A stretch of 64,000 nucleotides of DNA. Origin: Candidatus Hydrogenedentota bacterium (GTDB taxonomy: Bacteria > Hydrogenedentota > Hydrogenedentia > Hydrogenedentales > SLHB01). Shown here piece by piece: positions 1 to 64,000 of this stretch. How positions within the stretch are numbered: position 1 is the first letter of the stretch; the number at the start of each line of letters is the position of its first letter. The stretch is taken from assembly GCA_963745075.1 (NCBI GenBank), contig CAVUWV010000010.1, positions 128,001 through 192,000 on the forward strand, given 5' to 3'. The position numbers and the translations under genes were made by a program. Under the pieces are notes generated by a model. It was not told the DNA's origin. It saw only the letters and a program-made list of their open reading frames with translations, and did no database searches.

Positions 1-1798
1 GGATTGCCTCGTTCTGCAGGAGATTGACCAGGTCCGCAACCGTTGGCGCCGGATAGTAGTGGCCGCCGGTCTCGGTGGCCATTTCAATCAATGCCGATGC
101 CCGCACGTTTTCGCCAAAGCCGATGGGGTAGAGGCGAACGCGTTTGTCCTGAGCCTCTGTGATGACGTTGTCGACCGCGTTAACCGAAGAGGTGTCCCGT
201 CCATCCGAAATGAACACGACCGCGCGAACGTCCGTGTCATTGAAGGGGAATACGCCGAGATCTTCGTTCTCAATGCGTTGGCACGCTTCGATGATCGCAT
301 CGTTCACTTCCGAGGCGCCGTGCTCCCCGACGGGAACCGAAAATGCCTGCAACTCCGCGGCGAGGGTCGCCTTGTTGGTCGAGAAGTTGTGGATCAATCG
401 GTCGGTTTGCTGCCGCTCGTGGTATTCCATGAGCGCCATGCGGTACGAGTCGGGCAAATCGTTAATGAAATCGACCGACGCATTCACCATCTGGTCGATC
501 GCCGTCCCGCTGCCCGGAGGCGCGTTGTACATACTGCCCGTGTAGTCGAGCAGCAGCACGAGGTTGTATTTTAGATTCTCCGCGCTCGTCACGAAGAGAT
601 TGGTTTCATCCACGTCGAGAGGAACCATGTCCTCTTCCACGGTGAAAGCCGTCTGCAGGTCGTTGAGCACGTCGGGGTCCGTCGTGTCGATTGCTTCGCC
701 CACGGCGTTGCGCAGCAGAAATATGAAGCGCAGAATAAAGGGCGGCCGCGACCGGTTCTGGGCGCCCTCGAAGATCAGCGGCGACGCTTCCACATTCACG
801 ACCACGTCAACTGGATCGAGCCCGTCCGCGGTGACCGTAATCGTTCCGCCGTCGGTTTCACCGGTAAGTGCGCCGCGGTCGATCGTCACGGTTATCGGTA
901 CCCGATCGTAATTGAGCGGATTCCCGGTACCCGTACTTGAACCCGAATCCGGTTCGAAATAAATCAAATCCGGGCGGTCCGTCGACAACGTGAAATCGAG
1001 TGCGCTGCCGGCAGCGCCCGTATTGAACACGTCAAAGGTTAGCTGGCTGAGCGTGGTTCCGTAGTCGAGCACTTCCGGTTCCACGCCGATTTCCGCGCTC
1101 GCGCCCGCCGATATGTTCAATGCGACGGTTACGTCGCCCACAGTCGTCTGAACGATAATTAAAAATCCATAGACACCGGGGTCGAGTTGGCCTCGGTCGA
1201 TTTGGATGTCGACCGTACTGTTGGCGCCCGCTTGCGTCGTTCCGCCGCCGGGCGAAATGGTCAGGTAGGCCGGCGCCGTAATCTCCGTACCCGGATCGTC
1301 GGCGCTTTCCAAACGAAGATTCCAGGTGAGCGGCCCGTCCCCGTTGTTCGAAATCGTAAACTGGGTCGCTTCCTGGTTGTTGAGAAGGCTCAACGTCAGC
1401 GGCGTCACGTCCACCGTGGGCGTTCCCGGCACCTGCATGGCAACCGGCACGGTTTTGTTTCCGGCGCTGGACGATACGATGATGTTGCCGTTGTAGCTTC
1501 CAGGGGTGAGCCCCGTGCGGTCCACCGTGAAATAAACGCGGTCCAGTTCCGTCGTGGTGGTGCCGTTGGTGACGTTGGCGGTCAACCAGGGGATGCTTTC
1601 CGAAATGGTCCACGTGATCGCGCCCGAACCGGTATTCGTGATGCCGATGCTCTTTTCGTCGGCCAGCGAGCCAAAGTTGAGCGCGGCGGGTTTCACGTTG
1701 AGCACCACGCTGGTCGTACCACCGGTGGGGCACCCCGTCAACGCCAGACTGCCGAGGCAAAGGACCAAGATGGGCACTGTGGCCAATAGACGTTTCAT
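1..1798 (-). CDS. Lipoprotein with about 3 BACON-like Ig domains and a VWA domain (3' end runs off the window)
   Basis: Absent from the ORF track; translated by hand from ATG 1798 as MKRLLATVPILVLCLGSLALTGCP (lipobox). BACON-type repeats follow (ITNTGSGAITWTISESIPWLTA...VDRTGL). The same frame later gives a MIDAS-like LVLLLDYTGS, VVFISDGRD and MATETGGHYY. Confidence 0.85.
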   Translation of the reverse strand, partial: MKRLLATVPILVLCLGSLALTGCPTGGTTSVVLNVKPAALNFGSLADEKSIGITNTGSGAITWTISESIPWLTANVTNGTTTTELDRVYFTVDRTGLTPGSYNGNIIVSSSAGNKTVPVAMQVPGTPTVDVTPLTLSLLNNQEATQFTISNNGDGPLTWNLRLESADDPGTEITAPAYLTISPGGGTTQAGANSTVDIQIDRGQLDPGVYGFLIIVQTTVGDVTVALNISAGASAEIGVEPEVLDYGTTLSQLTFDVFNTGAAGSALDFTLSTDRPDLIYFEPDSGSSTGTGNPLNYDRVPITVTIDRGALTGETDGGTITVTADGLDPVDVVVNVEASPLIFEGAQNRSRPPFILRFIFLLRNAVGEAIDTTDPDVLNDLQTAFTVEEDMVPLDVDETNLFVTSAENLKYNLVLLLDYTGSMYNAPPGSGTAIDQMVNASVDFINDLPDSYRMALMEYHERQQTDRLIHNFSTNKATLAAELQAFSVPVGEHGASEVNDAIIEACQRIENEDLGVFPFNDTDVRAVVFISDGRDTSSVNAVDNVITEAQDKRVRLYPIGFGENVRASALIEMATETGGHYYPAPTVADLVNLLQNEAI

Positions 1799-1945
1799 CG
1801 CGTACGTCCCTCTAACTGGCGCGGGTACCCGTCGGCATCCCGGGCCATATGTTTTGGAAGCGGCCGGTTCTCCGGCTGCCCCCATTGCCGCAGCATCGAA
1901 CGCGGTGAAAACGAATCCGCCTTCGGGCGGGCCAAGTTCACGCCG

Positions 1946-2533
1946 CTAGGCCTGCTGGTCGCCGCTACTGCAACAAACTACGTTTACACCCTGTCCCTCA
2001 AGGTACGGGATGTCGAAGTCGTTCGCCTGATCGCCCAGCGAGTCGCAGGTAACGTTCACAAAATCGCCCGGCCCAAGGCCTCCATTCACGGAGTTGGTTA
2101 CCAACGGCTGAATATCCGTCACGAGCGTGCCGCAAAGACTCACGGAGTCGAGATTGGGAAGACCTGCGAGAGCAGAGACCTCGAACACGTCCGTGCCGTC
2201 GATATTCAGACTGAGAAGATTTACCAGACTGGAGAGAGGGGTGATGTCAGATACGGGGTTTCCGCTGATATCCAGATACGTCAGATTCGTGCAATACTCC
2301 AGGCCCGACAGGCTCCGGATGTTCAGATTGCGAACGTCCAGGCTGCTCAGCGTCAACACGTCCGCACGCGTCAGGAATCCCAGAGGGTGACTGAGCGCTT
2401 CCCGCACCGCCGCATCCAACACGTCATCATTGAACACCACAATAGTCGTCGCCGCCGGACAGCCCGACATGGTGACGACCAGCAGCACGGTCAACGCCGT
2501 GAATCCAAACCGTTTTATCCAATTCGTTCGCAT
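1946..2533 (-). CDS. Internalin-like leucine-rich-repeat lipoprotein
   Basis: Lipobox MSGCP; LRR units LEYCTNLTYLDISGNPVSDITPL and LSSLVNLLSLNIDGTDV. Confidence 0.85.
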   Translation of the reverse strand: MRTNWIKRFGFTALTVLLVVTMSGCPAATTIVVFNDDVLDAAVREALSHPLGFLTRADVLTLSSLDVRNLNIRSLSGLEYCTNLTYLDISGNPVSDITPLSSLVNLLSLNIDGTDVFEVSALAGLPNLDSVSLCGTLVTDIQPLVTNSVNGGLGPGDFVNVTCDSLGDQANDFDIPYLEGQGVNVVCCSSGDQQA

Positions 2534-2849
2534 GGCGCCCCCTTAAGGTATGAGCCTACGCGATCTCCAGCCCCAGCGCCGGAGAACCCATTCTTGCGGT
2601 TCAACGTACACAACCAGTCGATATTATGGGTCAAACCGGGCCATTTGTCAATAGTTTTCCTGTGGCCGGTACCGCTTGATGGCCCCCTGACGTGAAGCTC
2701 TACGTATTATACACCGAAAACTCCGCAGTGTCAGGCCGTTTGACGCAAAATTATCGAAATACTTTCCGATACCAGAACTCCCTGCTATAATATTTAGTAA
2801 GAATGCTTGATTAAAGATGCAAATACTGTCACAAAAGCCCTCCTCAATA

Positions 2850-2886
2850 CACAAAAGTCCCAAGGCGGTACTCCCCCTTGGGACTT
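2850..2886 (-). terminator. Intrinsic terminator of the 58-aa peptide gene
   Basis: 11-bp stem AAGTCCCAAGG/CCTTGGGACTT ending in TTTTGTGT on the minus strand, just after the stop at 2924. Confidence 0.7.
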
Positions 2887-2923
2887 CTCATGGTACTTCT
2901 GTGGACGAGCCACCCTGCCGATT

Positions 2924-3100
2924 CTACGTCTCCAGGATCGGATTCGGCTGGCACTTTTCATCCAAATAGGTCAGAAACGGCACCGAGCCGCCCTTTGCGC
3001 CGAGCAATCCGACCACCACGCCAGCGAGTTGACACAAGACATCCTGCCACACCGCCGCTTTCGCGGGGGACCCCTTCGATACCTGCCTGATGTGCTTCAT
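2924..3100 (-). CDS. Small 58-aa protein MKHIRQVSKGSPAKAAVWQDVLCQLAGVVVGLLGAKGGSVPFLTYLDEKCQPNPILET
   Basis: Strong SD (TAGGAGGT) about 8 nt before ATG 3100, its own terminator, and an upstream TTGACA-N18-TAAACT (3254-3225). Confidence 0.7.
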   Translation of the reverse strand: MKHIRQVSKGSPAKAAVWQDVLCQLAGVVVGLLGAKGGSVPFLTYLDEKCQPNPILET

Positions 3101-3371
3101 AACGCTAGACCTCCTAAGATCTTCCCGACTCAGTTCAACCCTGATGTTATGTACGATTGTCGCCTGACACCCGCCCCGATCACCTACGCGGGGGCAGAGC
3201 ACATTCGGCGCCCTTCTTGTCAAGAGTTTACTCTCGTCCCCCGCGCTTTGTCAACCCGACTGCGCCGCCGGGCGCGCCCCAGCGGTACGTACTATACGAG
3301 TCAAGCGGCCCTTCGTTTCGCGAAACCGTTCCCGTCTCCCCAATCGAGCCAGCGAAATCCCAACAAACGAG

Positions 3372-3417
3372 CGGGTCCGGTCCCGCGGGTGAGGGAGACT
3401 CCGCGGGACCGGACCCG
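3372..3417 (-). terminator. Hairpin/terminator after amt-glnK
   Basis: Perfect 17-bp stem CGGGTCCGGTCCCGCGG/CCGCGGGACCGGACCCG about 30 nt after the glnK stop; weak U tract. Confidence 0.65.
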
Positions 3418-3449
3418 TGCACGCTGAAGTGCGAGGACTTGTGTATGGA

Positions 3450-3791
3450 TCAGCCGATGGCCGCCCCGCTGGTTTCACCGGTACGGATGCGGATGCAGTC
3501 GGCGAGGTCGATCACGAAGATCTTGCCATCTCCGATTTCGCCCGTCTTGGCGCCTTTGATGATTCCATCGATCGTCGGTTTAACGTAGTCGTCGTTGACG
3601 GCGATCTCGAGGCGCACTTTCTTCAAGAGGTTGACTTCCACGTCCACCCCGCGATAGGACTCGTGGTATCCCATCTGCTGGCCGCACCCGAGCGCGTTGG
3701 TGACGGACATCTTGGTCACTTCCCGTTCGTACAGCGCCTGTTTGACGGCATTGAGCCGTTCCGGCTGAATGTATGCAACGATCAGTTTCAT
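3450..3791 (-). CDS. glnK: P-II family nitrogen regulatory protein
   Basis: T-loop [13 protein letters not shown] and [12 protein letters not shown] signature; directly downstream of amt. Confidence 0.95.
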
Positions 3792-3825
3792 TCAAATTGT
3801 CTCCTTGCCTCGTGAGGCGTCGTTC

Positions 3826-5241
3826 TTATTGCGTGGTGAAGATCTGGAAGCCGCTGTACGCCTCCATACCGTGCTCGCCGATATCCAGGCCGCGGATCTC
3901 TTCGGCTTCGCTGACCCGAAGTCCGATCGTGTATTTCAGCCCGAGGAACAGCACCACACCTGCGCCGAAGGCCCACACGAAGGCGGACACGACACCGATT
4001 GTCTGCGTGGCGAACTGAGCGAACCCGCCGCCATAGAGCAGCCCGCCGTCCAGGTTGAACAGTCCGCAAGACAAGGTGCCCCACGCACCGCATACACCAT
4101 GGACGCTGACTGCGCCCACCGGGTCGTCAATCTTCAGCACGCGGTCGATGAACAGTACGCTGAATACCACCAGAACGCCGGCGATGGCGCCGATCGCGCA
4201 TGCGCCGACGGCGCTTACGGTGTAACACGGCGCCGTGATCGCAACCAGACCGGCCAGCACGCCGTTAAACGTCATCGACGGTTCGGGCTTCTTGAAGATC
4301 ACCCACGACGCCATCATGGCCGTTATCGCGGCGCACGCTGCCGCCAGATTGGTCGTGATTGCGACGTAACCGATCTCACCGTTCGCCGTCGTCGTGCTGC
4401 CCGGATTGAACCCGAACCAGCCGAGCCACAGGATGAACACGCCCAGCGCCGCCAATCCGAAGTTGTGGCCGGGAATTGCTTTCGGCTTTCCATCCGGACC
4501 GTATTTGCCGATGCGCGGACCCAGAATCAGGGCGCCCGCCAAGGCCAGCCAGCCGCCGACCGAGTGCACGACCGTTGAACCGGCAAAGTCGACGAATGCC
4601 GGCAAATGCATGGCCGCCAACTGGCCACCGTCCGGCGCTTCCAACCACCCTGCCGAGGCTCCGTTAAAATCGGCATACAACCCGTTCCACGCCCAGGAAC
4701 CGAAGATGGGGTAAATGAAGGCGCTGATCAATACGCTATACACAAGGTACGACACGAACTTGGTCCGTTCTGCCATGGCGCCCGAAACGATCGTGGCTGC
4801 CGTCGCACAGAAGACCGTCTGAAACAAGAGGAAGGTCCAGGGCCACTGGGAAATCGCGTCACTCGCTCCCCAATTCACATCGCTCAACATAAACCCCGAC
4901 GTTCCGAACAGTCCTTTCGATGCGCCGAACATGATGCCGAATCCGATGACGAAGAACGCCACCGATCCGAAGGCAAAGTCCATCAGGTTCTTCATCAGGA
5001 TGTTCAGAGAGTTCTTCGCCCGGGTCATTCCCATCTCGACCATGGCGAACCCGGCCTGCATGAACATGACCAAGAACGCGGCGACGCAGGTCCACACCGC
5101 GTTCGCGTTGTACTGGAGTTGTTCCTGCACCGCGGCAACGGTGGGCGCTGCCGCGGGGTCGTCCTGGGCTATCGCCCAGGGCGCGCCAATCACCATCAGC
5201 ACCATGGCGATCGGCAAGATTCGTTTGGTTAAGTTAGCCAT
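3826..5241 (-). CDS. amtB: Ammonium transporter
   Basis: FMQAGFAMVE, DFAGSTVVHSVGG, LWLGWFGFNPGS and DDPVGAVSVHGVCG motifs; signal peptide. Confidence 0.97.
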   Translation of the reverse strand: MANLTKRILPIAMVLMVIGAPWAIAQDDPAAAPTVAAVQEQLQYNANAVWTCVAAFLVMFMQAGFAMVEMGMTRAKNSLNILMKNLMDFAFGSVAFFVIGFGIMFGASKGLFGTSGFMLSDVNWGASDAISQWPWTFLLFQTVFCATAATIVSGAMAERTKFVSYLVYSVLISAFIYPIFGSWAWNGLYADFNGASAGWLEAPDGGQLAAMHLPAFVDFAGSTVVHSVGGWLALAGALILGPRIGKYGPDGKPKAIPGHNFGLAALGVFILWLGWFGFNPGSTTTANGEIGYVAITTNLAAACAAITAMMASWVIFKKPEPSMTFNGVLAGLVAITAPCYTVSAVGACAIGAIAGVLVVFSVLFIDRVLKIDDPVGAVSVHGVCGAWGTLSCGLFNLDGGLLYGGGFAQFATQTIGVVSAFVWAFGAGVVLFLGLKYTIGLRVSEAEEIRGLDIGEHGMEAYSGFQIFTTQ

Positions 5242-5333
5242 GCTTCTCAGTCTCCTTTTTCACTCGCTGCGTTCACTTCTGTTTCAGGCCACCGACACCC
5301 GAGTTGTGCGGGATTTCCGCTGGCCGGAATGGG

Positions 5334-5350
5334 AGCAAATGCTATGCCAA
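5334..5350 (-). promoter_or_regulatory. Sigma54 (-24/-12) promoter of amt-glnK
   Basis: Minus strand TTGGCATAGCATTTGCT (GG-N10-GC), about 90 nt upstream of the amt ATG. Confidence 0.8.
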
Positions 5351-5420
5351 CAATCTATGTAGGCGAGAGGAATAAGCAATAAGATATTAGTAGATATGCA
5401 CTTAAATGGAAAATTCTATG

Positions 5421-5499
5421 TTTACGAGTCGGTAGGTCGGTTTGGGTATTCCTACCATCCGGTAGGAAGGGCTGGGGCGCGTCCCTACGCGCCGGTAAC
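5421..5499. promoter_or_regulatory. Three phased TAC-N6-GTA sites (candidate upstream activator sequence)
   Basis: TTTAC-GAGTCG-GTAGG (5421), CCTAC-CATCCG-GTAGG (5451, inside the palindrome TTCCTACC-N4-GGTAGGAA), CCTAC-GCGCCG-GTAAC (5484); offsets 30 and 33 bp. Confidence 0.7.
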
Positions 5500-5522
5500 C
5501 TTTTCGGCGCGGGCGCCTCTCA

Positions 5523-6503
5523 CTACCCGGTCGAGCGGTAATTCCGGGGTTCGATTCCGTACTTGCGAACGCGTAACCCCATAAGCCGCTCGGTGATGCC
5601 CAATTGCTGCGCCGCTCTGGAGCGGTTTCCGTTCGACGCGCGCAACGCATCGATAATCAGCGTGCGTTCCACGGATTCGAGCGTGGCGGGCAGGGAATCC
5701 TCCGTTACGGAAACCGCCGGTTCTGTTTGCTGTACCGGTGGCGGAAGGTGTTCCAGCTCGATCGTGTCCGACGTGCAGAGCATTACGGCGTGTTCGATAC
5801 AACGGTCGAGTTCGGTCAGGTTTCCCGGCCAGGTGTACTCCAGCAGAAGGCTGGCCACGCGGGAGGACAACCGCTGAATCGGTTTTTCGGCCGCTTCCGC
5901 GTATCGGCGTAAGAAGTGTTGCGCCAGCAGCAGGATGTCCGTTTTACGTTCGCGGAGTGGCGGTATCCGGATGGTAACGATCGTCAGTTCGTCGCAGAAG
6001 TCTTTAAGAAACCGGCCGTCTTCGATCAGGCGATCCAACTCGCGCCGGCTGGCGGCGATGACCCGGACGTCGGCCGGTTGTGGCGAATTTGCCCCCGGCT
6101 TCATGAACGAGCGCTCTCGAATGCACCGCATAAGCTTGGCCTGCATCGCTAAGCTGAAATCGCCGATTTCTTCGATGAATAAGGTGCCGCCTTCCGCTTC
6201 TTCGATCTTGCCCTGCGGCGGAACCGACCCGTGCGCAGCCGATGCGGCGCCGAAGAGTTCGCCTTCGACAAACGACTCCGTTACTTCCGGCCAACGGACC
6301 GTCACGAACGGATTGTGCGCACGTGCACTTAGATTGTGGATGGCACGCGCGATCGCCTCCGCGCCGGTCCCGCGCTCACTGCGCAGAAGCACCGCGACGT
6401 TGCCGCGCGCCACGTGCGTCGCCAGGCTGTAGACCTGTTCCATGGCAGGAGAGCGCTCGACCCGGTCAAAGCGGTCTATCTCGTCATCCCGGAAAGCGTT
6501 CAT
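5523..6503 (-). CDS. Degenerate sigma54 enhancer-binding-protein homolog (AAA+ fold plus Fis HTH, no sensor domain, catalytic motifs lost)
   Basis: Start moved to ATG 6503 (GGAG SD, sigma54 promoter just upstream); 326 aa. Walker A reads SERGTGAE, the GAFTGA loop reads AASAAHGS, Walker B reads FIEEI and the R-finger region reads FLKDFCDEL. HTH: LGITERLMGLRVRKYGI. Confidence 0.85.
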   Translation of the reverse strand: MNAFRDDEIDRFDRVERSPAMEQVYSLATHVARGNVAVLLRSERGTGAEAIARAIHNLSARAHNPFVTVRWPEVTESFVEGELFGAASAAHGSVPPQGKIEEAEGGTLFIEEIGDFSLAMQAKLMRCIRERSFMKPGANSPQPADVRVIAASRRELDRLIEDGRFLKDFCDELTIVTIRIPPLRERKTDILLLAQHFLRRYAEAAEKPIQRLSSRVASLLLEYTWPGNLTELDRCIEHAVMLCTSDTIELEHLPPPVQQTEPAVSVTEDSLPATLESVERTLIIDALRASNGNRSRAAQQLGITERLMGLRVRKYGIEPRNYRSTG

Positions 6504-6526
6504 ATAGAAACTCCGGGAGGGGGGAG

Positions 6527-6543
6527 AGCAACGGGCGTGCCAA
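6527..6543 (-). promoter_or_regulatory. Sigma54 promoter of the degenerate EBP gene
   Basis: Minus strand TTGGCACGCCCGTTGCT, a full match to TGGCACG-N4-TTGC. Confidence 0.85.
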
Positions 6544-6678
6544 CTCGGGTTGAGTTGAACCGGTCGCGCGCGGGGCGAACTTTGAGGCTGTATCAACTTC
6601 TTTCGGGAATTGGACTTAGAAGGTCCTCGCCAGATGAACGGTTGGGTTTCAGAGCGGTATGACTCGGATTCAAGCGAG

Positions 6679-6694
6679 CCTACCAAATTGTAGG
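6679..6694. promoter_or_regulatory. CCTAC-N6-GTAGG palindrome (candidate UAS)
   Basis: CCTAC-CAAATT-GTAGG; weaker partial sites at 6646 and 6709. Confidence 0.65.
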
Positions 6695-6825
6695 GAGTCC
6701 GGGGGATTCCAACCAGCACGTACGAACGAATGCGGTGAGAAGCCTGCGGAAAACCGCGCTTTCATTGTCCGTACTTGTCCGTGCAGGTCCGTGTCAGTCC
6801 GGGTAAGGTCGATTTGCCCCCGGTC

Positions 6826-8415
6826 TTACACCAGTCGGGCTGTGCGGTATTGGCGCGGGTTAATATTGTGCTTCCGCACCCGGAGCCCCATGATTCGCTC
6901 GGTAATCCCAGCGACTTCCGCCGCCTTGGCTTTGTTGCCGCGGGAGTTTTTCAGCGCTTCAATCAGCATCTCCCGTTCCACGTTGTCCAATGTGGCTTCG
7001 AGCGTCTCTTTCATGATGGTGCCCGAGGCTTCCGCCGTCTGCAGGGTGGGGGGGAGGTGATGTCCGTGGACCACGTCGTCATTGCTCAGCAACACGGCGC
7101 GTTCGATGCAGTTTTCCAATTCGCGAACGTTGCCGGGCCAATGGTAGCTCGACAGCATGTCGATAGCGGGGGTCGAGATCCGGCGAATGTCTTTTCCGGC
7201 GGACTTGCTGGCTTTCTCGACGAAGTGGTTGGCCAAGTCGAGGATGTCCGCCCGGCGTTCACGGAGCGGCGGGATGTGGATGGGAAACACGTTCAGGCGA
7301 TAGTACAGATCCTGCCGGAACGTTTCGTCTTCCATGAGGGTTTCCAGTTCCCGATTGGTCGCGGCGATGATCCGCACGTCTACCTTGATGGTTTCGGTGC
7401 CGCCGACCCGTTCAAACTCGCGTTCCTGCAGGACCCGCAGCAACCGGATCTGCATCGTCGGTGCGAGATCCCCGATTTCATCCAGGAAGATCGTGCCGCC
7501 ATCAGCCAGTTCGAATCGTCCTTTGCGCTGCTGCAACGCGTTAGTGAAGGCGCCTTTCTCATGGCCGAAGAGTTCACTCTCGATTATGGACTCCGGCAGG
7601 GCCGCGCAATTCACTTTCACGAAGGGCTTGGAGGCCCGCAGGCTGTTGTAGTGGATCGCGCTGGCCACCAGCTCTTTGCCCACGCCGCTTTCGCCGCGGA
7701 TCAGCACGGTCGCGTCGCTCTTGGCCACTTGTCCGATCAGGTCGAAGACCTTCTGCATGGCGTTCGAACGGCCGATGATGTTCGCCGGACGGAATCGATC
7801 TTTCAACTCGTTTTGCAGCCGGAGATTCTCTTCGCGCAGCCGCTGCTGCTCTTCCATGGCGGACTGGCGCAGGCGCACCGCTTGCGCGATCATCGACGCG
7901 ATAATCGAAAGGAGGCGAATGTCTTCGTCCAACGAAACCGGACCCGAAAACAGGCGGTCGACGCTCAGCGCCCCGATGGTCTCATTGCCCAACTTGATGG
8001 GCACACAGATGAAGGAGACTTCGTCCTTCTTGACCTTTTGCCGGGCGCCCGTTTTGTCTAGAAAAGTCGGCTCGTCGGAGATGCGCGGAATCGCCACGGC
8101 GCGTCCCGTTTCCACCACCATCCCGGTGACGCCTTCGCCCCTCCGGTAGTGGCCGCGTTCCCGCTGGCTTTCCGACAGCCCGTGCGCCGCCTCGATGAAC
8201 AGTTCTCCGGTGTCGCGGTTCAACAGCGTGAGGGTACCGCGCACCATTCCCGTGTTGTTGGCGATGGCTTTTAAGAGGGTGCCGACCTCGTCGCGCAAGT
8301 CCAGGCTGCGGTCCAGGGTCTGGCTGATCTCGAAGAGCAGGGACAACTCGCCGAGATCCTTCTTGATATCCGGACCCGTCCGTCGGCGGTGAACCTTCGT
8401 TTTTGTCTGTGACAT
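6826..8415 (-). CDS. NifA/AnfA/VnfA-like sigma54-dependent activator (GAF-AAA+-HTH)
   Basis: N-terminal GAF ([12 protein letters not shown]...SFICVPIK...IGALSVD), [39 protein letters not shown] and a C-terminal HTH. Confidence 0.93.
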
Positions 8416-8447
8416 GATGCAAATCTACCCGAAATGTAAGTAGCTGG

Positions 8448-8493
8448 CTACGGAAACGTACCATATGGTAGGATTCTGATTCGGCAATGTCAA
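8448..8493 (-). promoter_or_regulatory. Sigma70-type promoter of the NifA-like gene, overlapped by two TAC-N6-GTA sites
   Basis: TTGACA (8493-8488)-N17-TACCAT (8470-8465); CTAC-GGAAAC-GTAC (8448-8461) and GTAC-CATATG-GTAGG (8458-8472). Confidence 0.6.
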
Positions 8494-8697
8494 GTGGGAC
8501 GATTCACTGATCGGCATTGCGCTCTTCCCGGTACTTGGTCACGGCCGTCGAAAGATGAAATCCATTTCCGCTATCATCTCGGTAACCGGCTCAGCGGAGA
8601 TCTCGCAGCCCACGGGACGATCGATCTTCCCCGTCGCGTGCACGCGTTCTACTGTGCCATATGTCTGTTTTTCCGACGATCGACACAAGGAAGACCA

Positions 8698-11151
8698 ATG
8701 ACTTTTCACTCAGGTGTTTCGCGTTCGACCTTACTGTGCGGGCTGCTTGCGGTTAGTTTGTTGTCCTCCCCAATCGCCGATGCCGAAGACCCCATCGATC
8801 TGACGCAATGCGCTGTCCTTTCCGAGACCGCAACGCCGGTTGTTACAAAAGCGAGTGAGATGTTGATCGAAGAGATCGGCGAACGCACCGGGTTGCATCT
8901 GCCCGCCGTCACGACGATCGATCGGGATGCCCCCGCGATCGTCCTCAGCACGGAGGATGGATTGTCCGTACCCGTGCCGGTCTATCCCGAAGGGATAACC
9001 GTGCCGGAGCGCGCGGATGGGTACGCGCTGTGGCTTGACAACGACGGACCCGCTCCCCGCGTGTACGTCGTCGGTCATGACGCGCGCGGCGTGTTATTCG
9101 GCGTGGGACGTCTTCTGCGGACACTGCAGATGCGGGATGGGGAGATCGCGTTGGATCCCACGTTTCGGATTGCCACCGCGCCTCACGATCGGATTCGGGG
9201 TCATCAACTGGGCTATCGCGCTGCCAACAACACGATCGACGCCTGGAACGTTGCCCGGTTCGAGCAGTACATCCGCGACCTCATCGTTTTCGGCGCCAAC
9301 TGTATCGAATTGATTCCCGACTTCGACCGGGGCCCCAAGGACAGCCCGCACATGCCCTTGACGACCTCCGAGATGAACCGGCAATTGTGCGGCATCATCT
9401 CGTTATACGGACTGGATGTCTGGAGCTGGCATGCGCTGCACGGCGATGTGTCCGACGAGTCTGTAGCAAAAGCGGAATTGGAGCGCAGCCGACGCGACTT
9501 CGCGGATCTTCCGGAACTCGACGCGGTATTCGTGCCGAGCGGCGATCCCGGTGAGACTCCGGCCGACAAGTTGTTACCGTTCCTCGCGCGATTCGCGGGG
9601 GTCCTTCACGAAGTGCACCCGGACGCCGAACTCTGGGTGTCGACGCAAGGGTTTACCGACGAGGAGAACGAGTATTTCTTTCACTACCTTGCGACGGAAC
9701 AACCAGACTGGCTGACCGGCGTGGTTTTCGGCCCCTGGGCCAAGTTGACTCTGCGGGAACTGCGCCAGCGCATCCCGCAGCAATACCCGGTGCGTTCCTA
9801 TCCCGACATCACCCATACTGTGCGCTGTCAGTATCCCGTCCCCCACTGGGATCGCGCGTTTGCCCATACCTTGGGCCGTGAACCGGCCAATCCCCGGCCC
9901 GTGGCGGAGGCGCACATCCATGAACTGGAAACGGATCTGTGCGAAGGATTCATCACCTATTCGGATGGCGTGAACGACGACGTGAACAAGATGATCTGGT
10001 CCGCCTGCGGCTGGGATCCACAGGTGGACGTGCAGGAAGTATTGGAAGACTACAGCCGCTACTTTTTCGGACCGGACTTCGCGGCTGACGGAGCGGCGGG
10101 GTTGCTCGCCGAGGAGAACAACTGGAAGGGTCCATTGGGGGCCAACAAGGGAGTCGATCGGACGCTGGAGCACTGGCAGGCCATGGAGCACCGCGCCGAC
10201 GCGAAATTGCTCGGCAACTGGCGCTTTCAGCAGGGATTGCTGCGCGCCTACTACGACGCGTACGTCAAGGCCCGTCTCGTGCAAGCGATTGATGCGGAGT
10301 CCCGTGCTTACGCCGAACTGGCCAAAGCGAACGACATCGGCGCCCCCGCGGCACTGGACGCCGCAGATACCGCCCTCGGTATGTACGACGATTTTCCTGC
10401 TGCGCCCGATCTTCGCATGCGTATCGACGAGTTGGGCAAACAACTCTACGAGAGCATCGGCATGCAACTCAGTGTTGAAACGTACGGAGCCAGCGGCAAA
10501 GAGCGGGGCGCCGTGCTGGACGGACTGGATTCGCCGCTTAACGACCGGGCTTGGCTTGAATCGCAGTTTGCCGCACTACGTGCCGAGTCGAAGGCCGAAA
10601 CGCAATTGGCGGGTATCGAACGCCTCGTGAATTGGGAGAAGCCCACGTCCGACGCCTTCTACGATGATTTGGGCAACGGAGAAAAAGAACCACACCTCGT
10701 CTATCAGAAAACGTGGGCGGAAGATCCGGGATTTGTCGAATCGCCTCAGGACGAATTCTCCATGAGCCCGCTCGAACCCCAGGATCCCCTTCAACTCGAA
10801 CCCAAAGCCGAACCCCGGGCATCGAACGTCTCTCCTCCGCGCTTGTCCTGGCTCGATCAGGGGGAAACTTTGTATCGCACCGATTTGCTCATGCGCTACG
10901 AACATCTCGATCCGAAGAAGACTTATACACTGCGCGCGGTCTATGCCGGCCGGTTTCACGCTACCATGAAACTCATGGCCGATGATACGTATGAGGTCCA
11001 TGGGCCCATACCGTACAGCGAGCCCCTCGAAGTGCATGAGTTCCCCATCCCGGCCGACGCGACGAAGGACGGTGTTTTGAACCTGCGCTGGATCGCAGTT
11101 GAAGGAAGGGGACCCCAAGTCGCCGAGGTCTGGCTCGTTCCGAATTCGTAA
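8698..11151 (+). CDS. Secreted glycoside-hydrolase-like protein of unknown specificity (GH67/GH20 N-terminal-like domain)
   Basis: Long ORF with a probable start at ATG 8698 and a signal peptide; DGYAL...VVGHDARGVLFGVGRLLR resembles the N-terminal domain of GH20/GH67/GH115. Confidence 0.6.
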   Translation: MTFHSGVSRSTLLCGLLAVSLLSSPIADAEDPIDLTQCAVLSETATPVVTKASEMLIEEIGERTGLHLPAVTTIDRDAPAIVLSTEDGLSVPVPVYPEGITVPERADGYALWLDNDGPAPRVYVVGHDARGVLFGVGRLLRTLQMRDGEIALDPTFRIATAPHDRIRGHQLGYRAANNTIDAWNVARFEQYIRDLIVFGANCIELIPDFDRGPKDSPHMPLTTSEMNRQLCGIISLYGLDVWSWHALHGDVSDESVAKAELERSRRDFADLPELDAVFVPSGDPGETPADKLLPFLARFAGVLHEVHPDAELWVSTQGFTDEENEYFFHYLATEQPDWLTGVVFGPWAKLTLRELRQRIPQQYPVRSYPDITHTVRCQYPVPHWDRAFAHTLGREPANPRPVAEAHIHELETDLCEGFITYSDGVNDDVNKMIWSACGWDPQVDVQEVLEDYSRYFFGPDFAADGAAGLLAEENNWKGPLGANKGVDRTLEHWQAMEHRADAKLLGNWRFQQGLLRAYYDAYVKARLVQAIDAESRAYAELAKANDIGAPAALDAADTALGMYDDFPAAPDLRMRIDELGKQLYESIGMQLSVETYGASGKERGAVLDGLDSPLNDRAWLESQFAALRAESKAETQLAGIERLVNWEKPTSDAFYDDLGNGEKEPHLVYQKTWAEDPGFVESPQDEFSMSPLEPQDPLQLEPKAEPRASNVSPPRLSWLDQGETLYRTDLLMRYEHLDPKKTYTLRAVYAGRFHATMKLMADDTYEVHGPIPYSEPLEVHEFPIPADATKDGVLNLRWIAVEGRGPQVAEVWLVPNS

Positions 11152-11213
11152 CCGGGGATCGCTGCGAGCATTGTTGCGTGGAATGAACGACGTGCCGCAC
11201 AAATGTTCCAGTT

Positions 11214-11283
11214 CGTAATCGTAATCGTAATCGTAATCGTAATCGTAATCGTAATCGTAATCGCGTAATCGTAATCGTAATCG
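11214..11283. repeat. Hexanucleotide microsatellite (CGTAAT)8-CG-(CGTAAT)3
   Basis: Counted directly; lies between convergent genes. Confidence 0.95.
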
Positions 11284-11338
11284 AATGCAGAACGAGGCAG
11301 TCTCAACGTTTACCCAATGAGACGTTGCGCTCGTCCTA

Positions 11339-12208
11339 TCACTGCTTCGCACCGTACGCCCGTGCTTCATCTTCGAAGTAGGTGTGCAGTGATTCCGTTC
11401 CGAAGGGTTCTCCAATCATGTCGCGCGTCAGGACGGTCAGGAAGAATTCGATGGGGCCGTATGACTTCGATGAGGTACACGCGTGAAGCGCCGGAATTGC
11501 GAGGTGTGCAAGAAACGACGGTACGCACGTGATCCGCACGGGCTTCTTCAACGCCTGGAATGCGGCGCTCGCGATCTCGCGATGGGTCAATACCGCGGGA
11601 CCGCCAAAATTGAATTCGCGCGCGTTGGATTCGATCGCGTTTACACAGGCCTTGGCGACGTTGCGTCCGTGAACCGGATTCATCCGAAAATCGCCGTTTC
11701 CGAATAAATAGATCCTGCCCTTTCGCGCCATCTTCAGGAATTCGCCCATGTCGGAGAAGTAGCCGTTGGGCCGCATGACGGCGTAGTCCAGCTCCGAGGC
11801 CGCCAGTTCGGCCGCGAACCGCTCTTTTGCGGCGGTCATCTTCAGGTGGGGCATTGCATCCGCGCCCAATGCTGACACATAGATGAATTTCCGGACGCCC
11901 GCGCGCTTCGATTCTTCCAGAAGATTCACGTTGCCTTGATAGTCGACGTCCTCGTATGTCAAACCATCCTTTTGCCGTGTGATACCGATGGCGGAAACGA
12001 CTGCGTCGATACCGTCTGCGATGCCGCGAAGGGAACTTGGCTCCGTTACCTGGCCGACAACGGTTTCGTCCGCGTCCACCGCCGCGGCCTTGTCGCGCGT
12101 TCGGGCCAATGCGCGAACCCGGTAGCCCCGTTTCTTGAGGATTTCCAACAGGTACCCACCGAGGTATCCCGTTGCACCGGCCACCAGGACGCGTTCCCGT
12201 TGGTTCAT
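11339..12208 (-). CDS. Atypical SDR / NAD(P)-binding oxidoreductase
   Basis: VLVAGATGYLG Rossmann motif, VDYQGNVNLL and RPNGYFSD. Confidence 0.85.
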   Translation of the reverse strand: MNQRERVLVAGATGYLGGYLLEILKKRGYRVRALARTRDKAAAVDADETVVGQVTEPSSLRGIADGIDAVVSAIGITRQKDGLTYEDVDYQGNVNLLEESKRAGVRKFIYVSALGADAMPHLKMTAAKERFAAELAASELDYAVMRPNGYFSDMGEFLKMARKGRIYLFGNGDFRMNPVHGRNVAKACVNAIESNAREFNFGGPAVLTHREIASAAFQALKKPVRITCVPSFLAHLAIPALHACTSSKSYGPIEFFLTVLTRDMIGEPFGTESLHTYFEDEARAYGAKQ

Positions 12209-12221
12209 GATTGGTTTTCGC

Positions 12222-13490
12222 CTACAGTTTTACCACGCGACAACCGGGCGCCGGCTCGAGGTCCTTCGTCGCGTTTCGTGCATCGAAGACGAGACCTGGC
12301 TGACGGAGTACGGCAGCATAGTCGAAGGCTTGGTGGTCGGTTACGATCGCGACGCAGTCAAACGACGCGACCCCTTGCTCGAGCGGGTAGGCGTGGAATC
12401 GCTGGCCCAACACCTCCAGTTCCGGCACGTACGGGTCGGCGTACGAGACCTCGGCGCCCCGCTGGCGCAAGAGACCGATGATATCCAGCGCGGGGGATTC
12501 CCGGGTATCGCTCACATCCGGCTTGTACGCCACGCCGAGCACGAGAATCCGGCTCCCGTTGATGCTTTTCTTACACGCGTCCAGCGCGTTGTGAATTCGG
12601 CTCACCACGTATTCCGGCATGCTCGAATTGATTGCGCTGGCGAGTTCGATGAACCGGGCTGTATAGTCAATGGTCTTCAACTTCCAGGACAGGTAGAGCG
12701 GGTCGATCGGGATGCAGTGTCCCCCCAGGCCGGGTCCGGGGTAGAACGGCATGAAACCGAAGGGTTTCGTCTTCGCCGCATCGATCACCTCCCAGACATC
12801 TACGCCGAGCCGGTCGCACATGATCGCCAGCTCGTTGACCATCCCAATGTTGATAGCACGAAACGTATTTTCGAGTAGCTTGACCATTTCGGCGGCCCGC
12901 GCGCTCTTCACCGGCACCACCGAGTCAATGGCATGCCGGTACAACTCGGTCGCGCGTGCGGTACATTCCGGAGTCACACCACCAACGACCTTCGGAGTAT
13001 TGCGGGTCGTATACCGATCGTTTGCCGGGTCGACACGCTCCGGCGAAAACGCAAGATAGAAATCCTTGCCGACGACGAGCCCGGTTTCTCCCAACCGCGG
13101 CAGGACCAGTTCCTCCGTCGTTCCGGGATACGTGGTGCTTTCGAGTACGACCAGCATTCCCGGGTGAAGCCGGGGCGCGATCGCTTCCACCGCGTTGACG
13201 ATGTATGAGATGTCCGGGTCCATGCTCTTGCGCAACGGAGTTGGCACGCAGATGCACACGGCGTCGGCGTCCACCAAGGCGTCATAGTCCCCGGTAGCCC
13301 GAAAACGCCCGGAGTTGACCAACTCACCCACGGTGGCATCGGGCACGTCCAACACGTATGACCGCCCGTCGTTGATCGCCTCCACCTTGGATTCGTCGAC
13401 GTCGATCCCCACCACGTCCAGTCCCCCGCGGGCAAACTCCACGCACAATGGCAGTCCCACGTACCCGAGCCCGATCACTGCTACGCCCAC
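12222..13490 (-). CDS. Nucleotide-sugar dehydrogenase (UDP-GlcNAc/ManNAc dehydrogenase, WbpA/WecC-like)
   Basis: GLGYVGLP, CVPTP, ESTTYPGTT, FSPER, KLLEN, GGHCIPIDP and GVAYK motifs. Confidence 0.93.
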   Translation of the reverse strand: MGVAVIGLGYVGLPLCVEFARGGLDVVGIDVDESKVEAINDGRSYVLDVPDATVGELVNSGRFRATGDYDALVDADAVCICVPTPLRKSMDPDISYIVNAVEAIAPRLHPGMLVVLESTTYPGTTEELVLPRLGETGLVVGKDFYLAFSPERVDPANDRYTTRNTPKVVGGVTPECTARATELYRHAIDSVVPVKSARAAEMVKLLENTFRAINIGMVNELAIMCDRLGVDVWEVIDAAKTKPFGFMPFYPGPGLGGHCIPIDPLYLSWKLKTIDYTARFIELASAINSSMPEYVVSRIHNALDACKKSINGSRILVLGVAYKPDVSDTRESPALDIIGLLRQRGAEVSYADPYVPELEVLGQRFHAYPLEQGVASFDCVAIVTDHQAFDYAAVLRQPGLVFDARNATKDLEPAPGCRVVKL

Positions 13491-13989
13491 TGAAGACCCC
13501 TCCCTTATCCATATTCCTCACCGTACCGCGAAACTCCGATTTGCGAGACGAAGCCGACGGCGCGGCGAGAATTCCGGGCTGAATCGAAGAATGCGAAACG
13601 AAACTCAGCATACCTAACCCGTTTAACTGGCGTCCAGTACTCGTTTTGAAAGCACCGGGAACTGGCGCCTTCGTCGGGGCTTACGAACCAAGGAGGAAAT
13701 CGTTTCTCTCCTCGTGACGGATCGAATTATGTTCCGGACTCTATCCCCTGGGAAGACAAAATTACCCCATCCGCCACAATAGTTACTCACTGTGACTTAT
13801 AAGTTGTCATGGTTGACAATTTTGTGATTAGATAATCTATTGTCAAACGTCATTATGCTTGCGAAATTCTATGAAATCGTGTAATATCGAACGTGGAACG
13901 AAATGCGCCAGTGGCGGATAGTGTGGTATCCCTTGAGCGAATGTACCATATATTGGGTTGAGCGTGCACACGCTCGATTCTGTGGATCG

Positions 13990-14005
13990 TGGCACGTGGC
14001 TTGCT
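13990..14005 (+). promoter_or_regulatory. Sigma54 promoter heading the EBP/EPS cluster
   Basis: TGGCACGTGGCTTGCT, a full consensus match, 100 nt before ATG 14106. Confidence 0.8.
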
Positions 14006-14105
14006 CCCTGTACGAACGTCTTCGGGCAGTTCCGGAGTCAACTGCCGGAACTCGGATCCGGCATGGCAATTCTCGTTCGAACGGATTGGATGTAGATTGA
14101 GCACG

Positions 14106-15164
14106 ATGAACCAGATGCAGACGAGCGATAACATCATCCGTGCGCCCCTGAACGAAGGTCTATTGGGGGTAAGCAAAGCCATCGCCGAAGTCCGTGAAAT
14201 GGTAGTGCGGTTGGCGCAATCGGATATTACCGTGCTGATAAGCGGCGAGAGCGGTACCGGAAAGGACATCGCGGCCCGCATGCTTCACAAGAACTCCGCC
14301 CGGTACGGAAAACCGTTCATCAAGGTGAACTGTCCCGCGATTCCGGAGAGCATCCTGGAGAGCGAACTATTCGGATACGAACGCGGCGCGTTCACGGGCG
14401 CACGGAGCGCCAAGCCCGGCCGGTTTGAATTGGCGAACCACGGCACGATATTTCTTGACGAGATTGCAGAGACTTCGTACACTGTCCAAGGCAAGCTGTT
14501 GCAGGTACTTGACGGCGAGCCGCCAATGCGCATCGGTGGGGTGAGCCCGATCCCGGTCGATGTGCGCATCGCGGCTGCGACCAACGTCCCGCTGGAGGAC
14601 ACCGTGCGCCGCGGGGCGATGCGGGAAGATTTGTTCTTTCGGCTGAGCGACGTGATCGTTCGGATGCCGTCGTTGCGCGAGCGCCGGGAGGACATCCCAT
14701 TGCTCGCCGAGCACTTCAATTTTAATTACTCCGATCGGTTGGGTAAGCCGTACGAGCCTATCGCGCAAGACTTTCAGGAACGGATCGCGAGTCTCGACTG
14801 GCCGGGAAACGTGCGGGAACTGGGGGCGTGCGTCAAGAAGTTCGTCGCCACCGGCGACCCGGAGACGCTGTTTGGCGATAGCGGTCAATCACCTGAACCC
14901 GTTGCCGTAGCGCTGCGAGACGGCGGTCAAGTCTCGCTGCCCGCGGCCCCGCAACAGGCGGACACCAGCCCGCCTGGGAAAAAGTTCGTATCGTTGAAGG
15001 CGGCAACCCAGAAAGCAATCGAAGAGACGGAGCGGGCACTTATCGAGGAAGCGTTGCGTTATACCTTGTGGAATCGTCGAAAGGCGGCCAAACTGCTGGA
15101 AATCAGCTATAGTTCGTTGTTGCGCCGCATCGACGCCTACCATATTGGGAAGGACAATGGGTAG
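14106..15164 (+). CDS. Sigma54-dependent activator lacking an N-terminal sensor domain
   Basis: [35 protein letters not shown] and an HTH (WNRRKAAKLLEISY); start set downstream of the sigma54 promoter. Confidence 0.88.
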   Translation: MNQMQTSDNIIRAPLNEGLLGVSKAIAEVREMVVRLAQSDITVLISGESGTGKDIAARMLHKNSARYGKPFIKVNCPAIPESILESELFGYERGAFTGARSAKPGRFELANHGTIFLDEIAETSYTVQGKLLQVLDGEPPMRIGGVSPIPVDVRIAAATNVPLEDTVRRGAMREDLFFRLSDVIVRMPSLRERREDIPLLAEHFNFNYSDRLGKPYEPIAQDFQERIASLDWPGNVRELGACVKKFVATGDPETLFGDSGQSPEPVAVALRDGGQVSLPAAPQQADTSPPGKKFVSLKAATQKAIEETERALIEEALRYTLWNRRKAAKLLEISYSSLLRRIDAYHIGKDNG

Positions 15165-15302
15165 CCCGGGATTCCCAGACGCGCGTACGACCGGGTGTGT
15201 ATCCATCGACCATATCGAGGGTTCTGCGTAATGATAGAGAAACCAATTCCGTCAACGTACGCGCGAGAATTGCGGATTAGTACAATTGGAGGAGCCCGCA
15301 GC

Positions 15303-16562
15303 ATGAGCCGATTTGCAGTGCGCTGGGTCGTGATACTGATTTTTGTGGTGGTGTGGTCCGTCACTCCCGATGCCACCGCGTTCCCATGGGGAAAGAAGAA
15401 GCGGGTGGACCCGGAGGATTTAGTTCGGGGAGTCCGTTCGGAGGTTGTCGAGGATCATGCAACCATCGACATTCCCGGCGAGGGGAAAATAGAAACGCCC
15501 GAGCCGGATGAATTCGCAGAAAATGGACCGATTCCGGAATCCCTTCCGGATACCGAATACACCATTGGGCCGGGGGACGTAATAGGTTTTCAGTCCTTTG
15601 ACGACCCGTCCCTGTCGCGAGAGTCGGTCGTCGTTTTGTTTGATGGCACCTTGTCCCTTCCCCTGATTCCGGATCTGAATGTGAACGGATTGACCCGCGA
15701 GGAAGCGGAGAAGAAGATCCACGACTCCTATGCCGATGGGGTCTTCAAGGACCCCCAATTGACGGTTAGCGTGCGGACCACGGGCAGCAAGTACTATTAC
15801 GTGTTGGGTGACGTGCTGCGCGCGAGCCGGTATCCCTACGAGCAACCGATCAGCGTTCTCGCGGCGATCAACATCGCAGGCGGGCTTCGCACGTCTTCCC
15901 GGTCCGATGGCCAGGACGTTGCGGCGTCCCCGGGAACGCTCACCACTGCCTTTATCATTCGCGACCGCCACGGCAAACGGCAGGTCATCGAGCTCGATCT
16001 CAGCTATCTGACCAACAAGGGTCCGCACCCGTCGGAGACGCTCGTGTTGCCGGGCGACTTTGTGTACATCCCCGAAGGCGTCAACCTCGTTTATGTGTTG
16101 GGCGAGGTGCGCAATCCAAACGTATTCCAGTTAGCGGAAGGTCAGACCCTTACCCAGACACTGACTCGCGCCGGCGGGCCCGTCGAGAGTACCGGGAAGC
16201 TGAAGAGCGTGGTGCTCATGCGCGAAGTGGACAGCACCCATCGCGACGTCCTCGTAATCAATTGGAAGGAGATTATGCGGACTGGGTACGACATTCCACT
16301 ACGGCCCGGGGACGTTGTCTATGTGCCTCGAAAAGGGTTGGTTCGACTCGACGAGTTCGTGTCGCGGGTAACGGGGCCGCTGTCACAAGTCATGGGACTT
16401 TATTCGCAGTACTGGGATACCTACTATGCTGAAGACCGCAACAAGATTTTGGTCGACACGAGCACCGGAAACGGAGCGGTTGGTATCCTGCAGAACGTGC
16501 GGAACTTCGGCCAATTGCTGCAACAATTTCAGACCAGTGGACAACCGATCCCGACGCCTTAG
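15303..16562 (+). CDS. Polysaccharide export protein (Wza/OPX family, SLBB domains)
   Basis: YTIGPGDVI, DGTLSLPLI, VYVLGEVRNP and LRPGDVVYVP; GGAGG SD. Confidence 0.9.
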   Translation: MSRFAVRWVVILIFVVVWSVTPDATAFPWGKKKRVDPEDLVRGVRSEVVEDHATIDIPGEGKIETPEPDEFAENGPIPESLPDTEYTIGPGDVIGFQSFDDPSLSRESVVVLFDGTLSLPLIPDLNVNGLTREEAEKKIHDSYADGVFKDPQLTVSVRTTGSKYYYVLGDVLRASRYPYEQPISVLAAINIAGGLRTSSRSDGQDVAASPGTLTTAFIIRDRHGKRQVIELDLSYLTNKGPHPSETLVLPGDFVYIPEGVNLVYVLGEVRNPNVFQLAEGQTLTQTLTRAGGPVESTGKLKSVVLMREVDSTHRDVLVINWKEIMRTGYDIPLRPGDVVYVPRKGLVRLDEFVSRVTGPLSQVMGLYSQYWDTYYAEDRNKILVDTSTGNGAVGILQNVRNFGQLLQQFQTSGQPIPTP

Positions 16563-16586
16563 CTCACGAGATAGGAACATATTGCC

Positions 16587-18917
16587 ATGACGACCGATTT
16601 TACAAGCGATGTTTCCGTAACGTCACTGGGCCAGGCGGGTGCGGCCGGGGTGTCGCCGCGTAACCTCAATTTTAAGCGGTTGATTCGCATGCGCGGACCG
16701 CTGATGATCTTGGTCGCGGTGGTGGTCGCGCTACCGTTGCTGGTGGCCGTCTGGTTTGTCGTTCCGCGGGAGTACAACGCGACTGCCCGCATCCGCTTCT
16801 CCAACAGCCGGCCTACCGTGCTGACCAATACCGGCGGCACGGCGATTTCCTCGGACTACGTGACCCACGTTCAGACGCAGGTCAATATTATCAAGGGGGC
16901 GGCCGTGCTGGGCCGGGTGGTTGAACGACAAGACATTCGGAATCTGCCGCTGATCCAGAAACAGGCCGATCCGTTGCTGTTTCTGGAAAACAACGTATCG
17001 TCGCGACTCATCCCCATGACCGAACTCGTGGAAGTTTCATTTCAATCCAGCGATCGCGAAACCGCCATGGCGATTGTGCAGGCCACGGTGGACGAGTACT
17101 TGAAGTTCGCCACCTCTGCCGAAAAGGCCCGCAACGATACGATCACGCGTCAGCTCATCGATGAGCGCGATACCCTCGATAAGCGCGTTACGGACCTGCG
17201 CGCCGCGGTGACCGAAAAACGCGAAGCCATCCGCGGCGTGCAATTGCCCGGCGTCAACAGCGTGGACGCCGAGACTCGTGCCTACTACGACAACCAATCC
17301 AAGGCGCTGAGTGACAAGACGACGGCCGAGAAGAAGATCGAACAAATCGAAAAGGAAATCAGCGATATCGAATCCTTGATGGCCGAGCAGGAGAAGAATC
17401 CCGAGCAGCCGATTTACAAGTACGGCGTGGAAGAGGCCGTCACGCAGGATAATGCCGTGGTCGTACAGACTCAGATGCTGGCCACCCACGAGGCGGATTT
17501 GGCGCAGGCCAAGAGCCGGTACGTCGAGGATCATCCCCAAGTCCGATTGAAAACGGAAGCCCGCGACGCGTCCAAGAAGGAACTGGTCCAGGCGCAAGCC
17601 ACCGCCCGCGCCAAAATCCTCCGGTCCCGCTACGAACAGAAGAGGGAAGAGTTGGATACGGCGCACAAAGCCCTGGAAGATGCCGAGCAACGTATTGCGG
17701 ATTTTGACGCGGAGCTGGAGAAGCAATCGGAAGAGTCCGTGGAAGTGACCAAAGCGTTGACCGCCGTGCGCGAGGCGGAAGAGTCGTTGAACGACGCCCG
17801 CGACGACCTCAAGACGGTCCAGGACCGAATTCGATCGCTGCACGTGGAAAGCCGGGCCCCTGCCACCGTGGAAGTTGCCGTCGGCGCCCATGCCCCCACC
17901 GAGCCGGATTATGGAAAACGGCTGAAATATATGGCGCTCGTGATGATGGGCTCCTGTGGCGTCGGGTTTGGCATCGGAATGTGGCGTGAGATCACCGACC
18001 AACAGGTCCGGTCCGCCCAGGACATCGGCTACTGCACCGAACTGCCGTTAATGGGAGTGATTCCACACGCGAGCGTGGACAAGATCCCCGAGAACGCGAA
18101 CCTGGCAACAATCGCCGCCGATCACCCCGACTGCATTTCGGCCGACGCCGTTCGCCGCGTCATAACGCGCATCATCTATCCGCCCGAGGGTTCTGCCGAG
18201 TTGAATACCTGTCTCGTAACCAGTGCGAGTCGCGGCGACGGCAAGACGACCATTGCGTGCAATCTGGCCATCGCGCTGGCCCAGGCCAATCGCCGGGTGC
18301 TGTTGGTGGATTTGAGCGCGCGCCGTCCCAACGTCGAAAAACGCTTGGGTCTGGAGCCCGCAGAAGGCCTCAGCGAAGTCTTCACGCGAGATATCCGAAC
18401 CGAAGACGCCATCCGGGAATCCCAATACCCGAATTTGTCGGTGCTGGGGCCGGGTCTGAACGGAAAAGTGTTGATTGGGCGTTTAGCTTCGCGAGAAACG
18501 GTTCAGTTCCTGGAACAGGCAGAAGAGGCGTTTGAACACGTGATTATCGATACGCCGCCCGTGTTGCTGATGTCGGATGCCAAACTTCTCGCGCCGATTG
18601 TGGATGGGGTGATCGTCGTTGTGGGCGCCGAGGTGTCCATGCTGGGCATGGTCCGTCGCACGTTGCGTGACCTCCAGCAGATCGGCTCGAACGTAGTCGG
18701 CGTGGTTTTGAACGGAGTGAAACATATGCCCGGCGGCTACATGCGCCGCAATCTGACCAGTTACTACAACTACGGGTCCGAACACACCGATGTCCGGCCC
18801 GGCGACGACCAACCGCTCCGTCCCGAGCCGGTAACCGATGCGGACGCGGAGGATATGCCTTCGATCATGCTGGTGGACGACGATGACGGTGTGCGGCCGA
18901 AGCGTGACGAATTCTGA
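16587..18917 (+). CDS. Polysaccharide co-polymerase / BY-kinase (Wzc/GumC-like)
   Basis: Two TM helices around a coiled coil, Walker A SASRGDGKTT, VIIDTPP and a Tyr cluster (SYYNYG). Confidence 0.92.
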   Translation: MTTDFTSDVSVTSLGQAGAAGVSPRNLNFKRLIRMRGPLMILVAVVVALPLLVAVWFVVPREYNATARIRFSNSRPTVLTNTGGTAISSDYVTHVQTQVNIIKGAAVLGRVVERQDIRNLPLIQKQADPLLFLENNVSSRLIPMTELVEVSFQSSDRETAMAIVQATVDEYLKFATSAEKARNDTITRQLIDERDTLDKRVTDLRAAVTEKREAIRGVQLPGVNSVDAETRAYYDNQSKALSDKTTAEKKIEQIEKEISDIESLMAEQEKNPEQPIYKYGVEEAVTQDNAVVVQTQMLATHEADLAQAKSRYVEDHPQVRLKTEARDASKKELVQAQATARAKILRSRYEQKREELDTAHKALEDAEQRIADFDAELEKQSEESVEVTKALTAVREAEESLNDARDDLKTVQDRIRSLHVESRAPATVEVAVGAHAPTEPDYGKRLKYMALVMMGSCGVGFGIGMWREITDQQVRSAQDIGYCTELPLMGVIPHASVDKIPENANLATIAADHPDCISADAVRRVITRIIYPPEGSAELNTCLVTSASRGDGKTTIACNLAIALAQANRRVLLVDLSARRPNVEKRLGLEPAEGLSEVFTRDIRTEDAIRESQYPNLSVLGPGLNGKVLIGRLASRETVQFLEQAEEAFEHVIIDTPPVLLMSDAKLLAPIVDGVIVVVGAEVSMLGMVRRTLRDLQQIGSNVVGVVLNGVKHMPGGYMRRNLTSYYNYGSEHTDVRPGDDQPLRPEPVTDADAEDMPSIMLVDDDDGVRPKRDEF

Positions 18918-19072
18918 GGCGTGTGAAGGAATGGCTCTATGCTCGGGAAGGATTCCCGTCTGCCGGTGACAGGCCATGTCGTCCCCTTCTCCGCATACGC
19001 GCGGGAGGAACCGAACGCATGAGGGGACACCCATTCGGTAACCCCATGACCCTCACGTCGATAGGCGGTGGT

Positions 19073-19858
19073 ATGCAAGGCACAACGGAAAAAACGGTCG
19101 AACTGTTCGGCGTCCGGTTTAACGACCTGACGTTTGACGAATTGTGCAGCCGTGTCCTCCGTTTCGTTCGTGCTGGACAACGTTCCTATATGGTGACCGC
19201 CAACGTCGATCATATCTGCCGGTGTCAAACGGATGCCGCCTTTCGCGAGGCATACGCCAATGCCGGCACCGTCGTTTGTGACGGGAAACCCTTGATTTGG
19301 ATGTCTCGACTGCTGGGCCGGCCGCTCCGGGAAAAACTGAGTGGATCAGACCTCGTGGTCGCCTTGTCGGAGTTCGCCGCCAATGAAGGGCTCAGCGTGT
19401 TTCTGTTCGGGGCCGCGGAAGGCGTGGCCGTTCAGGCCGCGGACAATCTTCGGAGCCGTTTTCCGGAACTGAAGGTGGCGGGCGTATGCAGTCCGCCCAT
19501 GGGGTTCTATGCGGACGACGGCATGAACGCGGATGCGGTCCGCACAATTGCGGAAACGTCACCGCACATTTGTTTCGTTGCCCTCGGCTCGCCCCAGCAG
19601 GAACTGTGGATGAATCGCTGCCATCAACTATGCAACACCACGGTCCTGATAGGAATCGGCGCTTCATTCGATTTCCTTGCGGGCCGGGTGAAGCGCGCGC
19701 CGCGTTGGATGCAGCAAGGCGGCGTGGAATGGGTATGGCGGTTGTATCAGGAACCGCGCCGTCTGTGGCGCCGGTATCTGGTGGATGACATGAAGATCGT
19801 TGGATTGTTGTGGCGCGAACTGCGACGGAATCGCAACCGCCAAACCCGGATGACATAG
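19073..19858 (+). CDS. WecB/TagA/CpsF glycosyltransferase (GT26)
   Basis: VTANVDH, CDGKPL, GSDL, ALGSPQQE, GIGASFDF and EPRRLWRRY. Confidence 0.92.
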   Translation: MQGTTEKTVELFGVRFNDLTFDELCSRVLRFVRAGQRSYMVTANVDHICRCQTDAAFREAYANAGTVVCDGKPLIWMSRLLGRPLREKLSGSDLVVALSEFAANEGLSVFLFGAAEGVAVQAADNLRSRFPELKVAGVCSPPMGFYADDGMNADAVRTIAETSPHICFVALGSPQQELWMNRCHQLCNTTVLIGIGASFDFLAGRVKRAPRWMQQGGVEWVWRLYQEPRRLWRRYLVDDMKIVGLLWRELRRNRNRQTRMT

Positions 19859-19878
19859 TGCGACGAGGTCGTTAGTTT

Positions 19879-22800
19879 ATGGTTGGATCATTATGGAAGT
19901 GGATTGTAGGTGCCATCGTGCTCATTGCAGTGCTCGCGGTGGGGGCGTATTTCGGACTCGAAATGTACATCGCGCACCGCAACCAGCAATGGCTGGCGGA
20001 AGCGGACGCAGCGTACGACTCCGGCGATTGGCAATTGGCCAAGAATTACTTCGAACGCTACATTCCGCAGGACAAAGATAACGTGGAACTCTTGCTGCGC
20101 TACGCCGATGCGTGCCAGCGCGTATTGAACGGTCGTGTGGCGGCGCTACAAGGGGCCGCTACCGCGTACCAGCAGGTGCTTACCCTCGATCCGGACAATC
20201 GGGAGATTCGCGAAAAGCTACTCCGTCTGTACAAGAAGATGGGGGCGTGGGGGAACCTCGAGTACTACACGGAAGAATGGTTGTCTTCCCACCCCGACGA
20301 CCCGGAACTCAGGTACGACCATGCGCTCGCACTTGACCGGCTCGGCCGTCGTGACGAAGCCATCGAGGAATACCGGATGCTCGCCGAGGCGAACACTGAC
20401 TATTCGCAAGCTTACGCCGACTATGCCCGGCTGCTCCACGATCGCGGCCTCGACATCGAGGCCGAAAAAGTCTTGCGCGACGCGGTCGAGCGACGGCCGA
20501 ATGACGCACAAGTCCGGATCGATTACGCCCGTTTTCTGGCCCGAAAACGCGATTGGGACCAAGTGGATGCGTTGCTCCAGGAAGCCATCACGATGGCGCC
20601 CGACAATCCCGACGTATTGATCGCGCAAGCGCAGGCGGCCGGCCTTCGCGAGAATTATGACCAAGTCATCGAGTGCCTGCGCAAAGCCACCATAGTCGAT
20701 CCGGACAACGCCACCGCTCACCTCATGCTGGCGGGCGCCTACGTGGCCATGGACGATGTTCCCAGCGCGGTGGATACCTTGCGCGACGTCGATCCGATCG
20801 TGCAGGTCGACAATCCCTCGATTCTGATCACGCTGGGCGATTTGCAACTGAGTCTGCGCCAGTTCGACGAAGCCCATGCAACACTCCAACGATACACTAA
20901 CGCGTATTCCGAACAGCTTCCGGTCAATGAGTATTTTGCCGCCAAAGAACTGCTCGTGAAAGGGAGCCCCCGCGACGCCATCAAGAAACTGGCAACCGTC
21001 GTGGAACTCCGCCCGAATTTCCTCCAAGCGCAATACACGTTGGCCGTCGCTTATATTGACGCAGGCGACATGGAACTGGCCAGAAACGCCCTCGATGCGT
21101 ACCTGGACAAGAATCCGAGCGACGTACGCGCTCGTGACCTGCTCCTGCGGAATTTCGGCGAGCCGATTTCGTATGAGGATACCGTCGCGCGTGCCAATGA
21201 AACCCTGGACAACGCCGATGCGGGCGCCGAAGCGCTCTACGCCGCTGGATTCGCGCTCTTTGAAATGTCCCGCCGGTCGGGCGCGCTCGAATCCAACCAG
21301 GACACCATCCGGCGATTGCTGCGGCGCAGCATCGAAAAGGCGCCCCGGAAAGCCAACGCCTACCGGACCCTGGTGGAACTCGAGTTGTCTGACGGCCAGA
21401 TTCGCAACGCCTCCAGTATCGTGGATGAGGCCACGCAGGCGGGCGTTCCCGAATCCGACCTCGCGAAGCCGCGCGTGGCAATCGCACTGGCATCCGGCGA
21501 TAACGACAAAGCGCACGAGATCGTCTCGGAATCGTTCGCGGACACGGCCGTGCCCGCCGTTGAAACGTACATCGAGTGGGGGCAGTTTCTCGCGTCCCAC
21601 GGTGCGTACGACGAGGCGGCGAGCGTGCTGGATGAAGGCGCGAGCAAAATTCCCGGCGAGGACGCCAAGAACAAACTCGCATTGGTCCGCATATCTCTGG
21701 ACACCCGGCGCGGCAATATCGACGACGCCATCAAACGCTTGCAGGAACTCGATGCGCAAGTGCCGCTCGACAGCCCCCAGCGTCACGAATTCAATGCCGC
21801 GCGATTGGAGGTCGTTCAGTATTTATTGGGGTCCGATTCCGGCGAAGGAGGCGACCGCGTCGTGTCTCTTGCAGACGCGGTCCGTAAAGAGGAACCGGAC
21901 AATTCCGTCCTCAAGACCATCGACGGCTTTCTTCTTTTGCGAAAAGATCCACCGGACGTGGACCAGGCCAAAACGTTGTTCGAAAGCGCCGCAGCCGCGA
22001 GCCCGCGCGACGTGAATGCCTTTTGGGGCCTGGCCCGAGTGGCCTCTCTGGAACAAGACTATCCCCGTGCGCTGGTCTTCGCCGAGCGGGCGGCCGCGCT
22101 GGCTCCGGATGTTCCTGCATTGCAACTTCAGCTCGGCGAAATCCTGTCCGCCTTGGGCCGGCGTTTGGAAGCGGAGAAAGCGCTCAAACAAGTGTTGAAA
22201 GATGAACCGCAGAATCTGCGTGCCCTCCAGCTCCTGATCGGGAGTTTGATCGATCGAAAACAGATTCGACAGGCCCGGGAGCTTCTGGCCCAACTGGAGC
22301 GCGACAATGGTTTGGATCCGGCCGACGCGGCTGCCGTACGCAGCCTGCGCGGCCGATTGCTGATGTCGCAAGGGGACAACGTGGAAGCCGAACAACTGCT
22401 CAGGGAGCAGTACGCGAACGATCCGGACAACATCGATTTGGCCCGAAACCTCGCCAGGACGATGCTGAACCAGGGGCGCTCGGAAGAAGCCGTTCGGTTC
22501 CTGGGTGAATTCGCGCAGAAGCATGCATCTCGGCCCGAAGGATGGGTGGCGCTCGCCCGGCTCTACACGACCGAAGGTGGCGATGCGAACCTTGCGCGGG
22601 CCTCTACGGCACTGACGCGTGCACTCGTCGCAGACCCGCACTTCGCCCCCGCGCTGCGCGACATGCTCGGTGTCCGGATCAAGCAAGGCAACTTGGGCGA
22701 GGCAATCGGCCTCTGCGACCGCTATCTCGAGAAGAGTCCGGACAGTCCGGATATCCTGAACACGAAAGCGCTGCTATTGGCCGATACGCGTGGGCAATTG

Positions 22801-23124
22801 GATGCCGCAGAGACGACCATCGAACGGGCGATTGCGCTGGACAATCAGCCCGAGTACGTGGCTACACGGGGTATGATTCTACTCCGGAAGGGCGAATCGC
22901 GCCGGGCCCTCGAGGATCTGCAGTCCGCGGCCGCGAATATGTCTTCCACCACGGCCACAATCGATTTGGCCCTCGCCGAAGCTTATCTCGCCGAAGGCGA
23001 TCCGTCGTCGGCGCAGCGATACTACAATTCGGCCGTGCGCAAATCAGACCAGGGCGAGCCCGTGGATCGCAGCCGACTCACTCGAGTGGGTCAGATGCTT
23101 GAAAAACAAGGGGCTGCAGCATGA
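19879..23124 (+). CDS. Membrane-anchored TPR-repeat protein (PrsT-like)
   Basis: N-terminal TM helix followed by about 1000 aa of TPR-like repeats; adjacent to the exosortase. Confidence 0.85.
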   Translation: MVGSLWKWIVGAIVLIAVLAVGAYFGLEMYIAHRNQQWLAEADAAYDSGDWQLAKNYFERYIPQDKDNVELLLRYADACQRVLNGRVAALQGAATAYQQVLTLDPDNREIREKLLRLYKKMGAWGNLEYYTEEWLSSHPDDPELRYDHALALDRLGRRDEAIEEYRMLAEANTDYSQAYADYARLLHDRGLDIEAEKVLRDAVERRPNDAQVRIDYARFLARKRDWDQVDALLQEAITMAPDNPDVLIAQAQAAGLRENYDQVIECLRKATIVDPDNATAHLMLAGAYVAMDDVPSAVDTLRDVDPIVQVDNPSILITLGDLQLSLRQFDEAHATLQRYTNAYSEQLPVNEYFAAKELLVKGSPRDAIKKLATVVELRPNFLQAQYTLAVAYIDAGDMELARNALDAYLDKNPSDVRARDLLLRNFGEPISYEDTVARANETLDNADAGAEALYAAGFALFEMSRRSGALESNQDTIRRLLRRSIEKAPRKANAYRTLVELELSDGQIRNASSIVDEATQAGVPESDLAKPRVAIALASGDNDKAHEIVSESFADTAVPAVETYIEWGQFLASHGAYDEAASVLDEGASKIPGEDAKNKLALVRISLDTRRGNIDDAIKRLQELDAQVPLDSPQRHEFNAARLEVVQYLLGSDSGEGGDRVVSLADAVRKEEPDNSVLKTIDGFLLLRKDPPDVDQAKTLFESAAAASPRDVNAFWGLARVASLEQDYPRALVFAERAAALAPDVPALQLQLGEILSALGRRLEAEKALKQVLKDEPQNLRALQLLIGSLIDRKQIRQARELLAQLERDNGLDPADAAAVRSLRGRLLMSQGDNVEAEQLLREQYANDPDNIDLARNLARTMLNQGRSEEAVRFLGEFAQKHASRPEGWVALARLYTTEGGDANLARASTALTRALVADPHFAPALRDMLGVRIKQGNLGEAIGLCDRYLEKSPDSPDILNTKALLLADTRGQLDAAETTIERAIALDNQPEYVATRGMILLRKGESRRALEDLQSAAANMSSTTATIDLALAEAYLAEGDPSSAQRYYNSAVRKSDQGEPVDRSRLTRVGQMLEKQGAAA

Positions 23125-24701
23125 GCACCGAATCCACCACATCCCGCAATTCACAGCCCCGCGACGATCGGACAGCCGCCGAAACCCCGTCCCGGCGCCC
23201 CCCATGGTTTATGGCAAGTCTTTTTATTGTCGCGCTGGTTGTCCTTTACTGGCGGGCGGCCGGCGAGCTTTACACGAACTGGACCTTGACCGATTCGTAC
23301 TACACGCACGGGTTCCTCATTCCCTTCGTCAGCGCCTATTTCATTTGGAAAGACCGCGCGTATCTTTCCAAGCTTCCGATTGCCCCGTCTGCGTCCGGCG
23401 TGGTCTGGATTGCGTTTGCGGCGCTGTTGCTGTTGTTGGGGGACTTTCTGGGCTTCCGCGTATTCGCCCATTTGTCGTTGATTCCCATGCTCGCCGGGAT
23501 GATCGCCGTGCTCCTGGGCGCGCAGTGGGTGCGACGCATGTGGTTTCCGCTGGTATTTCTGATTTTCATGATACCGATTCCGCCGTCATTGACACAGAAC
23601 ATTGCCCTGAAGCTGAAGCTGCTGGCCGCACAAAGTGCCGTGGCACTCGCCAACGCCGTCACGCTGCCCATGGTACAGGAAGGATCCTGGATTCACTTTG
23701 GCGACGACCGCTTGCTCGTTGGAGACGTCTGTGGCGGGCTGCGTTCCTTGATCGCGTTACTGGCATTGGGTGCGGTTTTCGCATACATCAGCAAGGTTCG
23801 GACTTGGGCCAAGGTCTTCATCATGGCCATGGCGGGTCCCATTGCGGTTGCGGCGAACATCGTGCGGATCTTCTTCCTCTGCGTCGTCGCCTACTTCTGG
23901 GGCAGCGAGGTGGCCGGCGGCAAAGTCCACGATTACTCCGGAATCCTGATCTTTGCCGTAGCGATTTTGCTCTTTACCGCGCTGGATGCGCCGCTGCGCC
24001 GCTTCGCTGCGGAGAAGGAGGATTCTGCCGAACCGGGGTCGCCGGCTCCGGCACGTCCCGGCAAATCGCGTCGCGGTCCGATTGCGTTCGCGCTCGCGAT
24101 CCTCATTACCGCTACAGCCGGCCATCTCGGGATCCTTCGCGCCCAAACCCAGGGGCAAGTCGACGCAAGCGCGAAGCCGATCCTTGACATCCCCGCTACT
24201 ATCGTCGATTACAAACAGATGGGCAGCGACAGTGAAGTGGACGAACGCACTCGCGAGATCCTGGAAACCAGTACGATCCTCATTCGCAACTACCAGTCGC
24301 CGGTTACGCATCGTCCCATCCAGTTGAGTATCGTGCACGCGGGGACGACGCGCCGCAGTCTGCACTTTCCCGAGGTCTGCCTGGTGGGTGATGGCTGGGA
24401 AATCGTGAAACAGGATGATGTGCCGGTCGGTATCCTGTTTACCGCACGCCGGCTCGTATTGATGAAAGGAAACCAATACGAAGCGGTGTTGTACTGGTTC
24501 AAAACCGGGGACTACGTAACGGGGAACTTTTTCGCAAACGCGTTATACTGGGCCAAGAACCAGATTACCTTCGGATCGCCCAGCTCCGCGATGATAAAGC
24601 TGAGCACCCCGATCGTCTCCGACGGAGATGCCGCCGCGTTTGCGGCACTCGACGATTTCGCCATGAAATTCACGCCGATTATGATGCAGAAAATCAATTA
24701 G
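23121..24701 (+). CDS. Exosortase fused to an EpsI domain
   Basis: YYTHGFLIP, putative Cys-Arg-His triad (VGDVCGGLRSL, NIVRI, VHDYSG), and C-terminal LHFPEVCLVGDGW plus VLYWF of EpsI. Confidence 0.9.
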   Translation: MSTESTTSRNSQPRDDRTAAETPSRRPPWFMASLFIVALVVLYWRAAGELYTNWTLTDSYYTHGFLIPFVSAYFIWKDRAYLSKLPIAPSASGVVWIAFAALLLLLGDFLGFRVFAHLSLIPMLAGMIAVLLGAQWVRRMWFPLVFLIFMIPIPPSLTQNIALKLKLLAAQSAVALANAVTLPMVQEGSWIHFGDDRLLVGDVCGGLRSLIALLALGAVFAYISKVRTWAKVFIMAMAGPIAVAANIVRIFFLCVVAYFWGSEVAGGKVHDYSGILIFAVAILLFTALDAPLRRFAAEKEDSAEPGSPAPARPGKSRRGPIAFALAILITATAGHLGILRAQTQGQVDASAKPILDIPATIVDYKQMGSDSEVDERTREILETSTILIRNYQSPVTHRPIQLSIVHAGTTRRSLHFPEVCLVGDGWEIVKQDDVPVGILFTARRLVLMKGNQYEAVLYWFKTGDYVTGNFFANALYWAKNQITFGSPSSAMIKLSTPIVSDGDAAAFAALDDFAMKFTPIMMQKIN

Positions 24702-24715
24702 TGAAGGGAACTTCC

Positions 24716-27590
24716 ATGAACGCATTACACACCGCCCGGTCCCGCTGGTTCGGGTTCGTCCTGATCGGATTGTGCGGGTTGCTGATCCTCAGTTCCGGTT
24801 GCGGGAGCCGTCGCAGTCAACAGTATACGGAACAGGGCGAAACCTACCTGCTGATCGGGAATCTCGATGCGGCGGAAAAATCTTTTGACCGCGCGTTCGA
24901 GCTGGATGCAACGAACGCCCGCGCCAAGATGGGTCTTGCCCGCTGCTACTGGTTGATGAAGAAACCAAAGGACGCGATTGCAGCGTACAAAGAGGCGCAG
25001 CAAATCGACCCGAAACTCGACAAAGCGTATCTCGAGGCGGCTCGCATATCGCTTGTCACCGGCGACGCGCCGGGTGCGAAAGAAATCGTGCAGCGCTACA
25101 AGGCGGTCGATCCCGTTGCGGGCGGAATCCTGGAAGGCTTTGTGCTTCGTGAATCGGGGGACGTAGACGGCGCGCTCAAAGTCCTCACGGAACTCTCTGA
25201 CGAGCACCCCAAAAACGTCGAACGTCCGCGTCAGTCTGGCCGCGGCCTATCGCGCGGCAAATGAGTTCGGAAAAGCGGAGGATGAACTCAACTACGTATT
25301 GGACAACCTCGACAACTCCTCGTTGGCGGCCCGCATGCTGCTTGTGGAAGTGTATCAAGCCGAAGGAAAGTCGGACGAAATCGTAAACGAACTCCGCGAT
25401 TTGGCCGCACAGCAACCGAAGAACGAGAGCATTCAATTGGCGTACGCCCGCAGTTTGTTGGCGGTCGACCGGTTCGATGAAGCCGAGGCGATTGCCCGTC
25501 CGATCCTTGAACGCACGCCCGAGTCGCCGTGGGCGAACTTCGTGGTCGGCTCGTGTTTGGTTCATAAGAAGAAATACGCGGACGCCATCGACTGCCTCAT
25601 GGCTGCCTTTGGTGGGCTCCCGAATGAACCCGCGATTGCCCGAATGCTCGCCATCGCAAAGCGAGCCGGCACCGAGGAAGCTCCGCCCGAGAAACCCGAG
25701 GTGGCGACGAAGCCTGCAGAAGAGAAAGCCTCCGCGCAAACCTGGCAGGACCTGTGGAACGATGCCAGTCTGCGCGAGCTAGTCGATCAACGGACGGCGT
25801 TTCTCGCCCAGGACAAAGCTCCCATGCTCGCCCGGACCCTCCTTATGGCGGCCCTGTTCATTCAAAACGGTGATGCCATGCGCGAGATACTGCCAAAAGT
25901 GCCGGAAGACAGCCCGGGGCGGCAACTGGTCGAGGCGCTGATCGCACAGGACGGGGAAAAAGCCCGGCAGGTCGTCGACAACTGGAAGGCCACAACCGAG
26001 GATGAGGAAATCCTGAGCGGAAATGCGCGCGGTTTCTTGTACGCCATGGCCGGTTCGCGCGCCCGCGCCCTCGAATCGTTCACCCAGGTTTCCGCAAAGT
26101 ATCCCGAAAACGGGGTGGCACTGTACAACATCGCGACCATGTACCGCGGGGCCGGTATGCCCAGGTTCGCCATTGCCGCGTTGCGCCAACTGATCCTCCG
26201 CCACGGACAAAACCGCGAAGCCCGTCAGGTGCTCTTTGACGTACTCATGCAATCGGGCAGTCACGAGGAGGCGCGACAGTTGGCGGAATCGACCTTCGCA
26301 ATGTTCCCGCAGGATCCCATTTCCACGCTCATGCTTGCCCGGGCGTACCGGGAAGCCGGGGATTCGGATTTGGCCAAGGACGTGCTCCAGCGGAGAATTG
26401 AACGCGATCCCGCGTCGAAGATTCTCGCCGTCGCGTTGGGCGAAGTTCTCTTGGACGCAGGGCAGGTGGACGAGGCCGTGGCCGCCTTGGACAAGGCCGC
26501 GTCCGATACCCGGCTCGCGAAGCAGGTGGCTGTTCTGAAGGCCTTCGCCGCCGCCGACCAGAAGGACTGGCAGAAAGTCCTCGATATCTGCGCGAGTCAG
26601 GCTGGCGCATCCTATCCCATGGCGCTGCGGCTCTTACACGTCGCCGCCCTGATCGATACCGGCGATACCGAACACGCCTTTGAGCCTTTGCTGTCCGCCG
26701 ACGGCACGCCAATCAGCAGCCCCGTAACGACCGTGCTGCTGGCCGTGTATGGAAAGCTGGCCGGGGAAGCGTCTCCCGGCGATGCCGCGCTCGCGGACGC
26801 ACTGAAGCCGGAACCGGCAAACGTCGCGCTGTTCGCCTACGCATTGGCCTGCCGCGATACCCATTTTTCGAGAAAGGCGTACGATCTCTTCGTGGAATTG
26901 GACGGGCGCCTCCCCGCCAAGCCGCGTATCGTCGCCTATATGCTGACCGCGCTGGCCAACGCCAACGATCTCCCCGATCGGGAACAGAAGGCCACGCACT
27001 ATACCGAGGAGTATCCCGCGTTGCCTGCCGCTTGGCTGGGGCTGGCCGACGTGGAGCAGGCCCTTGGCAACGTCGATGCGGAACGATCGGCCCTCGAGAA
27101 AGCTGTCGAAGTGGGGCCGGATGATATCGACGCGTGGTTGCAATACGCGCGCTTTCTCGACGAGCAATCGGACCACGAGGGGATGTTGAAATCCTATCGC
27201 AAACTGCACCAATTATTGCCGGGGGATCCATTCATCGCCAACAATCTCGCGTACTGCATATTGCAGTCCAATGGCGATGCAAAGGAGGCCTTGAGTCTCG
27301 CGGAAAGCGCGTATAAAGACGCCAAATCCAGCTCGAACGTGCTGCATACCCTCGGTCTTGCCCAACTCAAAACGGGCGACCTGGACGAAGGATCCAAGAA
27401 CCTGCGCCGCGCCCTGGAAATGCGTCCCGGCGATCCGACGTTGCTGTTCGACGCCGGCAAAGCGCTGCTCGCCCAGGGGAAAGAGAAAGACGGCCACGAC
27501 TACATCGCGTACGCGCTGCACTACGCGCAACAACTCGGCCTCGACTTTTCCGGCAAAGACGAAGCCGAAAAGCTGCTTGCGGGAAGTTGA
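24716..27590 (+). CDS. TPR-repeat lipoprotein, split by a +1 frameshift near 25221
   Basis: Lipobox LSSGC; removing one A in GTCGAACGTC joins ORFs 24701..25264 and 25299..27590 as HPKNVDVRVSLAAAY. Confidence 0.75.
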
Positions 27591-27629
27591 GATGTTCGTG
27601 GTATCGGATAACATTCGGATCGTCGTGAT

Positions 27630-29015
27630 ATGAGCGGTCCGATAGCAGCCGGCGCCGTCGGCAGCGAAGACGTGCCTCCGACGGATTTGGGGGAGGTGAG
27701 TTCTCCGTCGACGTCGTTGAGGTCCCTGGCGGTCCGTGGTTCGACGTGGACGCTCGTCGAATACGGGGGCAGTCAAGTACTGCGCCTCGCCACCAACATC
27801 ATTCTCACCCGTCTGCTTGTTCCCGAGGCCTTCGGCCTCATGCTGGTCGTGAACGCGGTGATCCAGGGGCTGGACATGTTCAGCGACCTCGGCTTGGGGC
27901 AGAGTATCATTCAGCACAAACGTGGGGAAAATACATCGTTCCTCCATACTGCCTGGACGATGCAAGTTGGGCGTGGGGTACTGCTGTTTGTGGCCTCTCT
28001 GGTCATCGCGCAGATCAGTACGTACGTGTACGACGACATGCCGGAGTTGCGCTACCTGATCCCGGCGTGCGCCATTGGAACCCTCATCAACGGATTCTGT
28101 TCCGTCAATATGATCTTGTTGAACCGGCGCCTCCAACTGTTTCGGCTGGCGGCGATCAATCTTGGCGTTCAAATCACGACATTGATCTTCATGATCGCGT
28201 GGGCGTTGGTTTCGCCAACGGTATGGGCCCTGGTGAGTGCCCATGTGGTTGCCGGCGTCGCGCGGCTTGTGGCGAGCCACACGATATGTCCCGGTCCCCG
28301 CGCGCGGTTTCATTGGGACCGCGCCGCGGCCTGGTCCGTCTTTCGTTTTGGCCGTTGGATATTCCTCAGTACGGTCTTTGGGTTTGTTGCCATGCGCGGC
28401 GACGCGTTTATTTTCGGGCTTTTCGAAACGAAGACGTTCCTCGGCATCTACGCGGTGGCTATGTTTCTCAATCAAGGGATGGTGCAGGCGCTGCATACGA
28501 TTTCCAGCCGCGTGCTGTTCCCGGTCTATTCGCGCCTCGCCGAATCCGGTCCCGAGCGCTTGCGGCATCAGATGTTTCGGATGCGGGCGGTGCTCATGAT
28601 CGTGAGCGTGCCGTCAATCTGTTTCGTCGTCGTATTTGGCGGCACTATTGTGTCTGTTCTTTACGATGACCGTTATCTCGATGCGGGTTGGATTCTCCAA
28701 CTCCTCTCCGTCGGCGCCGTTGCCTCGATTATCGGGAGTACCATCGGGCCTGTCCTGCTCGCTGTGGGTGATTCGTTTCGCTTCATGCTGCTGATGGCCC
28801 TGCGCACGGTCGTCTTGTTGGCGGGTATGGCGTTGTTCGGTTGGCTTTACGGAACCGTCGGACTTATCTTTGGTGTGGCCATTCCAGATTGCATCACGTA
28901 TCCCATTTTGATCGTCATGGTTCGCAAATACCGGGTTTGGCACTACTGGCTGGACCTGGCCGGTTTTCTCAGCGCACTTATTCTCATACATATAGGTTGG
29001 GCGATATGGTCTTGA
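27630..29015 (+). CDS. Oligosaccharide flippase (Wzx/PST family)
   Basis: LTRLLVPEAFGL, FSDLGLGQSIIQ and many TM segments. Confidence 0.9.
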   Translation: MSGPIAAGAVGSEDVPPTDLGEVSSPSTSLRSLAVRGSTWTLVEYGGSQVLRLATNIILTRLLVPEAFGLMLVVNAVIQGLDMFSDLGLGQSIIQHKRGENTSFLHTAWTMQVGRGVLLFVASLVIAQISTYVYDDMPELRYLIPACAIGTLINGFCSVNMILLNRRLQLFRLAAINLGVQITTLIFMIAWALVSPTVWALVSAHVVAGVARLVASHTICPGPRARFHWDRAAAWSVFRFGRWIFLSTVFGFVAMRGDAFIFGLFETKTFLGIYAVAMFLNQGMVQALHTISSRVLFPVYSRLAESGPERLRHQMFRMRAVLMIVSVPSICFVVVFGGTIVSVLYDDRYLDAGWILQLLSVGAVASIIGSTIGPVLLAVGDSFRFMLLMALRTVVLLAGMALFGWLYGTVGLIFGVAIPDCITYPILIVMVRKYRVWHYWLDLAGFLSALILIHIGWAIWS

Positions 29016-29923
29016 ACGAAAACGTACCCAGTGTCAGCGTGCTGATGCCGGTTTATAACAATGCGCGTCATCTGAAACCCGCCGTCGCCAGTATTCTGGC
29101 CCAGACCTACGGCGATTTCGAGTTCATCATCATTAACGACGGTTCGCAAGACGATTCCAGTGAGATTCTCAACGACTTTGCGCGTTCCGATTCGCGAATT
29201 CGCCTGTACGAGCGGGCCAACACCGGTTACTGCCGCGCCCTGAACGAAGGCCTCGGCTACGCGCGCGGCGAATTTATCGCCCGCATGGACGCGGACGATA
29301 TTGCCGTGCCCGATCGCTTCGATCGTCAGGTGGGGTATCTCCGCGAACATCCCGAGTGCATCGCCTTAGGCGGGCGCGTGCTCCTGATCGACGACGACGA
29401 TGACCCCATTCGCGAGATGTGTCAGGAACAGACCCACGAGGAAATCGACAACGCCCATATGGAAGGGAAAGGGGGAACCATCATCCACCCCGCCATGATG
29501 GCCCGGCGCGCCGCCATCGAGGCCATTGGCGGGTACGATGAGCGCTTTCATTTCGCGGAGGATCTCGACTTCTTTCTCCGTTTGGCGGAGTATGGCCGCG
29601 TTGCGAATCTTCCCGAAATCGTGCTCCATTATCGCCAGCATCTTTCAAGCATCGGCTATTCGAAATCGGAAATACAGCAGCGGTCCGCCATTGACGCACT
29701 GCAAGCCGCTTACGAGCGCCGTGGGTTGCCGGCGCCACCCAGTCTCGAATCGTTCACGCCGGTCAAAACCACCGTGGCCGACGTTCATCGCAAATGGGTG
29801 TGGTGGGCGCTCGGCGACGGCCATGTGTCGAGCGCGCGAAAACACGCGCGTGTGGCATTGTTCCGCGATCCGTTCAATCTGGAATCGTGGCGCGCGGCCG
29901 CCTGCGCGTTGCGCGGACACTAG
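29006..29923 (+). CDS. Family 2 glycosyltransferase
   Basis: VSVLMPVYN, INDGSQD, ARMDADD and AEDLDF. Confidence 0.92.
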   Translation: MVLNENVPSVSVLMPVYNNARHLKPAVASILAQTYGDFEFIIINDGSQDDSSEILNDFARSDSRIRLYERANTGYCRALNEGLGYARGEFIARMDADDIAVPDRFDRQVGYLREHPECIALGGRVLLIDDDDDPIREMCQEQTHEEIDNAHMEGKGGTIIHPAMMARRAAIEAIGGYDERFHFAEDLDFFLRLAEYGRVANLPEIVLHYRQHLSSIGYSKSEIQQRSAIDALQAAYERRGLPAPPSLESFTPVKTTVADVHRKWVWWALGDGHVSSARKHARVALFRDPFNLESWRAAACALRGH

Positions 29924-29933
29924 GGGCGTCCTC

Positions 29934-31019
29934 ATGCGCGTAACGTTCGTGTGTCCGCCGCCAGGACTCTCCGGTGGAATCCGCGTGATCGCAATTTACG
30001 CCGAACGGTTGGCTGCGCGCGGGCATGAGGTGGCCGTCGTGTATCCGCCAAATCCCCAGCCTACCACGCGCGATCGCGTACGCAGCTTGATTCGCGGGGA
30101 AGGGTGGGCCCGCATTCCGCACGTCTACCCGTCGCACCTGGATACGATCGAACCGTATTGTCACATTCTCGACCGGTGGCGGCCCCTCGAGGATCGCGAT
30201 GTGCCCGATGCCGACGTGGTGGTCGCGACGTGGTGGGAAACGGCGGAATGGGTAGACACGCTTTCTCCCGAGAAGGGGGCGAAGGCGTACTTCATCCAGC
30301 ACTACGAGACCCATGGCGGTCAGCCCGTCGAACGCGTTCAGCAGACGTGGCGCTTGAACATGCACAAGGTCGTCGTCGCTCGCTGGCTGTCCGACATCGC
30401 ACGCGACGAATACGGCGATTCTGACGTTTCCATCGTGCCGAACAGCGTCGATCTGGATATGTTTCACGCTGAAAAGCGCGGCAAACAGACCGCGCCGGCC
30501 GTGGGTTTCCTGTATTCGACCGCGTATTGGAAAGGCGCCGATATCGCCGCGCGCGCAATTGAAATCGCTCGGGAAACCGTGCCGGAGATTCAATCCGCCG
30601 CTTTCGGGATGATGGATCCTGAGCCGGAGTTACCCGTGCCGCGCGATACGCGTTTTTACAAATTGCCGGACCAAGACGCGATCCGCGCAATCTACGCGTC
30701 GTGCGACGTTTGGCTTATGGCCAGCCGCACCGAGGGATTTGGTTTGCCCATCCTGGAAGCCATGGCCTGCCGCACCCCCGTGATCGCGACGCCCGTAGGC
30801 GCCGCGCCGGAGCTGATCGGTCCGGGTGGCGGCCGCCTCGTGGCGAACGAGGATCCCGCGAGCATGGCCGAGGCTATCGTCGATATCGCACGCATGCCGG
30901 AGTCCGATTGGTCCGCCATGTCCGATTGTGCGTATGAGACCGCGACGCGGTACACTTGGGACGACGCAACCGAGGCGTTTGAACGTGCGTTGGAACGCGC
31001 AATGACCACCGCGGAGTAG
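29934..31019 (+). CDS. Family 4 glycosyltransferase
   Basis: SGGIRVI, VVVATWWETA and EGFGLPILEAMAC. Confidence 0.92.
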   Translation: MRVTFVCPPPGLSGGIRVIAIYAERLAARGHEVAVVYPPNPQPTTRDRVRSLIRGEGWARIPHVYPSHLDTIEPYCHILDRWRPLEDRDVPDADVVVATWWETAEWVDTLSPEKGAKAYFIQHYETHGGQPVERVQQTWRLNMHKVVVARWLSDIARDEYGDSDVSIVPNSVDLDMFHAEKRGKQTAPAVGFLYSTAYWKGADIAARAIEIARETVPEIQSAAFGMMDPEPELPVPRDTRFYKLPDQDAIRAIYASCDVWLMASRTEGFGLPILEAMACRTPVIATPVGAAPELIGPGGGRLVANEDPASMAEAIVDIARMPESDWSAMSDCAYETATRYTWDDATEAFERALERAMTTAE

Positions 31020-31025
31020 TCGAGC

Positions 31026-32438
31026 ATGCACGAGGGGACAACCGTAGTCGCGATTACGCTGTTCGGGTGGCCCTTTGTGCTCGCCACGCTCTACCTCATG
31101 CTGCCCGCGCAACGTGCGGTTATCGTTGCCTTCCTGTTTGCGTGGCTCTTCCTTCCCATAGCCGAGTACGAGTTTCAGGGGTTTCCGGAATACAACAAGA
31201 TGACGGCCACGTGTGTGGGCGCTTTTGCGGCGACTTTCGTTTTCGATGTGAACCGTATCGTCAGTTTCCGGCCCCGGTGGGTCGACCTTATCTGCCTCGT
31301 TCTGTGTTTCTGCCCGCTCGCGTCTTCCCTGACCAACGGACTCGGCGTGTATGATGGCCTTTCCGAGAGTCTGCGGCTTATCATTCGGTGGGGACTTCCG
31401 TATTTCATCGGCCGCATTTATTTTAACGATCTGCGGGGGTTGCGTGAACTCGCCATCGGAATCTTTATCGGCGGCGTCGTCTATGTGCCGCTGTGCTGGT
31501 TTGAACTCCGCTTCAGTCCCCAATTGCATCGGTTGGTCTATGGGTATCATCAGCACGGCTTCGTCCAGACCTTGCGGTACGGCGGCTACCGGCCGATGGT
31601 GTTCCTGCAACACGGTCTGATGGTCGGTACCTGGATGTCCACTGCGGCGTTGGTTGGGGTCGCCTTGTGGGGCACGGGCAGCATCCGGACGTTTCGAGGG
31701 GTTCCCTTCTACGTATTCGTTGCAGCGGTTTTCGTCACGGCGATCTTGTGTAAGTCCACCGGCGCGATCCTGCTCCTGATTCTCGGGATCGGAACGATGG
31801 TGGCCACGCGATACCTGCGCAATTCGCTCCCCTTGATCGCCGTCTCACTAATCTATGTGGTGTACGTGTCCCTTCGCGCGAGCGGGCTCTGGTCCGGCAC
31901 GGAACTCGTCACCGCCGCGAACCAGGTTTTTGGCGAGGATCGCGCCGCATCGATCGATGTCCGTATCACCAACGAAAACGCGCTGGTTGGAAGGGCCACG
32001 CAACGGCCCGTATTCGGTTGGGGAGGCTGGGGCCGATCCCGAATCACCGACGCCATGGGGCACGACATCAGCATTACCGACAGCCAGTGGGTTATCACCT
32101 ACGGTATGAATGGTTTTCTGGGGCTCGCTTCGATTGCGGCGCTCGTGATCGTTCCGATTATGATGATACCGCGGAAGATCCCTCCCCGGCTCTGGTTCCA
32201 CCCGGCCGTCGTGGCGGTCCCAACGCTCGCGCTCGTGCTCGCTCTCTGGATGATCGACAACACGATGAACAACATGTTCAACCCCATTTACGTTCTCATC
32301 GCCGGAGGGTTAGCGGGGCAAAACGCCGTCACCGAAATGCAGCTTGCGCCGCCAACGAGACGGCGTGCGGTGGCGGGGGATCGAGACCTCACGCGCACGA
32401 GAGCCCGAAGCTTCCGCACTCGAACGCGCGTCCGGTAG
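31026..32438 (+). CDS. O-antigen ligase / Wzy-like polymerase
   Basis: Polytopic membrane protein with YRPMVFLQHGL, KSTGA and RPVFGWGGWGR. Confidence 0.75.
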   Translation: MHEGTTVVAITLFGWPFVLATLYLMLPAQRAVIVAFLFAWLFLPIAEYEFQGFPEYNKMTATCVGAFAATFVFDVNRIVSFRPRWVDLICLVLCFCPLASSLTNGLGVYDGLSESLRLIIRWGLPYFIGRIYFNDLRGLRELAIGIFIGGVVYVPLCWFELRFSPQLHRLVYGYHQHGFVQTLRYGGYRPMVFLQHGLMVGTWMSTAALVGVALWGTGSIRTFRGVPFYVFVAAVFVTAILCKSTGAILLLILGIGTMVATRYLRNSLPLIAVSLIYVVYVSLRASGLWSGTELVTAANQVFGEDRAASIDVRITNENALVGRATQRPVFGWGGWGRSRITDAMGHDISITDSQWVITYGMNGFLGLASIAALVIVPIMMIPRKIPPRLWFHPAVVAVPTLALVLALWMIDNTMNNMFNPIYVLIAGGLAGQNAVTEMQLAPPTRRRAVAGDRDLTRTRARSFRTRTRVR

Positions 32439-32447
32439 AAGGACCGG

Positions 32448-33701
32448 TTAAGGAAGGTGAGCTTTTATCAGTGCGCTTCGTTCCCGGAATACGGCTGCAT
32501 CGTTAAACCGCGCCCCATTGGCCCCCGCGTCGCGTATCAAAGCGGCTAAGGCCTCCCGGTCCAACGCAAGTTTGGCCAATTGCGCCCCCAAGGACTTCCA
32601 GTCTCCAATGGGAACGAAGTGTCCGCCGCCGTGCCCCTCGACAAGATCCCGTGCGAATGCATTATCGTAGCCCACAATTGGGGTGCCCGACACCAGCGCC
32701 TCCAGCAGGCATCGTGGTGATTCGGGGGTGAGGTGGGTGAAGGTCAGAACGTGGCTTTCGCGCAGAGTGCACAAGAGGCGTTCTCTGTCGTCCACGAAAC
32801 CAGGCAGCGCAAGCGCCTCGCCGAGTCCCAGTTCTTTGGCCAACCCGCGCATCTCTTCGAGCAGTGGGCCATCTCCGAGCCACGTCGCAGCAATGGATGC
32901 TCCGCGCTCCCGGGCATGTGCCATGGCCCGCACCCAGTCCAGCGGCGCTTTAATTCCCGTGGCCCGGCCAGCGTAGCACACCCGAAGCGTCGTGTCGTGA
33001 ACGGCTTTGCTCGCTTTGACTTCGCACGCCGCTGGCGAAATGCAGTCCGCAGGCTTCGTATGGACGTCGTGAATGTTGTGGTTGTTCTCGCAGTACGGAC
33101 TGTAGGCCTGGTAACAATCGAATCCGTGCCAAAGTCCGAGGGAGCAGCGACGAACGAGCCTCTCGTGATACCATTTGATGATGGGCGCTTCCAGATGCGC
33201 GCGCACCCGCCGCTTGACGCGATGACCTTGTGCTATCTGCACGACCAATTTGTGCGCCACGTTGTCGGTGTGCAACGCATACGGGCGGTCTTGCCGGTAT
33301 GCTTCCATGGCCGCGACCGCCGCCCAATCTCCCGCGAGACCGCTGATGGCGAACTGCAGATACCGGCTCTGTGCGATACGCTTACCCAATAGCGCCCGAG
33401 TCTTGCTGTATCTGCGGATGAATTCGATGTACGAGAAGGTCCAGGGCAATCGCACAAACTCGACCCGGCCGTGCCACGCTTGCTCAGACACGTCCAACCA
33501 GACTGACGAGCCGTCGCTGGTAATCATCGATTCGGGAATTACGGGTACCGCCACAATCAGTGATTCAAAATTGTCCGCCCAACGCGCGACTCCGTTGCAG
33601 GCCTGCGCCTCGAACAAGACGACGCCGTCCCGTACCCGGACCGGTACCGGCAGGACCAACAGCATTCGGTCGTTTTCCGGCAGTCTTCGCACTTCACCCA
33701 T
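32448..33701 (-). CDS. GT-B (family 4-like) glycosyltransferase
   Basis: CYAGR...KAPLDW, WLGDGPL and ESPRCLLEALVSGTPIVGY; start at ATG 33701 chosen from the GGAGG SD. Confidence 0.8.
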   Translation of the reverse strand: MGEVRRLPENDRMLLVLPVPVRVRDGVVLFEAQACNGVARWADNFESLIVAVPVIPESMITSDGSSVWLDVSEQAWHGRVEFVRLPWTFSYIEFIRRYSKTRALLGKRIAQSRYLQFAISGLAGDWAAVAAMEAYRQDRPYALHTDNVAHKLVVQIAQGHRVKRRVRAHLEAPIIKWYHERLVRRCSLGLWHGFDCYQAYSPYCENNHNIHDVHTKPADCISPAACEVKASKAVHDTTLRVCYAGRATGIKAPLDWVRAMAHARERGASIAATWLGDGPLLEEMRGLAKELGLGEALALPGFVDDRERLLCTLRESHVLTFTHLTPESPRCLLEALVSGTPIVGYDNAFARDLVEGHGGGHFVPIGDWKSLGAQLAKLALDREALAALIRDAGANGARFNDAAVFRERSALIKAHLP

Positions 33702-33797
33702 GAATAGGGGGATCCTCCCGCAGAAACCGTGAAAGTGCGCCATCATACGGCGCTTTGCGGTGCGAAACAAGCGACCATTACGATAGTTCCACGCAGT

Positions 33798-35030
33798 TCA
33801 GTTTGCACGTTTCACCGCGACTTCGAAGATCTTGCCGCGCCGCGTACGCCGGATCATGAATTCGAGATCGTTCACCTCGAAGGTCTCATTGCGTGTTGGC
33901 AAACGGCCAAGCTGCCGGATCAACCACGATGACGTGCTGCCCTCCGCATCCGGCAGCGACAGGCCCATGGTCTGTTGCAGCTTGCCCACCGGGTACCCGC
34001 CGCCGACCATCCAAGTCCCGCCGCTGAGGGCATGGCACATCCGGGGCAGACGATCGAATTCATCTTCCAATTCCCCTACCAGTTCCTCGACCAAGTCTTC
34101 CATTGTAACCAGCCCGAGCGCCTTTCCTTCGGCGGATTGCACAATCGCCATATGCACGTGCTCTTCCACGAAGGCCTTCAACAGTTCCACCGACAACGTC
34201 TCCGGATGGACAAAACGCACTGGCCGAATGATTCCCCTCAGACTCGGATCCTCCGGATTGGTGCGTGCCCGGTAGATCATCTCTTTGAAATTCACATACC
34301 CCAGGACCGCGTCCCGATCGTCGCCCTCCATGATTGGAAAGCGGGTGTGCGGATCAAAGTGCGCCGTGAGAATCGCATCCGTCATCGTCTGCTTGGTCGA
34401 CAAAAATGTGATCTGTTCCGCCGGGATCATCACCGACTCGACCGGCGTGTCCGACATGGTCACCGCGCGCTTGATGATGTTCTCTTCGTACGGTCCGATC
34501 AGGTCGCTTAGCCGCGCCATTCCTGTGAGCGCCATCATTTCATCGATGGTGCCGCTGCGTTTTTCGCGCCCGGTCCTTTTGCCTTCAAAAGGACGGTTCA
34601 GCAACCGGACGATAAACGTGGCCGGCGCCATGATCTTCACGGTCATCGCCAAGGGCTGCGCGATAATGGGGGCAAGTCGCTCGTTGTACCGTACTCCCAG
34701 CGTCTTGGGAAGGATTTCCGTGAACTGGAGAATTGCCAAAGAAAACGCAATGGAAAAAACTGCGATCCATTGTGGACCGAAGACGCGATCGAACTCCGCG
34801 CCCGCGACCGTCGCACCGATCGTGTGTGCCAACGTGTTGATGATTAAGATTACGGCGATCGGGCGCTGAATCTCCGATTTGTGCCGTTCCCACGCCTGGG
34901 CCGCTTTCGGGTGCCGTTTGGCGAGTTCTGCAACCTGGACCGGCGTAATGCTGAGCAGGACTGCCTCCAGCAGGGAACACATGCCAGATAACAGCAAGAC
35001 TAGTCCCACGCTCACGATAAGTAACGTCAT
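33798..35030 (-). CDS. CNNM/HlyC-CorC family transporter (DUF21-CBS-CorC)
   Basis: SLLEAVLLS, NTLAHTIGA, EILPKTLG, HTRFPI and GLVTMEDLVEELVGE. Confidence 0.9.
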   Translation of the reverse strand: MTLLIVSVGLVLLLSGMCSLLEAVLLSITPVQVAELAKRHPKAAQAWERHKSEIQRPIAVILIINTLAHTIGATVAGAEFDRVFGPQWIAVFSIAFSLAILQFTEILPKTLGVRYNERLAPIIAQPLAMTVKIMAPATFIVRLLNRPFEGKRTGREKRSGTIDEMMALTGMARLSDLIGPYEENIIKRAVTMSDTPVESVMIPAEQITFLSTKQTMTDAILTAHFDPHTRFPIMEGDDRDAVLGYVNFKEMIYRARTNPEDPSLRGIIRPVRFVHPETLSVELLKAFVEEHVHMAIVQSAEGKALGLVTMEDLVEELVGELEDEFDRLPRMCHALSGGTWMVGGGYPVGKLQQTMGLSLPDAEGSTSSWLIRQLGRLPTRNETFEVNDLEFMIRRTRRGKIFEVAVKRAN

Positions 35031-35119
35031 GTCAACTCCTTCTGACTGATCCGCTGGCGAGTGCTGCCTACTGGAATCTTGCCTCGCAACGCAACGAGAC
35101 GGGATCGTCCCAGCCTTTT

Positions 35120-35168
35120 TGCTTTATGTTGAAAAGTACTTGACAATCGTGCTCCTTTCCCGTACCAT
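35120..35168 (+). promoter_or_regulatory. Operator half-palindrome plus sigma70 promoter (probably a leaderless mRNA)
   Basis: GCTTT-N7-AAAGTA abutting TTGACA (35140)-N17-TACCAT (35163); the ATG at 35175 follows the -10 after a 6-nt gap. Confidence 0.55.
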
Positions 35169-35174
35169 AGACTT

Positions 35175-35789
35175 ATGAACGCGACCCGGCAAACGCGGAT
35201 TTCCACCGGCGAGCCCGTTCGGCTCCATTCCCATGCCATGGACAACCTCCGTTTTATACGGGAAACCATGGAACGTTCCACTTCCTTCACCGCCGTCCCG
35301 GGGTGGGGGACAGCGGGCATGGGCGCGATTGCTTGTGCGGGTGCCGTGACGGCTTCGCTCATGGCGTCTGAACCCGCGTGGCTTACCGTTTGGATTGTCG
35401 CCGCCTGCTGCGCGGTAGCGCTTGGTACGGCCTCCTTGGTTCGCAAGGCGCGCTTGGTAAACGAATCCCTTTTCCAGGGCGCCGGTCGTCGCTTCGTATT
35501 GGGCATGCTGCCTCCGGTGGTCGCGGGTATGGTGCTGACCGCCGTGTTCTTCCGATTGAACCTGTTTTCCATCATGCCGGCGACCTGGCTCCTGCTCTAC
35601 GGCGCCGGCGTGGTGACCGGCGGCGCCTATAGCGTTCGGATTGTCCCCGTCATGGGGCTATGTTTCATGATACTCGGAATCGTTGCATTTGGGATCGGCA
35701 CCGCGTGGGCCAACGCCGTCATGGCGATTGGGTTCGGCGGGTTTCACATCCTGTTCGGCACCATCATAGCGAGACGACACGGTGGGTAG
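35175..35789 (+). CDS. Conserved-looking integral membrane protein (about 6 TM)
   Basis: AMDNLRFIRETMER N-terminus, hydrophobic segments and GFGGFHILFG; overlaps the start of the wHTH gene. Confidence 0.75.
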   Translation: MNATRQTRISTGEPVRLHSHAMDNLRFIRETMERSTSFTAVPGWGTAGMGAIACAGAVTASLMASEPAWLTVWIVAACCAVALGTASLVRKARLVNESLFQGAGRRFVLGMLPPVVAGMVLTAVFFRLNLFSIMPATWLLLYGAGVVTGGAYSVRIVPVMGLCFMILGIVAFGIGTAWANAVMAIGFGGFHILFGTIIARRHGG

Positions 35790-36180
35790 ACAGAACACAG
35801 CCAAGAACCGTCAATCCGACGAGATCGATCGCACCTCCGAAGCGGCGGAAAACGCCGCTCACCGGGTGGTCGCGACCGGCCTTGACCGCGTGATACACGA
35901 GCGGATGCGTCTGGCCGTTGTCAGTGCCCTCGCCGTCAATCCGACGCTGAGTTTCAACGAATTGAAACGCATCTTGAACACGACGGATGGCAATCTCAGC
36001 GTCCACGCGCGCAAACTCGAGGATGCCGGCTACATCCAGTGCGATAAATTCTTCCAGGGTCGAGTTCCCAAGACGGTTTACGCGCTGACCGACGCCGGCC
36101 GCCAAGCCCTCGAACGCTATCTCAGCCACATGGAGACCCTGATCCGCCGCGTCCGCGAAGAAGACAATGGCGGGTCGTGA
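35782..36180 (+). CDS. Winged-helix transcriptional regulator (HTH_34/ArsR-MarR-like)
   Basis: LDRVIHERMRL, LSFNELK, TDGNLSVHARKLEDAGYI and TVYALTDAGR. Confidence 0.9.
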   Translation: MGRQNTAKNRQSDEIDRTSEAAENAAHRVVATGLDRVIHERMRLAVVSALAVNPTLSFNELKRILNTTDGNLSVHARKLEDAGYIQCDKFFQGRVPKTVYALTDAGRQALERYLSHMETLIRRVREEDNGGS

Positions 36181-36231
36181 ACACGTACGCGGAATAAGCA
36201 AGAGATGCATCTAAACAGTGCTGTAGCCCAA

Positions 36232-36389
36232 AAGAACATCCCCCTTGATCCCCCTTCGAAGGGGGAAATTCGCAACGCTTCGCGTTGCGCGGGGGCTGGC
36301 AACGGCTTAAAGCGCTGCGCGTCACATACACCAGGAACGTTAGTTGCGCACAATTCCCCCTTTGAAGGGGGATCAAGGGGGATGTTCTT
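36232..36389. mobile_element. Non-autonomous inverted-repeat element (MITE/REP-like)
   Basis: 36-bp terminal inverted repeats AAGAACATCCCCCTTGATCCCCCTTC(G/A)AAGGGGGAA (1 mismatch), each containing an internal CCCCCTT-N2-AAGGGGG hairpin. Confidence 0.7.
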
Positions 36390-36450
36390 CCGCATGCACT
36401 TTTTGCGCAACGGATTCTAAGTAGCAAGGCGGGAATTTTTTTTGTTTCTA

Positions 36451-36486
36451 TACTTTATATAAAAAAGTACTCTATAAATGTAAGGA
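36451..36486. promoter_or_regulatory. Palindromic operator TACTTT-N7-AAAGTA plus a degenerate tandem copy
   Basis: TACTTTATATAAAAAAGTA directly upstream of uppS; same motif as at 35120. Confidence 0.6.
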
Positions 36487-36494
36487 ATTGTTGT

Positions 36495-37238
36495 ATGTCA
36501 ATTAAAGTATCTTTTAGGAAAAGTATTCACGTCGCTATCATCATGGATGGCAACGGCCGGTGGGCCGTCCAACGCGGGCTGGCTCGTTCCGACGGACACC
36601 GGGAAGGCGTCAAAACCGTCCGCGACATCGTCCAAGCCGCCCGCGAGCGGAGCATAGGAATACTGACCCTATTCGCCTTCTCCGTCGATAATTGGCGCCG
36701 TTCCCGCGAAGAAGTCACCGCCATCTTCGACCTCATGGAACACTACCTGTACGCCGAGACGCCGGAATGCGTCGAACGCGGTATCCGGATTTCCGTCATA
36801 GGCCACCGGGAAGGCCTCAGCGCCGGACTCCGGGAAGCCATCCGCCAGGCCGAGGAAGCCACTCACGGTGGACCCAACCTCTGGCTACGCATCGCGCTCA
36901 ACTACTCCTCCCGTGACGCCATCCTGCGCGCCGCTCTACGTTCTGCCCGCGAACCGGTCCGAAGCCGCCAGGATTTCGCCCGCCTTCTCGCGGATGACAA
37001 CGGCGAGACCGCACCCGAAGTCGACCTCCTCATCCGGACCGGGGGAGAGCGCCGACTCAGCGACTTCCTCCTCTGGGAAAGCGCCTACGCCGAACTCCAC
37101 TTTACGCCCGTCTCCTGGCCCGACTTCACACCCGCCGACCTCGACACCGCGCTCGCGGACTTCCACCACCGCGACCGCCGTTTCGGCGCTGCGCCCCCGC
37201 CCGCTGTGGCGACCGCCAACGATTCGTGGCTCCAGTGA
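36495..37238 (+). CDS. uppS: cis-prenyltransferase (UppS family)
   Basis: HVAIIMDGNGRWA, FAFSVDNWRR and DLLIRTGGERRLSDFLLWESAYAE. Confidence 0.9.
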   Translation: MSIKVSFRKSIHVAIIMDGNGRWAVQRGLARSDGHREGVKTVRDIVQAARERSIGILTLFAFSVDNWRRSREEVTAIFDLMEHYLYAETPECVERGIRISVIGHREGLSAGLREAIRQAEEATHGGPNLWLRIALNYSSRDAILRAALRSAREPVRSRQDFARLLADDNGETAPEVDLLIRTGGERRLSDFLLWESAYAELHFTPVSWPDFTPADLDTALADFHHRDRRFGAAPPPAVATANDSWLQ

Positions 37239-37476
37239 CTGAGGGTCAATATACATAGGATGGATAACGGGCATGCATTCTATGTTTGTGTGGCGGCGCG
37301 CTCTTTTGAAGTCAAATTCGCTGTTCATCTTGTAAGACATTTTGTATGAGCACTTTAGCTGAAACACCCTGACTTGGCATCTGGCGTGCTCTTCCTCATG
37401 GCAAGAGCCTTCGGCAGCAACACGATTCCACGGCGTAGCGGGGGCTTGCGGCTCGTAATCCAGGAAGGAAGCAGAC

Positions 37477-38865
37477 ATGAACATCCTACTGATCGCACCG
37501 GCATCGGGACCGTGGCGGGGTATTGACCGGCACACGGCATTCAACGGGAAAACATTCCGTTTTTCGATGCTCTCCCTGCTCACGGTCGCGGCGTTGTCAC
37601 CGCGTGACGCGAAAGTGACCGTCATCGACGAGCAGGTCGAGAACATCCCGGACGACAATTTCGATTTGGTCGGTATTACGGCCATGACAGCGCTTGCGCC
37701 TAGGGCCTACGAACTCAGCGCGCAATTTCGGGCGCGCGGTATTCCTGTCGTGATGGGTGGATTCCACGCGACCCTGAATCCCCAGGAAGTGCTCGAACAC
37801 GTCGACGCGATCGTCGAGGGTCCTGCGACCGGCGCGTGGGAGCGGGTATGTGAAGACGTTCGCCACGGACGGCTCCAGCGCCGCTACCGGGGGGATTCCG
37901 ACGCGCCATTCCCCAAACGGCTGCCCCGCGAACTGTTGGCCTCAAGACATTACCAATCCGTCAACGCCACCGTCGCGACGATGGGGTGCCGCAATCACTG
38001 CCACTTCTGTTCGATCAATGCGTTTCACGGTGGAAACCGTTTCACGCGGCCCGTCGCGGACGTTGTCGCCGAAGTCGCGGAGTTCTCCAAAGGCCTGTTC
38101 GTGTTTGTGGACGACAATCTCACGCAAGATCGTGCGTACGCCCTCGAACTGTTCCGGACGCTCGCGCCGTTGAAGCGGCATTGGGTGGTCCAAGCATCGA
38201 TTGCCATTGCGGAAGATGCGGAACTGGTTTCAGCCATGGCGGACGGCGGATGCATGGGCGTGTTCGTCGGTCTCGAAACGTTTAGTGCCGAGGCACTCGC
38301 GCAGCAAGACAAGGAGTTCAACAAACCGCAGCAGTATCGTGATGCCGTGCGCACCCTGCACCGCAACGGCATGTTCGTCGAGGCGGGCGTCATCGTCGGG
38401 TTCGACGCCGACCAGCGGACCGTGTTCCGCGACACCCTGCGCTTGCTCGATTGGGCCGGTATCGACGCGATTCAACTCGCCATCTTGACGCCGCTGCCCG
38501 GCACACCGCTCTATACCGCCATGAAGGAACGCATCATCGACGACAACTGGGAGCACTACGACTATCGCCATGCGGTATTCACACCCAAGAACATGACTGC
38601 CGCCGAGTTGCAGGACGGCGCAGACTGGATGGTGTCCGCGTTTTACTCGCCCGGGCGGATGGTCCGGCGCTTCTGCCGTTGGGTTGCCATGCCGCGCGGC
38701 TTACGCACATGCGTCTATCCGCTCGCCCTCAACCTTGCGTACTACGGGCGGGTTCGACGCTTTCGCATCCAGGGCTATGACCCCGGCACGACGAAGACCC
38801 CGGCGCGGCACATTGCGGCGTCGCCCCCTCGCATTCACGGACAACGCACATCGTATTCGCGATAG
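37477..38865 (+). CDS. B12-binding radical SAM protein
   Basis: N-terminal cobalamin-binding-like domain (VVMGGFHAT), CRNHCHFC, FVDDNL and LTPLPGTPLY. Confidence 0.9.
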   Translation: MNILLIAPASGPWRGIDRHTAFNGKTFRFSMLSLLTVAALSPRDAKVTVIDEQVENIPDDNFDLVGITAMTALAPRAYELSAQFRARGIPVVMGGFHATLNPQEVLEHVDAIVEGPATGAWERVCEDVRHGRLQRRYRGDSDAPFPKRLPRELLASRHYQSVNATVATMGCRNHCHFCSINAFHGGNRFTRPVADVVAEVAEFSKGLFVFVDDNLTQDRAYALELFRTLAPLKRHWVVQASIAIAEDAELVSAMADGGCMGVFVGLETFSAEALAQQDKEFNKPQQYRDAVRTLHRNGMFVEAGVIVGFDADQRTVFRDTLRLLDWAGIDAIQLAILTPLPGTPLYTAMKERIIDDNWEHYDYRHAVFTPKNMTAAELQDGADWMVSAFYSPGRMVRRFCRWVAMPRGLRTCVYPLALNLAYYGRVRRFRIQGYDPGTTKTPARHIAASPPRIHGQRTSYSR

Positions 38866-38892
38866 CCGACGCCTCACGATCGAATGCGGTAG

Positions 38893-41613
38893 TTAGACCC
38901 GTCGACGGCGCAAGACACTTACGCCCGCTACCATGGTGATCGCAGCCAACACAATCAGCAAGAGGCCCGTGGGCGAGGGCACGCTCGCGCCGTTGACGAT
39001 TGTGAAATCCGCATCGCTTTGGTCGGTGTACATATTGTCCGTCGTGGTGATCTTGATTCGGTAATCCGTGCCCGAAGTCAGATCCGACGGGACCAGCACG
39101 CCTTCGCTTCCATCGTTGGGCGTCGAAGCCAGGAGGGTGCGATCCAGGGACCCTCCCTTAAAGAGTTCGATTCGGACGTCGCCTCCGGCGCTGGTATTCC
39201 ATTGAATCGTCTTGGCGGTGCTCGTATACCAATTCTCACCGCCATTGGGGGTTAGTAACTCGACGCCCTCCGGCACGGTCAATTCAACATTGACGTTCTG
39301 GGGTGAACCGCTCGCGCCGGCTGCGGTAATCGTCACGGTATCGTTGTGCACCCCTCCCGCCAGGCTGGTCGCGTCGAACGCAAGGTATATCAGGTCGGAC
39401 TCGTTCGTGCAGGAACCCGACGTTAGAGACGTCGTGAGCCAGGACTGGGAATTGGCGACCGTGTAGCCCATCGAGCCGCCGCCGGAATTCGAGACGGCGA
39501 TGTATTTGGTGTCCGAGGTCTGTCCCGGCCACAGCGATTCGGTGATGGTGGTGGTGGACACATCGAGCGCCGGTGCATCGGCCACCGTCAGCAGAACCGG
39601 AATTATCTGCGGGGAATTGGAGGCGCCCGCGTCGGTCACGGTTATCGACGCAGCGTGGGGCCCGGAACCGAGCGCCGACGCGTCGATGGTTACGGTGATC
39701 TCCTCCGGGTTGACTGTCAAGGAACCGGCGATGGGGGAGCACGTGAGCCAGGCGACGTTATCGGTGATGGAGTAGTTGAGGGTACCGTCCCCGGCGTTAA
39801 AGACATTGAATACTGCTTCCGGCGGGCTGGCGCCGAGATCGCACGTGGGGGAGAGCGTGCCGGCCGTCAGTCCGATCGCAGGCGTCGCCGGGGGACTACC
39901 CGTACCGATAACAAACGAAAGTGCCGACCCGACCGCACCGTAGTCGTGTACGACCATCCCCGAGTTCACGGTACGTCCCGTATTGGTGGTGTGGTCCCAG
40001 AAATGAAGTTCCGGACTGGTTGTGTCGTCGAGAGGGTCCGCGCCTTGTGTGTCGCGGAACGTGTCGAGCGAACTCGGATAGGGTACAGGATTGCTATACC
40101 ACGGCGTATAGGACGTTGTGGGAGCAGCCTCGACGATAAACGCTTCGTAGGGAATCTCGTAGGTTCCGCTTATCTGAATGGAGCTGTGCGTATTGCTCCC
40201 ACCCTCGAAGATATGCCACACCGCCAGCCCCAAGCCGGGCGCGACGGTCGAGAGATGACCGCCGTATGGCCCTTCATATCCGGCGTTATTCCGATTCTCA
40301 ATGAGAAAATACTCCTGGCTATTTGCAGGATTCATATACTTGTAGAAAAAGTTGCGGTCTTCCTGAACCGTCGCACGCACATGCGTCGACGAATCAACGT
40401 CAATTACTTCCGACCAGCCGGATTCTATTTTCAGATAGGGATCGACACTGTTAGGATGTTTGCCGCCGCCGCCGTGGCTGCCCGACGCCATGAGGCTGTA
40501 ATAGCCGATGACGTTCCCTCCGCCGGGTTCATAGCTGTAGAGGTCGGGGTAGAGGCACGTCAGGTGTCCGTTTTCGTGGCAGAACGTACCGATCGCCAGT
40601 TGCGTCTTCATGTCCGACATCTGATAGCGAAAGACCTTGATGTTATTGGCTGCATCGACGGTCTTCGTCGGGATTGCCCAACTGTGCGGCCAAAGGCCCA
40701 GCGACCATCCCGACGCACACGTTCCCGCGTAGAACACATTGATCGAATAGATGTAGCCGGAACCGTCCCGGCTGATCGGAGTGAAATCGAACCCCTGCGC
40801 CATGAGGATATCCAACGCCGTCTCGACCAGTTCCTGTGCGGTCGAATCGCCCCAGGTCCCGTCCACGTTATTGTCGTAGTATGTTTTGGGCAAGGGCATG
40901 CGCACGTACGCCGTTACGATGTTGTTAAAATTAAACAATCCGTTGGACTGGATTTGATAATACTCGTTAATCGAGCAGGCGTTGCCGAACTCCGTGTACC
41001 CGGAAGGCTGATTGCAGTAGTTGTCAACCTGGGACTGCGTAATGGTGCCCGGTTCGTCGGGAAAGTCCACGAGGATGCACAGCCCGACGTAGTCGCCGAT
41101 GGTCGTGCGGGACGGCGGCCCCGGGTACGGCCCTCGCACCGCGTTGCCTGACGGCAGTTGCCCGCTAGGCAAGAGCGGACGGCCCCTGTCGTCGACGCGA
41201 TACTCGGCTTGGGACGCGCGAACTCGCGTGAGCACCGCCTGGGCCGGCAGTGTTTGAGACGCTGGCGCAGCACCAGCAGACGCGGCCAGGGAGCGGTTGG
41301 ACGCGCTCGACTGCGCCGAAGCCGTGACCACGGGAACGCCGGTCGATTCGAACACCTGGCCGGACGCATCGAGCCGGGCGTAGCAGAAGAAGCCGCTCTG
41401 CGGATCTTTGATGACCTCATATCCGTCGAGCGTCCGCTGATAGGCGAAGTATTCGTCACCGTAGAGTTTGACCGGGAAGGTCGCCCCATCGGGCTGATGA
41501 TACGTGAATGTTTCCTCGCCAATATACGGGGCGGCCACGGCGATGGGCGCCAGCACGAGCAGGCACCATGCCACCACGAAAACACAGTTTCTCATAATCG
41601 CAAGTGATTTCAT
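38893..41613 (-). CDS. M6 (immune inhibitor A-like) metalloprotease with BACON domains and a C-terminal sorting tail
   Basis: Signal peptide, ILVDFPD, TFCHENGH, YSLMASG, EYFLIENR, two BACON-like domains, an LLTPNGGE domain and VPSPTG-TM-RRRRV. Confidence 0.9.
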   Translation of the reverse strand: MKSLAIMRNCVFVVAWCLLVLAPIAVAAPYIGEETFTYHQPDGATFPVKLYGDEYFAYQRTLDGYEVIKDPQSGFFCYARLDASGQVFESTGVPVVTASAQSSASNRSLAASAGAAPASQTLPAQAVLTRVRASQAEYRVDDRGRPLLPSGQLPSGNAVRGPYPGPPSRTTIGDYVGLCILVDFPDEPGTITQSQVDNYCNQPSGYTEFGNACSINEYYQIQSNGLFNFNNIVTAYVRMPLPKTYYDNNVDGTWGDSTAQELVETALDILMAQGFDFTPISRDGSGYIYSINVFYAGTCASGWSLGLWPHSWAIPTKTVDAANNIKVFRYQMSDMKTQLAIGTFCHENGHLTCLYPDLYSYEPGGGNVIGYYSLMASGSHGGGGKHPNSVDPYLKIESGWSEVIDVDSSTHVRATVQEDRNFFYKYMNPANSQEYFLIENRNNAGYEGPYGGHLSTVAPGLGLAVWHIFEGGSNTHSSIQISGTYEIPYEAFIVEAAPTTSYTPWYSNPVPYPSSLDTFRDTQGADPLDDTTSPELHFWDHTTNTGRTVNSGMVVHDYGAVGSALSFVIGTGSPPATPAIGLTAGTLSPTCDLGASPPEAVFNVFNAGDGTLNYSITDNVAWLTCSPIAGSLTVNPEEITVTIDASALGSGPHAASITVTDAGASNSPQIIPVLLTVADAPALDVSTTTITESLWPGQTSDTKYIAVSNSGGGSMGYTVANSQSWLTTSLTSGSCTNESDLIYLAFDATSLAGGVHNDTVTITAAGASGSPQNVNVELTVPEGVELLTPNGGENWYTSTAKTIQWNTSAGGDVRIELFKGGSLDRTLLASTPNDGSEGVLVPSDLTSGTDYRIKITTTDNMYTDQSDADFTIVNGASVPSPTGLLLIVLAAITMVAGVSVLRRRRV

Positions 41614-41912
41614 TTTCGGCCGTCCTCTCGATTTCGTCGAAATCGTCTACTCTCGGTTCTGGATTCTCCTGCGGTGCCGGGAGTTGTTCGGCTGCTTGGA
41701 CCGAACGAGGGGATAGCCGATGAAGCAAGAAGAGACGGCAACGGTATGGGGACTTGGCCGTAGGAATCGCAGACGGAACTTCCCTGCCGTTCCAAGTCCA
41801 TCACAAGACGTGTCACCGTGAAACATCCCCTCCGAACAGGGAGCATCCACGCAGCAGCATGAGCCACCCCTCAACCCCGAACGCACTCGCGCTGTATGTG
41901 CTTAATAACACC

Positions 41913-41942
41913 ATGTTACGCTGGCCACGCAGATTCTGTCAA
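41913..41942 (-). promoter_or_regulatory. Sigma70-type promoter of the shorter M6 gene
   Basis: TTGACA-N18-TAACAT; matched by an equivalent promoter at 48957-48986. Confidence 0.5.
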
Positions 41943-41957
41943 CCGCGTTCCCTCGGT

Positions 41958-42124
41958 TCACATCGGGTTCTCGCCGCGACACCGTGCCGTTTCTGCGACC
42001 TGGTACTCGATTTGTTCGGGGGTCAGCATGACCGGGGACCAGGCAGCGGGTTTTGGATCGGGAACGGTCAACGGAACCGGGTCATCATGCTGGCGTTGCA
42101 GCTCCGCGAGTTTGTCCATCATCG
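41958..42124 (-). pseudogene. Duplicated 3' fragment of the sulfatase gene
   Basis: 167-bp copy of 49233-49399 encoding MMDKLAELQRQHDDPVPLTVPDPKPAAWSPVMLTPEQIEYQ. Confidence 0.85.
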
Positions 42125-42364
42125 AGTGGAGAGGTTCCGCGCACCCCGGCTTTGCCGTGCGACCGTTGGTATCGCACACACCAGTGGTGATGCCGGCAGA
42201 TCGTCTCACCAACCGGAACCCGGGGCTTGGTCCTCACCGGAAGCGCACAATCACTTTGCGATATCAGGCACCGCGTGGCTGGGTGATACTCGTATACCCA
42301 GCAGCCATGACCCTCCCAATCACCAGCACGGGCGACGAATTCCATGTTACGTATCAAGTACCGT

Positions 42365-45300
42365 TCATCGACGGCGCAAGACCCTGAGGCCCGCCAGCAT
42401 GGTTGTCGCGCCCAGGAGGATCAGCAGGACACCTGTGGGCGAGGGCACGCTCAGCGCTCTTTCCACAATGGTCAGCATGCCCGGGTAGGATTGCACGGTC
42501 GGGTTGCCGGCAGCATCCACAATACTGATTTGAACGGTGGCCGCACCCAGCGGGTCGATTGCCTCGGGTCGTATTGCGTAAGTAAACGAATATACTTCGG
42601 GGGCTTTACCTCCGGTCTTGACGGCCGGATGCCCGTTCACCGTGACCACCGGCGTGGACGCCAGGGGTTCACTTGACGTGAAGCCTATCGTAACGGTATC
42701 TCCATAACCCGCCGTGGACGGATTCACCGTCACGCCGGAGATGCCGGGAGCGGTGGTGTCAATCGTGACCGTGTAGCTGCCCGAATTTGACCAGTAATTC
42801 GCGACATCCCGCTCCTGTACATACAGCGTGTGCGCACCTTCCGGCAGCGCCGAAACCGGCTGATAGGACGTATCCGTCGTGTCACTCGAGAGCCAGGCGC
42901 CCTCGCTCCAACCGTAGCGGTAATACCCGGTGCCGTAGCCTCCGTCAGACTGCCAAATCCACGTGGGCGTGGCGTTGTTAGTTGGCGATGCCGGGCCCGT
43001 CACCAGCGGTGGATTCGGCATGTCTGAAAATGCGGCTGTCACGTTTACGTCGGCAGTGACATTCGTGTCGGTACGCGGGTTCTGCGTCGAGGCGTCGCTC
43101 CACTGGACGAAGTGGTACCCACCATTCCCTACCGCTTGAACGGCTGAGCCATCCGCGCCGTAATCAACCGTCTGAGGCGTCGTACCCGTGATCGAACCGT
43201 TGGGCCCGGCCGTATATGTGAGGGTGTATTGATTGATCGCAAAACTGGCCGTGACCGTAATGGCGCCGGTGACGTTCAAGTCTGTACGCGGGTTCTGCGT
43301 CGAGGCGTCGCTCCACTGGACAAAGTGGTACCCACCATTTGCTACCGCTTCGACGAGCGAGCCATCCGCGCCGTAATCGACCGTCTGCGGCGTCGTACCC
43401 ATGATCGAACCGTTGGGCTCGGCGAAATACGTGAGGGTGTATTGATTGATCGCAAAACTGGCAGTGACCGTAATGGCGCCGGTGACATTCGTGTCTGTAC
43501 GCGGGTTCTGCGTCGAGGCGTCGCTCCACTGGACAAAGTGGTACCCACCATTTGCTACCGCTTCGACAGCTGAGCCATCCGCGCCGTAATCGACCGTCTG
43601 CGGCGTCGTACCCGTGATCGAACCGTTGGGCCCGGCCGTATACGTGAGGGTGTATTGATTGATCGCAAAACTGGCCGTGACCGTAATGTCGCCGGTGACG
43701 TTCAAATCCGTGCGCGGGTTCTGCGCCGAGGCGTCGCTCCACCCGACGAAGTGATAGCCCGTGTCTGGAACCGCTTCGACGAGCGAGCCGTCTGCCCCGT
43801 GATTGACCGTCTGCGGCGTCGTACCCGTGATCGAACCGTTGGGCCCGGCCGTATACGTGAGGGTGTATTGATCGATCGCAAAATTGGCCGTGACCGTAAT
43901 GTCGCCGGTGACGTTCAAATCCGTGCGCGGGTTCTGCGCCGAGGCGTCGCTCCACCCGACGAAGTGATAGCCCGTGTCTGGAACCGCTTCGACGAGCGAG
44001 CCGTCTGCCCCGTGATTGACCGTCTGCGGCGTCGTACCCGTGATCGAACCGTTGGGCCCGGCCGTATACGTGAGGGTGTATTGATTGATCGCAAAACTGG
44101 CCGTGACCGTAATGTCGCCGGTGACGTTCAAATCCGTGCGCGGGTTCTGCGTCGAGGCGTCGCTCCACTCGACGAAGTGATAGCCCGTGTCTGGAACCGC
44201 TTCGACGAGCGAGCCATCTGCCCCGTGATTGACGGTCTGCGGTGTGGTGCCTGTGATGGAACCGTTGGGCCCGGCCGTGTACGTGAGGGTGTACTGGTTG
44301 ATGGTGAAGACCGCTGTAAGTGTCATGTCCGCCGTGACGTTCGCAACGGTCAACGGGTTGTCGATCGAGTAGTCCGCGCCATACTCAGTCCACTTGGCAA
44401 AGTGGTGGCTTGCTGGAGCGTTGGCTGTTACCTCCGTGCAACTATCGCCGTGTGCGACCGCTTGTGGTGTCGTCCCGGTCAGAGTCGCCCCCGGAGTGCC
44501 GTCGGTCTCGAACGTGACAGTGAACGTGGGTACGGGCGACTCGTCCCATTTCCACAGGTCATTAAGGTAGCCAAAATTTCCGAATTTGTCGCGGCCGTAG
44601 CCACCAAACATCCACGCCGCACCCGAGGCATCTGTCCATGAAGTCGCACCATCGCGCGCGCCGGGGGTATTGTCCAGAGCGGCGATGCCTAGCGTGCCAT
44701 ACGTCCCGTTCTGGTTGACCGACGAAGAGCCCTTCGTCCATATCCAGCTTCCCGTGGCCGGATCGTATTTCCACAAGTCGTTAAGATAGCCTAGGTCCCC
44801 AGGGTCGTCGTAACCCACGCCGCCGAAAAGCCACTGCGCGCCCGCGGCGTCCGACCAGGAAACGGGGTCACGGCGTGCACCGGGGGTGTTGGTTGGATCG
44901 GGCACGCCCAATTCCCCATAGGTCCCCCACTGATTGGTTGTTGAAGCGCCCTTCATCCACGTCCAGTTGCCCGTGACCGGGACATATTTCCACAGATCGT
45001 TAAGATAACCCTCGTTCCCGGTACTGTAACCCCAACCGCCGAAGAGCCACAGTGCACCTGAGCTATCTGTCCAAGAAACGGCGCTATAACGCGAGCCGGG
45101 AGTATTGACCGGAGCGGCCACGCCTAGCGTACCGTAAGTTCCCAACTGGTTACCCGTCGATGAGCCCTTTATCCAGGTCCAGTTACCTGTGGCCGGGTCG
45201 TAATTCCACAGGTCATTCAGTTGAAACCCACTCGCAGCTCCAAGGCCATAACCACCGAAGAGCCACAGCGCATCTGAGCGATCTGTCCAGGACACGGCCC

Positions 45301-48300
45301 GGTAGCGCCCGCCAGGGTTGTTGGCTGGGTTAGACACGCCTACCGTACCGTAGATGCCCCACTCGTTGACCGTCGAAGCGCCCTTGACCCAGGTCCAGTT
45401 GCCCGTAACCGGATCGTATTTCCACAAGTCGTTAAGATAACCTAAGTTCCCGGCGCTGTCATAACCGTAGCCTCCGAAGAGCCACAGTGCACCTACGGTG
45501 TCCGACCAGGAAACAGGAGCTCGCCGCGCACCGGGGGCACTGCCTGGGTCAGAAACTCCCAGCGTGCCGTAAGTCCCCCCTTGGTTGGCCGTCGCAGAGC
45601 CCTTCATCCAGGTCCAGTTGCCCGTAACCGGGTCCTGTTTCCATAAGTCGTTAAGATAGCCTAAGTTCCCGGCGCTGTCGTAACCGTAGCCTCCGAAGAG
45701 CCACAGTGCACCGGCGGCGTCCGACCAGGAAACGGAGTCCCGCCGCGCGCCTGGCGCGTTGCTTGGGTCGGGCATCCCCAGCGTGCCGTAAGTCCCCCCT
45801 TGGTTGGCCGTCGCAGAGCCCTTCATCCAGGTCCACTGAAGGGCTGTCTGCGTTCCGGCGAAATCCAGAATCCAGAAGTCCGCGTCGCTCTCGTCGGAAT
45901 ATAACTCGTCCGTTGTAGAAATCCTGACGCGGTAGTCTGAGTCTTGAACCACGTCGTCGGGCACCAGCCATTCGTAGGATCCATCATTCACGGTGTTATC
46001 GACAATCACGCGATCCAGGATTCCGCCTTTCAATAAATCGATTCGCACATTAGGACCGACGTTGCACCCCCAGTCAACATTATGGGAGGTATTCGTTTTC
46101 AAGTATTCGCCTCCGTTGGGGGCGAACAAAAGGATGCCCTCATTTACGATTAGCGTAACATTCACCGACTGGGGTGAGTTGGTTGCCCCGGGCGCGGCGA
46201 CTAACACCATCTCTGAGTAATTGCCCGCGGACAAGCCGGTCGCATCAATTGCGAGATAGATCAGGTCCGTTTCGTTGGAGCAGTTCCCCGATGTCGCCGC
46301 GAGTGTAAGCCAAGGGGCAGACTCCGACACGGTGTAGTTCATCGTGCCACCCCCTGGATTAGAAATACTAATATAGTGCGCATTCGAGATTTGCCCCGGC
46401 CAGAGATTCTCGTTAATCGCGAGCGGCAACGCCGACAGAACCGGTGCTTGGTCTACAGTCAGTACGACGGGAATGGTTTGCGGGGAATTGGAAGCACCCG
46501 CGTCGGTTATCGTAATGGTGGCTGTGTGCTGCCCAGATCCCAGCACCGAAGCGTCGATGGTCACGGTGATTGCCTCCGGGCTGACCGTCAGCGAACCGGA
46601 AGTAGGGAAACACGTGAGCCACGAGGCATCATCGGTGATCGTGTAATTGAGTGTCCCCCCCCCTGCGTTAAAGACGTTGAATACCTCGTTCGGCGGACTG
46701 CTGCCGAGGTCGCACATAGGGGACAACGTACTGACCGTCAGGCCGATAGCCGGGGTTGCGGGCGGACTGCCCGAGCCTATGATGAAGGAAAGGGCTGGCC
46801 CAGCCGCGTCATAGTCGTGCAAGACCATCCCTGAACTGACGGTACGCCCCGTATCGGTAGTGTGATCCCAGAAGTGGAGTTCCGGGCTGGTCGCATCGCT
46901 CAGGGGATCCGCCCCTTGCGTGGCATGGAACGTGTCGGTCGAATCCGGGGACGGTGAAGGATTGGCGTACCACGGCGAGAAGGACGAAGTGGGTGTGGCC
47001 TCGACGACAAGCGCCTCATATGGAGTCCCGTAGGTCCCGCTTTGCTGTATGGAGCAGTACGTATTGCTCCCACCCTCGAATACATGCCAGACAACAAGTC
47101 CCAAACCCGGCGTAACGCTCGCCAGATGCCCGCCGTAAGGCCCTTCGTACCCCGCGTTGTTCCGATTCTCGATCAGGAAATACTCCTGGCTGTTTGCGGG
47201 ATTCGTGTATTTGTAGAAGTAGTTGCGATCTTCCTGGACCACCGCACGCACATGCGTAGTCGAATCAACTTCAACCACCTCCGACCAGCCGGATTTCATT
47301 TTCAGATAGGGGTCGATATCGGTTGGATGTTTGCCGCCACCGCCGTAGTTGCCGACGCACATGAGACTGTAAAAGCTAACTATGTCTGAATTATTTACAT
47401 AACTGTAGAGGTCCGGATAGAGACAGGTCAAATGTCCGTTCTCGTGGCAGAAGGTCCCGATGGACAACTGGGTCTTCATATCCGTCATCTCGTAGCGGTT
47501 GGCCTTGATGTTATTGGTGGCATCGACGGTCTTGGTCGGGATCGCCCAGCTATGGGGCCATAGTCCGCGCAACCATCCCGACGTACACGTCCCCGCGTAG
47601 AACACATTGATCGAATAAATGTATCCGAAAGTGTCGCGACTGATCGGCGTGAAGTCGAACCCCTGCGCTATGAGAATGTCCAGCGCGGTTTCGACCAATT
47701 CCTGCGCGGTCGAATTGCCCCAGGTTCCATCCACATCATTGTCGTAATACGTTTTGGGCAAGGGCATGCGCACGTATGCCGTGACAACGTTGTTAAAATT
47801 GAATTTTCCCTCGGACTGAATGCTGAAAAACTCATTGATCGAGCAGGCGTTGCCGAACTCCGTGTACCCGCTGGGCTGATTGCAGTAGTTGTCGACCTGC
47901 GCTGGCGTAATCGTGCCCGGCTCGTCCGGGAAATCCACCAGGATGCACAAGCCGACAAAGTCGCCGACGGTCGTGCGGGACGGCGGCGAGGGGTACGGTC
48001 CGGTTATGGCTTTGGTCGCCGGCAGTTGCCCGTCCGGCAACAAGGGACGGCCTTTGGAGTCAACACGATGCTCGACTTGAGACTCTTGAACTCGCGTGAG
48101 CACCGTTTGGATCGGCAGCGTTTGGGATGCGGGCGCGGCGCCGGCGGAAACGGCCAAGGCGTGATTGGAAGCGATTGACTTGGCCGAAGCGGTTACCACG
48201 GGAATGCCCGTCGATTCGAATGCCTGGCCGGAAGCGTCGAGCCGGGCGTAACACCAGAACCCGCTTTGGGGATCCTTGATCACCTCATATCCTTCCAGTG

Positions 48301-48481
48301 TTCTTTGGTACGCGAAAAACTCGTCGCCGTAGAGTTTGACTTGGAAGGTCGACCCGTCTGGCTGGTGGTAGGTGAATGTCTCTTCGCCGTGATAGGGAAT
48401 GGCCATGGCGATGGGCGCCAGCAAGAGCATGCAACATGCCACGACGACAATACACTTAGTTTTGATCGCAAGTGATTTCAT
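42365..48481 (-). CDS. Large M6 metalloprotease with BACON, kelch-like and InlB-B/Flg_new-like repeats and a C-terminal sorting tail
   Basis: Paralog of 38893..41613 (TFCHENGH) with added repeat blocks; ends VPSPTGVLLILLGATTMLAGLRVLRRR. Confidence 0.9.
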   Translation of the reverse strand: MKSLAIKTKCIVVVACCMLLLAPIAMAIPYHGEETFTYHQPDGSTFQVKLYGDEFFAYQRTLEGYEVIKDPQSGFWCYARLDASGQAFESTGIPVVTASAKSIASNHALAVSAGAAPASQTLPIQTVLTRVQESQVEHRVDSKGRPLLPDGQLPATKAITGPYPSPPSRTTVGDFVGLCILVDFPDEPGTITPAQVDNYCNQPSGYTEFGNACSINEFFSIQSEGKFNFNNVVTAYVRMPLPKTYYDNDVDGTWGNSTAQELVETALDILIAQGFDFTPISRDTFGYIYSINVFYAGTCTSGWLRGLWPHSWAIPTKTVDATNNIKANRYEMTDMKTQLSIGTFCHENGHLTCLYPDLYSYVNNSDIVSFYSLMCVGNYGGGGKHPTDIDPYLKMKSGWSEVVEVDSTTHVRAVVQEDRNYFYKYTNPANSQEYFLIENRNNAGYEGPYGGHLASVTPGLGLVVWHVFEGGSNTYCSIQQSGTYGTPYEALVVEATPTSSFSPWYANPSPSPDSTDTFHATQGADPLSDATSPELHFWDHTTDTGRTVSSGMVLHDYDAAGPALSFIIGSGSPPATPAIGLTVSTLSPMCDLGSSPPNEVFNVFNAGGGTLNYTITDDASWLTCFPTSGSLTVSPEAITVTIDASVLGSGQHTATITITDAGASNSPQTIPVVLTVDQAPVLSALPLAINENLWPGQISNAHYISISNPGGGTMNYTVSESAPWLTLAATSGNCSNETDLIYLAIDATGLSAGNYSEMVLVAAPGATNSPQSVNVTLIVNEGILLFAPNGGEYLKTNTSHNVDWGCNVGPNVRIDLLKGGILDRVIVDNTVNDGSYEWLVPDDVVQDSDYRVRISTTDELYSDESDADFWILDFAGTQTALQWTWMKGSATANQGGTYGTLGMPDPSNAPGARRDSVSWSDAAGALWLFGGYGYDSAGNLGYLNDLWKQDPVTGNWTWMKGSATANQGGTYGTLGVSDPGSAPGARRAPVSWSDTVGALWLFGGYGYDSAGNLGYLNDLWKYDPVTGNWTWVKGASTVNEWGIYGTVGVSNPANNPGGRYRAVSWTDRSDALWLFGGYGLGAASGFQLNDLWNYDPATGNWTWIKGSSTGNQLGTYGTLGVAAPVNTPGSRYSAVSWTDSSGALWLFGGWGYSTGNEGYLNDLWKYVPVTGNWTWMKGASTTNQWGTYGELGVPDPTNTPGARRDPVSWSDAAGAQWLFGGVGYDDPGDLGYLNDLWKYDPATGSWIWTKGSSSVNQNGTYGTLGIAALDNTPGARDGATSWTDASGAAWMFGGYGRDKFGNFGYLNDLWKWDESPVPTFTVTFETDGTPGATLTGTTPQAVAHGDSCTEVTANAPASHHFAKWTEYGADYSIDNPLTVANVTADMTLTAVFTINQYTLTYTAGPNGSITGTTPQTVNHGADGSLVEAVPDTGYHFVEWSDASTQNPRTDLNVTGDITVTASFAINQYTLTYTAGPNGSITGTTPQTVNHGADGSLVEAVPDTGYHFVGWSDASAQNPRTDLNVTGDITVTANFAIDQYTLTYTAGPNGSITGTTPQTVNHGADGSLVEAVPDTGYHFVGWSDASAQNPRTDLNVTGDITVTASFAINQYTLTYTAGPNGSITGTTPQTVDYGADGSAVEAVANGGYHFVQWSDASTQNPRTDTNVTGAITVTASFAINQYTLTYFAEPNGSIMGTTPQTVDYGADGSLVEAVANGGYHFVQWSDASTQNPRTDLNVTGAITVTASFAINQYTLTYTAGPNGSITGTTPQTVDYGADGSAVQAVGNGGYHFVQWSDASTQNPRTDTNVTADVNVTAAFSDMPNPPLVTGPASPTNNATPTWIWQSDGGYGTGYYRYGWSEGAWLSSDTTDTSYQPVSALPEGAHTLYVQERDVANYWSNSGSYTVTIDTTAPGISGVTVNPSTAGYGDTVTIGFTSSEPLASTPVVTVNGHPAVKTGGKAPEVYSFTYAIRPEAIDPLGAATVQISIVDAAGNPTVQSYPGMLTIVERALSVPSPTGVLLILLGATTMLAGLRVLRRR
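43025..44302 (-). repeat. Six near-identical 213-bp (71-aa) intragenic tandem repeats
   Basis: INQYTLTYTAGPNGSITGTTPQTV...WSDASTQNPRTD unit; period measured from 43231 to 43444. Confidence 0.92.
44546..45835 (-). repeat. Six kelch-like repeats of about 73 aa
   Basis: WTWMKG...PGAR...SW.D..G.LWLFGG.G...YLNDLWKY unit. Confidence 0.85.
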
Positions 48482-48956
48482 TTTAGGCCGTCCTCTCCTC
48501 TTGCTCGAAAACTGAAAGCTTAGGATTTACATGGCGTGTCAGTGCATTCGTTCCGAGTTAAATGTGATGCGCGGACAATTGTTGCCGACTGTAAACCCCA
48601 TCCCCTCCTGCGACCCACCGAAGCAATGTCACAGGCCTAGAACGATCCTTAGCCCAAGCCTCTTCTATTGCCCCGCTTGTAGACGGCAACGTCTACTATA
48701 GGTCCGGTGTTCATTTCGTAATCCAGGGAACGGTTCGGCCGCGCGGGTTGAATTTGGGGATAGACGTTGAGGCGTGAAGAAGGTCGTGGGCTGTGTCTTG
48801 GCCGTCGGGATTGCCGCACGCTCCGACCGGCCGTTCCGAATCCATCACAAGTCGTTTCCCTTTGAATCAACCCCTGTGAACGGCGAACACCTACTCGGCA
48901 GCAGCAGGCTTCCCGTTCCCCCAAGCTCAGAAGCGCTGTATGCACTTAGCGACAAT

Positions 48957-48986
48957 ACAGTACGCTTGGAGTGCGGATACTGTCAA
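48957..48986 (-). promoter_or_regulatory. Sigma70-type promoter of the long M6 gene
   Basis: TTGACA-N18-TACTGT, homologous to 41913-41942. Confidence 0.5.
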
Positions 48987-49232
48987 TCGCTCATTTCGAG
49001 TAGTGCTCATTTCGAGTAGATTTTTGCTTGAGGCAACGTGCCGCTGACCTTGCGTTGGGAGTGATTAGACGATAAGAACAGGAGCATTGCTAACTCGTTA
49101 TTCCGTCTGTCTTGGGTAATCTTCAGTATGGAAGTGTTGGAGCGCGCAAGCAGCGACTTATCCTCATTGCTTGCAGCATTTTGCGTGTGCGCAGTCCTTG
49201 GCCGCGTGATTGCCAGCATTCCCGGCTCACGG

Positions 49233-50637
49233 CTACATGGGCTTGTTCGCGCGGCAGCGCTCCGTTTCCGCAATCTGGTACTCGATTTGTTCGGGGGTCA
49301 GCATGACCGGGGACCAGGCAGCGGGTTTTGGATCGGGAACGGTCAACGGAACCGGGTCATCGTAGTGGCGTTGAAGCTCGGCGAGTTTGTCCATCATCGT
49401 CTGGATACGTTCCGCGTGTTCCGGATTTGCAGCGAGGTCGTTTGCTTCGAGCGGGTCGGTTTCCAGGTCGAACAATTGCGTCTTGTCGATCAAGGGATAG
49501 CGAATGATCTTCCAACGGCCATCGGTCACCGATCGTTGGCAGTCCGTATACGCGGTGTACAACCAGTCGCGTAGGCCGGATGAGCTATCGTTGATAACCG
49601 GCGCCAGGCTTTTCCCTTCGACGGCTGCCGGGTTGGCCACTCCCGCCAACTCGCACACGGCGGGGAAGATGTCCATGAGATAGGCCAGCGCGTCCGTGTC
49701 GCCTTCCGGGATGCCGGGACCCGCGAACACCATGGGCACGTGCATCCCGCCGAACTCATAGAGGTTCTGCTTGCCGAGGAGGCCATGATCGCCCAGCGAT
49801 AGGCCGTTGTCCCCCGCGATGACGAAGATCGTGTTGTCGTACTGCCCCGCGTCCTTCAAGGCCTGCAACAGCCGCCCGACTTCCGAGTCGAGATACGCAA
49901 TCGATGCGTAATATCGCGCGAGCTTGCCTTTGACGTCCTCGGGTGTGCGCGGGAAGGGCAGGGTCATCTCGTCGCGAATGGTCATGGCGCCGTTGTCAAA
50001 GGGTTGATACGGGGCGAATCGCTTCGGCAAGGGGACGTCTTGCGGAGGGTACTGGGCATAGAAACTCTCCGGGGCATACTGCGGATCGTGGGGCTCGCGT
50101 CCCGCCATGTAGATGAACATGGGGGACTTCGACGCCTTACGGCCGATGAAGTCGACGACCTTGTCGGCCACCGCAGTCGCCCAGCCCGGATCGTACGTTT
50201 CATCGAACTCGTCCGTGATTTTCTTGGGTGAGTTTCCGAACTTCCCCGCGTGCATCGTGGCATACCCCGCGTCCTTCATCACTCGGGGGAAGGTGTGGGT
50301 CGCGGGATCGTCGCCGCTGGCCGTGTTGGTCGCGTGAAAGAGCGAGCGACCCGTCAGCATCATCGTACGGCTGGGCAGGCAGACCGCCCCCACCATCGCC
50401 CCCATCGTGTATGTCCGGTCGAAAGCGACACCCGCGATTCACCAGCGAATCGAGGTTGGGCGTCTTGACCATCGGATTCCCCAGCGAAGCCAATCCGTCC
50501 GGCCGCAGATCGTCTATATAGAAGAACACCACGTTCGGCCGTTCCGGCGCCTGCGCCCTCACACGTCCCGCCGCCATCGCCGTCATCACCGACGCCGACC
50601 CGTATTTCAGAAACGTTCTTCGTGTCGTCTCGCGCAT
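49233..50637 (-). CDS. Tat-exported sulfatase, split by a +1 frameshift near 50432
   Basis: TRRTFLK Tat motif, PNVVFFYIDD, formylglycine motif CLPSR, GDNG and GKQNLYE; removing one G gives NRGVAFDRTYTMG. Confidence 0.85.
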
Positions 50638-50858
50638 TCTTGAAAACCTCCGATTGCAGGGCCGGGCGCGGTTCTGGGCCGCGTTCTCCGAACACTTGGT
50701 ATTGCCCCGATGGTAACGTACGAAGTTGCTGTGCGCAACGCGATGGGGACTTGGAAAACCTCACAGAAAAGACGAGGAGGAGTATAAAGCGCCAGCCCCC
50801 GTGATCGCTTTTTCCCGATTTGGCATATACTGGATGCAAGACCACGTGGAGTAGTCTT

Positions 50859-51431
50859 TTGGAAGACCTGCGGGACACCGAACTGATGTTGCTGGTCCGG
50901 GAGGGGGATGAGTCCGCCTTTTCGGAACTCTTTGATCGGTATAACCGCAAACTCCTCGACTTCTTCTATGGCATGAGCCGCGACACCCAGTTGGCGGAGG
51001 ACTTGTGTCTGGAAACCTTCGCCCGGATTTGGCACCTCCGGCGCAGGTATGCCGCCACCGGCTCGTTTCCCGCGTACCTGTTCACCTGCGCCCGCAACAT
51101 CTGGCTGGAGAAGTGCCGACACCTGGGAAAACAGTGGCGTCTGGGCACGGCCCTGTCGATTGACGAGGATAACGGGTCAGACATCCCCGCCGGAATCGCT
51201 TCCCGGCCCGACGAATCCGCGTCCCGGTCTGAAATCGAGCAGCATATTCTGAATGCCCTCGCGGAATTGCCGGATGAACAGCGCATGGTCTTCGTCATGC
51301 GAACCATAGAAGGCCTCGCGCTGGACGATATCGCCGCCGTGCTCCAGTGTCCCGTTAACACCGTGCGGTCGCGGAAGTTACTGGCGATCAAAAAGCTGCG
51401 CGAAGCATTGAAGGGAATCCTCGTGATCTGA
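50859..51431 (+). CDS. ECF RNA polymerase sigma factor
   Basis: GDESAFSELFDRY, AEDLCLETF, LAELPDEQRMVF and IAAVLQCPVNTVRSR; TTG start inferred from the GGAG SD. Confidence 0.9.
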   Translation: MEDLRDTELMLLVREGDESAFSELFDRYNRKLLDFFYGMSRDTQLAEDLCLETFARIWHLRRRYAATGSFPAYLFTCARNIWLEKCRHLGKQWRLGTALSIDEDNGSDIPAGIASRPDESASRSEIEQHILNALAELPDEQRMVFVMRTIEGLALDDIAAVLQCPVNTVRSRKLLAIKKLREALKGILVI

Positions 51432-51494
51432 CCGATGTGAAAAGGTCATGGAATTATATGAATTCATACTGCATACAAACGGAGAATTTGGGTC

Positions 51495-52028
51495 ATGCAA
51501 TGCGAAAAGGTACGAGAAAAGTTCGTCGATTACATCGATGACAACGTCCGTTTCACCGAGCGAATATGCGTGGAAGTTCACGTCGCCCGATGTTACGCCT
51601 GCCGGGAGGAACTGGAGGAGTTGACCCAGCTTCGCGACCTGTGCCGTTCTGCCGTACGCCATCCCGGAATGAGTGACGGCTTTTCCCGGTTGCAGGGTCG
51701 AATCGCCGCCTCCGAGGCGCTGACGCGCTCGCAGGGCGTTTGGGGCTCGGAAAACTGGCGCAACGCCGCGAAGAAACTGGCGGCAGCGGCGGTGGTGTTG
51801 TTCGTGCTCGGCATTTCCTCACCCTTGATTCGGCAGACCCGTTTGCTCGCCCATCAACTGCGGGACGCCACGGGAGAAGCGCAAACCACCGTGGAGGTCG
51901 TACCGAGCTTGACCCGTCCCTTTGTTCTCCGCAGGAATGAGCTGGAACTGGAGGCGCGGCTGGCCGAGTCGGCGAAACCGCCCGAATCGCGGTCGCAAGA
52001 ACCCCCTTCCCATACCCCGCCCGGATGA
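51495..52028 (+). CDS. Zinc-binding (zf-HC2) membrane anti-sigma factor
   Basis: MQC...HVARCYAC (HxxxCxxC) and one TM helix; downstream of the ECF gene. Confidence 0.85.
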   Translation: MQCEKVREKFVDYIDDNVRFTERICVEVHVARCYACREELEELTQLRDLCRSAVRHPGMSDGFSRLQGRIAASEALTRSQGVWGSENWRNAAKKLAAAAVVLFVLGISSPLIRQTRLLAHQLRDATGEAQTTVEVVPSLTRPFVLRRNELELEARLAESAKPPESRSQEPPSHTPPG

Positions 52029-52133
52029 TCGCTTTTGCCTTCGCCGGTCATTAGATGATGGGGCGGGGGAGGCCGGACTTGCTTCGGAACCGGCCCCCTG
52101 CGAATCCCCCAAGAACTGTGAAGGAGCGGCAAC

Positions 52134-53354
52134 ATGCCCGAGTATAGGTACCGCGCCGTCGACGAAAATGGTCGTAGCGTTACCGGCACCATGAATGAAG
52201 ATTCCGCGGTCCGCGTGACGGCGATGCTCGAGGAACAGGGGTTGCAGGTGTCCTCGGTCGAGCCCGAAGCCCCGCCACGTACGACGGTCCGGCGCACCGG
52301 CGGTCTCACGTGGGAGGAGATCGATCTCTTGAACCAGCAGTTGCTCGCGATCGTGCGGAGCGGACTTCCCCTGGCGCCGGCCCTGAAAGTCGTCGCCGGC
52401 GAGTTGCGTGGCCAGCGTCTTAAAGGCGTTCTGGACGCGTTGCACGCGTCGTTGGAACAAGGGCAAAGCCTCGAAGAAGCGCTCGATGCACAAGCGGGGA
52501 AACTGCCGCCCGTGTACCGCGCATCCCTGATCGCAGGTGAACGCACAGGCAATTTGCCTTCGGTACTCGAAGATATGTGCGCCTACACCGGCTACATGGT
52601 CGAGACCAAGAACCACGTCCAACAGGCGATTGCCTATCCGCTGCTGGTCGTGGCGGCGTGTATCGCCGTGCTTGGTTTCTTTCTGACGACCGTCGTTCCC
52701 CAGTTTGCCGATGTGTTCGCGGACTTCGGGACGCGGTTGCCGTGGTTGACTCGTTTCTGGATCGACGTGGCGTACAGCGTTCAGGCGCGGTACCCGTACA
52801 TGCTCATGGCGGTGTCTTTACTGATCGTTGTCGCGTATCTAGGCCTGAAGTTTGCCCGTACAACGGAGAAGGGCAGGTACTTCCTCGACTGGATCAAGCT
52901 TCGCGTGCCGGCTATCGGCCGCGCCTTTCGCCAGGATTCGCTTGCGCGTTTCAGCCGGACCTTGGCCTTGCTTCTTGGTTCCCGTGTGCCCATCCCGGAG
53001 AGCATGCAACTCGCTGCTACCGCGGCCGGCAATGCCGTGCTTGGGCGGGCCGTAACGCGCGCGACGCATACCATCGAGCAGGGATCCAATATCGCGGGCG
53101 CCTTTGAAGCCACCGGCTACTTCGACGGCACCTTTAATTGGCTGCTGGGCTTGGCCGAAGAACGCGGCGAGCTGGAGGTCTCTCTGCTTCATTTGGCCGA
53201 TACGTACGAACAAGGCGGGCGGCGGACCGGCCGCGCGATTGTTTCATTCTTGCCTCCGGCATTGATCCTGTTGCTTGGCGGCGTTGTGGCCTCGATCGTG
53301 ATCTCCATCTACCTGCCCATGTTCACATTGGCAGACGTGATTAGCGGACGATGA
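52134..53354 (+). CDS. T2SS/T4P inner-membrane platform protein (GspF/PilC family)
   Basis: MPEYRYRAVD, AGERTGNL, AIAYP, FSRTLALLL and SIYLPMF. Confidence 0.9.
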   Translation: MPEYRYRAVDENGRSVTGTMNEDSAVRVTAMLEEQGLQVSSVEPEAPPRTTVRRTGGLTWEEIDLLNQQLLAIVRSGLPLAPALKVVAGELRGQRLKGVLDALHASLEQGQSLEEALDAQAGKLPPVYRASLIAGERTGNLPSVLEDMCAYTGYMVETKNHVQQAIAYPLLVVAACIAVLGFFLTTVVPQFADVFADFGTRLPWLTRFWIDVAYSVQARYPYMLMAVSLLIVVAYLGLKFARTTEKGRYFLDWIKLRVPAIGRAFRQDSLARFSRTLALLLGSRVPIPESMQLAATAAGNAVLGRAVTRATHTIEQGSNIAGAFEATGYFDGTFNWLLGLAEERGELEVSLLHLADTYEQGGRRTGRAIVSFLPPALILLLGGVVASIVISIYLPMFTLADVISGR

Positions 53355-54532
53355 ACTGGAAACAATTACTACGAACGGACGTGACAACGGTATTGCGCGG
53401 TTTTGCGCCACCCCACGTCTACCACGCCCGGCATGGCCGCAAGTGGGCGGGTCCCATGTACGCTCGCCGGGCAAATTGGCATCGTGATTTACTGGCCGTC
53501 ACGGGCCAACTGCAATCGATCGTTCAATGCAACGCGCCGCTGGTCCAGGGGCTTGAACTGGCCGCGTGGGACGCTCCCCGCCGGAAAGTCCAGCTCATGT
53601 TGCAGGCCATCCATGACGATCTGGTTTCGGGAAGCACCTTGCACGAGTCCCTGGCGCAACGGACCCGGTTCTTTCCAAAGTATTACGTCGATCTCGTCAA
53701 GGTTGGCGAGGTTACCGGCACCCTCTCCAAGTCGCTGGCCCACCTGTTCGAGCATCTGACTTCCGAGCGCAAACGCGCCGCCTCCATCTGGGGATGGCTC
53801 GGCTATTTCGCCGTCGTGTTGTGCATTCAGATGACGATAATCGCGTTACTCGGTTTGTTTGTGCTTCCCGAGTTTGTCGAATCGCTGAAGGACTTGGGTG
53901 GGGAATCTCCCGCTATTCTCGATCGTCTGGTGCGCGTAGGCGATTTGATCCACGCTTACTGGGATCCCGTTACGGTCGCTTTGGTTCTGCTCCTTCTGAT
54001 CGTGCCCAGCACTTTGTTGCCCATGCGCCGAACAACCGCCGGCGTTGGCGTACGTCCAATCAAGTTCCTTGGATGCAGGCTGCCCTTGATTGGATCTGCG
54101 ATTGCTAAGAGCGACTTGAGCCGTGTGGCCCGCGTTCTGGGGCGGTTGCTGCACGCCGGCGTTCCGTTGAACGATGCCTTACACGACAGTGCGGAGTTGG
54201 ATCTGGCAGTGCCGCAGCGTCTCGCACTGCAACGGGTCAAACGTCAGGTCGAAGAAGGCTCCAGTCTTACGCAGGCCGTTCGGGAGACGGGCGGTTTCCC
54301 GGAATCGTTCTGCGCGCTCGTGTCCCTGGGCGAATCGAGCGGCCGGCTGGGGAATGCTTTTGACCGCATCGCCGAACTTTACGAAATACAGACCTTGAAG
54401 ACCACGCGTGTCCTGATCGACACCATTTGTCCGTTGGGAATCTTGGTTCTCGGGGGCATCGTACTCGCCGTCGAACTGTCGGTGTTTTCGTATCTCACCA
54501 CCTTCGCGGATACGATCCTGAGTCAACTTTGA
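53351..54532 (+). CDS. Second GspF/PilC family protein
   Basis: VGEVTGTL, FVLPEF, LLHAGVPL and LGESSGRL. Confidence 0.85.
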   Translation: MNWKQLLRTDVTTVLRGFAPPHVYHARHGRKWAGPMYARRANWHRDLLAVTGQLQSIVQCNAPLVQGLELAAWDAPRRKVQLMLQAIHDDLVSGSTLHESLAQRTRFFPKYYVDLVKVGEVTGTLSKSLAHLFEHLTSERKRAASIWGWLGYFAVVLCIQMTIIALLGLFVLPEFVESLKDLGGESPAILDRLVRVGDLIHAYWDPVTVALVLLLLIVPSTLLPMRRTTAGVGVRPIKFLGCRLPLIGSAIAKSDLSRVARVLGRLLHAGVPLNDALHDSAELDLAVPQRLALQRVKRQVEEGSSLTQAVRETGGFPESFCALVSLGESSGRLGNAFDRIAELYEIQTLKTTRVLIDTICPLGILVLGGIVLAVELSVFSYLTTFADTILSQL

Positions 54533-54557
54533 GTAATTACAGGAGAACGTTCGTTCC

Positions 54558-55838
54558 ATGCCATCGCTTAAAATCGTTGGAAACGAAGCAGAATTGCCGG
54601 ATGACGCGGGTGGACGGCTGTCCCTCGGCGAACTTCAGGCGCGACTGGCGGAACAGTTGGAGCGCGGCGGCGATACCGCGGCGGTGGACGCCGTCAATCT
54701 TATTCTGGATCAAGGGGTTCTCCACCGGGCGAGCGATATCCATTTCGAACCCTGGCGAGATTCGTTGGCGGTTCGATACCGTATTGACGGAATCCTCCAC
54801 GATGCCGCGCTCTTGGCCCGCGCGCACCACCCCCGCATCACGACCCGGCTGAAGATCGTTGCGCGCATCGCAACCTACCACCGGGACACACCCCAGGATG
54901 GACGTATCGAACCGGACGCCACACCCTGCGGCCGGGCCATGCGCGTGTCGACCTTTCCCACGGTCAACGGAGAAAAAGTGACCGTTCGGGTGTTGGACAT
55001 GCCGGGCGGGTTGTTGCCGTTGGTATCGTTGGGGTTCACGCCGTCGCTGGTGGCATCCCTGCGCGACCTGGTGGGTCGGCCGAGCGGCACCCTGCTGCTG
55101 ACCGGTCCAAGTTCCAGCGGGAAGACCACCACGATTTATGCGCTCATCGACGAGATTCTCCGAATGCGAAAACCCGCGCCGCACGTGGTCACCATCGAAG
55201 ACCCCGTCGAGTATCGCCTTGCGCAGGTTTCGCAAACCGAGATCAATCCGCATACCGAATTCACCTTTGAAGACGCGCTCCGGGCCGTATTGCGGCAGGA
55301 TCCCGAAGTGATCATGCTGGGCGAAATCCGCGATCCCGCCACTGCCCATGCCGCCATTCAGGCGGGGCTGACGGGGCACCTGGTCATCAGTACCATTCAC
55401 AGCGGCACCGCGGCTGGCGTCTTCACGCGCCTGCTGGATATGGGCATCGAACCCTTCTTGATCGCATCCTCCGTGACCGGCGTTCTGGCGCAGCGTTTGG
55501 TCCGCCTGAATTGTCCCCACTGCAGTGCATCGATCGTTCCGGACGAACGGCTTTGCGCCGCCTACGGTATTACGTCCGATGCCGGAGACTTTCGAGCCGG
55601 GAATGGATGTCCGGAGTGCGAAGGCATCGGCTATTGGGGACGGACCGCGATTGGCGAACTGCTGACCGTTGACGAAACGATTTCAGACCTGGTCCTGAAC
55701 CGGTCGCGTACGGCCTCTCTCCATCAGGCCGCCGTGGCTGCGGGGATGAACGCACTCGAGCACGACGGCATCGCGCGTGTTACGGCCGGGGTCACAACAC
55801 TGGAGGAGATGCGGCGCGTATTGCCGCCGGGACTGTAA
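54558..55838 (+). CDS. GspE/PilB family assembly ATPase (short N-terminus)
   Basis: ASDIHFEP, GPSSSGKTTT, TIEDPVEY, LRQDPEVIMLGEIRD, TGHLVISTIH and two CxxC zinc motifs. Confidence 0.93.
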   Translation: MPSLKIVGNEAELPDDAGGRLSLGELQARLAEQLERGGDTAAVDAVNLILDQGVLHRASDIHFEPWRDSLAVRYRIDGILHDAALLARAHHPRITTRLKIVARIATYHRDTPQDGRIEPDATPCGRAMRVSTFPTVNGEKVTVRVLDMPGGLLPLVSLGFTPSLVASLRDLVGRPSGTLLLTGPSSSGKTTTIYALIDEILRMRKPAPHVVTIEDPVEYRLAQVSQTEINPHTEFTFEDALRAVLRQDPEVIMLGEIRDPATAHAAIQAGLTGHLVISTIHSGTAAGVFTRLLDMGIEPFLIASSVTGVLAQRLVRLNCPHCSASIVPDERLCAAYGITSDAGDFRAGNGCPECEGIGYWGRTAIGELLTVDETISDLVLNRSRTASLHQAAVAAGMNALEHDGIARVTAGVTTLEEMRRVLPPGL

Positions 55839-56290
55839 TGGATTCAATCGTCTACACCGTGTGCAGGGCTCGTTCAATCCGTTCAAACCGCAACGGACGG
55901 CTCGGATTCTCGTACCTCGAGTTAACGGCGGCGCTGTTCGTGTTCTCCCTCGGGATCATGGGCGCGTTCCAACTGTTTCATTTTACATTGTCCAAGACGC
56001 GCGTGATTAAGGAAGACGCCATTGCCATGCGCGCCATCCAGAACGAAATAGAAACGCTGCGCGTTCAGCCGTTTTCGGAACTGGTCGATGGAACGCGCGG
56101 ACTGACCAGTGCATGTCCTGAACTCGCACAATTGAAGAATGCGCACGGCGACGTACGGATTGACCCCTATGAAGGGTTCCCGGGCGACCTGAAACAGGTT
56201 CAGGTTACGTTGGAATGGACGGGCGACAATGCGCGCCACCGGACGCTGTCGTCTACAACGCTGCTTGGCAACCGAGGTGGTTCGTCATGA
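55838..56290 (+). CDS. Minor (pseudo)pilin, PilV/GspI-like
   Basis: Class III signal G|FSYLE followed by a hydrophobic helix. Confidence 0.8.
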   Translation: MDSIVYTVCRARSIRSNRNGRLGFSYLELTAALFVFSLGIMGAFQLFHFTLSKTRVIKEDAIAMRAIQNEIETLRVQPFSELVDGTRGLTSACPELAQLKNAHGDVRIDPYEGFPGDLKQVQVTLEWTGDNARHRTLSSTTLLGNRGGSS

Positions 56291-56859
56291 CAAACTCGAA
56301 GATAGCACATGGTCGCGCGAACGCCGGAATGACGCTCCTGGAACTGCTGGGCTACGTCGCGGCGTTGGGGATCCTCGTCAACATATGCGCAGTCTCCTTC
56401 GTTCAGTCGAACCGGCTCGCGCAGGTGGGGGAGACCACCCTGCTTCGTCTCGATACCCTTGCGGCCGTCCAGCAGGATTTCACCGACGCCGTTCACCGCG
56501 CCGTTTCCGTCGCGCCGGCCCTGGCGGGTTTTTCCACGAATGCGGAACAGGTCGTTCTCCAGCTTCCGCCATTGCCTGATGAGCCCGAAGCCGTCCGCTT
56601 CATTGTGTTCGGCAGAAACGGTAAAGACGACCTTTCCATGACGACCTACGCGATGGCGAACGGCAAGCTCGTCCTGGAGCGGCATCAACGGTATCCCGTA
56701 CGTTTCGAAGTAGTGAACCTCGCCTACGACCGGCCTCCCGGCCAGGGGACCCGCGCGGTATCGTTGACGCTGCGCATTTTCCAGGAGCGACGCGACAATC
56801 GCAGTGGCGGCGGTGCGACCGTTACCGCCTCGCTGCGCGCCACGGAGTACCCGTTATGA
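56287..56859 (+). CDS. Minor (pseudo)pilin, PilW/GspJ-like
   Basis: Class III signal G|MTLLE; ATGA overlap with the upstream gene. Confidence 0.8.
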   Translation: MTNSKIAHGRANAGMTLLELLGYVAALGILVNICAVSFVQSNRLAQVGETTLLRLDTLAAVQQDFTDAVHRAVSVAPALAGFSTNAEQVVLQLPPLPDEPEAVRFIVFGRNGKDDLSMTTYAMANGKLVLERHQRYPVRFEVVNLAYDRPPGQGTRAVSLTLRIFQERRDNRSGGGATVTASLRATEYPL

Positions 56860-57293
56860 ATGCACGACGAAACAATCGAAACAACGTCGCATCGCCAGCG
56901 AAGGCATGGCGCTTCTCTTGGCGCTCGGGGTTCTCGTTGTCGTAACTGCTTTCTCTACTGCGCTATTGACGGGACTCCGCGTGAGTCCTAAACCAGGCGC
57001 AAGTCCGGGAACGTCAGATTCAGTGCACCAACATCGCGGAAGCGGGTATCGAGAAAGCACTCGTGGAACTGCGCGCAGGCGCCAGTCCGTACGGTGGCGA
57101 GAAGGACACTCCGTTCGGCCCGGGATCGTTTACGGTCGTTGTCAAGCCGTTGGAGTTCAATCGAGTTGCGCTCACGTCGACCGGCGTACTGGCAGAAGGA
57201 ACTCCGGTGCATGCCCGCGTGCGCGTTGAGGCGGCCGTCGAACCCGGGGGCCGGGTGCGCATCCTCCGCTGGGACGAGGAGGTCCACCGATGA
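56856..57293 (+). CDS. PilX/GspK-like minor pilin with two compensating frameshifts
   Basis: G|MALLLAL (no Glu5) in one frame and [11 protein letters not shown] in another; ATG 56856 and stop 57293 are in frame and overlap both neighbours by ATGA. Confidence 0.65.
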
Positions 57294-57982
57294 TGACCCT
57301 GCGCAAGAGAACCGGTTTCACGCTGATCGAATTATTGGCCGTTGTCGGTATTATCGGCGTGCTTGCGGCCATCCTGCTGCCTGCCTTGGCTCGTGCCCGC
57401 GAACAGGCCCGCCGCACGAGTTGCATGAGCAATCTTTCCCAACTCGGCATGGCTTTCCAGATGTACGCCGCCGAAAACGAAGGGGCCTTTCCGTGGAGCG
57501 GTGGGGGAGGGGACGCCCAATGCCTGCTCGATCTGATTCCCGAATACGTCACTGACCCCTGGCTCTTCGCCTGTCCCTCGTGTAGCATTAATTTCGAAGG
57601 GCAACCCCGGGGTGAGGAACCCAAACCATTGAATACCTACCTTCACGCGGAGCACAGCGTTCGCGGCAGCTACGACTACTTCGGTGTTTATACTTCGACC
57701 CCGCTCACGCTGCCCCCCGCCGATCGTGGCATACCGCGAATACCCATCATGTGGGATGCCTTCAGCGGCATTCCTCGTCTTGGAAAAGACCACGAGGCGC
57801 CGCGCTTCTATGCAAACCACGTCCCCGCCGGTGGAAACGTACTGTGGATGGATGGGTCGGTCACGTTTGTCCTGACGAACGAGTGGAAAGATTGGAACCT
57901 TCCCGCGGCGGTTCCGAACGTAGAGATGACCGATCCCTCCGCCGAAAAGGTAGGTCCTCCCGAGTCCGAATCCCTGCGCTGA
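57290..57982 (+). CDS. Prepilin-type DUF1559-like protein with an H-X9-DG-like C-terminal motif
   Basis: [33 protein letters not shown] and [16 protein letters not shown]. Confidence 0.88.
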
Positions 57983-58139
57983 GGGCATGCCCCGTGACGT
58001 GCACTTTCCCCCGACACGGAAAATGCTGCGCCCGTTGACTCCCGACGGAACGATCCTCCATTATGCCTTGCGCGCAAGTCGCGTCGGTTAGATGGTCTAA
58101 CCGCAACCCGATCGGGGTTCGGCTGCAGTGCGAGGGGAT

Positions 58140-59084
58140 ATGAAGAGATTACTGGTGACAGGCGGTGCGGGTTTCATCGGATCCCACATCGTGGATGCCT
58201 ATGTGGAAACGGGCCATCATGTGGCTGTGGTGGACAATCTCAGTTCGGGATTTCGCGAATTCGTGAACCCAAAGGCGACCTTTTACGAAATGGACGTTCG
58301 ATCCGAGGATATTCGTTCCATCTTCGAAAAGGAAAAACCCGAAGTCGTCAATCATCTCGCGGCGCAAATCGACGTGCGGCGCAGTGTCGAAGAGCCCATG
58401 TTCGATGCGGATGTCAACATCAAGGGCTCGCTGAACGTATTGGAATGCGCCGTAAAGACCGGCGTCAAGAAGTTCCTGTTCGCGTCGACCGGCGGCGCCA
58501 TTTATGGTGAACCGGAGATCCTTCCGGTGTCGGAAGAATACTGGCCGCGCCCAATTTGTCATTACGGCGCTGCCAAGTATTCGGTCGAGCACTACATCTA
58601 CCTCTACCGGCATCTCTACGGCATCGATTTCACCATCCTCCGGTTCCCGAACGTCTATGGTCCGCGCCAGAATCCCCATGGCGAGGCCGGTGTATGCTCG
58701 ATCTTGATCGGTTTGATGCTGGAGGGCCGGGCGCCAACCTTGTTCGGGTTTGGCAAGCCGTTGCGCGACTATGTCTTTGTCGGTGACATTGCGCGGGCCA
58801 ACGTACTGGCCCTCGACAAGGGGTCCGGTGAAACCCTGAATCTGGGTTCAGGTATTGGTACCTCCGTCCGGCAGATTTTCGATGTCTTGCAGGGAATCCT
58901 GGATTTCCCGGACGAGCCCATGCTTAAAGAACTCAGGCCGGGCGAGATACGTGAGATCTACATCACCGGCGAACGAGCCCGGGAAGTGCTCGGATGGTCC
59001 CCAACGGTGAATTTGAAGGAAGGACTTCAGCGAACGGTCGACCACATTCGCGCTGCCGAGTCGGCTACAGGCTCGAACCGCTAG
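58140..59084 (+). CDS. NAD-dependent epimerase (UDP-glucose 4-epimerase-like)
   Basis: VTGGAGFIGSH, STGGAIYG, YGAAK, NVYGPRQ and RDYVFVGD. Confidence 0.9.
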   Translation: MKRLLVTGGAGFIGSHIVDAYVETGHHVAVVDNLSSGFREFVNPKATFYEMDVRSEDIRSIFEKEKPEVVNHLAAQIDVRRSVEEPMFDADVNIKGSLNVLECAVKTGVKKFLFASTGGAIYGEPEILPVSEEYWPRPICHYGAAKYSVEHYIYLYRHLYGIDFTILRFPNVYGPRQNPHGEAGVCSILIGLMLEGRAPTLFGFGKPLRDYVFVGDIARANVLALDKGSGETLNLGSGIGTSVRQIFDVLQGILDFPDEPMLKELRPGEIREIYITGERAREVLGWSPTVNLKEGLQRTVDHIRAAESATGSNR

Positions 59085-59323
59085 CCCCCAGGACGCGCCT
59101 GTCAACAGTTCGATTGCCATCCACAGCGAGCAGTGCACGTTCCGGGCGAGAACGGGTTGTTCCGCTTTGGCTTTCCTTGCTACTATGGCATCTTCATTCT
59201 TGGGCGGACGAACTCTATGATTTCAATGATTGTCTGCGGTTCATGCGGTGTACGATGCACTTCCCGCGAAACAGTTTGGCGCGCTGCTTTTGAGCGGCAC
59301 GGAATCGGGCTGCGATTCAAAGT

Positions 59324-62300
59324 TTGGGGCGTTCTCGGGTGGACGTAAACTCTCCACAACTGGATCAGTTTGATTCCATTCGTCAAGAGGCCCTCGGTTT
59401 AGCCGGTCTCGGCCTGCTTCGGACGACGGCAAAAGGCATCGTCGTATTCGCGGACAAGACCGCGCTCGACGTCCTGGACGTTCGGGAGGACCCTGCCCGC
59501 AGTGCTCAGGTCGTTGGGCACGCTCTTACCGATCTGACAACTTGCCCAATTCCCGTCGAAACGATCGCCACCGAACTTCGCCGTTCCGGGCGCATCCGGC
59601 GCGACGAAGTCGCGTTCCAAGGCGCCAACGGCGATGAACGCTGGGCGCTATACGATTGCTACATCGTGCGCGATTCGGTTTCCGGCGACGACTTCGTCCA
59701 ATTCGTCATTCAGGATGTGACCGAACATCGGCGCACCGCCCGGCAGGAACGAATCCGGCAGATCGCCGTCGATTCATCGGTCAATGCCATTGCCATGGCC
59801 GACCTGGATGGAACGGTGACCTACGCCAATCCCGCCCTGGCTTCCATGTGGGGATTTAAGGACGTGGACGACGTAATCGGAAGGCACGCGGAGTCCCTTT
59901 GGGCGGACGAACACCTGGCGCGGCACGTCGGAATTTGGCTGATTCAACACGATCATTGGTCGGGGCAACTTTCCGCCCGCCGAAAAGATGGCACGACGTT
60001 CGATGTCCACCTTTCCGCCACTCGCGTGCTCGATGCGGACGGAACCCCGCTGTGTCTCATGATGTCCTGTGTGGACATCTCCGAACAGAAGCGGATCGAG
60101 GAGGAACTGCGCAAACGGGTCGAGACCGAGCGGCTTATCGTTCGAATCTCTACACGACTCGTCAGTCGGCTGTCCAGAGACTTGAATGCGTCCGTCACGG
60201 ACGCGCTACAGGAACTCGGAGAATTTGCCGAGGTTTCCTTTGCCGCTCTCGCAATCCGGGATCCCGACGAGGAACGTGTGGAACACGTCTTTGAATGGTG
60301 GAAGGACGGTTCGGGCCCCCAATTCAAGTCGTTGGTTGGTACTCCCCTTGCCGGGTTTGAGTGGTTGACGAAACAGTTGGTCAAAGGGAAGAGCACCGTC
60401 CTCGAACATATGCCCGAAGTGGGGGGGATTCACCGGCGATTCCCGCGGTTGATAGCAATCGCCGGGAAGGTGACCTCTTGCTCGTACCCGTGCAACACAA
60501 CGACCGGACCACCGGCGTCATCGCCTTGTGGACCGGCGAGGATGCCGACGCGCCGCGTGATTGGGGCGAGCAGACGGAAAACGCCATGCGTATCGTCGGC
60601 GAGATCATCGCGAACGTCGTACGGCGGCGGGAAGCCGAAGAAGAGGTGCTGCGACGCGTCGAGTTCGAACGAATCGTAACGGCCGTTTCGAGTCAATTTA
60701 TCGGAATGGCACCCGATGAGATCGACGGCGCCATTGAAGAGGCGTTGCGAACGGTCGGCGAGTACCTGCATGTCGATCGCTGCTATGTCAGTTGGATCTC
60801 CGACGAAAGCGGGGTCGTTATTGAATCCTTCGAGTGGTGTGCCGAAGGAATTCCCTCGTATTGCGCCATTTTGACGGACGTACCCCTGTTCGAGGAATTT
60901 CCATGGGCGGCGAAGAAACTGGTGCGGGGCGAACCACTCATATTCGAATCGGTTGACGAACTGCCCGACGAGGCGGGGCGCGAACGAAGGCTCATGGAGC
61001 AGCAGGACATCAAGTCCCTCGTGAACGTTCCCATCATGGTAAGCAAGCGCCTGATCGGCTTGTTGGGCTTTGAAACCGTCCAATCCGAAGCGCATTGGTC
61101 GGACGACGTCGTAGCCATGGCGACGATTGTCGGCCAGGTGTTCGGCAACGCCATGGTCCGGAAAGAAGGCGAGGCCGAGCGTCAGCACTTGGAGGCGCAG
61201 GTACGCCACGCGCAAAAGCTCGAGAGTCTCGGGGTGCTTGCCGGTGGTATCGCCCACGACTTTAACAATATCCTCATGGGGATCATTGGGAACGCGGGTC
61301 TGGCGATGATGGAGCTGCCGAGCGACTCGCCGGTGTGCGAGTGTATCGTCCACATTGAAAATGCAGCGCAACATGCCGCGGAACTGACCACCCAGTTATT
61401 GGCCTATTCCGGAAAAGGAGCGTTCAGCCTTCGGCCGGTCAACCTGACGCGTATCGTCGACGACATGATGCACCTGGTCGAAGCCGCGGTATCCAAGCGA
61501 GCGTTTTTGAACGTGCGTCTGAACCCCGATGTTCCGGATATTGACGGCGATGCGGGACAACTTCGCCAGGTGGTGCTCAATCTCGTGACCAATGCGTCCG
61601 ACGCGGTAGAGAGCGGCGGGGGCAACATCCGGATCGCGACCGGCGCGATGAAGGCGGACCGCGCGTATCTTGCGGGCACGTATTTGCACGAAGATTTTCG
61701 CGAGGGCCCATACGCGTTCTTGGAGATCGGCGACACCGGCTGCGGAATGGATCGACAGACTCTGGGCCGTATGTTCGATCCGTTCTTTAGCACGAAATTC
61801 CCGGGACGCGGTCTCGGTCTTGCGGCCGTGCTCGGGATCGTCCGCGCCCATCGCGCCGCAATCAAGGTGGAAAGCGCCCCGGGCGAGGGCACGGTGTTTC
61901 GCGTGCTCTTTCCGTGTCGCACGGAGATCGTAACACCGCAGGAAGCTGCGCCGCCCGCGATCGAGTCGGACGTTGCCGGTGGCGTTGTTCTTGTCGTTGA
62001 CGATGAGCCGGTCGTACGTCGCGTGGTGAGACTGACCTTGGAGCGATTTGGCTACGACGTTTTGATGGCCGAAGACGGGCGAGAAGCGGTGGAGGTTTTC
62101 CGCGAACGGCCGGGAGAAATCAACTGCATTCTCCTGGACATGACCATGCCCGTCATGGACGGCGCAGAAGCGTATGCCCAAATCCGAAAGATCGATGCGA
62201 GCGTCCCCATCATACTTTCCAGCGGTTATTCCGAAATTGATGCGCGCGAGCAGTTGGAGGAGTCGTCCGCGCTTACCTTCATTCAGAAGCCATACACGAC

Positions 62301-62358
62301 CGTCGCGCTGGTGGAAGCCGTGAGTCGATCGATTCGGGAAGTGCAACGTCCAGTCTAA
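59324..62358 (+). CDS. Hybrid sensor kinase (PAS-PAS-GAF-GAF-HisKA-HATPase-REC), frameshifted at a G7 run (60421-60427)
   Basis: PAS (TYANPA, RRKDG), H-box GGIAHDFNN, NLVTNA, DTGCGM, FSTKFPGRGLGL and REC (VVDDE, LLDMTMP); start position uncertain. Confidence 0.85.
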
Positions 62359-62720
62359 TCCGCATTTCTCCCAGCCCGAATGCCATCATCGTGCAGACCG
62401 CTAGCCTGGGTGCGTGTGAGCAATGCGGTCCACCCCGCACGTCGGGCAACCCGCAAGGCCTGTAATGATAATTCGTCAGTTTCACCGGGTTGAAGATGTT
62501 CTGACCGCCGCAAACGACTTTCATTGATTCCCCCGTCCCGAATCGCCCATATTCCCGCCTATCATCGAAATGTCTTCACATTCCCGATTGTTCCGTAGCT
62601 AACGATCTTGGTTTCTTTGTTCGGGCATCGCGCAGCCGGCAGTTGGATGCCCAGATACATCCTTTTACGCACGGTGGTTCGGCATTCAATGGTGCGTAGC
62701 GTCCTTACAAGGGAGGCGTT

Positions 62721-64000
62721 GTGGCTGAAAAGGAGCAGGCGGAGCACGTAATCTCCGAAGAGCGCGACGAACTCAAGGGCGAGGAGGAAGAATCCGAGGA
62801 GCCCAAAGGGCGCAGTCTCGCGGTTTTCAGTCTGGCGGCGCTGGGCGTTGTATATGGGGATATCGGAACGAGCCCCCTGTACGCGCTGCGGAAGTGCTTC
62901 CACGAAACGCATACCCTGGCCGTTAATGAAGCGAATGTGCTTGGCGTGCTGTCGCTGATCCTGTGGTCGCTCATCCTTGTCGTGTCCGTGAAATACCTGG
63001 TCTACGTGATGAAAGCCAGCAACGACGGGGAAGGCGGTATCCTGGCCTTGATGGCGCTTGCCGTTCCCGGGGGGGAGCCAAGACGCCGCACCGAGTGGCT
63101 ATTGTTGGCCGTGGGCATGTTCGGAGGCGCGGGGCTCTACGCTGATGGTATGCTCACTCCGGCGATTTCGGTTATGAGCGCGGTGGAAGGGCTTGGCGTG
63201 GTGACGAAGTCCATGGACCCCTACATCGTGCCAATCACCGTGGGCATCTTGTTCGGCCTGTTCATGTTTCAACGCCGGGGGACCCTGGGTGTTGGGTCGG
63301 TTTTCGGCCCGGTCATGTTGCTGTGGTTCGTGACGCTCGCGGTGTTGGGGGTGCACGGCATCCTACGGGAACCCTCGGTCCTGCGCGCCGCGAATCCCTG
63401 GCACGCAATTCAATTCTTTTCGATGAACGGATGGGCGGGATACGTGATCCTCGGAAGCGTCTTCCTGGTAGTGACGGGCAGCGAAGCACTGTACGCAGAC
63501 ATGGGGCACCTCGGAAGAAATCCGATTCGCCTGGCGTGGTTTTCCCTCGTGTTGCCTGCGCTGGTGTTGAACTACTTTGGACAGGGCGCCTTGCTCTTGC
63601 AACAGAACGGCGTCGGAAACCCTTTCTACGAACTGGCGCCGGGCTGGACGCGATACCCGCTGGTTGGGTTGGCGATCGCGGCGACCGTGATCGCATCCCA
63701 AGCGATCATCTCAGGGGCCTTTTCGCTGACCCGGCAGGCGGTGTTGCTCGGCGAGCTTCCTCGTATGTCCATCGTACAAACTTCCCGCGAGAAGGTCGGA
63801 CAAATCTATATCCCGACCGTGAACTGGATACTGATGATCGCGGCCATCGGGCTGGTTCTTACCTTCCGGAAATCCACAAGCCTGGCCGGGGCCTACGGTA
63901 TGACGGTAAGCCAGGCGATGGTGATCACGACGGTGCTTGTGTATTTCGTAGCGCGGGACAAATGGCGGTGGAGCCTGTGGGCCGCCGGCGGGGTGACGGC
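62721..64000 (+). CDS. kup: KUP/HAK/KT potassium transporter (runs off the window)
   Basis: Absent from the ORF track; GGAGG SD plus GTG start; LGVVYGDIGTSPLY, NDGEGGILAL, DGMLTPAISV and EALYADMGH. Confidence 0.95.
   Translation, partial: MAEKEQAEHVISEERDELKGEEEESEEPKGRSLAVFSLAALGVVYGDIGTSPLYALRKCFHETHTLAVNEANVLGVLSLILWSLILVVSVKYLVYVMKASNDGEGGILALMALAVPGGEPRRRTEWLLLAVGMFGGAGLYADGMLTPAISVMSAVEGLGVVTKSMDPYIVPITVGILFGLFMFQRRGTLGVGSVFGPVMLLWFVTLAVLGVHGILREPSVLRAANPWHAIQFFSMNGWAGYVILGSVFLVVTGSEALYADMGHLGRNPIRLAWFSLVLPALVLNYFGQGALLLQQNGVGNPFYELAPGWTRYPLVGLAIAATVIASQAIISGAFSLTRQAVLLGELPRMSIVQTSREKVGQIYIPTVNWILMIAAIGLVLTFRKSTSLAGAYGMTVSQAMVITTVLVYFVARDKWRWSLWAAGGVT

Follow-up and report, generated by a model that had tools for sequence, protein, structure and literature searches.

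The window analysed here is a 64,000-nucleotide stretch of a Candidatus Hydrogenedentota contig, in which four minus-strand genes encode a sigma54-type activator, a GAF-less twin, an ammonium transporter and a PII protein (Table 1). A sequence-only reading had described four co-oriented genes; the domains were matched by profile search, the activator carrying GAF (40-180), Sigma54_activat (213-380) and HTH_8. Both sigma54 promoters of that reading, for amt-glnK and for the twin, are present, with three upstream TAC-N6-GTA sites for the former (cores at 5423, 5453 and 5486, spaced by 30 and 33 bp) and one for the latter. The twin's site is the top-scoring site of the genome in our own-genome matrix scan.

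Table 1 Genes, promoters and operator sites of the locus, in window coordinates
Feature	Position	Strand	Remarks
Activator, GAF-AAA+-HTH sigma54 type, NifA/AnfA/VnfA group	6826..8415	-	529 aa; catalytic motifs all intact
Twin, GAF-less pseudo-activator	5523..6503	-	326 aa
amt, ammonium transporter	3826..5241	-	PF00909 403.9 bits; TIGR00836 above cut-off
PII protein, GlnK type	3450..3791	-	Val in Tyr51 position (YRGVDV)
sigma54 -24/-12 promoter of amt-glnK	5335..5349	-	TGGCATAGCATTTGC (5349-5335); conserved in relatives
sigma54 -24/-12 promoter of twin	6528..6542	-	TGGCACGCCCGTTGC (6542-6528)
Three TAC-N6-GTA sites upstream of amt promoter	5421-5436, 5451-5466, 5484-5499	.	12.4, 19.1, 9.4 bits
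CCTAC-N6-GTAGG site upstream of twin promoter	6679..6694	.	core at 6681; 22.6 bits
sigma70-type promoter of activator, TTGACA-17-TACCAT	8465..8493	-	-10 box covered by the 8457-8472 site
Two overlapping TAC-N6-GTA sites, predicted autorepression operator	8447..8472	.	8457-8472 (17.6 bits), 8447-8462 (7.1 bits)

The 708 bp of intergenic DNA hold six TAC-N6-GTA sites, against 0.06 expected at genome density, while 20,000 shuffles gave a mean of 0.14 sites and a maximum of three. The sigma70-like activator promoter proposed to lie under the same motif was also found. The cores of its two sites are at 8449 and 8459, and the left half-site of the latter doubles as the -10 box. At 23 of 42 loci, the operator is preceded by a TTGA-type -35 at a distance of 21-22 bp. 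This conserved geometry is in line with the self-repression suggested earlier, and we predict with good confidence that the activator represses its own sigma70-type promoter.

Family placement of the activator

The activator has the features of a bEBP, combining an AAA+ domain that carries Walker A and B motifs, a GAFTGA loop, Arg fingers and sensor II with a Fis-type HTH. Its score against the nifA profile TIGR01817 (546.9 bits) lies above the cut-off of 528.85. Its recognition helix reads TERIMGLR, not the NifA-type TPRQI.YR, and the conserved site is TAC-N6-GTA, not the NifA consensus TGT-N10-ACA; TAC-N6-GTA is the experimentally tested consensus of AnfA (both consensus sequences from the available part of PMC7294313). 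With AnfA and VnfA references, named by their position beside anfD-like and vnfD-like matches, the activator shares the GAF-AAA-HTH architecture, 47-54% identity and the T.R..(G)LR helix type, which is absent from NifA. A careful tree of 33 rows, which followed a quick tree of 62 rows, placed the activator clade apart from the AnfA+VnfA clade (support 100/98), grouping it with Spirochaete activators linked to amt or glnA (97/95). ESM Atlas clusters gave generic bEBPs only. In this genome, the [TS]ER.MG[LI]R helix occurs in the activator and twin only.

Activator-type matches were detected in 111 of 135 genomes of the phylum, and amt, PII or glnA lies within 5 kb of the activator homologue at 44 of 80 metagenome loci. 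At one locus (L050), the activator is followed by glnA, and a partial PII match lies on the opposite strand.

No PF00148 match to nitrogenase was found in this assembly (89.7% complete), where NifH-family matches are weak. Unlike AnfA and VnfA, the activator is predicted to target genes of nitrogen assimilation rather than anf or vnf, and nitrogenase genes are not among its targets. nifD occurs in three of the 135 phylum genomes, all three having a separate paralogue that adjoins nif, with 51-55% identity and a different helix. It is thus very unlikely that the activator is a true NifA or AnfA left after nitrogenase loss, with another regulator driving the general nitrogen genes: although it scores above the nifA cut-off, and nif genes could be absent from an assembly of this completeness, nifD is rare and comes with its own nif-linked paralogue, the site follows PII, amt and glnA, and these genes recur beside the metagenome homologues.

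The activator also differs from NtrC, having GAF in place of the receiver and scoring 368 bits against a TIGR01818 cut-off of 558.6. No NtrC above this cut-off, which may overlook a divergent receiver-type regulator, turned up in this genome or among the 135 phylum genomes (0/135), and the two best TIGR01818 matches, at 476 and 475 bits, do not adjoin nitrogen genes. The assembly therefore holds neither an NtrC-grade nor a nitrogenase match, the two points on which the sequence-only reading had advised a check.

Among the closest described systems is DVU1949 of Desulfovibrionales, a one-component sigma54 activator whose regulon, predicted in 2015 and labelled 'nitrogen metabolism and transport', comprises nine operons including its own (PMC4641369, available part). 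Its 16-bp sites, judged from 32 of the 117 rows there, have the AC-N6-GT core in common with the site described here, and its presumed orthologue, chosen by gene context as the domain labels of supplement 2 look shifted, is a GAF-AAA-HTH protein 44% identical to our activator. The DNA-binding-domain row labelled DVU1949 in that supplement equals a pDV plasmid protein and was set aside. Both are GAF-bEBPs with a site before nitrogen assimilation genes and before their own gene; DVU1949 differs in its helix (VSYRIVNYK), in its looser, AT-rich site and in apparently falling outside the activator clade. Its role was predicted only, and the available part of that paper mentions no degenerate twin. 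General nitrogen regulation by an activator of the GAF type had thus been predicted before.

Operator sites across the genome

The site matrix was built from 48 sites of relatives, including sites upstream of activator, twin and amt, and scores at those positions in relatives are partly circular; the own-genome scan and the PII-operon test are free of this circularity. The scan of CCTAC-N6-GTAGG sites against -24/-12 promoters, as proposed in the sequence-only reading, returned 112 sites scoring 11 bits or more, nine of them near a sigma54 site; random positions (2000 draws) gave 0.81 such pairs on average and at most five. Among the pairs are those of the twin, of amt-glnK, of glnB-glnA and of another glnK-amt operon; the remaining 103 of the 112 sites have no nearby sigma54 site. 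One of the nine (C16), inside a gene, was dismissed as a chance match. At another sigma54-driven stretch (C4), no Rfam family exceeded the threshold, and an sRNA was rejected in view of a conserved 70-aa frame with synonymous changes. For the second GS gene and the fourth PII gene, the own-genome scan gave no site-plus-promoter pair. Upstream of PII operons in 25 relatives, a site scoring 10 bits or more was present in 33 of 40 regions and absent from seven, against 2.2% of 3000 random windows. The activator holds the same regulon in genomes without a detected twin.

With no NtrC above the cut-off and with the site lying ahead of glnB-glnA as well as of both amt/glnK operons, the proposal that the GAF activator replaces NtrC gains ground, and this protein is likely the regulator of nitrogen genes across the genome. 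That it binds the site and activates is predicted with high confidence. Going by general knowledge of the NtrC regulon, the two resemble each other in their targets (amtB-glnK and glnA), their sigma54 promoters and the repression of an overlapping sigma70 promoter, and differ in that the activator has no receiver domain or kinase, uses another site and is joined by a pseudo-activator. The circuit had been called self-contained, a description that has to be given up because the regulon is genome-wide, with the same site and promoter pair elsewhere in the genome, and because the full four-gene order on one contig was found in four of 12 twin-bearing genomes and on one metagenome contig.

The input signal probably reaches the activator through its GAF domain, the putative sensor, and would come from 2-oxoglutarate or from a PII protein. 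Tyr51 is the uridylylation position of PII proteins, and the GlnK of this locus, with Val there, is therefore predicted to be non-uridylylated; two other PII proteins carry Tyr51. Control of the activator by this GlnK, to which it is linked by gene position, is a candidate mechanism that we regard as evenly balanced. AnfA has been proposed as a target of inhibition by unmodified GlnK1 (PMC12093980, available part).

The degenerate twin

Over 320 aa, twin and activator share 45% identity. Its Walker A Lys is changed to Ala, its GAFTGA loop is replaced and its Walker B DE reads EE, with further loss of the switch Asn, both Arg fingers and the sensor-II Arg, leaving it without the marks of a functional sigma54 activator (GAFTGA, Walker B Asp, Arg finger, sensor II). 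The recognition helix, ITERLMGLRV, is kept and is nearly identical to that of the activator. GAFTGA, Walker B Asp, switch Asn and sensor-II Arg are missing in all 16 aligned twins and the second Arg finger in 14; the Walker A Lys is kept in six of the 16. The earlier description of the twin as ATPase-dead is a sequence prediction, qualified by the Lys that is lost here and retained in these six.

Twins were found in 12 of 135 phylum genomes, all in one clade, and at one of 80 activator loci from metagenomes; in most cases the regulon thus operates with no twin. This patchy spread and the twin's long branches in the trees would suit a decaying duplicate without a role, a view largely refuted by a frame open in 12 of 12 genomes, purifying selection (dN/dS about 0.08-0.24, 15 pairs) a nearly invariant recognition helix, and a promoter conserved together with its site over six genera and two families. 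dN of the twin HTH equals that of the activator, and dN of the AAA part is about five times higher. The twin as a direct copy of this activator gave an AU p of 0.056. An upstream site of at least 10 bits, a partly circular score in relatives, precedes the twin in 12 of 12 genomes, which favours the earlier suggestion that the activator induces it.

From its helix, the twin very probably binds the same site as the activator. TyrR and NtrX are GAFTGA-less bEBPs that act outside sigma54, and Caulobacter NtrC, in the part of the literature available, is another. The twin might likewise be a stand-alone regulator of sigma70-type promoters that takes on the repressive or sigma70 arm of the regulon and leaves sigma54 activation unaffected, as the operator on the -10 box, the 103 sites without a nearby sigma54 site and the six retained Walker A Lys residues could suggest. 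We consider this improbable: with a helix nearly that of the activator, the twin should occupy the sigma54 upstream sites too, and the unpaired sites are mostly weak and may be chance.

Induction of a same-specificity paralogue by a master activator is known from VnfA1/VnfA3, RedR1/RedR2, HrpR/HrpS and FleQ/FleT, pairs that form hetero-oligomers, and an inactive member is able to block its active counterpart; in the available parts of these reports, the partners are described as co-activators, and known paralogous pairs mostly co-activate (PMC9542535, PMC10084136). VnfA3, induced by VnfA1, binds the same targets and co-activates (PMC9542535, available part). The twin differs in having lost sensor domain, GAFTGA and catalytic residues while keeping its HTH; FleT, as far as described there, has no HTH. 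The twin could be a co-activator or scaffold in mixed rings, lending DNA-binding domains free of the GAF brake and making the loop positive, on the pattern of HrpR/HrpS, FleQ/FleT and VnfA1/VnfA3. Its AAA part, under purifying selection, is predicted to fold as a normal bEBP domain (pLDDT 84; best Foldseek match ZraR 1OJL), a new conserved stretch, W.E.[TS]E.FVE..LFG, suggests a retained surface, and 55% of the activity remains in PspF rings into which a GAFTGA mutant is mixed at 1:1 (PMC3467059, available part). Such a role is nonetheless unlikely, since with the motif losses listed above the twin would be unable to supply sigma54 contact or catalysis in trans; these motifs are retained by RedR1 as well as RedR2 (PMC10084136, available part), and the regulon is unchanged where no twin was detected.

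We somewhat favour a net inhibitory effect of the twin. GAFTGA mutants are mostly unable to activate (PMC7175178, available part), and on co-expression of RedR1 and RedR2 the inactive paralogue blocks the active one (PMC10084136, available part). In the proposed model, the activator would bind CCTAC-N6-GTAGG, turn on the sigma54 promoters of amt-glnK, glnK-amt and glnB-glnA, shut its own sigma70-type promoter and induce the twin. The twin would then sit on the same sites without activating and damp the response. It could do so by covering the upstream sites together with the operator on the activator's -10 box, by joining activator rings with the AAA fold it has kept, or by both. Overall, this wiring would form a negative loop that acts with a delay and limits the starvation response or cuts it short. 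A nitrogen master regulator inducing its pseudo-activator twin as delayed negative feedback is, on sequence grounds, the moderately preferred reading.

Implications for nitrogen regulation

The sequence-only reading had not recognised the architecture as described. Among the top-ranked papers of a search of the largely open-access literature, we found no induced GAFTGA-less twin and no paper on this regulator in Hydrogenedentota; the general GAF nitrogen regulator had been predicted with DVU1949 in 2015. If the model is true, the twin would represent a self-induced pseudo-activator conserved in nature, where published paralogous pairs, in the parts available, act as co-activators. With its four genes, the module is of a size that can be reconstituted in E. 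coli, making the claim directly testable.

For a phylum that is known chiefly through metagenomes, these results point to the likely master regulator of nitrogen genes, together with its operator and regulon. Many proteins automatically annotated as 'nif-specific activator NifA' sit in genomes without nifD, and are therefore not markers of nitrogen fixation. The specificity of AnfA and VnfA is apparently common to a general assimilation regulator. With the case evenly poised, a widespread clade related to AnfA and VnfA may provide general nitrogen regulation in Hydrogenedentota, in some Spirochaetes and in other lineages. Within this clade, a single branch would carry a dedicated pseudo-ATPase twin, induced by the activator itself and dominant-negative, as a new form of sigma54 shut-off.

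The four-gene locus and its operator

The sequence-only reading described four co-oriented genes with sigma54 promoters and TAC-N6-GTA sites (the operator, CCTAC-N6-GTAGG), and all of these elements were found in the window, the genes on the minus strand. The genes encode a GAF-AAA+-HTH sigma54 activator (bEBP), a GAF-less paralogue with lost catalytic motifs (the twin), Amt and the PII protein GlnK. Six TAC-N6-GTA matches fall in 708 bp of intergenic DNA, whereas 20,000 shuffles averaged 0.14 and never gave more than 3. The activator narrowly passes the NCBIfam nifA cut-off (546.9 against 528.85 bits). The start codon of the twin is the ATG at 6503, 39 bp downstream of its promoter, and its named close matches are Ca. 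Hydrogenedentota proteins (52-77% identical), which assigns the genome to that phylum.

Features of the proposed nitrogen circuit, in the window and elsewhere in its genome (G000), with PII subfamily members from other genomes (C, contigs; L, extracted loci)
Feature	Location	Strand	Remarks
Activator	window 6826-8415	minus	529 aa; GAF, sigma54-activator and HTH domains
Twin	window 5523-6503	minus	326 aa; GAF absent; 45% identical to activator
amt	window 3826-5241	minus	third gene, after twin
PII gene (GlnK)	window 3450-3791	minus	fourth gene, after amt
Sigma54 consensus site	window 6542-6528	minus	twin promoter
Sigma54 consensus site	window 5349-5335	minus	amt-glnK promoter
TAC-N6-GTA sites	window 5423, 5453, 5486, 6681, 8449, 8459		six matches
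TTGACA-17-TACCAT	window 8493-8465	minus	sigma70-type promoter of activator
Site + sigma54 pair, twin			22.6 bits, top site of genome
Site + sigma54 pairs, amt-glnK			two sites
Site + sigma54 pair, glnB-glnA	C34
Site + sigma54 pair, second glnK-amt	C24
Site + sigma54 pair, HAD-family hydrolase	L297:6458-7255 (G000:C24)		after ~500 nt leader
Site + sigma54 pair, PRC-barrel protein	L296:122-1129	minus
Site + sigma54 pair, 70-aa ORF	L001:8680-8892 (G000:C4)	minus	site of 16 bits
PII subfamily members	window 3450-3791; L004, L005, L007, L009, L010, L012, L034, L051, L062, L202-L204

A weight matrix was built from 48 TAC-N6-GTA sites, picked by hand close to the starts of activator, twin or amt genes, all from relatives and none from G000. 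With one too-short locus left out, 36 of 42 Hydrogenedentota loci have a site scoring 10 bits or more ahead of the activator, a partly circular count since sites of that kind trained the matrix. The hexamer-to-site spacing lies outside the matrix: in 23 of the 42 loci a TTGA-type hexamer stands 21-22 bp ahead of the site, so that the left half-site covers the -10 box; the proposed overlap of the operator with a sigma70-like promoter is retained there. A strict sigma54 site precedes the activator in 2 of 44. Because the operator overlaps the -10 box at a fixed -35 spacing, we infer that the activator represses its own gene.

Elsewhere in the window, ~11 CGTAAT hexamer repeats (11213-11283) directly follow the stop of a large ORF ending at 11151. 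At 14106-32438, a bEBP without a receiver domain, with a sigma54 site at ~13990 ahead of it, is followed by what appears by eye to be an exopolysaccharide export cluster. Operator-like matches at 45339 and 47394 (15.7 and 12.3 bits) fall within a 2038-aa ORF with no paired sigma54 site, and are probably chance.

A predicted genome-wide nitrogen regulon

Scanning G000 with the matrix gave 112 sites of at least 11 bits, 9 of them near a sigma54 site, whereas random positions averaged 0.81 and never exceeded 5 in 2000 draws. The pairs include glnB-glnA and a second glnK-amt. The HAD-family hydrolase and the PRC-barrel protein are possible further members. The 70-aa ORF, which has no Pfam match, is a candidate nitrogen-regulated small protein; the ORF, its promoter and a site-like sequence are kept in three relatives (G003, G004 and G005), and the invariant C-terminal half carries synonymous changes. 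The ninth pair falls within a gene and was rejected as a chance match. In the same scan, no pair was found for the second GS gene or the fourth PII gene. A consensus sigma54 site just ahead of rpoN (G000:C17:66260) is accompanied by a weak operator-like site (7.1 bit).

Independently of matrix training, 40 of 94 PII matches were hand-chosen from 25 genomes, 22 of them with no twin found. In 33 of the 40, a site scoring 10 bits or more stands no further than 700 bp ahead of the PII operon, compared with 2.2% of 3000 random G000 windows; for one of these (L190) the scan covered a longer stretch, and the site lies ~175 bp ahead of a sigma54 site. Upstream sites are frequently paired, ~30 bp apart. 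The predicted regulon is therefore genome-wide, and the initial description of the circuit as self-contained was wrong.

The proposal that the activator takes the place of NtrC agrees with these operators and with the lack of any NtrC above the TIGR01818 cut-off in G000 or across 135 phylum genomes (top 11 candidates each), a cut-off that may overlook a divergent regulator; the two best matches do not adjoin nitrogen genes. Both rpoN and glnD are present in G000. A check for nif genes gave no nitrogenase component-1 match in this 89.7% complete assembly and weak NifH-family matches only (best 49.7 bits). Across the phylum, nifD occurs in 3 of 135 genomes and an activator-type match in 111, for ~45 of which loci were looked at individually. 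The three nifD genomes have, just upstream of the nif genes, a further paralogue that is 51-55% identical and differs in its HTH recognition helix. The activator is very probably not a nitrogen-fixation regulator. These three genomes (G106, G049 and G048, with loci L045, L046 and L135) are the only nifD-positive Hydrogenedentota in the set, and in two of them the upstream or 5' region of the nif-linked GAF activator scores for the operator (16.8 and 12.8 bits), which hints that the general regulator may act on nif through a cascade.

Tyr51 is the uridylylation position of PII proteins. Related GlnK copies in relatives and Spirochaetes have Val, Ile or Thr there (12 loci), and glnA-linked PII proteins retain Tyr51. 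Since Val replaces Tyr51 in the window GlnK, this protein is predicted to escape uridylylation and to respond directly to 2-oxoglutarate and nucleotides. The subfamily shares a TN[AS]LGCGQQ motif and follows amt, often alongside the activator.

The activator family extends past Hydrogenedentota. Named Spirochaete genomes carry activator-glnA (L050, 68%) and activator-amt-glnK (L051, 63%; L062, 53%), each with a site and sigma54 promoter. Among 80 metagenome loci, amt, PII or glnA lies within 5 kb in 44, and 61 contain a site scoring 12 bits or more. In the tree, the activators join two Spirochaete proteins (97/95), separate from AnfA plus VnfA (100/98), taken as proteins beside anfD-like and vnfD-like matches, and from NifA (100/99). 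AnfA/VnfA are 47-54% identical to the activator and have the same T.R..(G)LR type of helix; that of NifA reads TPRQI.YR. The consensus tested for AnfA is TAC-N6-GTA (excerpt of PMC7294313). Enterobacterial anf clusters (L136:708-1853, L139:506-1702) hold another activator and short-paralogue pair, with a shorter bEBP-like ORF directly 3' of AnfA, NifA-type in its helix and 35% identical to the activator.

Conservation and origin of the twin

The GAFTGA motif, Walker B Asp, switch Asn, first Arg finger and sensor-II Arg are missing in 16/16 aligned twins. Of these twins, 14 have also lost the second Arg finger and 10 the Walker A Lys, and the helix TER[LM]MGLRV is retained in all 16. Within G000, only the activator and twin have this helix. 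Twin dN/dS is ~0.08-0.24 (15 same-genus pairs; rough, dS often > 1). HTH dN is equal for twin and activator (0.091 vs 0.091; 0.052 vs 0.050), and AAA dN of the twin is ~5x the activator's. The structural model shows a normal AAA+/HTH fold (pLDDT 84, pTM 0.68; top structural match ZraR). As proposed, the twin has a sigma54 promoter with an upstream operator: 12/12 twin genes have a site scoring 10 bits or more at 146-254 bp upstream (circular for about half), with a strict sigma54 site in 9 and a near match by eye in 3.

The twin is an accessory in a minority of genomes, at least 12 of 135 (E-value cut; 16 candidates scored per genome), from six genera and two families. It adjoins the activator in nine, is separated from it by contig ends in two and lies apart in one; amt-glnK follows it in seven. 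Conservation of the gene order was borne out in part: the complete four-gene order stands on one contig in only 4 of the 12 twin-bearing genomes (G000, G003, G021 and G029) and in a metagenome locus (L231). Searching 1.84 billion representatives with a profile turned up six more proteins that have the twin helix but neither GAF nor GAFTGA.

In a quick tree, which gave long-branch warnings, a single branch (SH-aLRT 100) sets all 18 twin-type rows apart, and a careful tree unites six twins at 100/100. Because the free tree places twins outside the activator clade and constraining them with activators gives AU p = 0.056, origin as a direct copy of the window's activator is neither shown nor rejected. 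Four further GAFTGA-less relatives have a similar helix (P0168, P0219, P0248, P0209), and two of these are full-length and retain the N-terminal region; the first three, which the tree took in, fall outside the twin clade. Degenerate bEBP forms may have more than one origin.

Proposed mechanism and precedent

Under nitrogen shortage, the activator would bind tandem sites and open the sigma54 promoters of genes for uptake and assimilation, repress its own gene, and induce the twin through the genome's strongest site. The sensor-less twin would occupy the same sites and, because it could not contact sigma54, damp output by competition, perhaps also by entering activator rings. GAFTGA mutants are mostly unable to activate (excerpt of PMC7175178), and in RedR1/RedR2 an active paralogue is blocked by an inactive one (excerpt of PMC10084136). 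The twin might instead be a co-activator, as described paralogue pairs mostly are (excerpt of PMC9542535). PspF rings, when doped, still show 55% activity (excerpt of PMC3467059), which also speaks against damping. We consider co-activation unlikely and inhibition somewhat more likely than not. For the second feedback loop first proposed, in which GlnK acts on the activator, the chances appear even, judging from gene linkage and analogy with AnfA-GlnK1 (PMC12093980).

Within the freely accessible literature searched, we found no report that this clade regulates nitrogen metabolism in general through an AnfA-type site, nor of an activator that induces a conserved pseudo-activator of its own. 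A comparable regulator, DVU1949, has predicted targets that reportedly include amt-glnB, glnA and gltB. Its orthologue was taken to be L171, which lies behind two ORFs that by eye resemble IorA and IorB, as an excerpt of PMC4641369 describes for DVU1949; this protein is GAF-AAA-HTH like the activator, 44% identical, but differs in its helix. Because the same excerpt predicts DVU1949 to be a one-component activator that controls its own expression and a nitrogen regulon of nine operons, replacement of NtrC by a GAF activator is already a known prediction. The arrangement itself is real and conserved, and its predicted regulon genome-wide, with stronger support than the sequence-only reading could have had.

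Follow-up and report, generated by a model that had tools for sequence, protein, structure and literature searches.

The locus studied here raises the question of why a bacterium would keep an enhancer-binding protein (bEBP) that appears to be catalytically dead, next to an intact activator with almost the same DNA recognition helix. The window, meaning the whole stretch of DNA that was analyzed, covers 64,000 nucleotides of a Candidatus Hydrogenedentota contig (CAVUWV010000010.1). The gene in question, hereafter the twin, lies between a NifA-like activator and amtB-glnK, with amtB and the PII gene downstream on the same strand. The relevant features are listed below.

3450..3791, minus strand: PII protein, glnK-like, a predicted target (PII models match below their cut-offs)
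3826..5241, minus strand: amtB ammonium transporter, a predicted target (TIGR00836 above cut-off)
5335..5349, minus strand: sigma54 -24/-12 box of amtB-glnK (pattern match)
5421..5499, no strand: enhancer-like cluster for amtB-glnK, with an exact site at 5451-5466 and weaker ones at 5421-5436 and 5484-5499 (pattern match)
5523..6503, minus strand: the twin, a headless pseudo-ATPase bEBP paralog of 326 aa with AAA+ core, lid, and Fis-type HTH (ORF, alignment, Pfam, AlphaFold model)
6511..6514, minus strand: ribosome-binding site GGAG of the twin (sequence, ortholog alignment)
6528..6542, minus strand: sigma54 -24/-12 box of the twin (pattern match, conserved in orthologs)
6679..6694, no strand: enhancer-like site CCTAC-N6-GTAGG, 152 bp above the -24 box of the twin (exact pattern match)
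6826..8415, minus strand: intact NifA-like GAF-AAA+-HTH activator of 529 aa (TIGR01817, 546.9 bits versus a cut-off of 528.85; GAF domain)
8457..8472, no strand: family site with one mismatch, holding the predicted -10 TACCAT (8470-8465) of the activator gene (pattern match)
8488..8493, minus strand: predicted sigma70 -35 hexamer TTGACA of the activator gene (promoter prediction)

The twin ORF (6503-5523, minus strand) is free of stops and aligns to residues 206-525 of its neighbor (8415-6826) with 45% identity across 320 aa. Pfam assigns PF00158, PF25601, and PF02954, which represent the sigma54 AAA+ domain, the lid, and the Fis-type HTH. No GAF domain was found by Pfam in the twin, in contrast to the neighboring activator. 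The AlphaFold model retains the bEBP fold (mean pLDDT of 84.9), with ZraR (1ojl) as the top structural match. In a protein search, the close relatives are Candidatus Hydrogenedentota proteins.

A first-pass annotation had described this ORF as intact yet altered in its key AAA+ motifs, and alignment with the neighbor confirms both points. GESGVGKE is changed to SERGTGAE, GAFTNA is missing, FLDE is changed to [13 protein letters not shown] to FLKDFCDEL, and GNVREL is changed to GNLTEL. Consequently, the twin is left without the Walker A Lys, the Walker B Asp, sensors I (AATN to AASR) and II, the arginine fingers, and the GAFTGA loop. The switch Asn is lost as well (VNCAA to VRWPE), which, like the change in sensor I, adds to the list of the first-pass annotation. 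Among eight catalytic or contact residues scored, the Walker B Glu is the sole survivor. At these positions, we take the labels switch Asn, sensor I, and arginine finger to apply. For Walker A, Walker B, sensor II, and GAFTGA, the functional roles follow the available excerpt of PMC3105312. The recognition helix has been spared, with 12 of 13 residues equal to those of the activator. By its motifs, the twin is thus a protein with degenerate GAFTGA and Walker motifs and an intact HTH, as in the atypical bEBPs. The likeness of the two HTHs had also been pointed out in the first-pass annotation, which did not mention the missing GAF domain. However, the helix is near-invariant throughout the whole activator family, so the match with the neighbor is a family-level feature and no sign of recent duplication.

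A profile search recovered a dead copy in 12 of 135 Hydrogenedentota genomes, including all six of the window's genus and six across five other genera. The HTH helix family itself occurs in 119 of the 135 genomes, and an HTH-only search of this set yielded no additional true second copies. A thirteenth candidate with two HTH hits (G104) was rejected as a contig-end overlap. Together, the genome and protein searches gave a set of 25 headless proteins, metagenome-derived members included; with respect to fused forms, this result speaks for lengths of up to 585 aa. The window protein has no N-terminal sensor domain, and all 25 members measure 308 to 334 aa. A degenerate DNA pattern of the family signature, run against one genome per prokaryote species, produced 17 hits: 11 dead-family genes (9 with Hydrogenedentota or Hydrogenedentales in their titles and 2 with uncultured Nitrospiraceae), 5 other bEBPs, and 1 unrelated sequence. 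In a metagenome scan, none of 80 activator loci carried a tandem twin, all of them encoding intact activators.

Within the headless family, the GAFT loop (0/25) and the sensor I Asn (0/25) are never present, while the sensor II Arg (1/25) and the switch Asn (1/25) each persist once. The two arginine-finger positions are kept in one and three members, never both together, and the Walker B Asp is kept in five. Two residues resist this pattern, namely the Walker B Glu (22/25) and the Walker A Lys (13/25), so that the reported loss of the latter holds for the window protein but not for about half of its family. All 25 members carry the recognition-helix core TER[LM]MGLRV. By comparison, 51 of 51 activators have the Walker A Lys, the GAFT Phe and Thr, the Walker B DE, both Arg positions, and the sensor II Arg. 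Random stop codons, which the first-pass annotation would have held against its reading as it would an intact GAFTGA, are likewise absent from all 12 genomic copies. Nine further NifA-like proteins without GAFT (P0193, P0216, P0217, P0225, P0249, P0254, P0256, P0257, and P0285) are full-length (470 to 518 aa), have related helices, and fall outside the headless clade; P0217 comes from Myxococcales. Dead NifA-like paralogs may have several independent origins.

Selection on the family was assessed by Nei-Gojobori dN/dS on seven pairs of dead genes, four of which have a dS of >1. In six of the seven pairs, the ratio is 0.07 to 0.11 for the AAA+ core, 0.03 to 0.06 for the HTH, and 0 to 0.16 for the lid. 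Overall ratios equal 0.079 and 0.076 for the two best unsaturated pairs, compared to 0.01 to 0.04 for the activator. The seventh and close pair, G003-G004, reaches 0.225 overall, calculated from 13.5 nonsynonymous and 19.5 synonymous changes. The ortholog collection and per-domain analysis proposed earlier thus point to purifying selection in every domain. Given this pattern by domain, the catalytically dead core is itself preserved, albeit more loosely than that of the activator, as read from the substitution ratios.

These data bear on the simplest explanation, that the twin is a decaying duplicate or pseudogene. Its patchy distribution, its long branches, and an AAA+ core dN/dS several-fold above that of the activator would all suit decay. 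However, every genomic copy is free of stops, the ratios lie far below 1, the promoter is conserved (see below), and the origin is old, making this explanation extremely improbable. The first-pass annotation had preferred an anti-activator over a pseudogene. Its dismissal of a pseudogene stands, given that 25 relatives are intact, that selection is purifying, and that the promoter is conserved. A negative role fits everything tested, whereas the negative sign and the choice between competition and hexamer poisoning are our interpretation.

With respect to its origin, the 21 family members of the set at that stage form one clade (SH-aLRT of 100) in a quick tree with long branches. A position as sister of the Hydrogenedentota activators is neither supported nor rejected (p-AU of 0.47). 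At all six columns that divide Hydrogenedentota from outside activators, the dead family mostly shows the outside state. This disfavors a recent duplication from the neighbor and indicates, at the level of these alignment columns, that the twin is an old paralog or import and no fresh copy.

The preserved core also invites the explanation that the twin is a ligand-gated regulator, in which a remodeled nucleotide pocket senses a metabolite or PII and provides a conditional second input on the same sites. The AAA+ body of approximately 250 residues contains 13 family-specific conserved residues, and new conserved residues (R44, S70, W71, E73, T75, F78, and E111) are located near the old active site. 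Such a selected body would be unneeded in a plain competitor and favors mixed assembly or ligand sensing. The retained Walker B Glu agrees with the latter, as does VpsR, described in the available excerpt of PMC6158489 as an ATPase-degenerate bEBP under c-di-GMP control. However, the pocket residues vary widely, the Walker A Lys being one example, and we regard ligand gating as unlikely.

The context of the gene is conserved to a similar extent. In 9 of the 12 genomes, the twin comes immediately after the activator; an assembly break intervenes in two, and the genes are apart in one. Of the 12 twin-bearing genomes, 11 yielded an intact activator, and 7 have amtB-glnK after the twin. The genome under study encodes rpoN, but no nifH above cut-off (at 89.7% completeness). 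The nifH gene is also absent from all 12 twin-bearing genomes and occurs in 4 of the 135 phylum genomes, on which basis a nitrogen-fixation link was rejected. The activator resembles NifA in its GAF-AAA+-HTH architecture and its TIGR01817 score above the cut-off, but differs in a helix unlike that of solved NifA (9qq6) and in its predicted targets, amtB-glnK and glnB-glnA. Outside the twin-bearing loci, the intact activator family (loci L083-L162) is widespread, often beside amtB-glnK and with the CCTAC-N6-GTAGG site.

The expression signals proposed for the twin were found in place. GGAG lies 7 nt upstream of the ATG, and GGAG or GGAA occurs close to the start in most aligned orthologs. The sigma54 box is perfect (TGGCACG-N4-TTGC, 6542-6528) and is one of two exact matches in the window. 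A box is located 27 to 45 nt before the start of the twin in 11 of the 12 genomes, the 12th having a variant box. Similarly, 11 of the 12 genomes have a CCTAC-N6-GTAGG-like site 119 to 153 bp above the box, and the remaining one (G021) has only a weak site at -215. In the window, this site occurs exactly at 5451 and 6679 and with one mismatch at 8457. At two mismatches, the site and box patterns show no excess over chance within the window alone, and their significance stems from their conservation in relatives. Across the 80 twin-less activator loci (584,844 bases), 25 exact sites were counted, compared to 0 to 1 in ten Markov controls. As a sequence motif, CCTAC-N6-GTAGG therefore belongs to the whole activator family.

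Throughout the genome, 5 of 342 sigma54-like boxes have the family site upstream. They precede the twin, amtB-glnK, glnB-glnA, a small ORF on contig C4, and one doubtful target. The glnB-glnA operon (L163, G000 C34 27185-29345) has a sigma54 box with a family site 126 bp upstream. The C4 box (L164, G000 C4 ~20970, minus strand), with an exact CCTAC-N6-GTAGG 117 bp upstream, precedes only an ORF of ~70 codons or a noncoding RNA, a candidate nitrogen-regulated small gene. No Rfam family was found at two other candidate targets, L164 included. At the activator gene itself, the family site covers the predicted sigma70 -10, which hints at autorepression, a negative route that the first-pass annotation does not consider; among 100 activator upstream regions, in which near-duplicates are included and one row is mis-sliced, 32 have a -35 located 21 to 22 nt before the site.

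Combining these observations, we consider it fairly probable that the twin is a brake induced by the activator, occupying the activator's sites, repressing the activator gene, and possibly poisoning activator rings. Under nitrogen limitation, the activator would bind CCTAC-N6-GTAGG and turn on amtB-glnK, glnB-glnA, and the twin from their sigma54 promoters. The twin, with no sensor to turn it off, would bind the same sites and displace the activator from its enhancers. It would also occupy the -10 in the predicted sigma70 promoter of the activator gene itself, so that less activator is made. Less surely, the conserved AAA+ body may let the twin join activator assemblies on DNA and spoil them. 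Overall, the nitrogen-starvation response would be clamped by a negative-feedback loop. The negative sign is suggested by two precedents. Both HrpR and HrpS require GAFTGA and Walker A for activity (excerpt of PMC3105312), and RedR in an inactive form blocks its active counterpart (excerpt of PMC10084136). A more specific version, a dedicated decoy subunit in which the pseudo-ATPase is commanded by the activator, delivered to the enhancer by its helix, and enters and kills the activator ring, is put forward tentatively and is rather doubtful.

Several observations speak against a brake. Only 12 of the 135 phylum genomes carry the twin, compared to 119 with the HTH family, which means that the majority of relatives do without it. 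Nucleotide binding may persist in some members, judging from the Walker A Lys and Walker B Glu counts, and the ratio of the G003-G004 pair is elevated, from few changes. In addition, by analogy, the paralogous bEBP pairs described in the excerpts of PMC9542535 and PMC10084136 are co-activators, among them VnfA1, which activates the vnfA3 operon. These pairs suggest a positive helper instead, whereby the twin binds jointly at tandem sites or nucleates activator rings and so raises transcription in a positive feedback, in the manner of FleQ-FleT or HrpR-HrpS. Tandem sites do occur ~33 bp apart at amtB promoters. However, the GAFT loop is lost in all members, HrpR-HrpS activation dies when GAFTGA or Walker A is lost in either subunit, and inactive RedR inhibits, according to the excerpts cited above. 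This makes a positive helper quite unlikely.

As a further explanation, the twin could be an atypical sigma70-type regulator with targets of its own, independent of the activator, like Caulobacter NtrC, NtrX, and TyrR. NtrX, TyrR, and HupR carry sensor domains. Among bEBPs without GAFTGA or ATPase, the excerpts of PMC6158489 and PMC10274813 describe two, VpsR and Caulobacter NtrC, both with a receiver domain and both active at sigma70 promoters. The overlap of the family site with a predicted sigma70 -10 would be in line with such a role. However, a site on a -10 predicts repression, those proteins own a sensor domain and replace a sigma54 activator, and an intact activator with the same helix accompanies the twin in nearly every genome. 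An independent sigma70-type regulon is therefore very unlikely.

Returning to the brake, its nearest counterparts can be sought in three groups. The atypical bEBPs (VpsR, NtrX, TyrR, HupR, and Caulobacter NtrC) share the bEBP fold, degenerate GAFTGA or Walker motifs, and a kept HTH, as far as the excerpts of their descriptions extend. NtrX represses (excerpts of PMC6158489 and PMC10274813), similar to the role proposed here. However, VpsR and Caulobacter NtrC have their own sigma70 regulon and a receiver domain, whereas the twin is sensor-less, occurs together with an intact activator that has the same helix, and has a sigma54 box and a family site in front of it. Desulfovibrio DVU2960, a bEBP of doubtful activity, has a single GAFPGA change (excerpt of PMC4641369).

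The second group comprises the paralogous pairs HrpR-HrpS, FleQ-FleT, RedR1-RedR2, and VnfA1-VnfA3, which share promoters and, in some cases, are tandem and sensor-less. The excerpts available describe all of them as co-activators and mention no dedicated dead subunit among them. GAFTGA is required in HrpR and in HrpS alike, while the twin is not catalytically or sigma54 competent by its motifs; FleT is without HTH (excerpt of PMC10084136), while the twin keeps it. The third group consists of the anti-activators NifL, PspA, HrpV (excerpt of PMC3105312), and FleN. Like the proposed brake, they exert negative control on a sigma54 activator in trans, but they have unrelated folds and bind to the activator, whereas the twin is an activator paralog with its own DNA-binding domain.

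In the full-text literature searched (main texts, with few subscription journals), no feedback inhibitor in the form of a headless dead paralog was found, nor a paper on the CCTAC-N6-GTAGG activator regulon. The available portion of the main text of the Hydrogenedentota genome paper (PMC10866078) contains no occurrence of NifA or glnK. The twin is a real, conserved, and probably undescribed variant. The negative control of sigma54 activators found described proceeds via sensor domains or unrelated anti-activators. If the brake is correct, a sensor-less dead twin as negative feedback would add a further control mode and a clean bacterial pseudoenzyme case; if the decoy version is correct, it would be a natural pseudoenzyme feedback inhibitor of bEBPs. 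The twin would also give a naturally occurring means of determining how many subunits of a bEBP ring have to be active. As a side result, the analysis supplies the CCTAC-N6-GTAGG site of a widespread nitrogen regulator of the NifA-like type, along with its core targets and its predicted autorepression; its hosts are bacteria mostly not fixing nitrogen.

Other features were noted nearby. A second sensor-less bEBP (14106-15164, plus strand) has intact Walker A, GAFTGA, and Walker B motifs and a perfect sigma54 box (13990-14004), and heads a polysaccharide-export-like cluster; it is possibly an autoactivating PspF-like regulator. A simple hexamer-type repeat (~11031-11090) lies near a large ORF ending in the 11151 region and reads DYDYDY or ITITIT in alternative frames, with similar tracts elsewhere in the genome. 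Finally, two genes, one for a lipoprotein-like protein with leucine-rich repeats and one for a large surface protein, come after glnK here but directly after the twin in G123 (window 1-2533 and L072 4283-7492), which suggests that amtB-glnK has left the locus in that genome.
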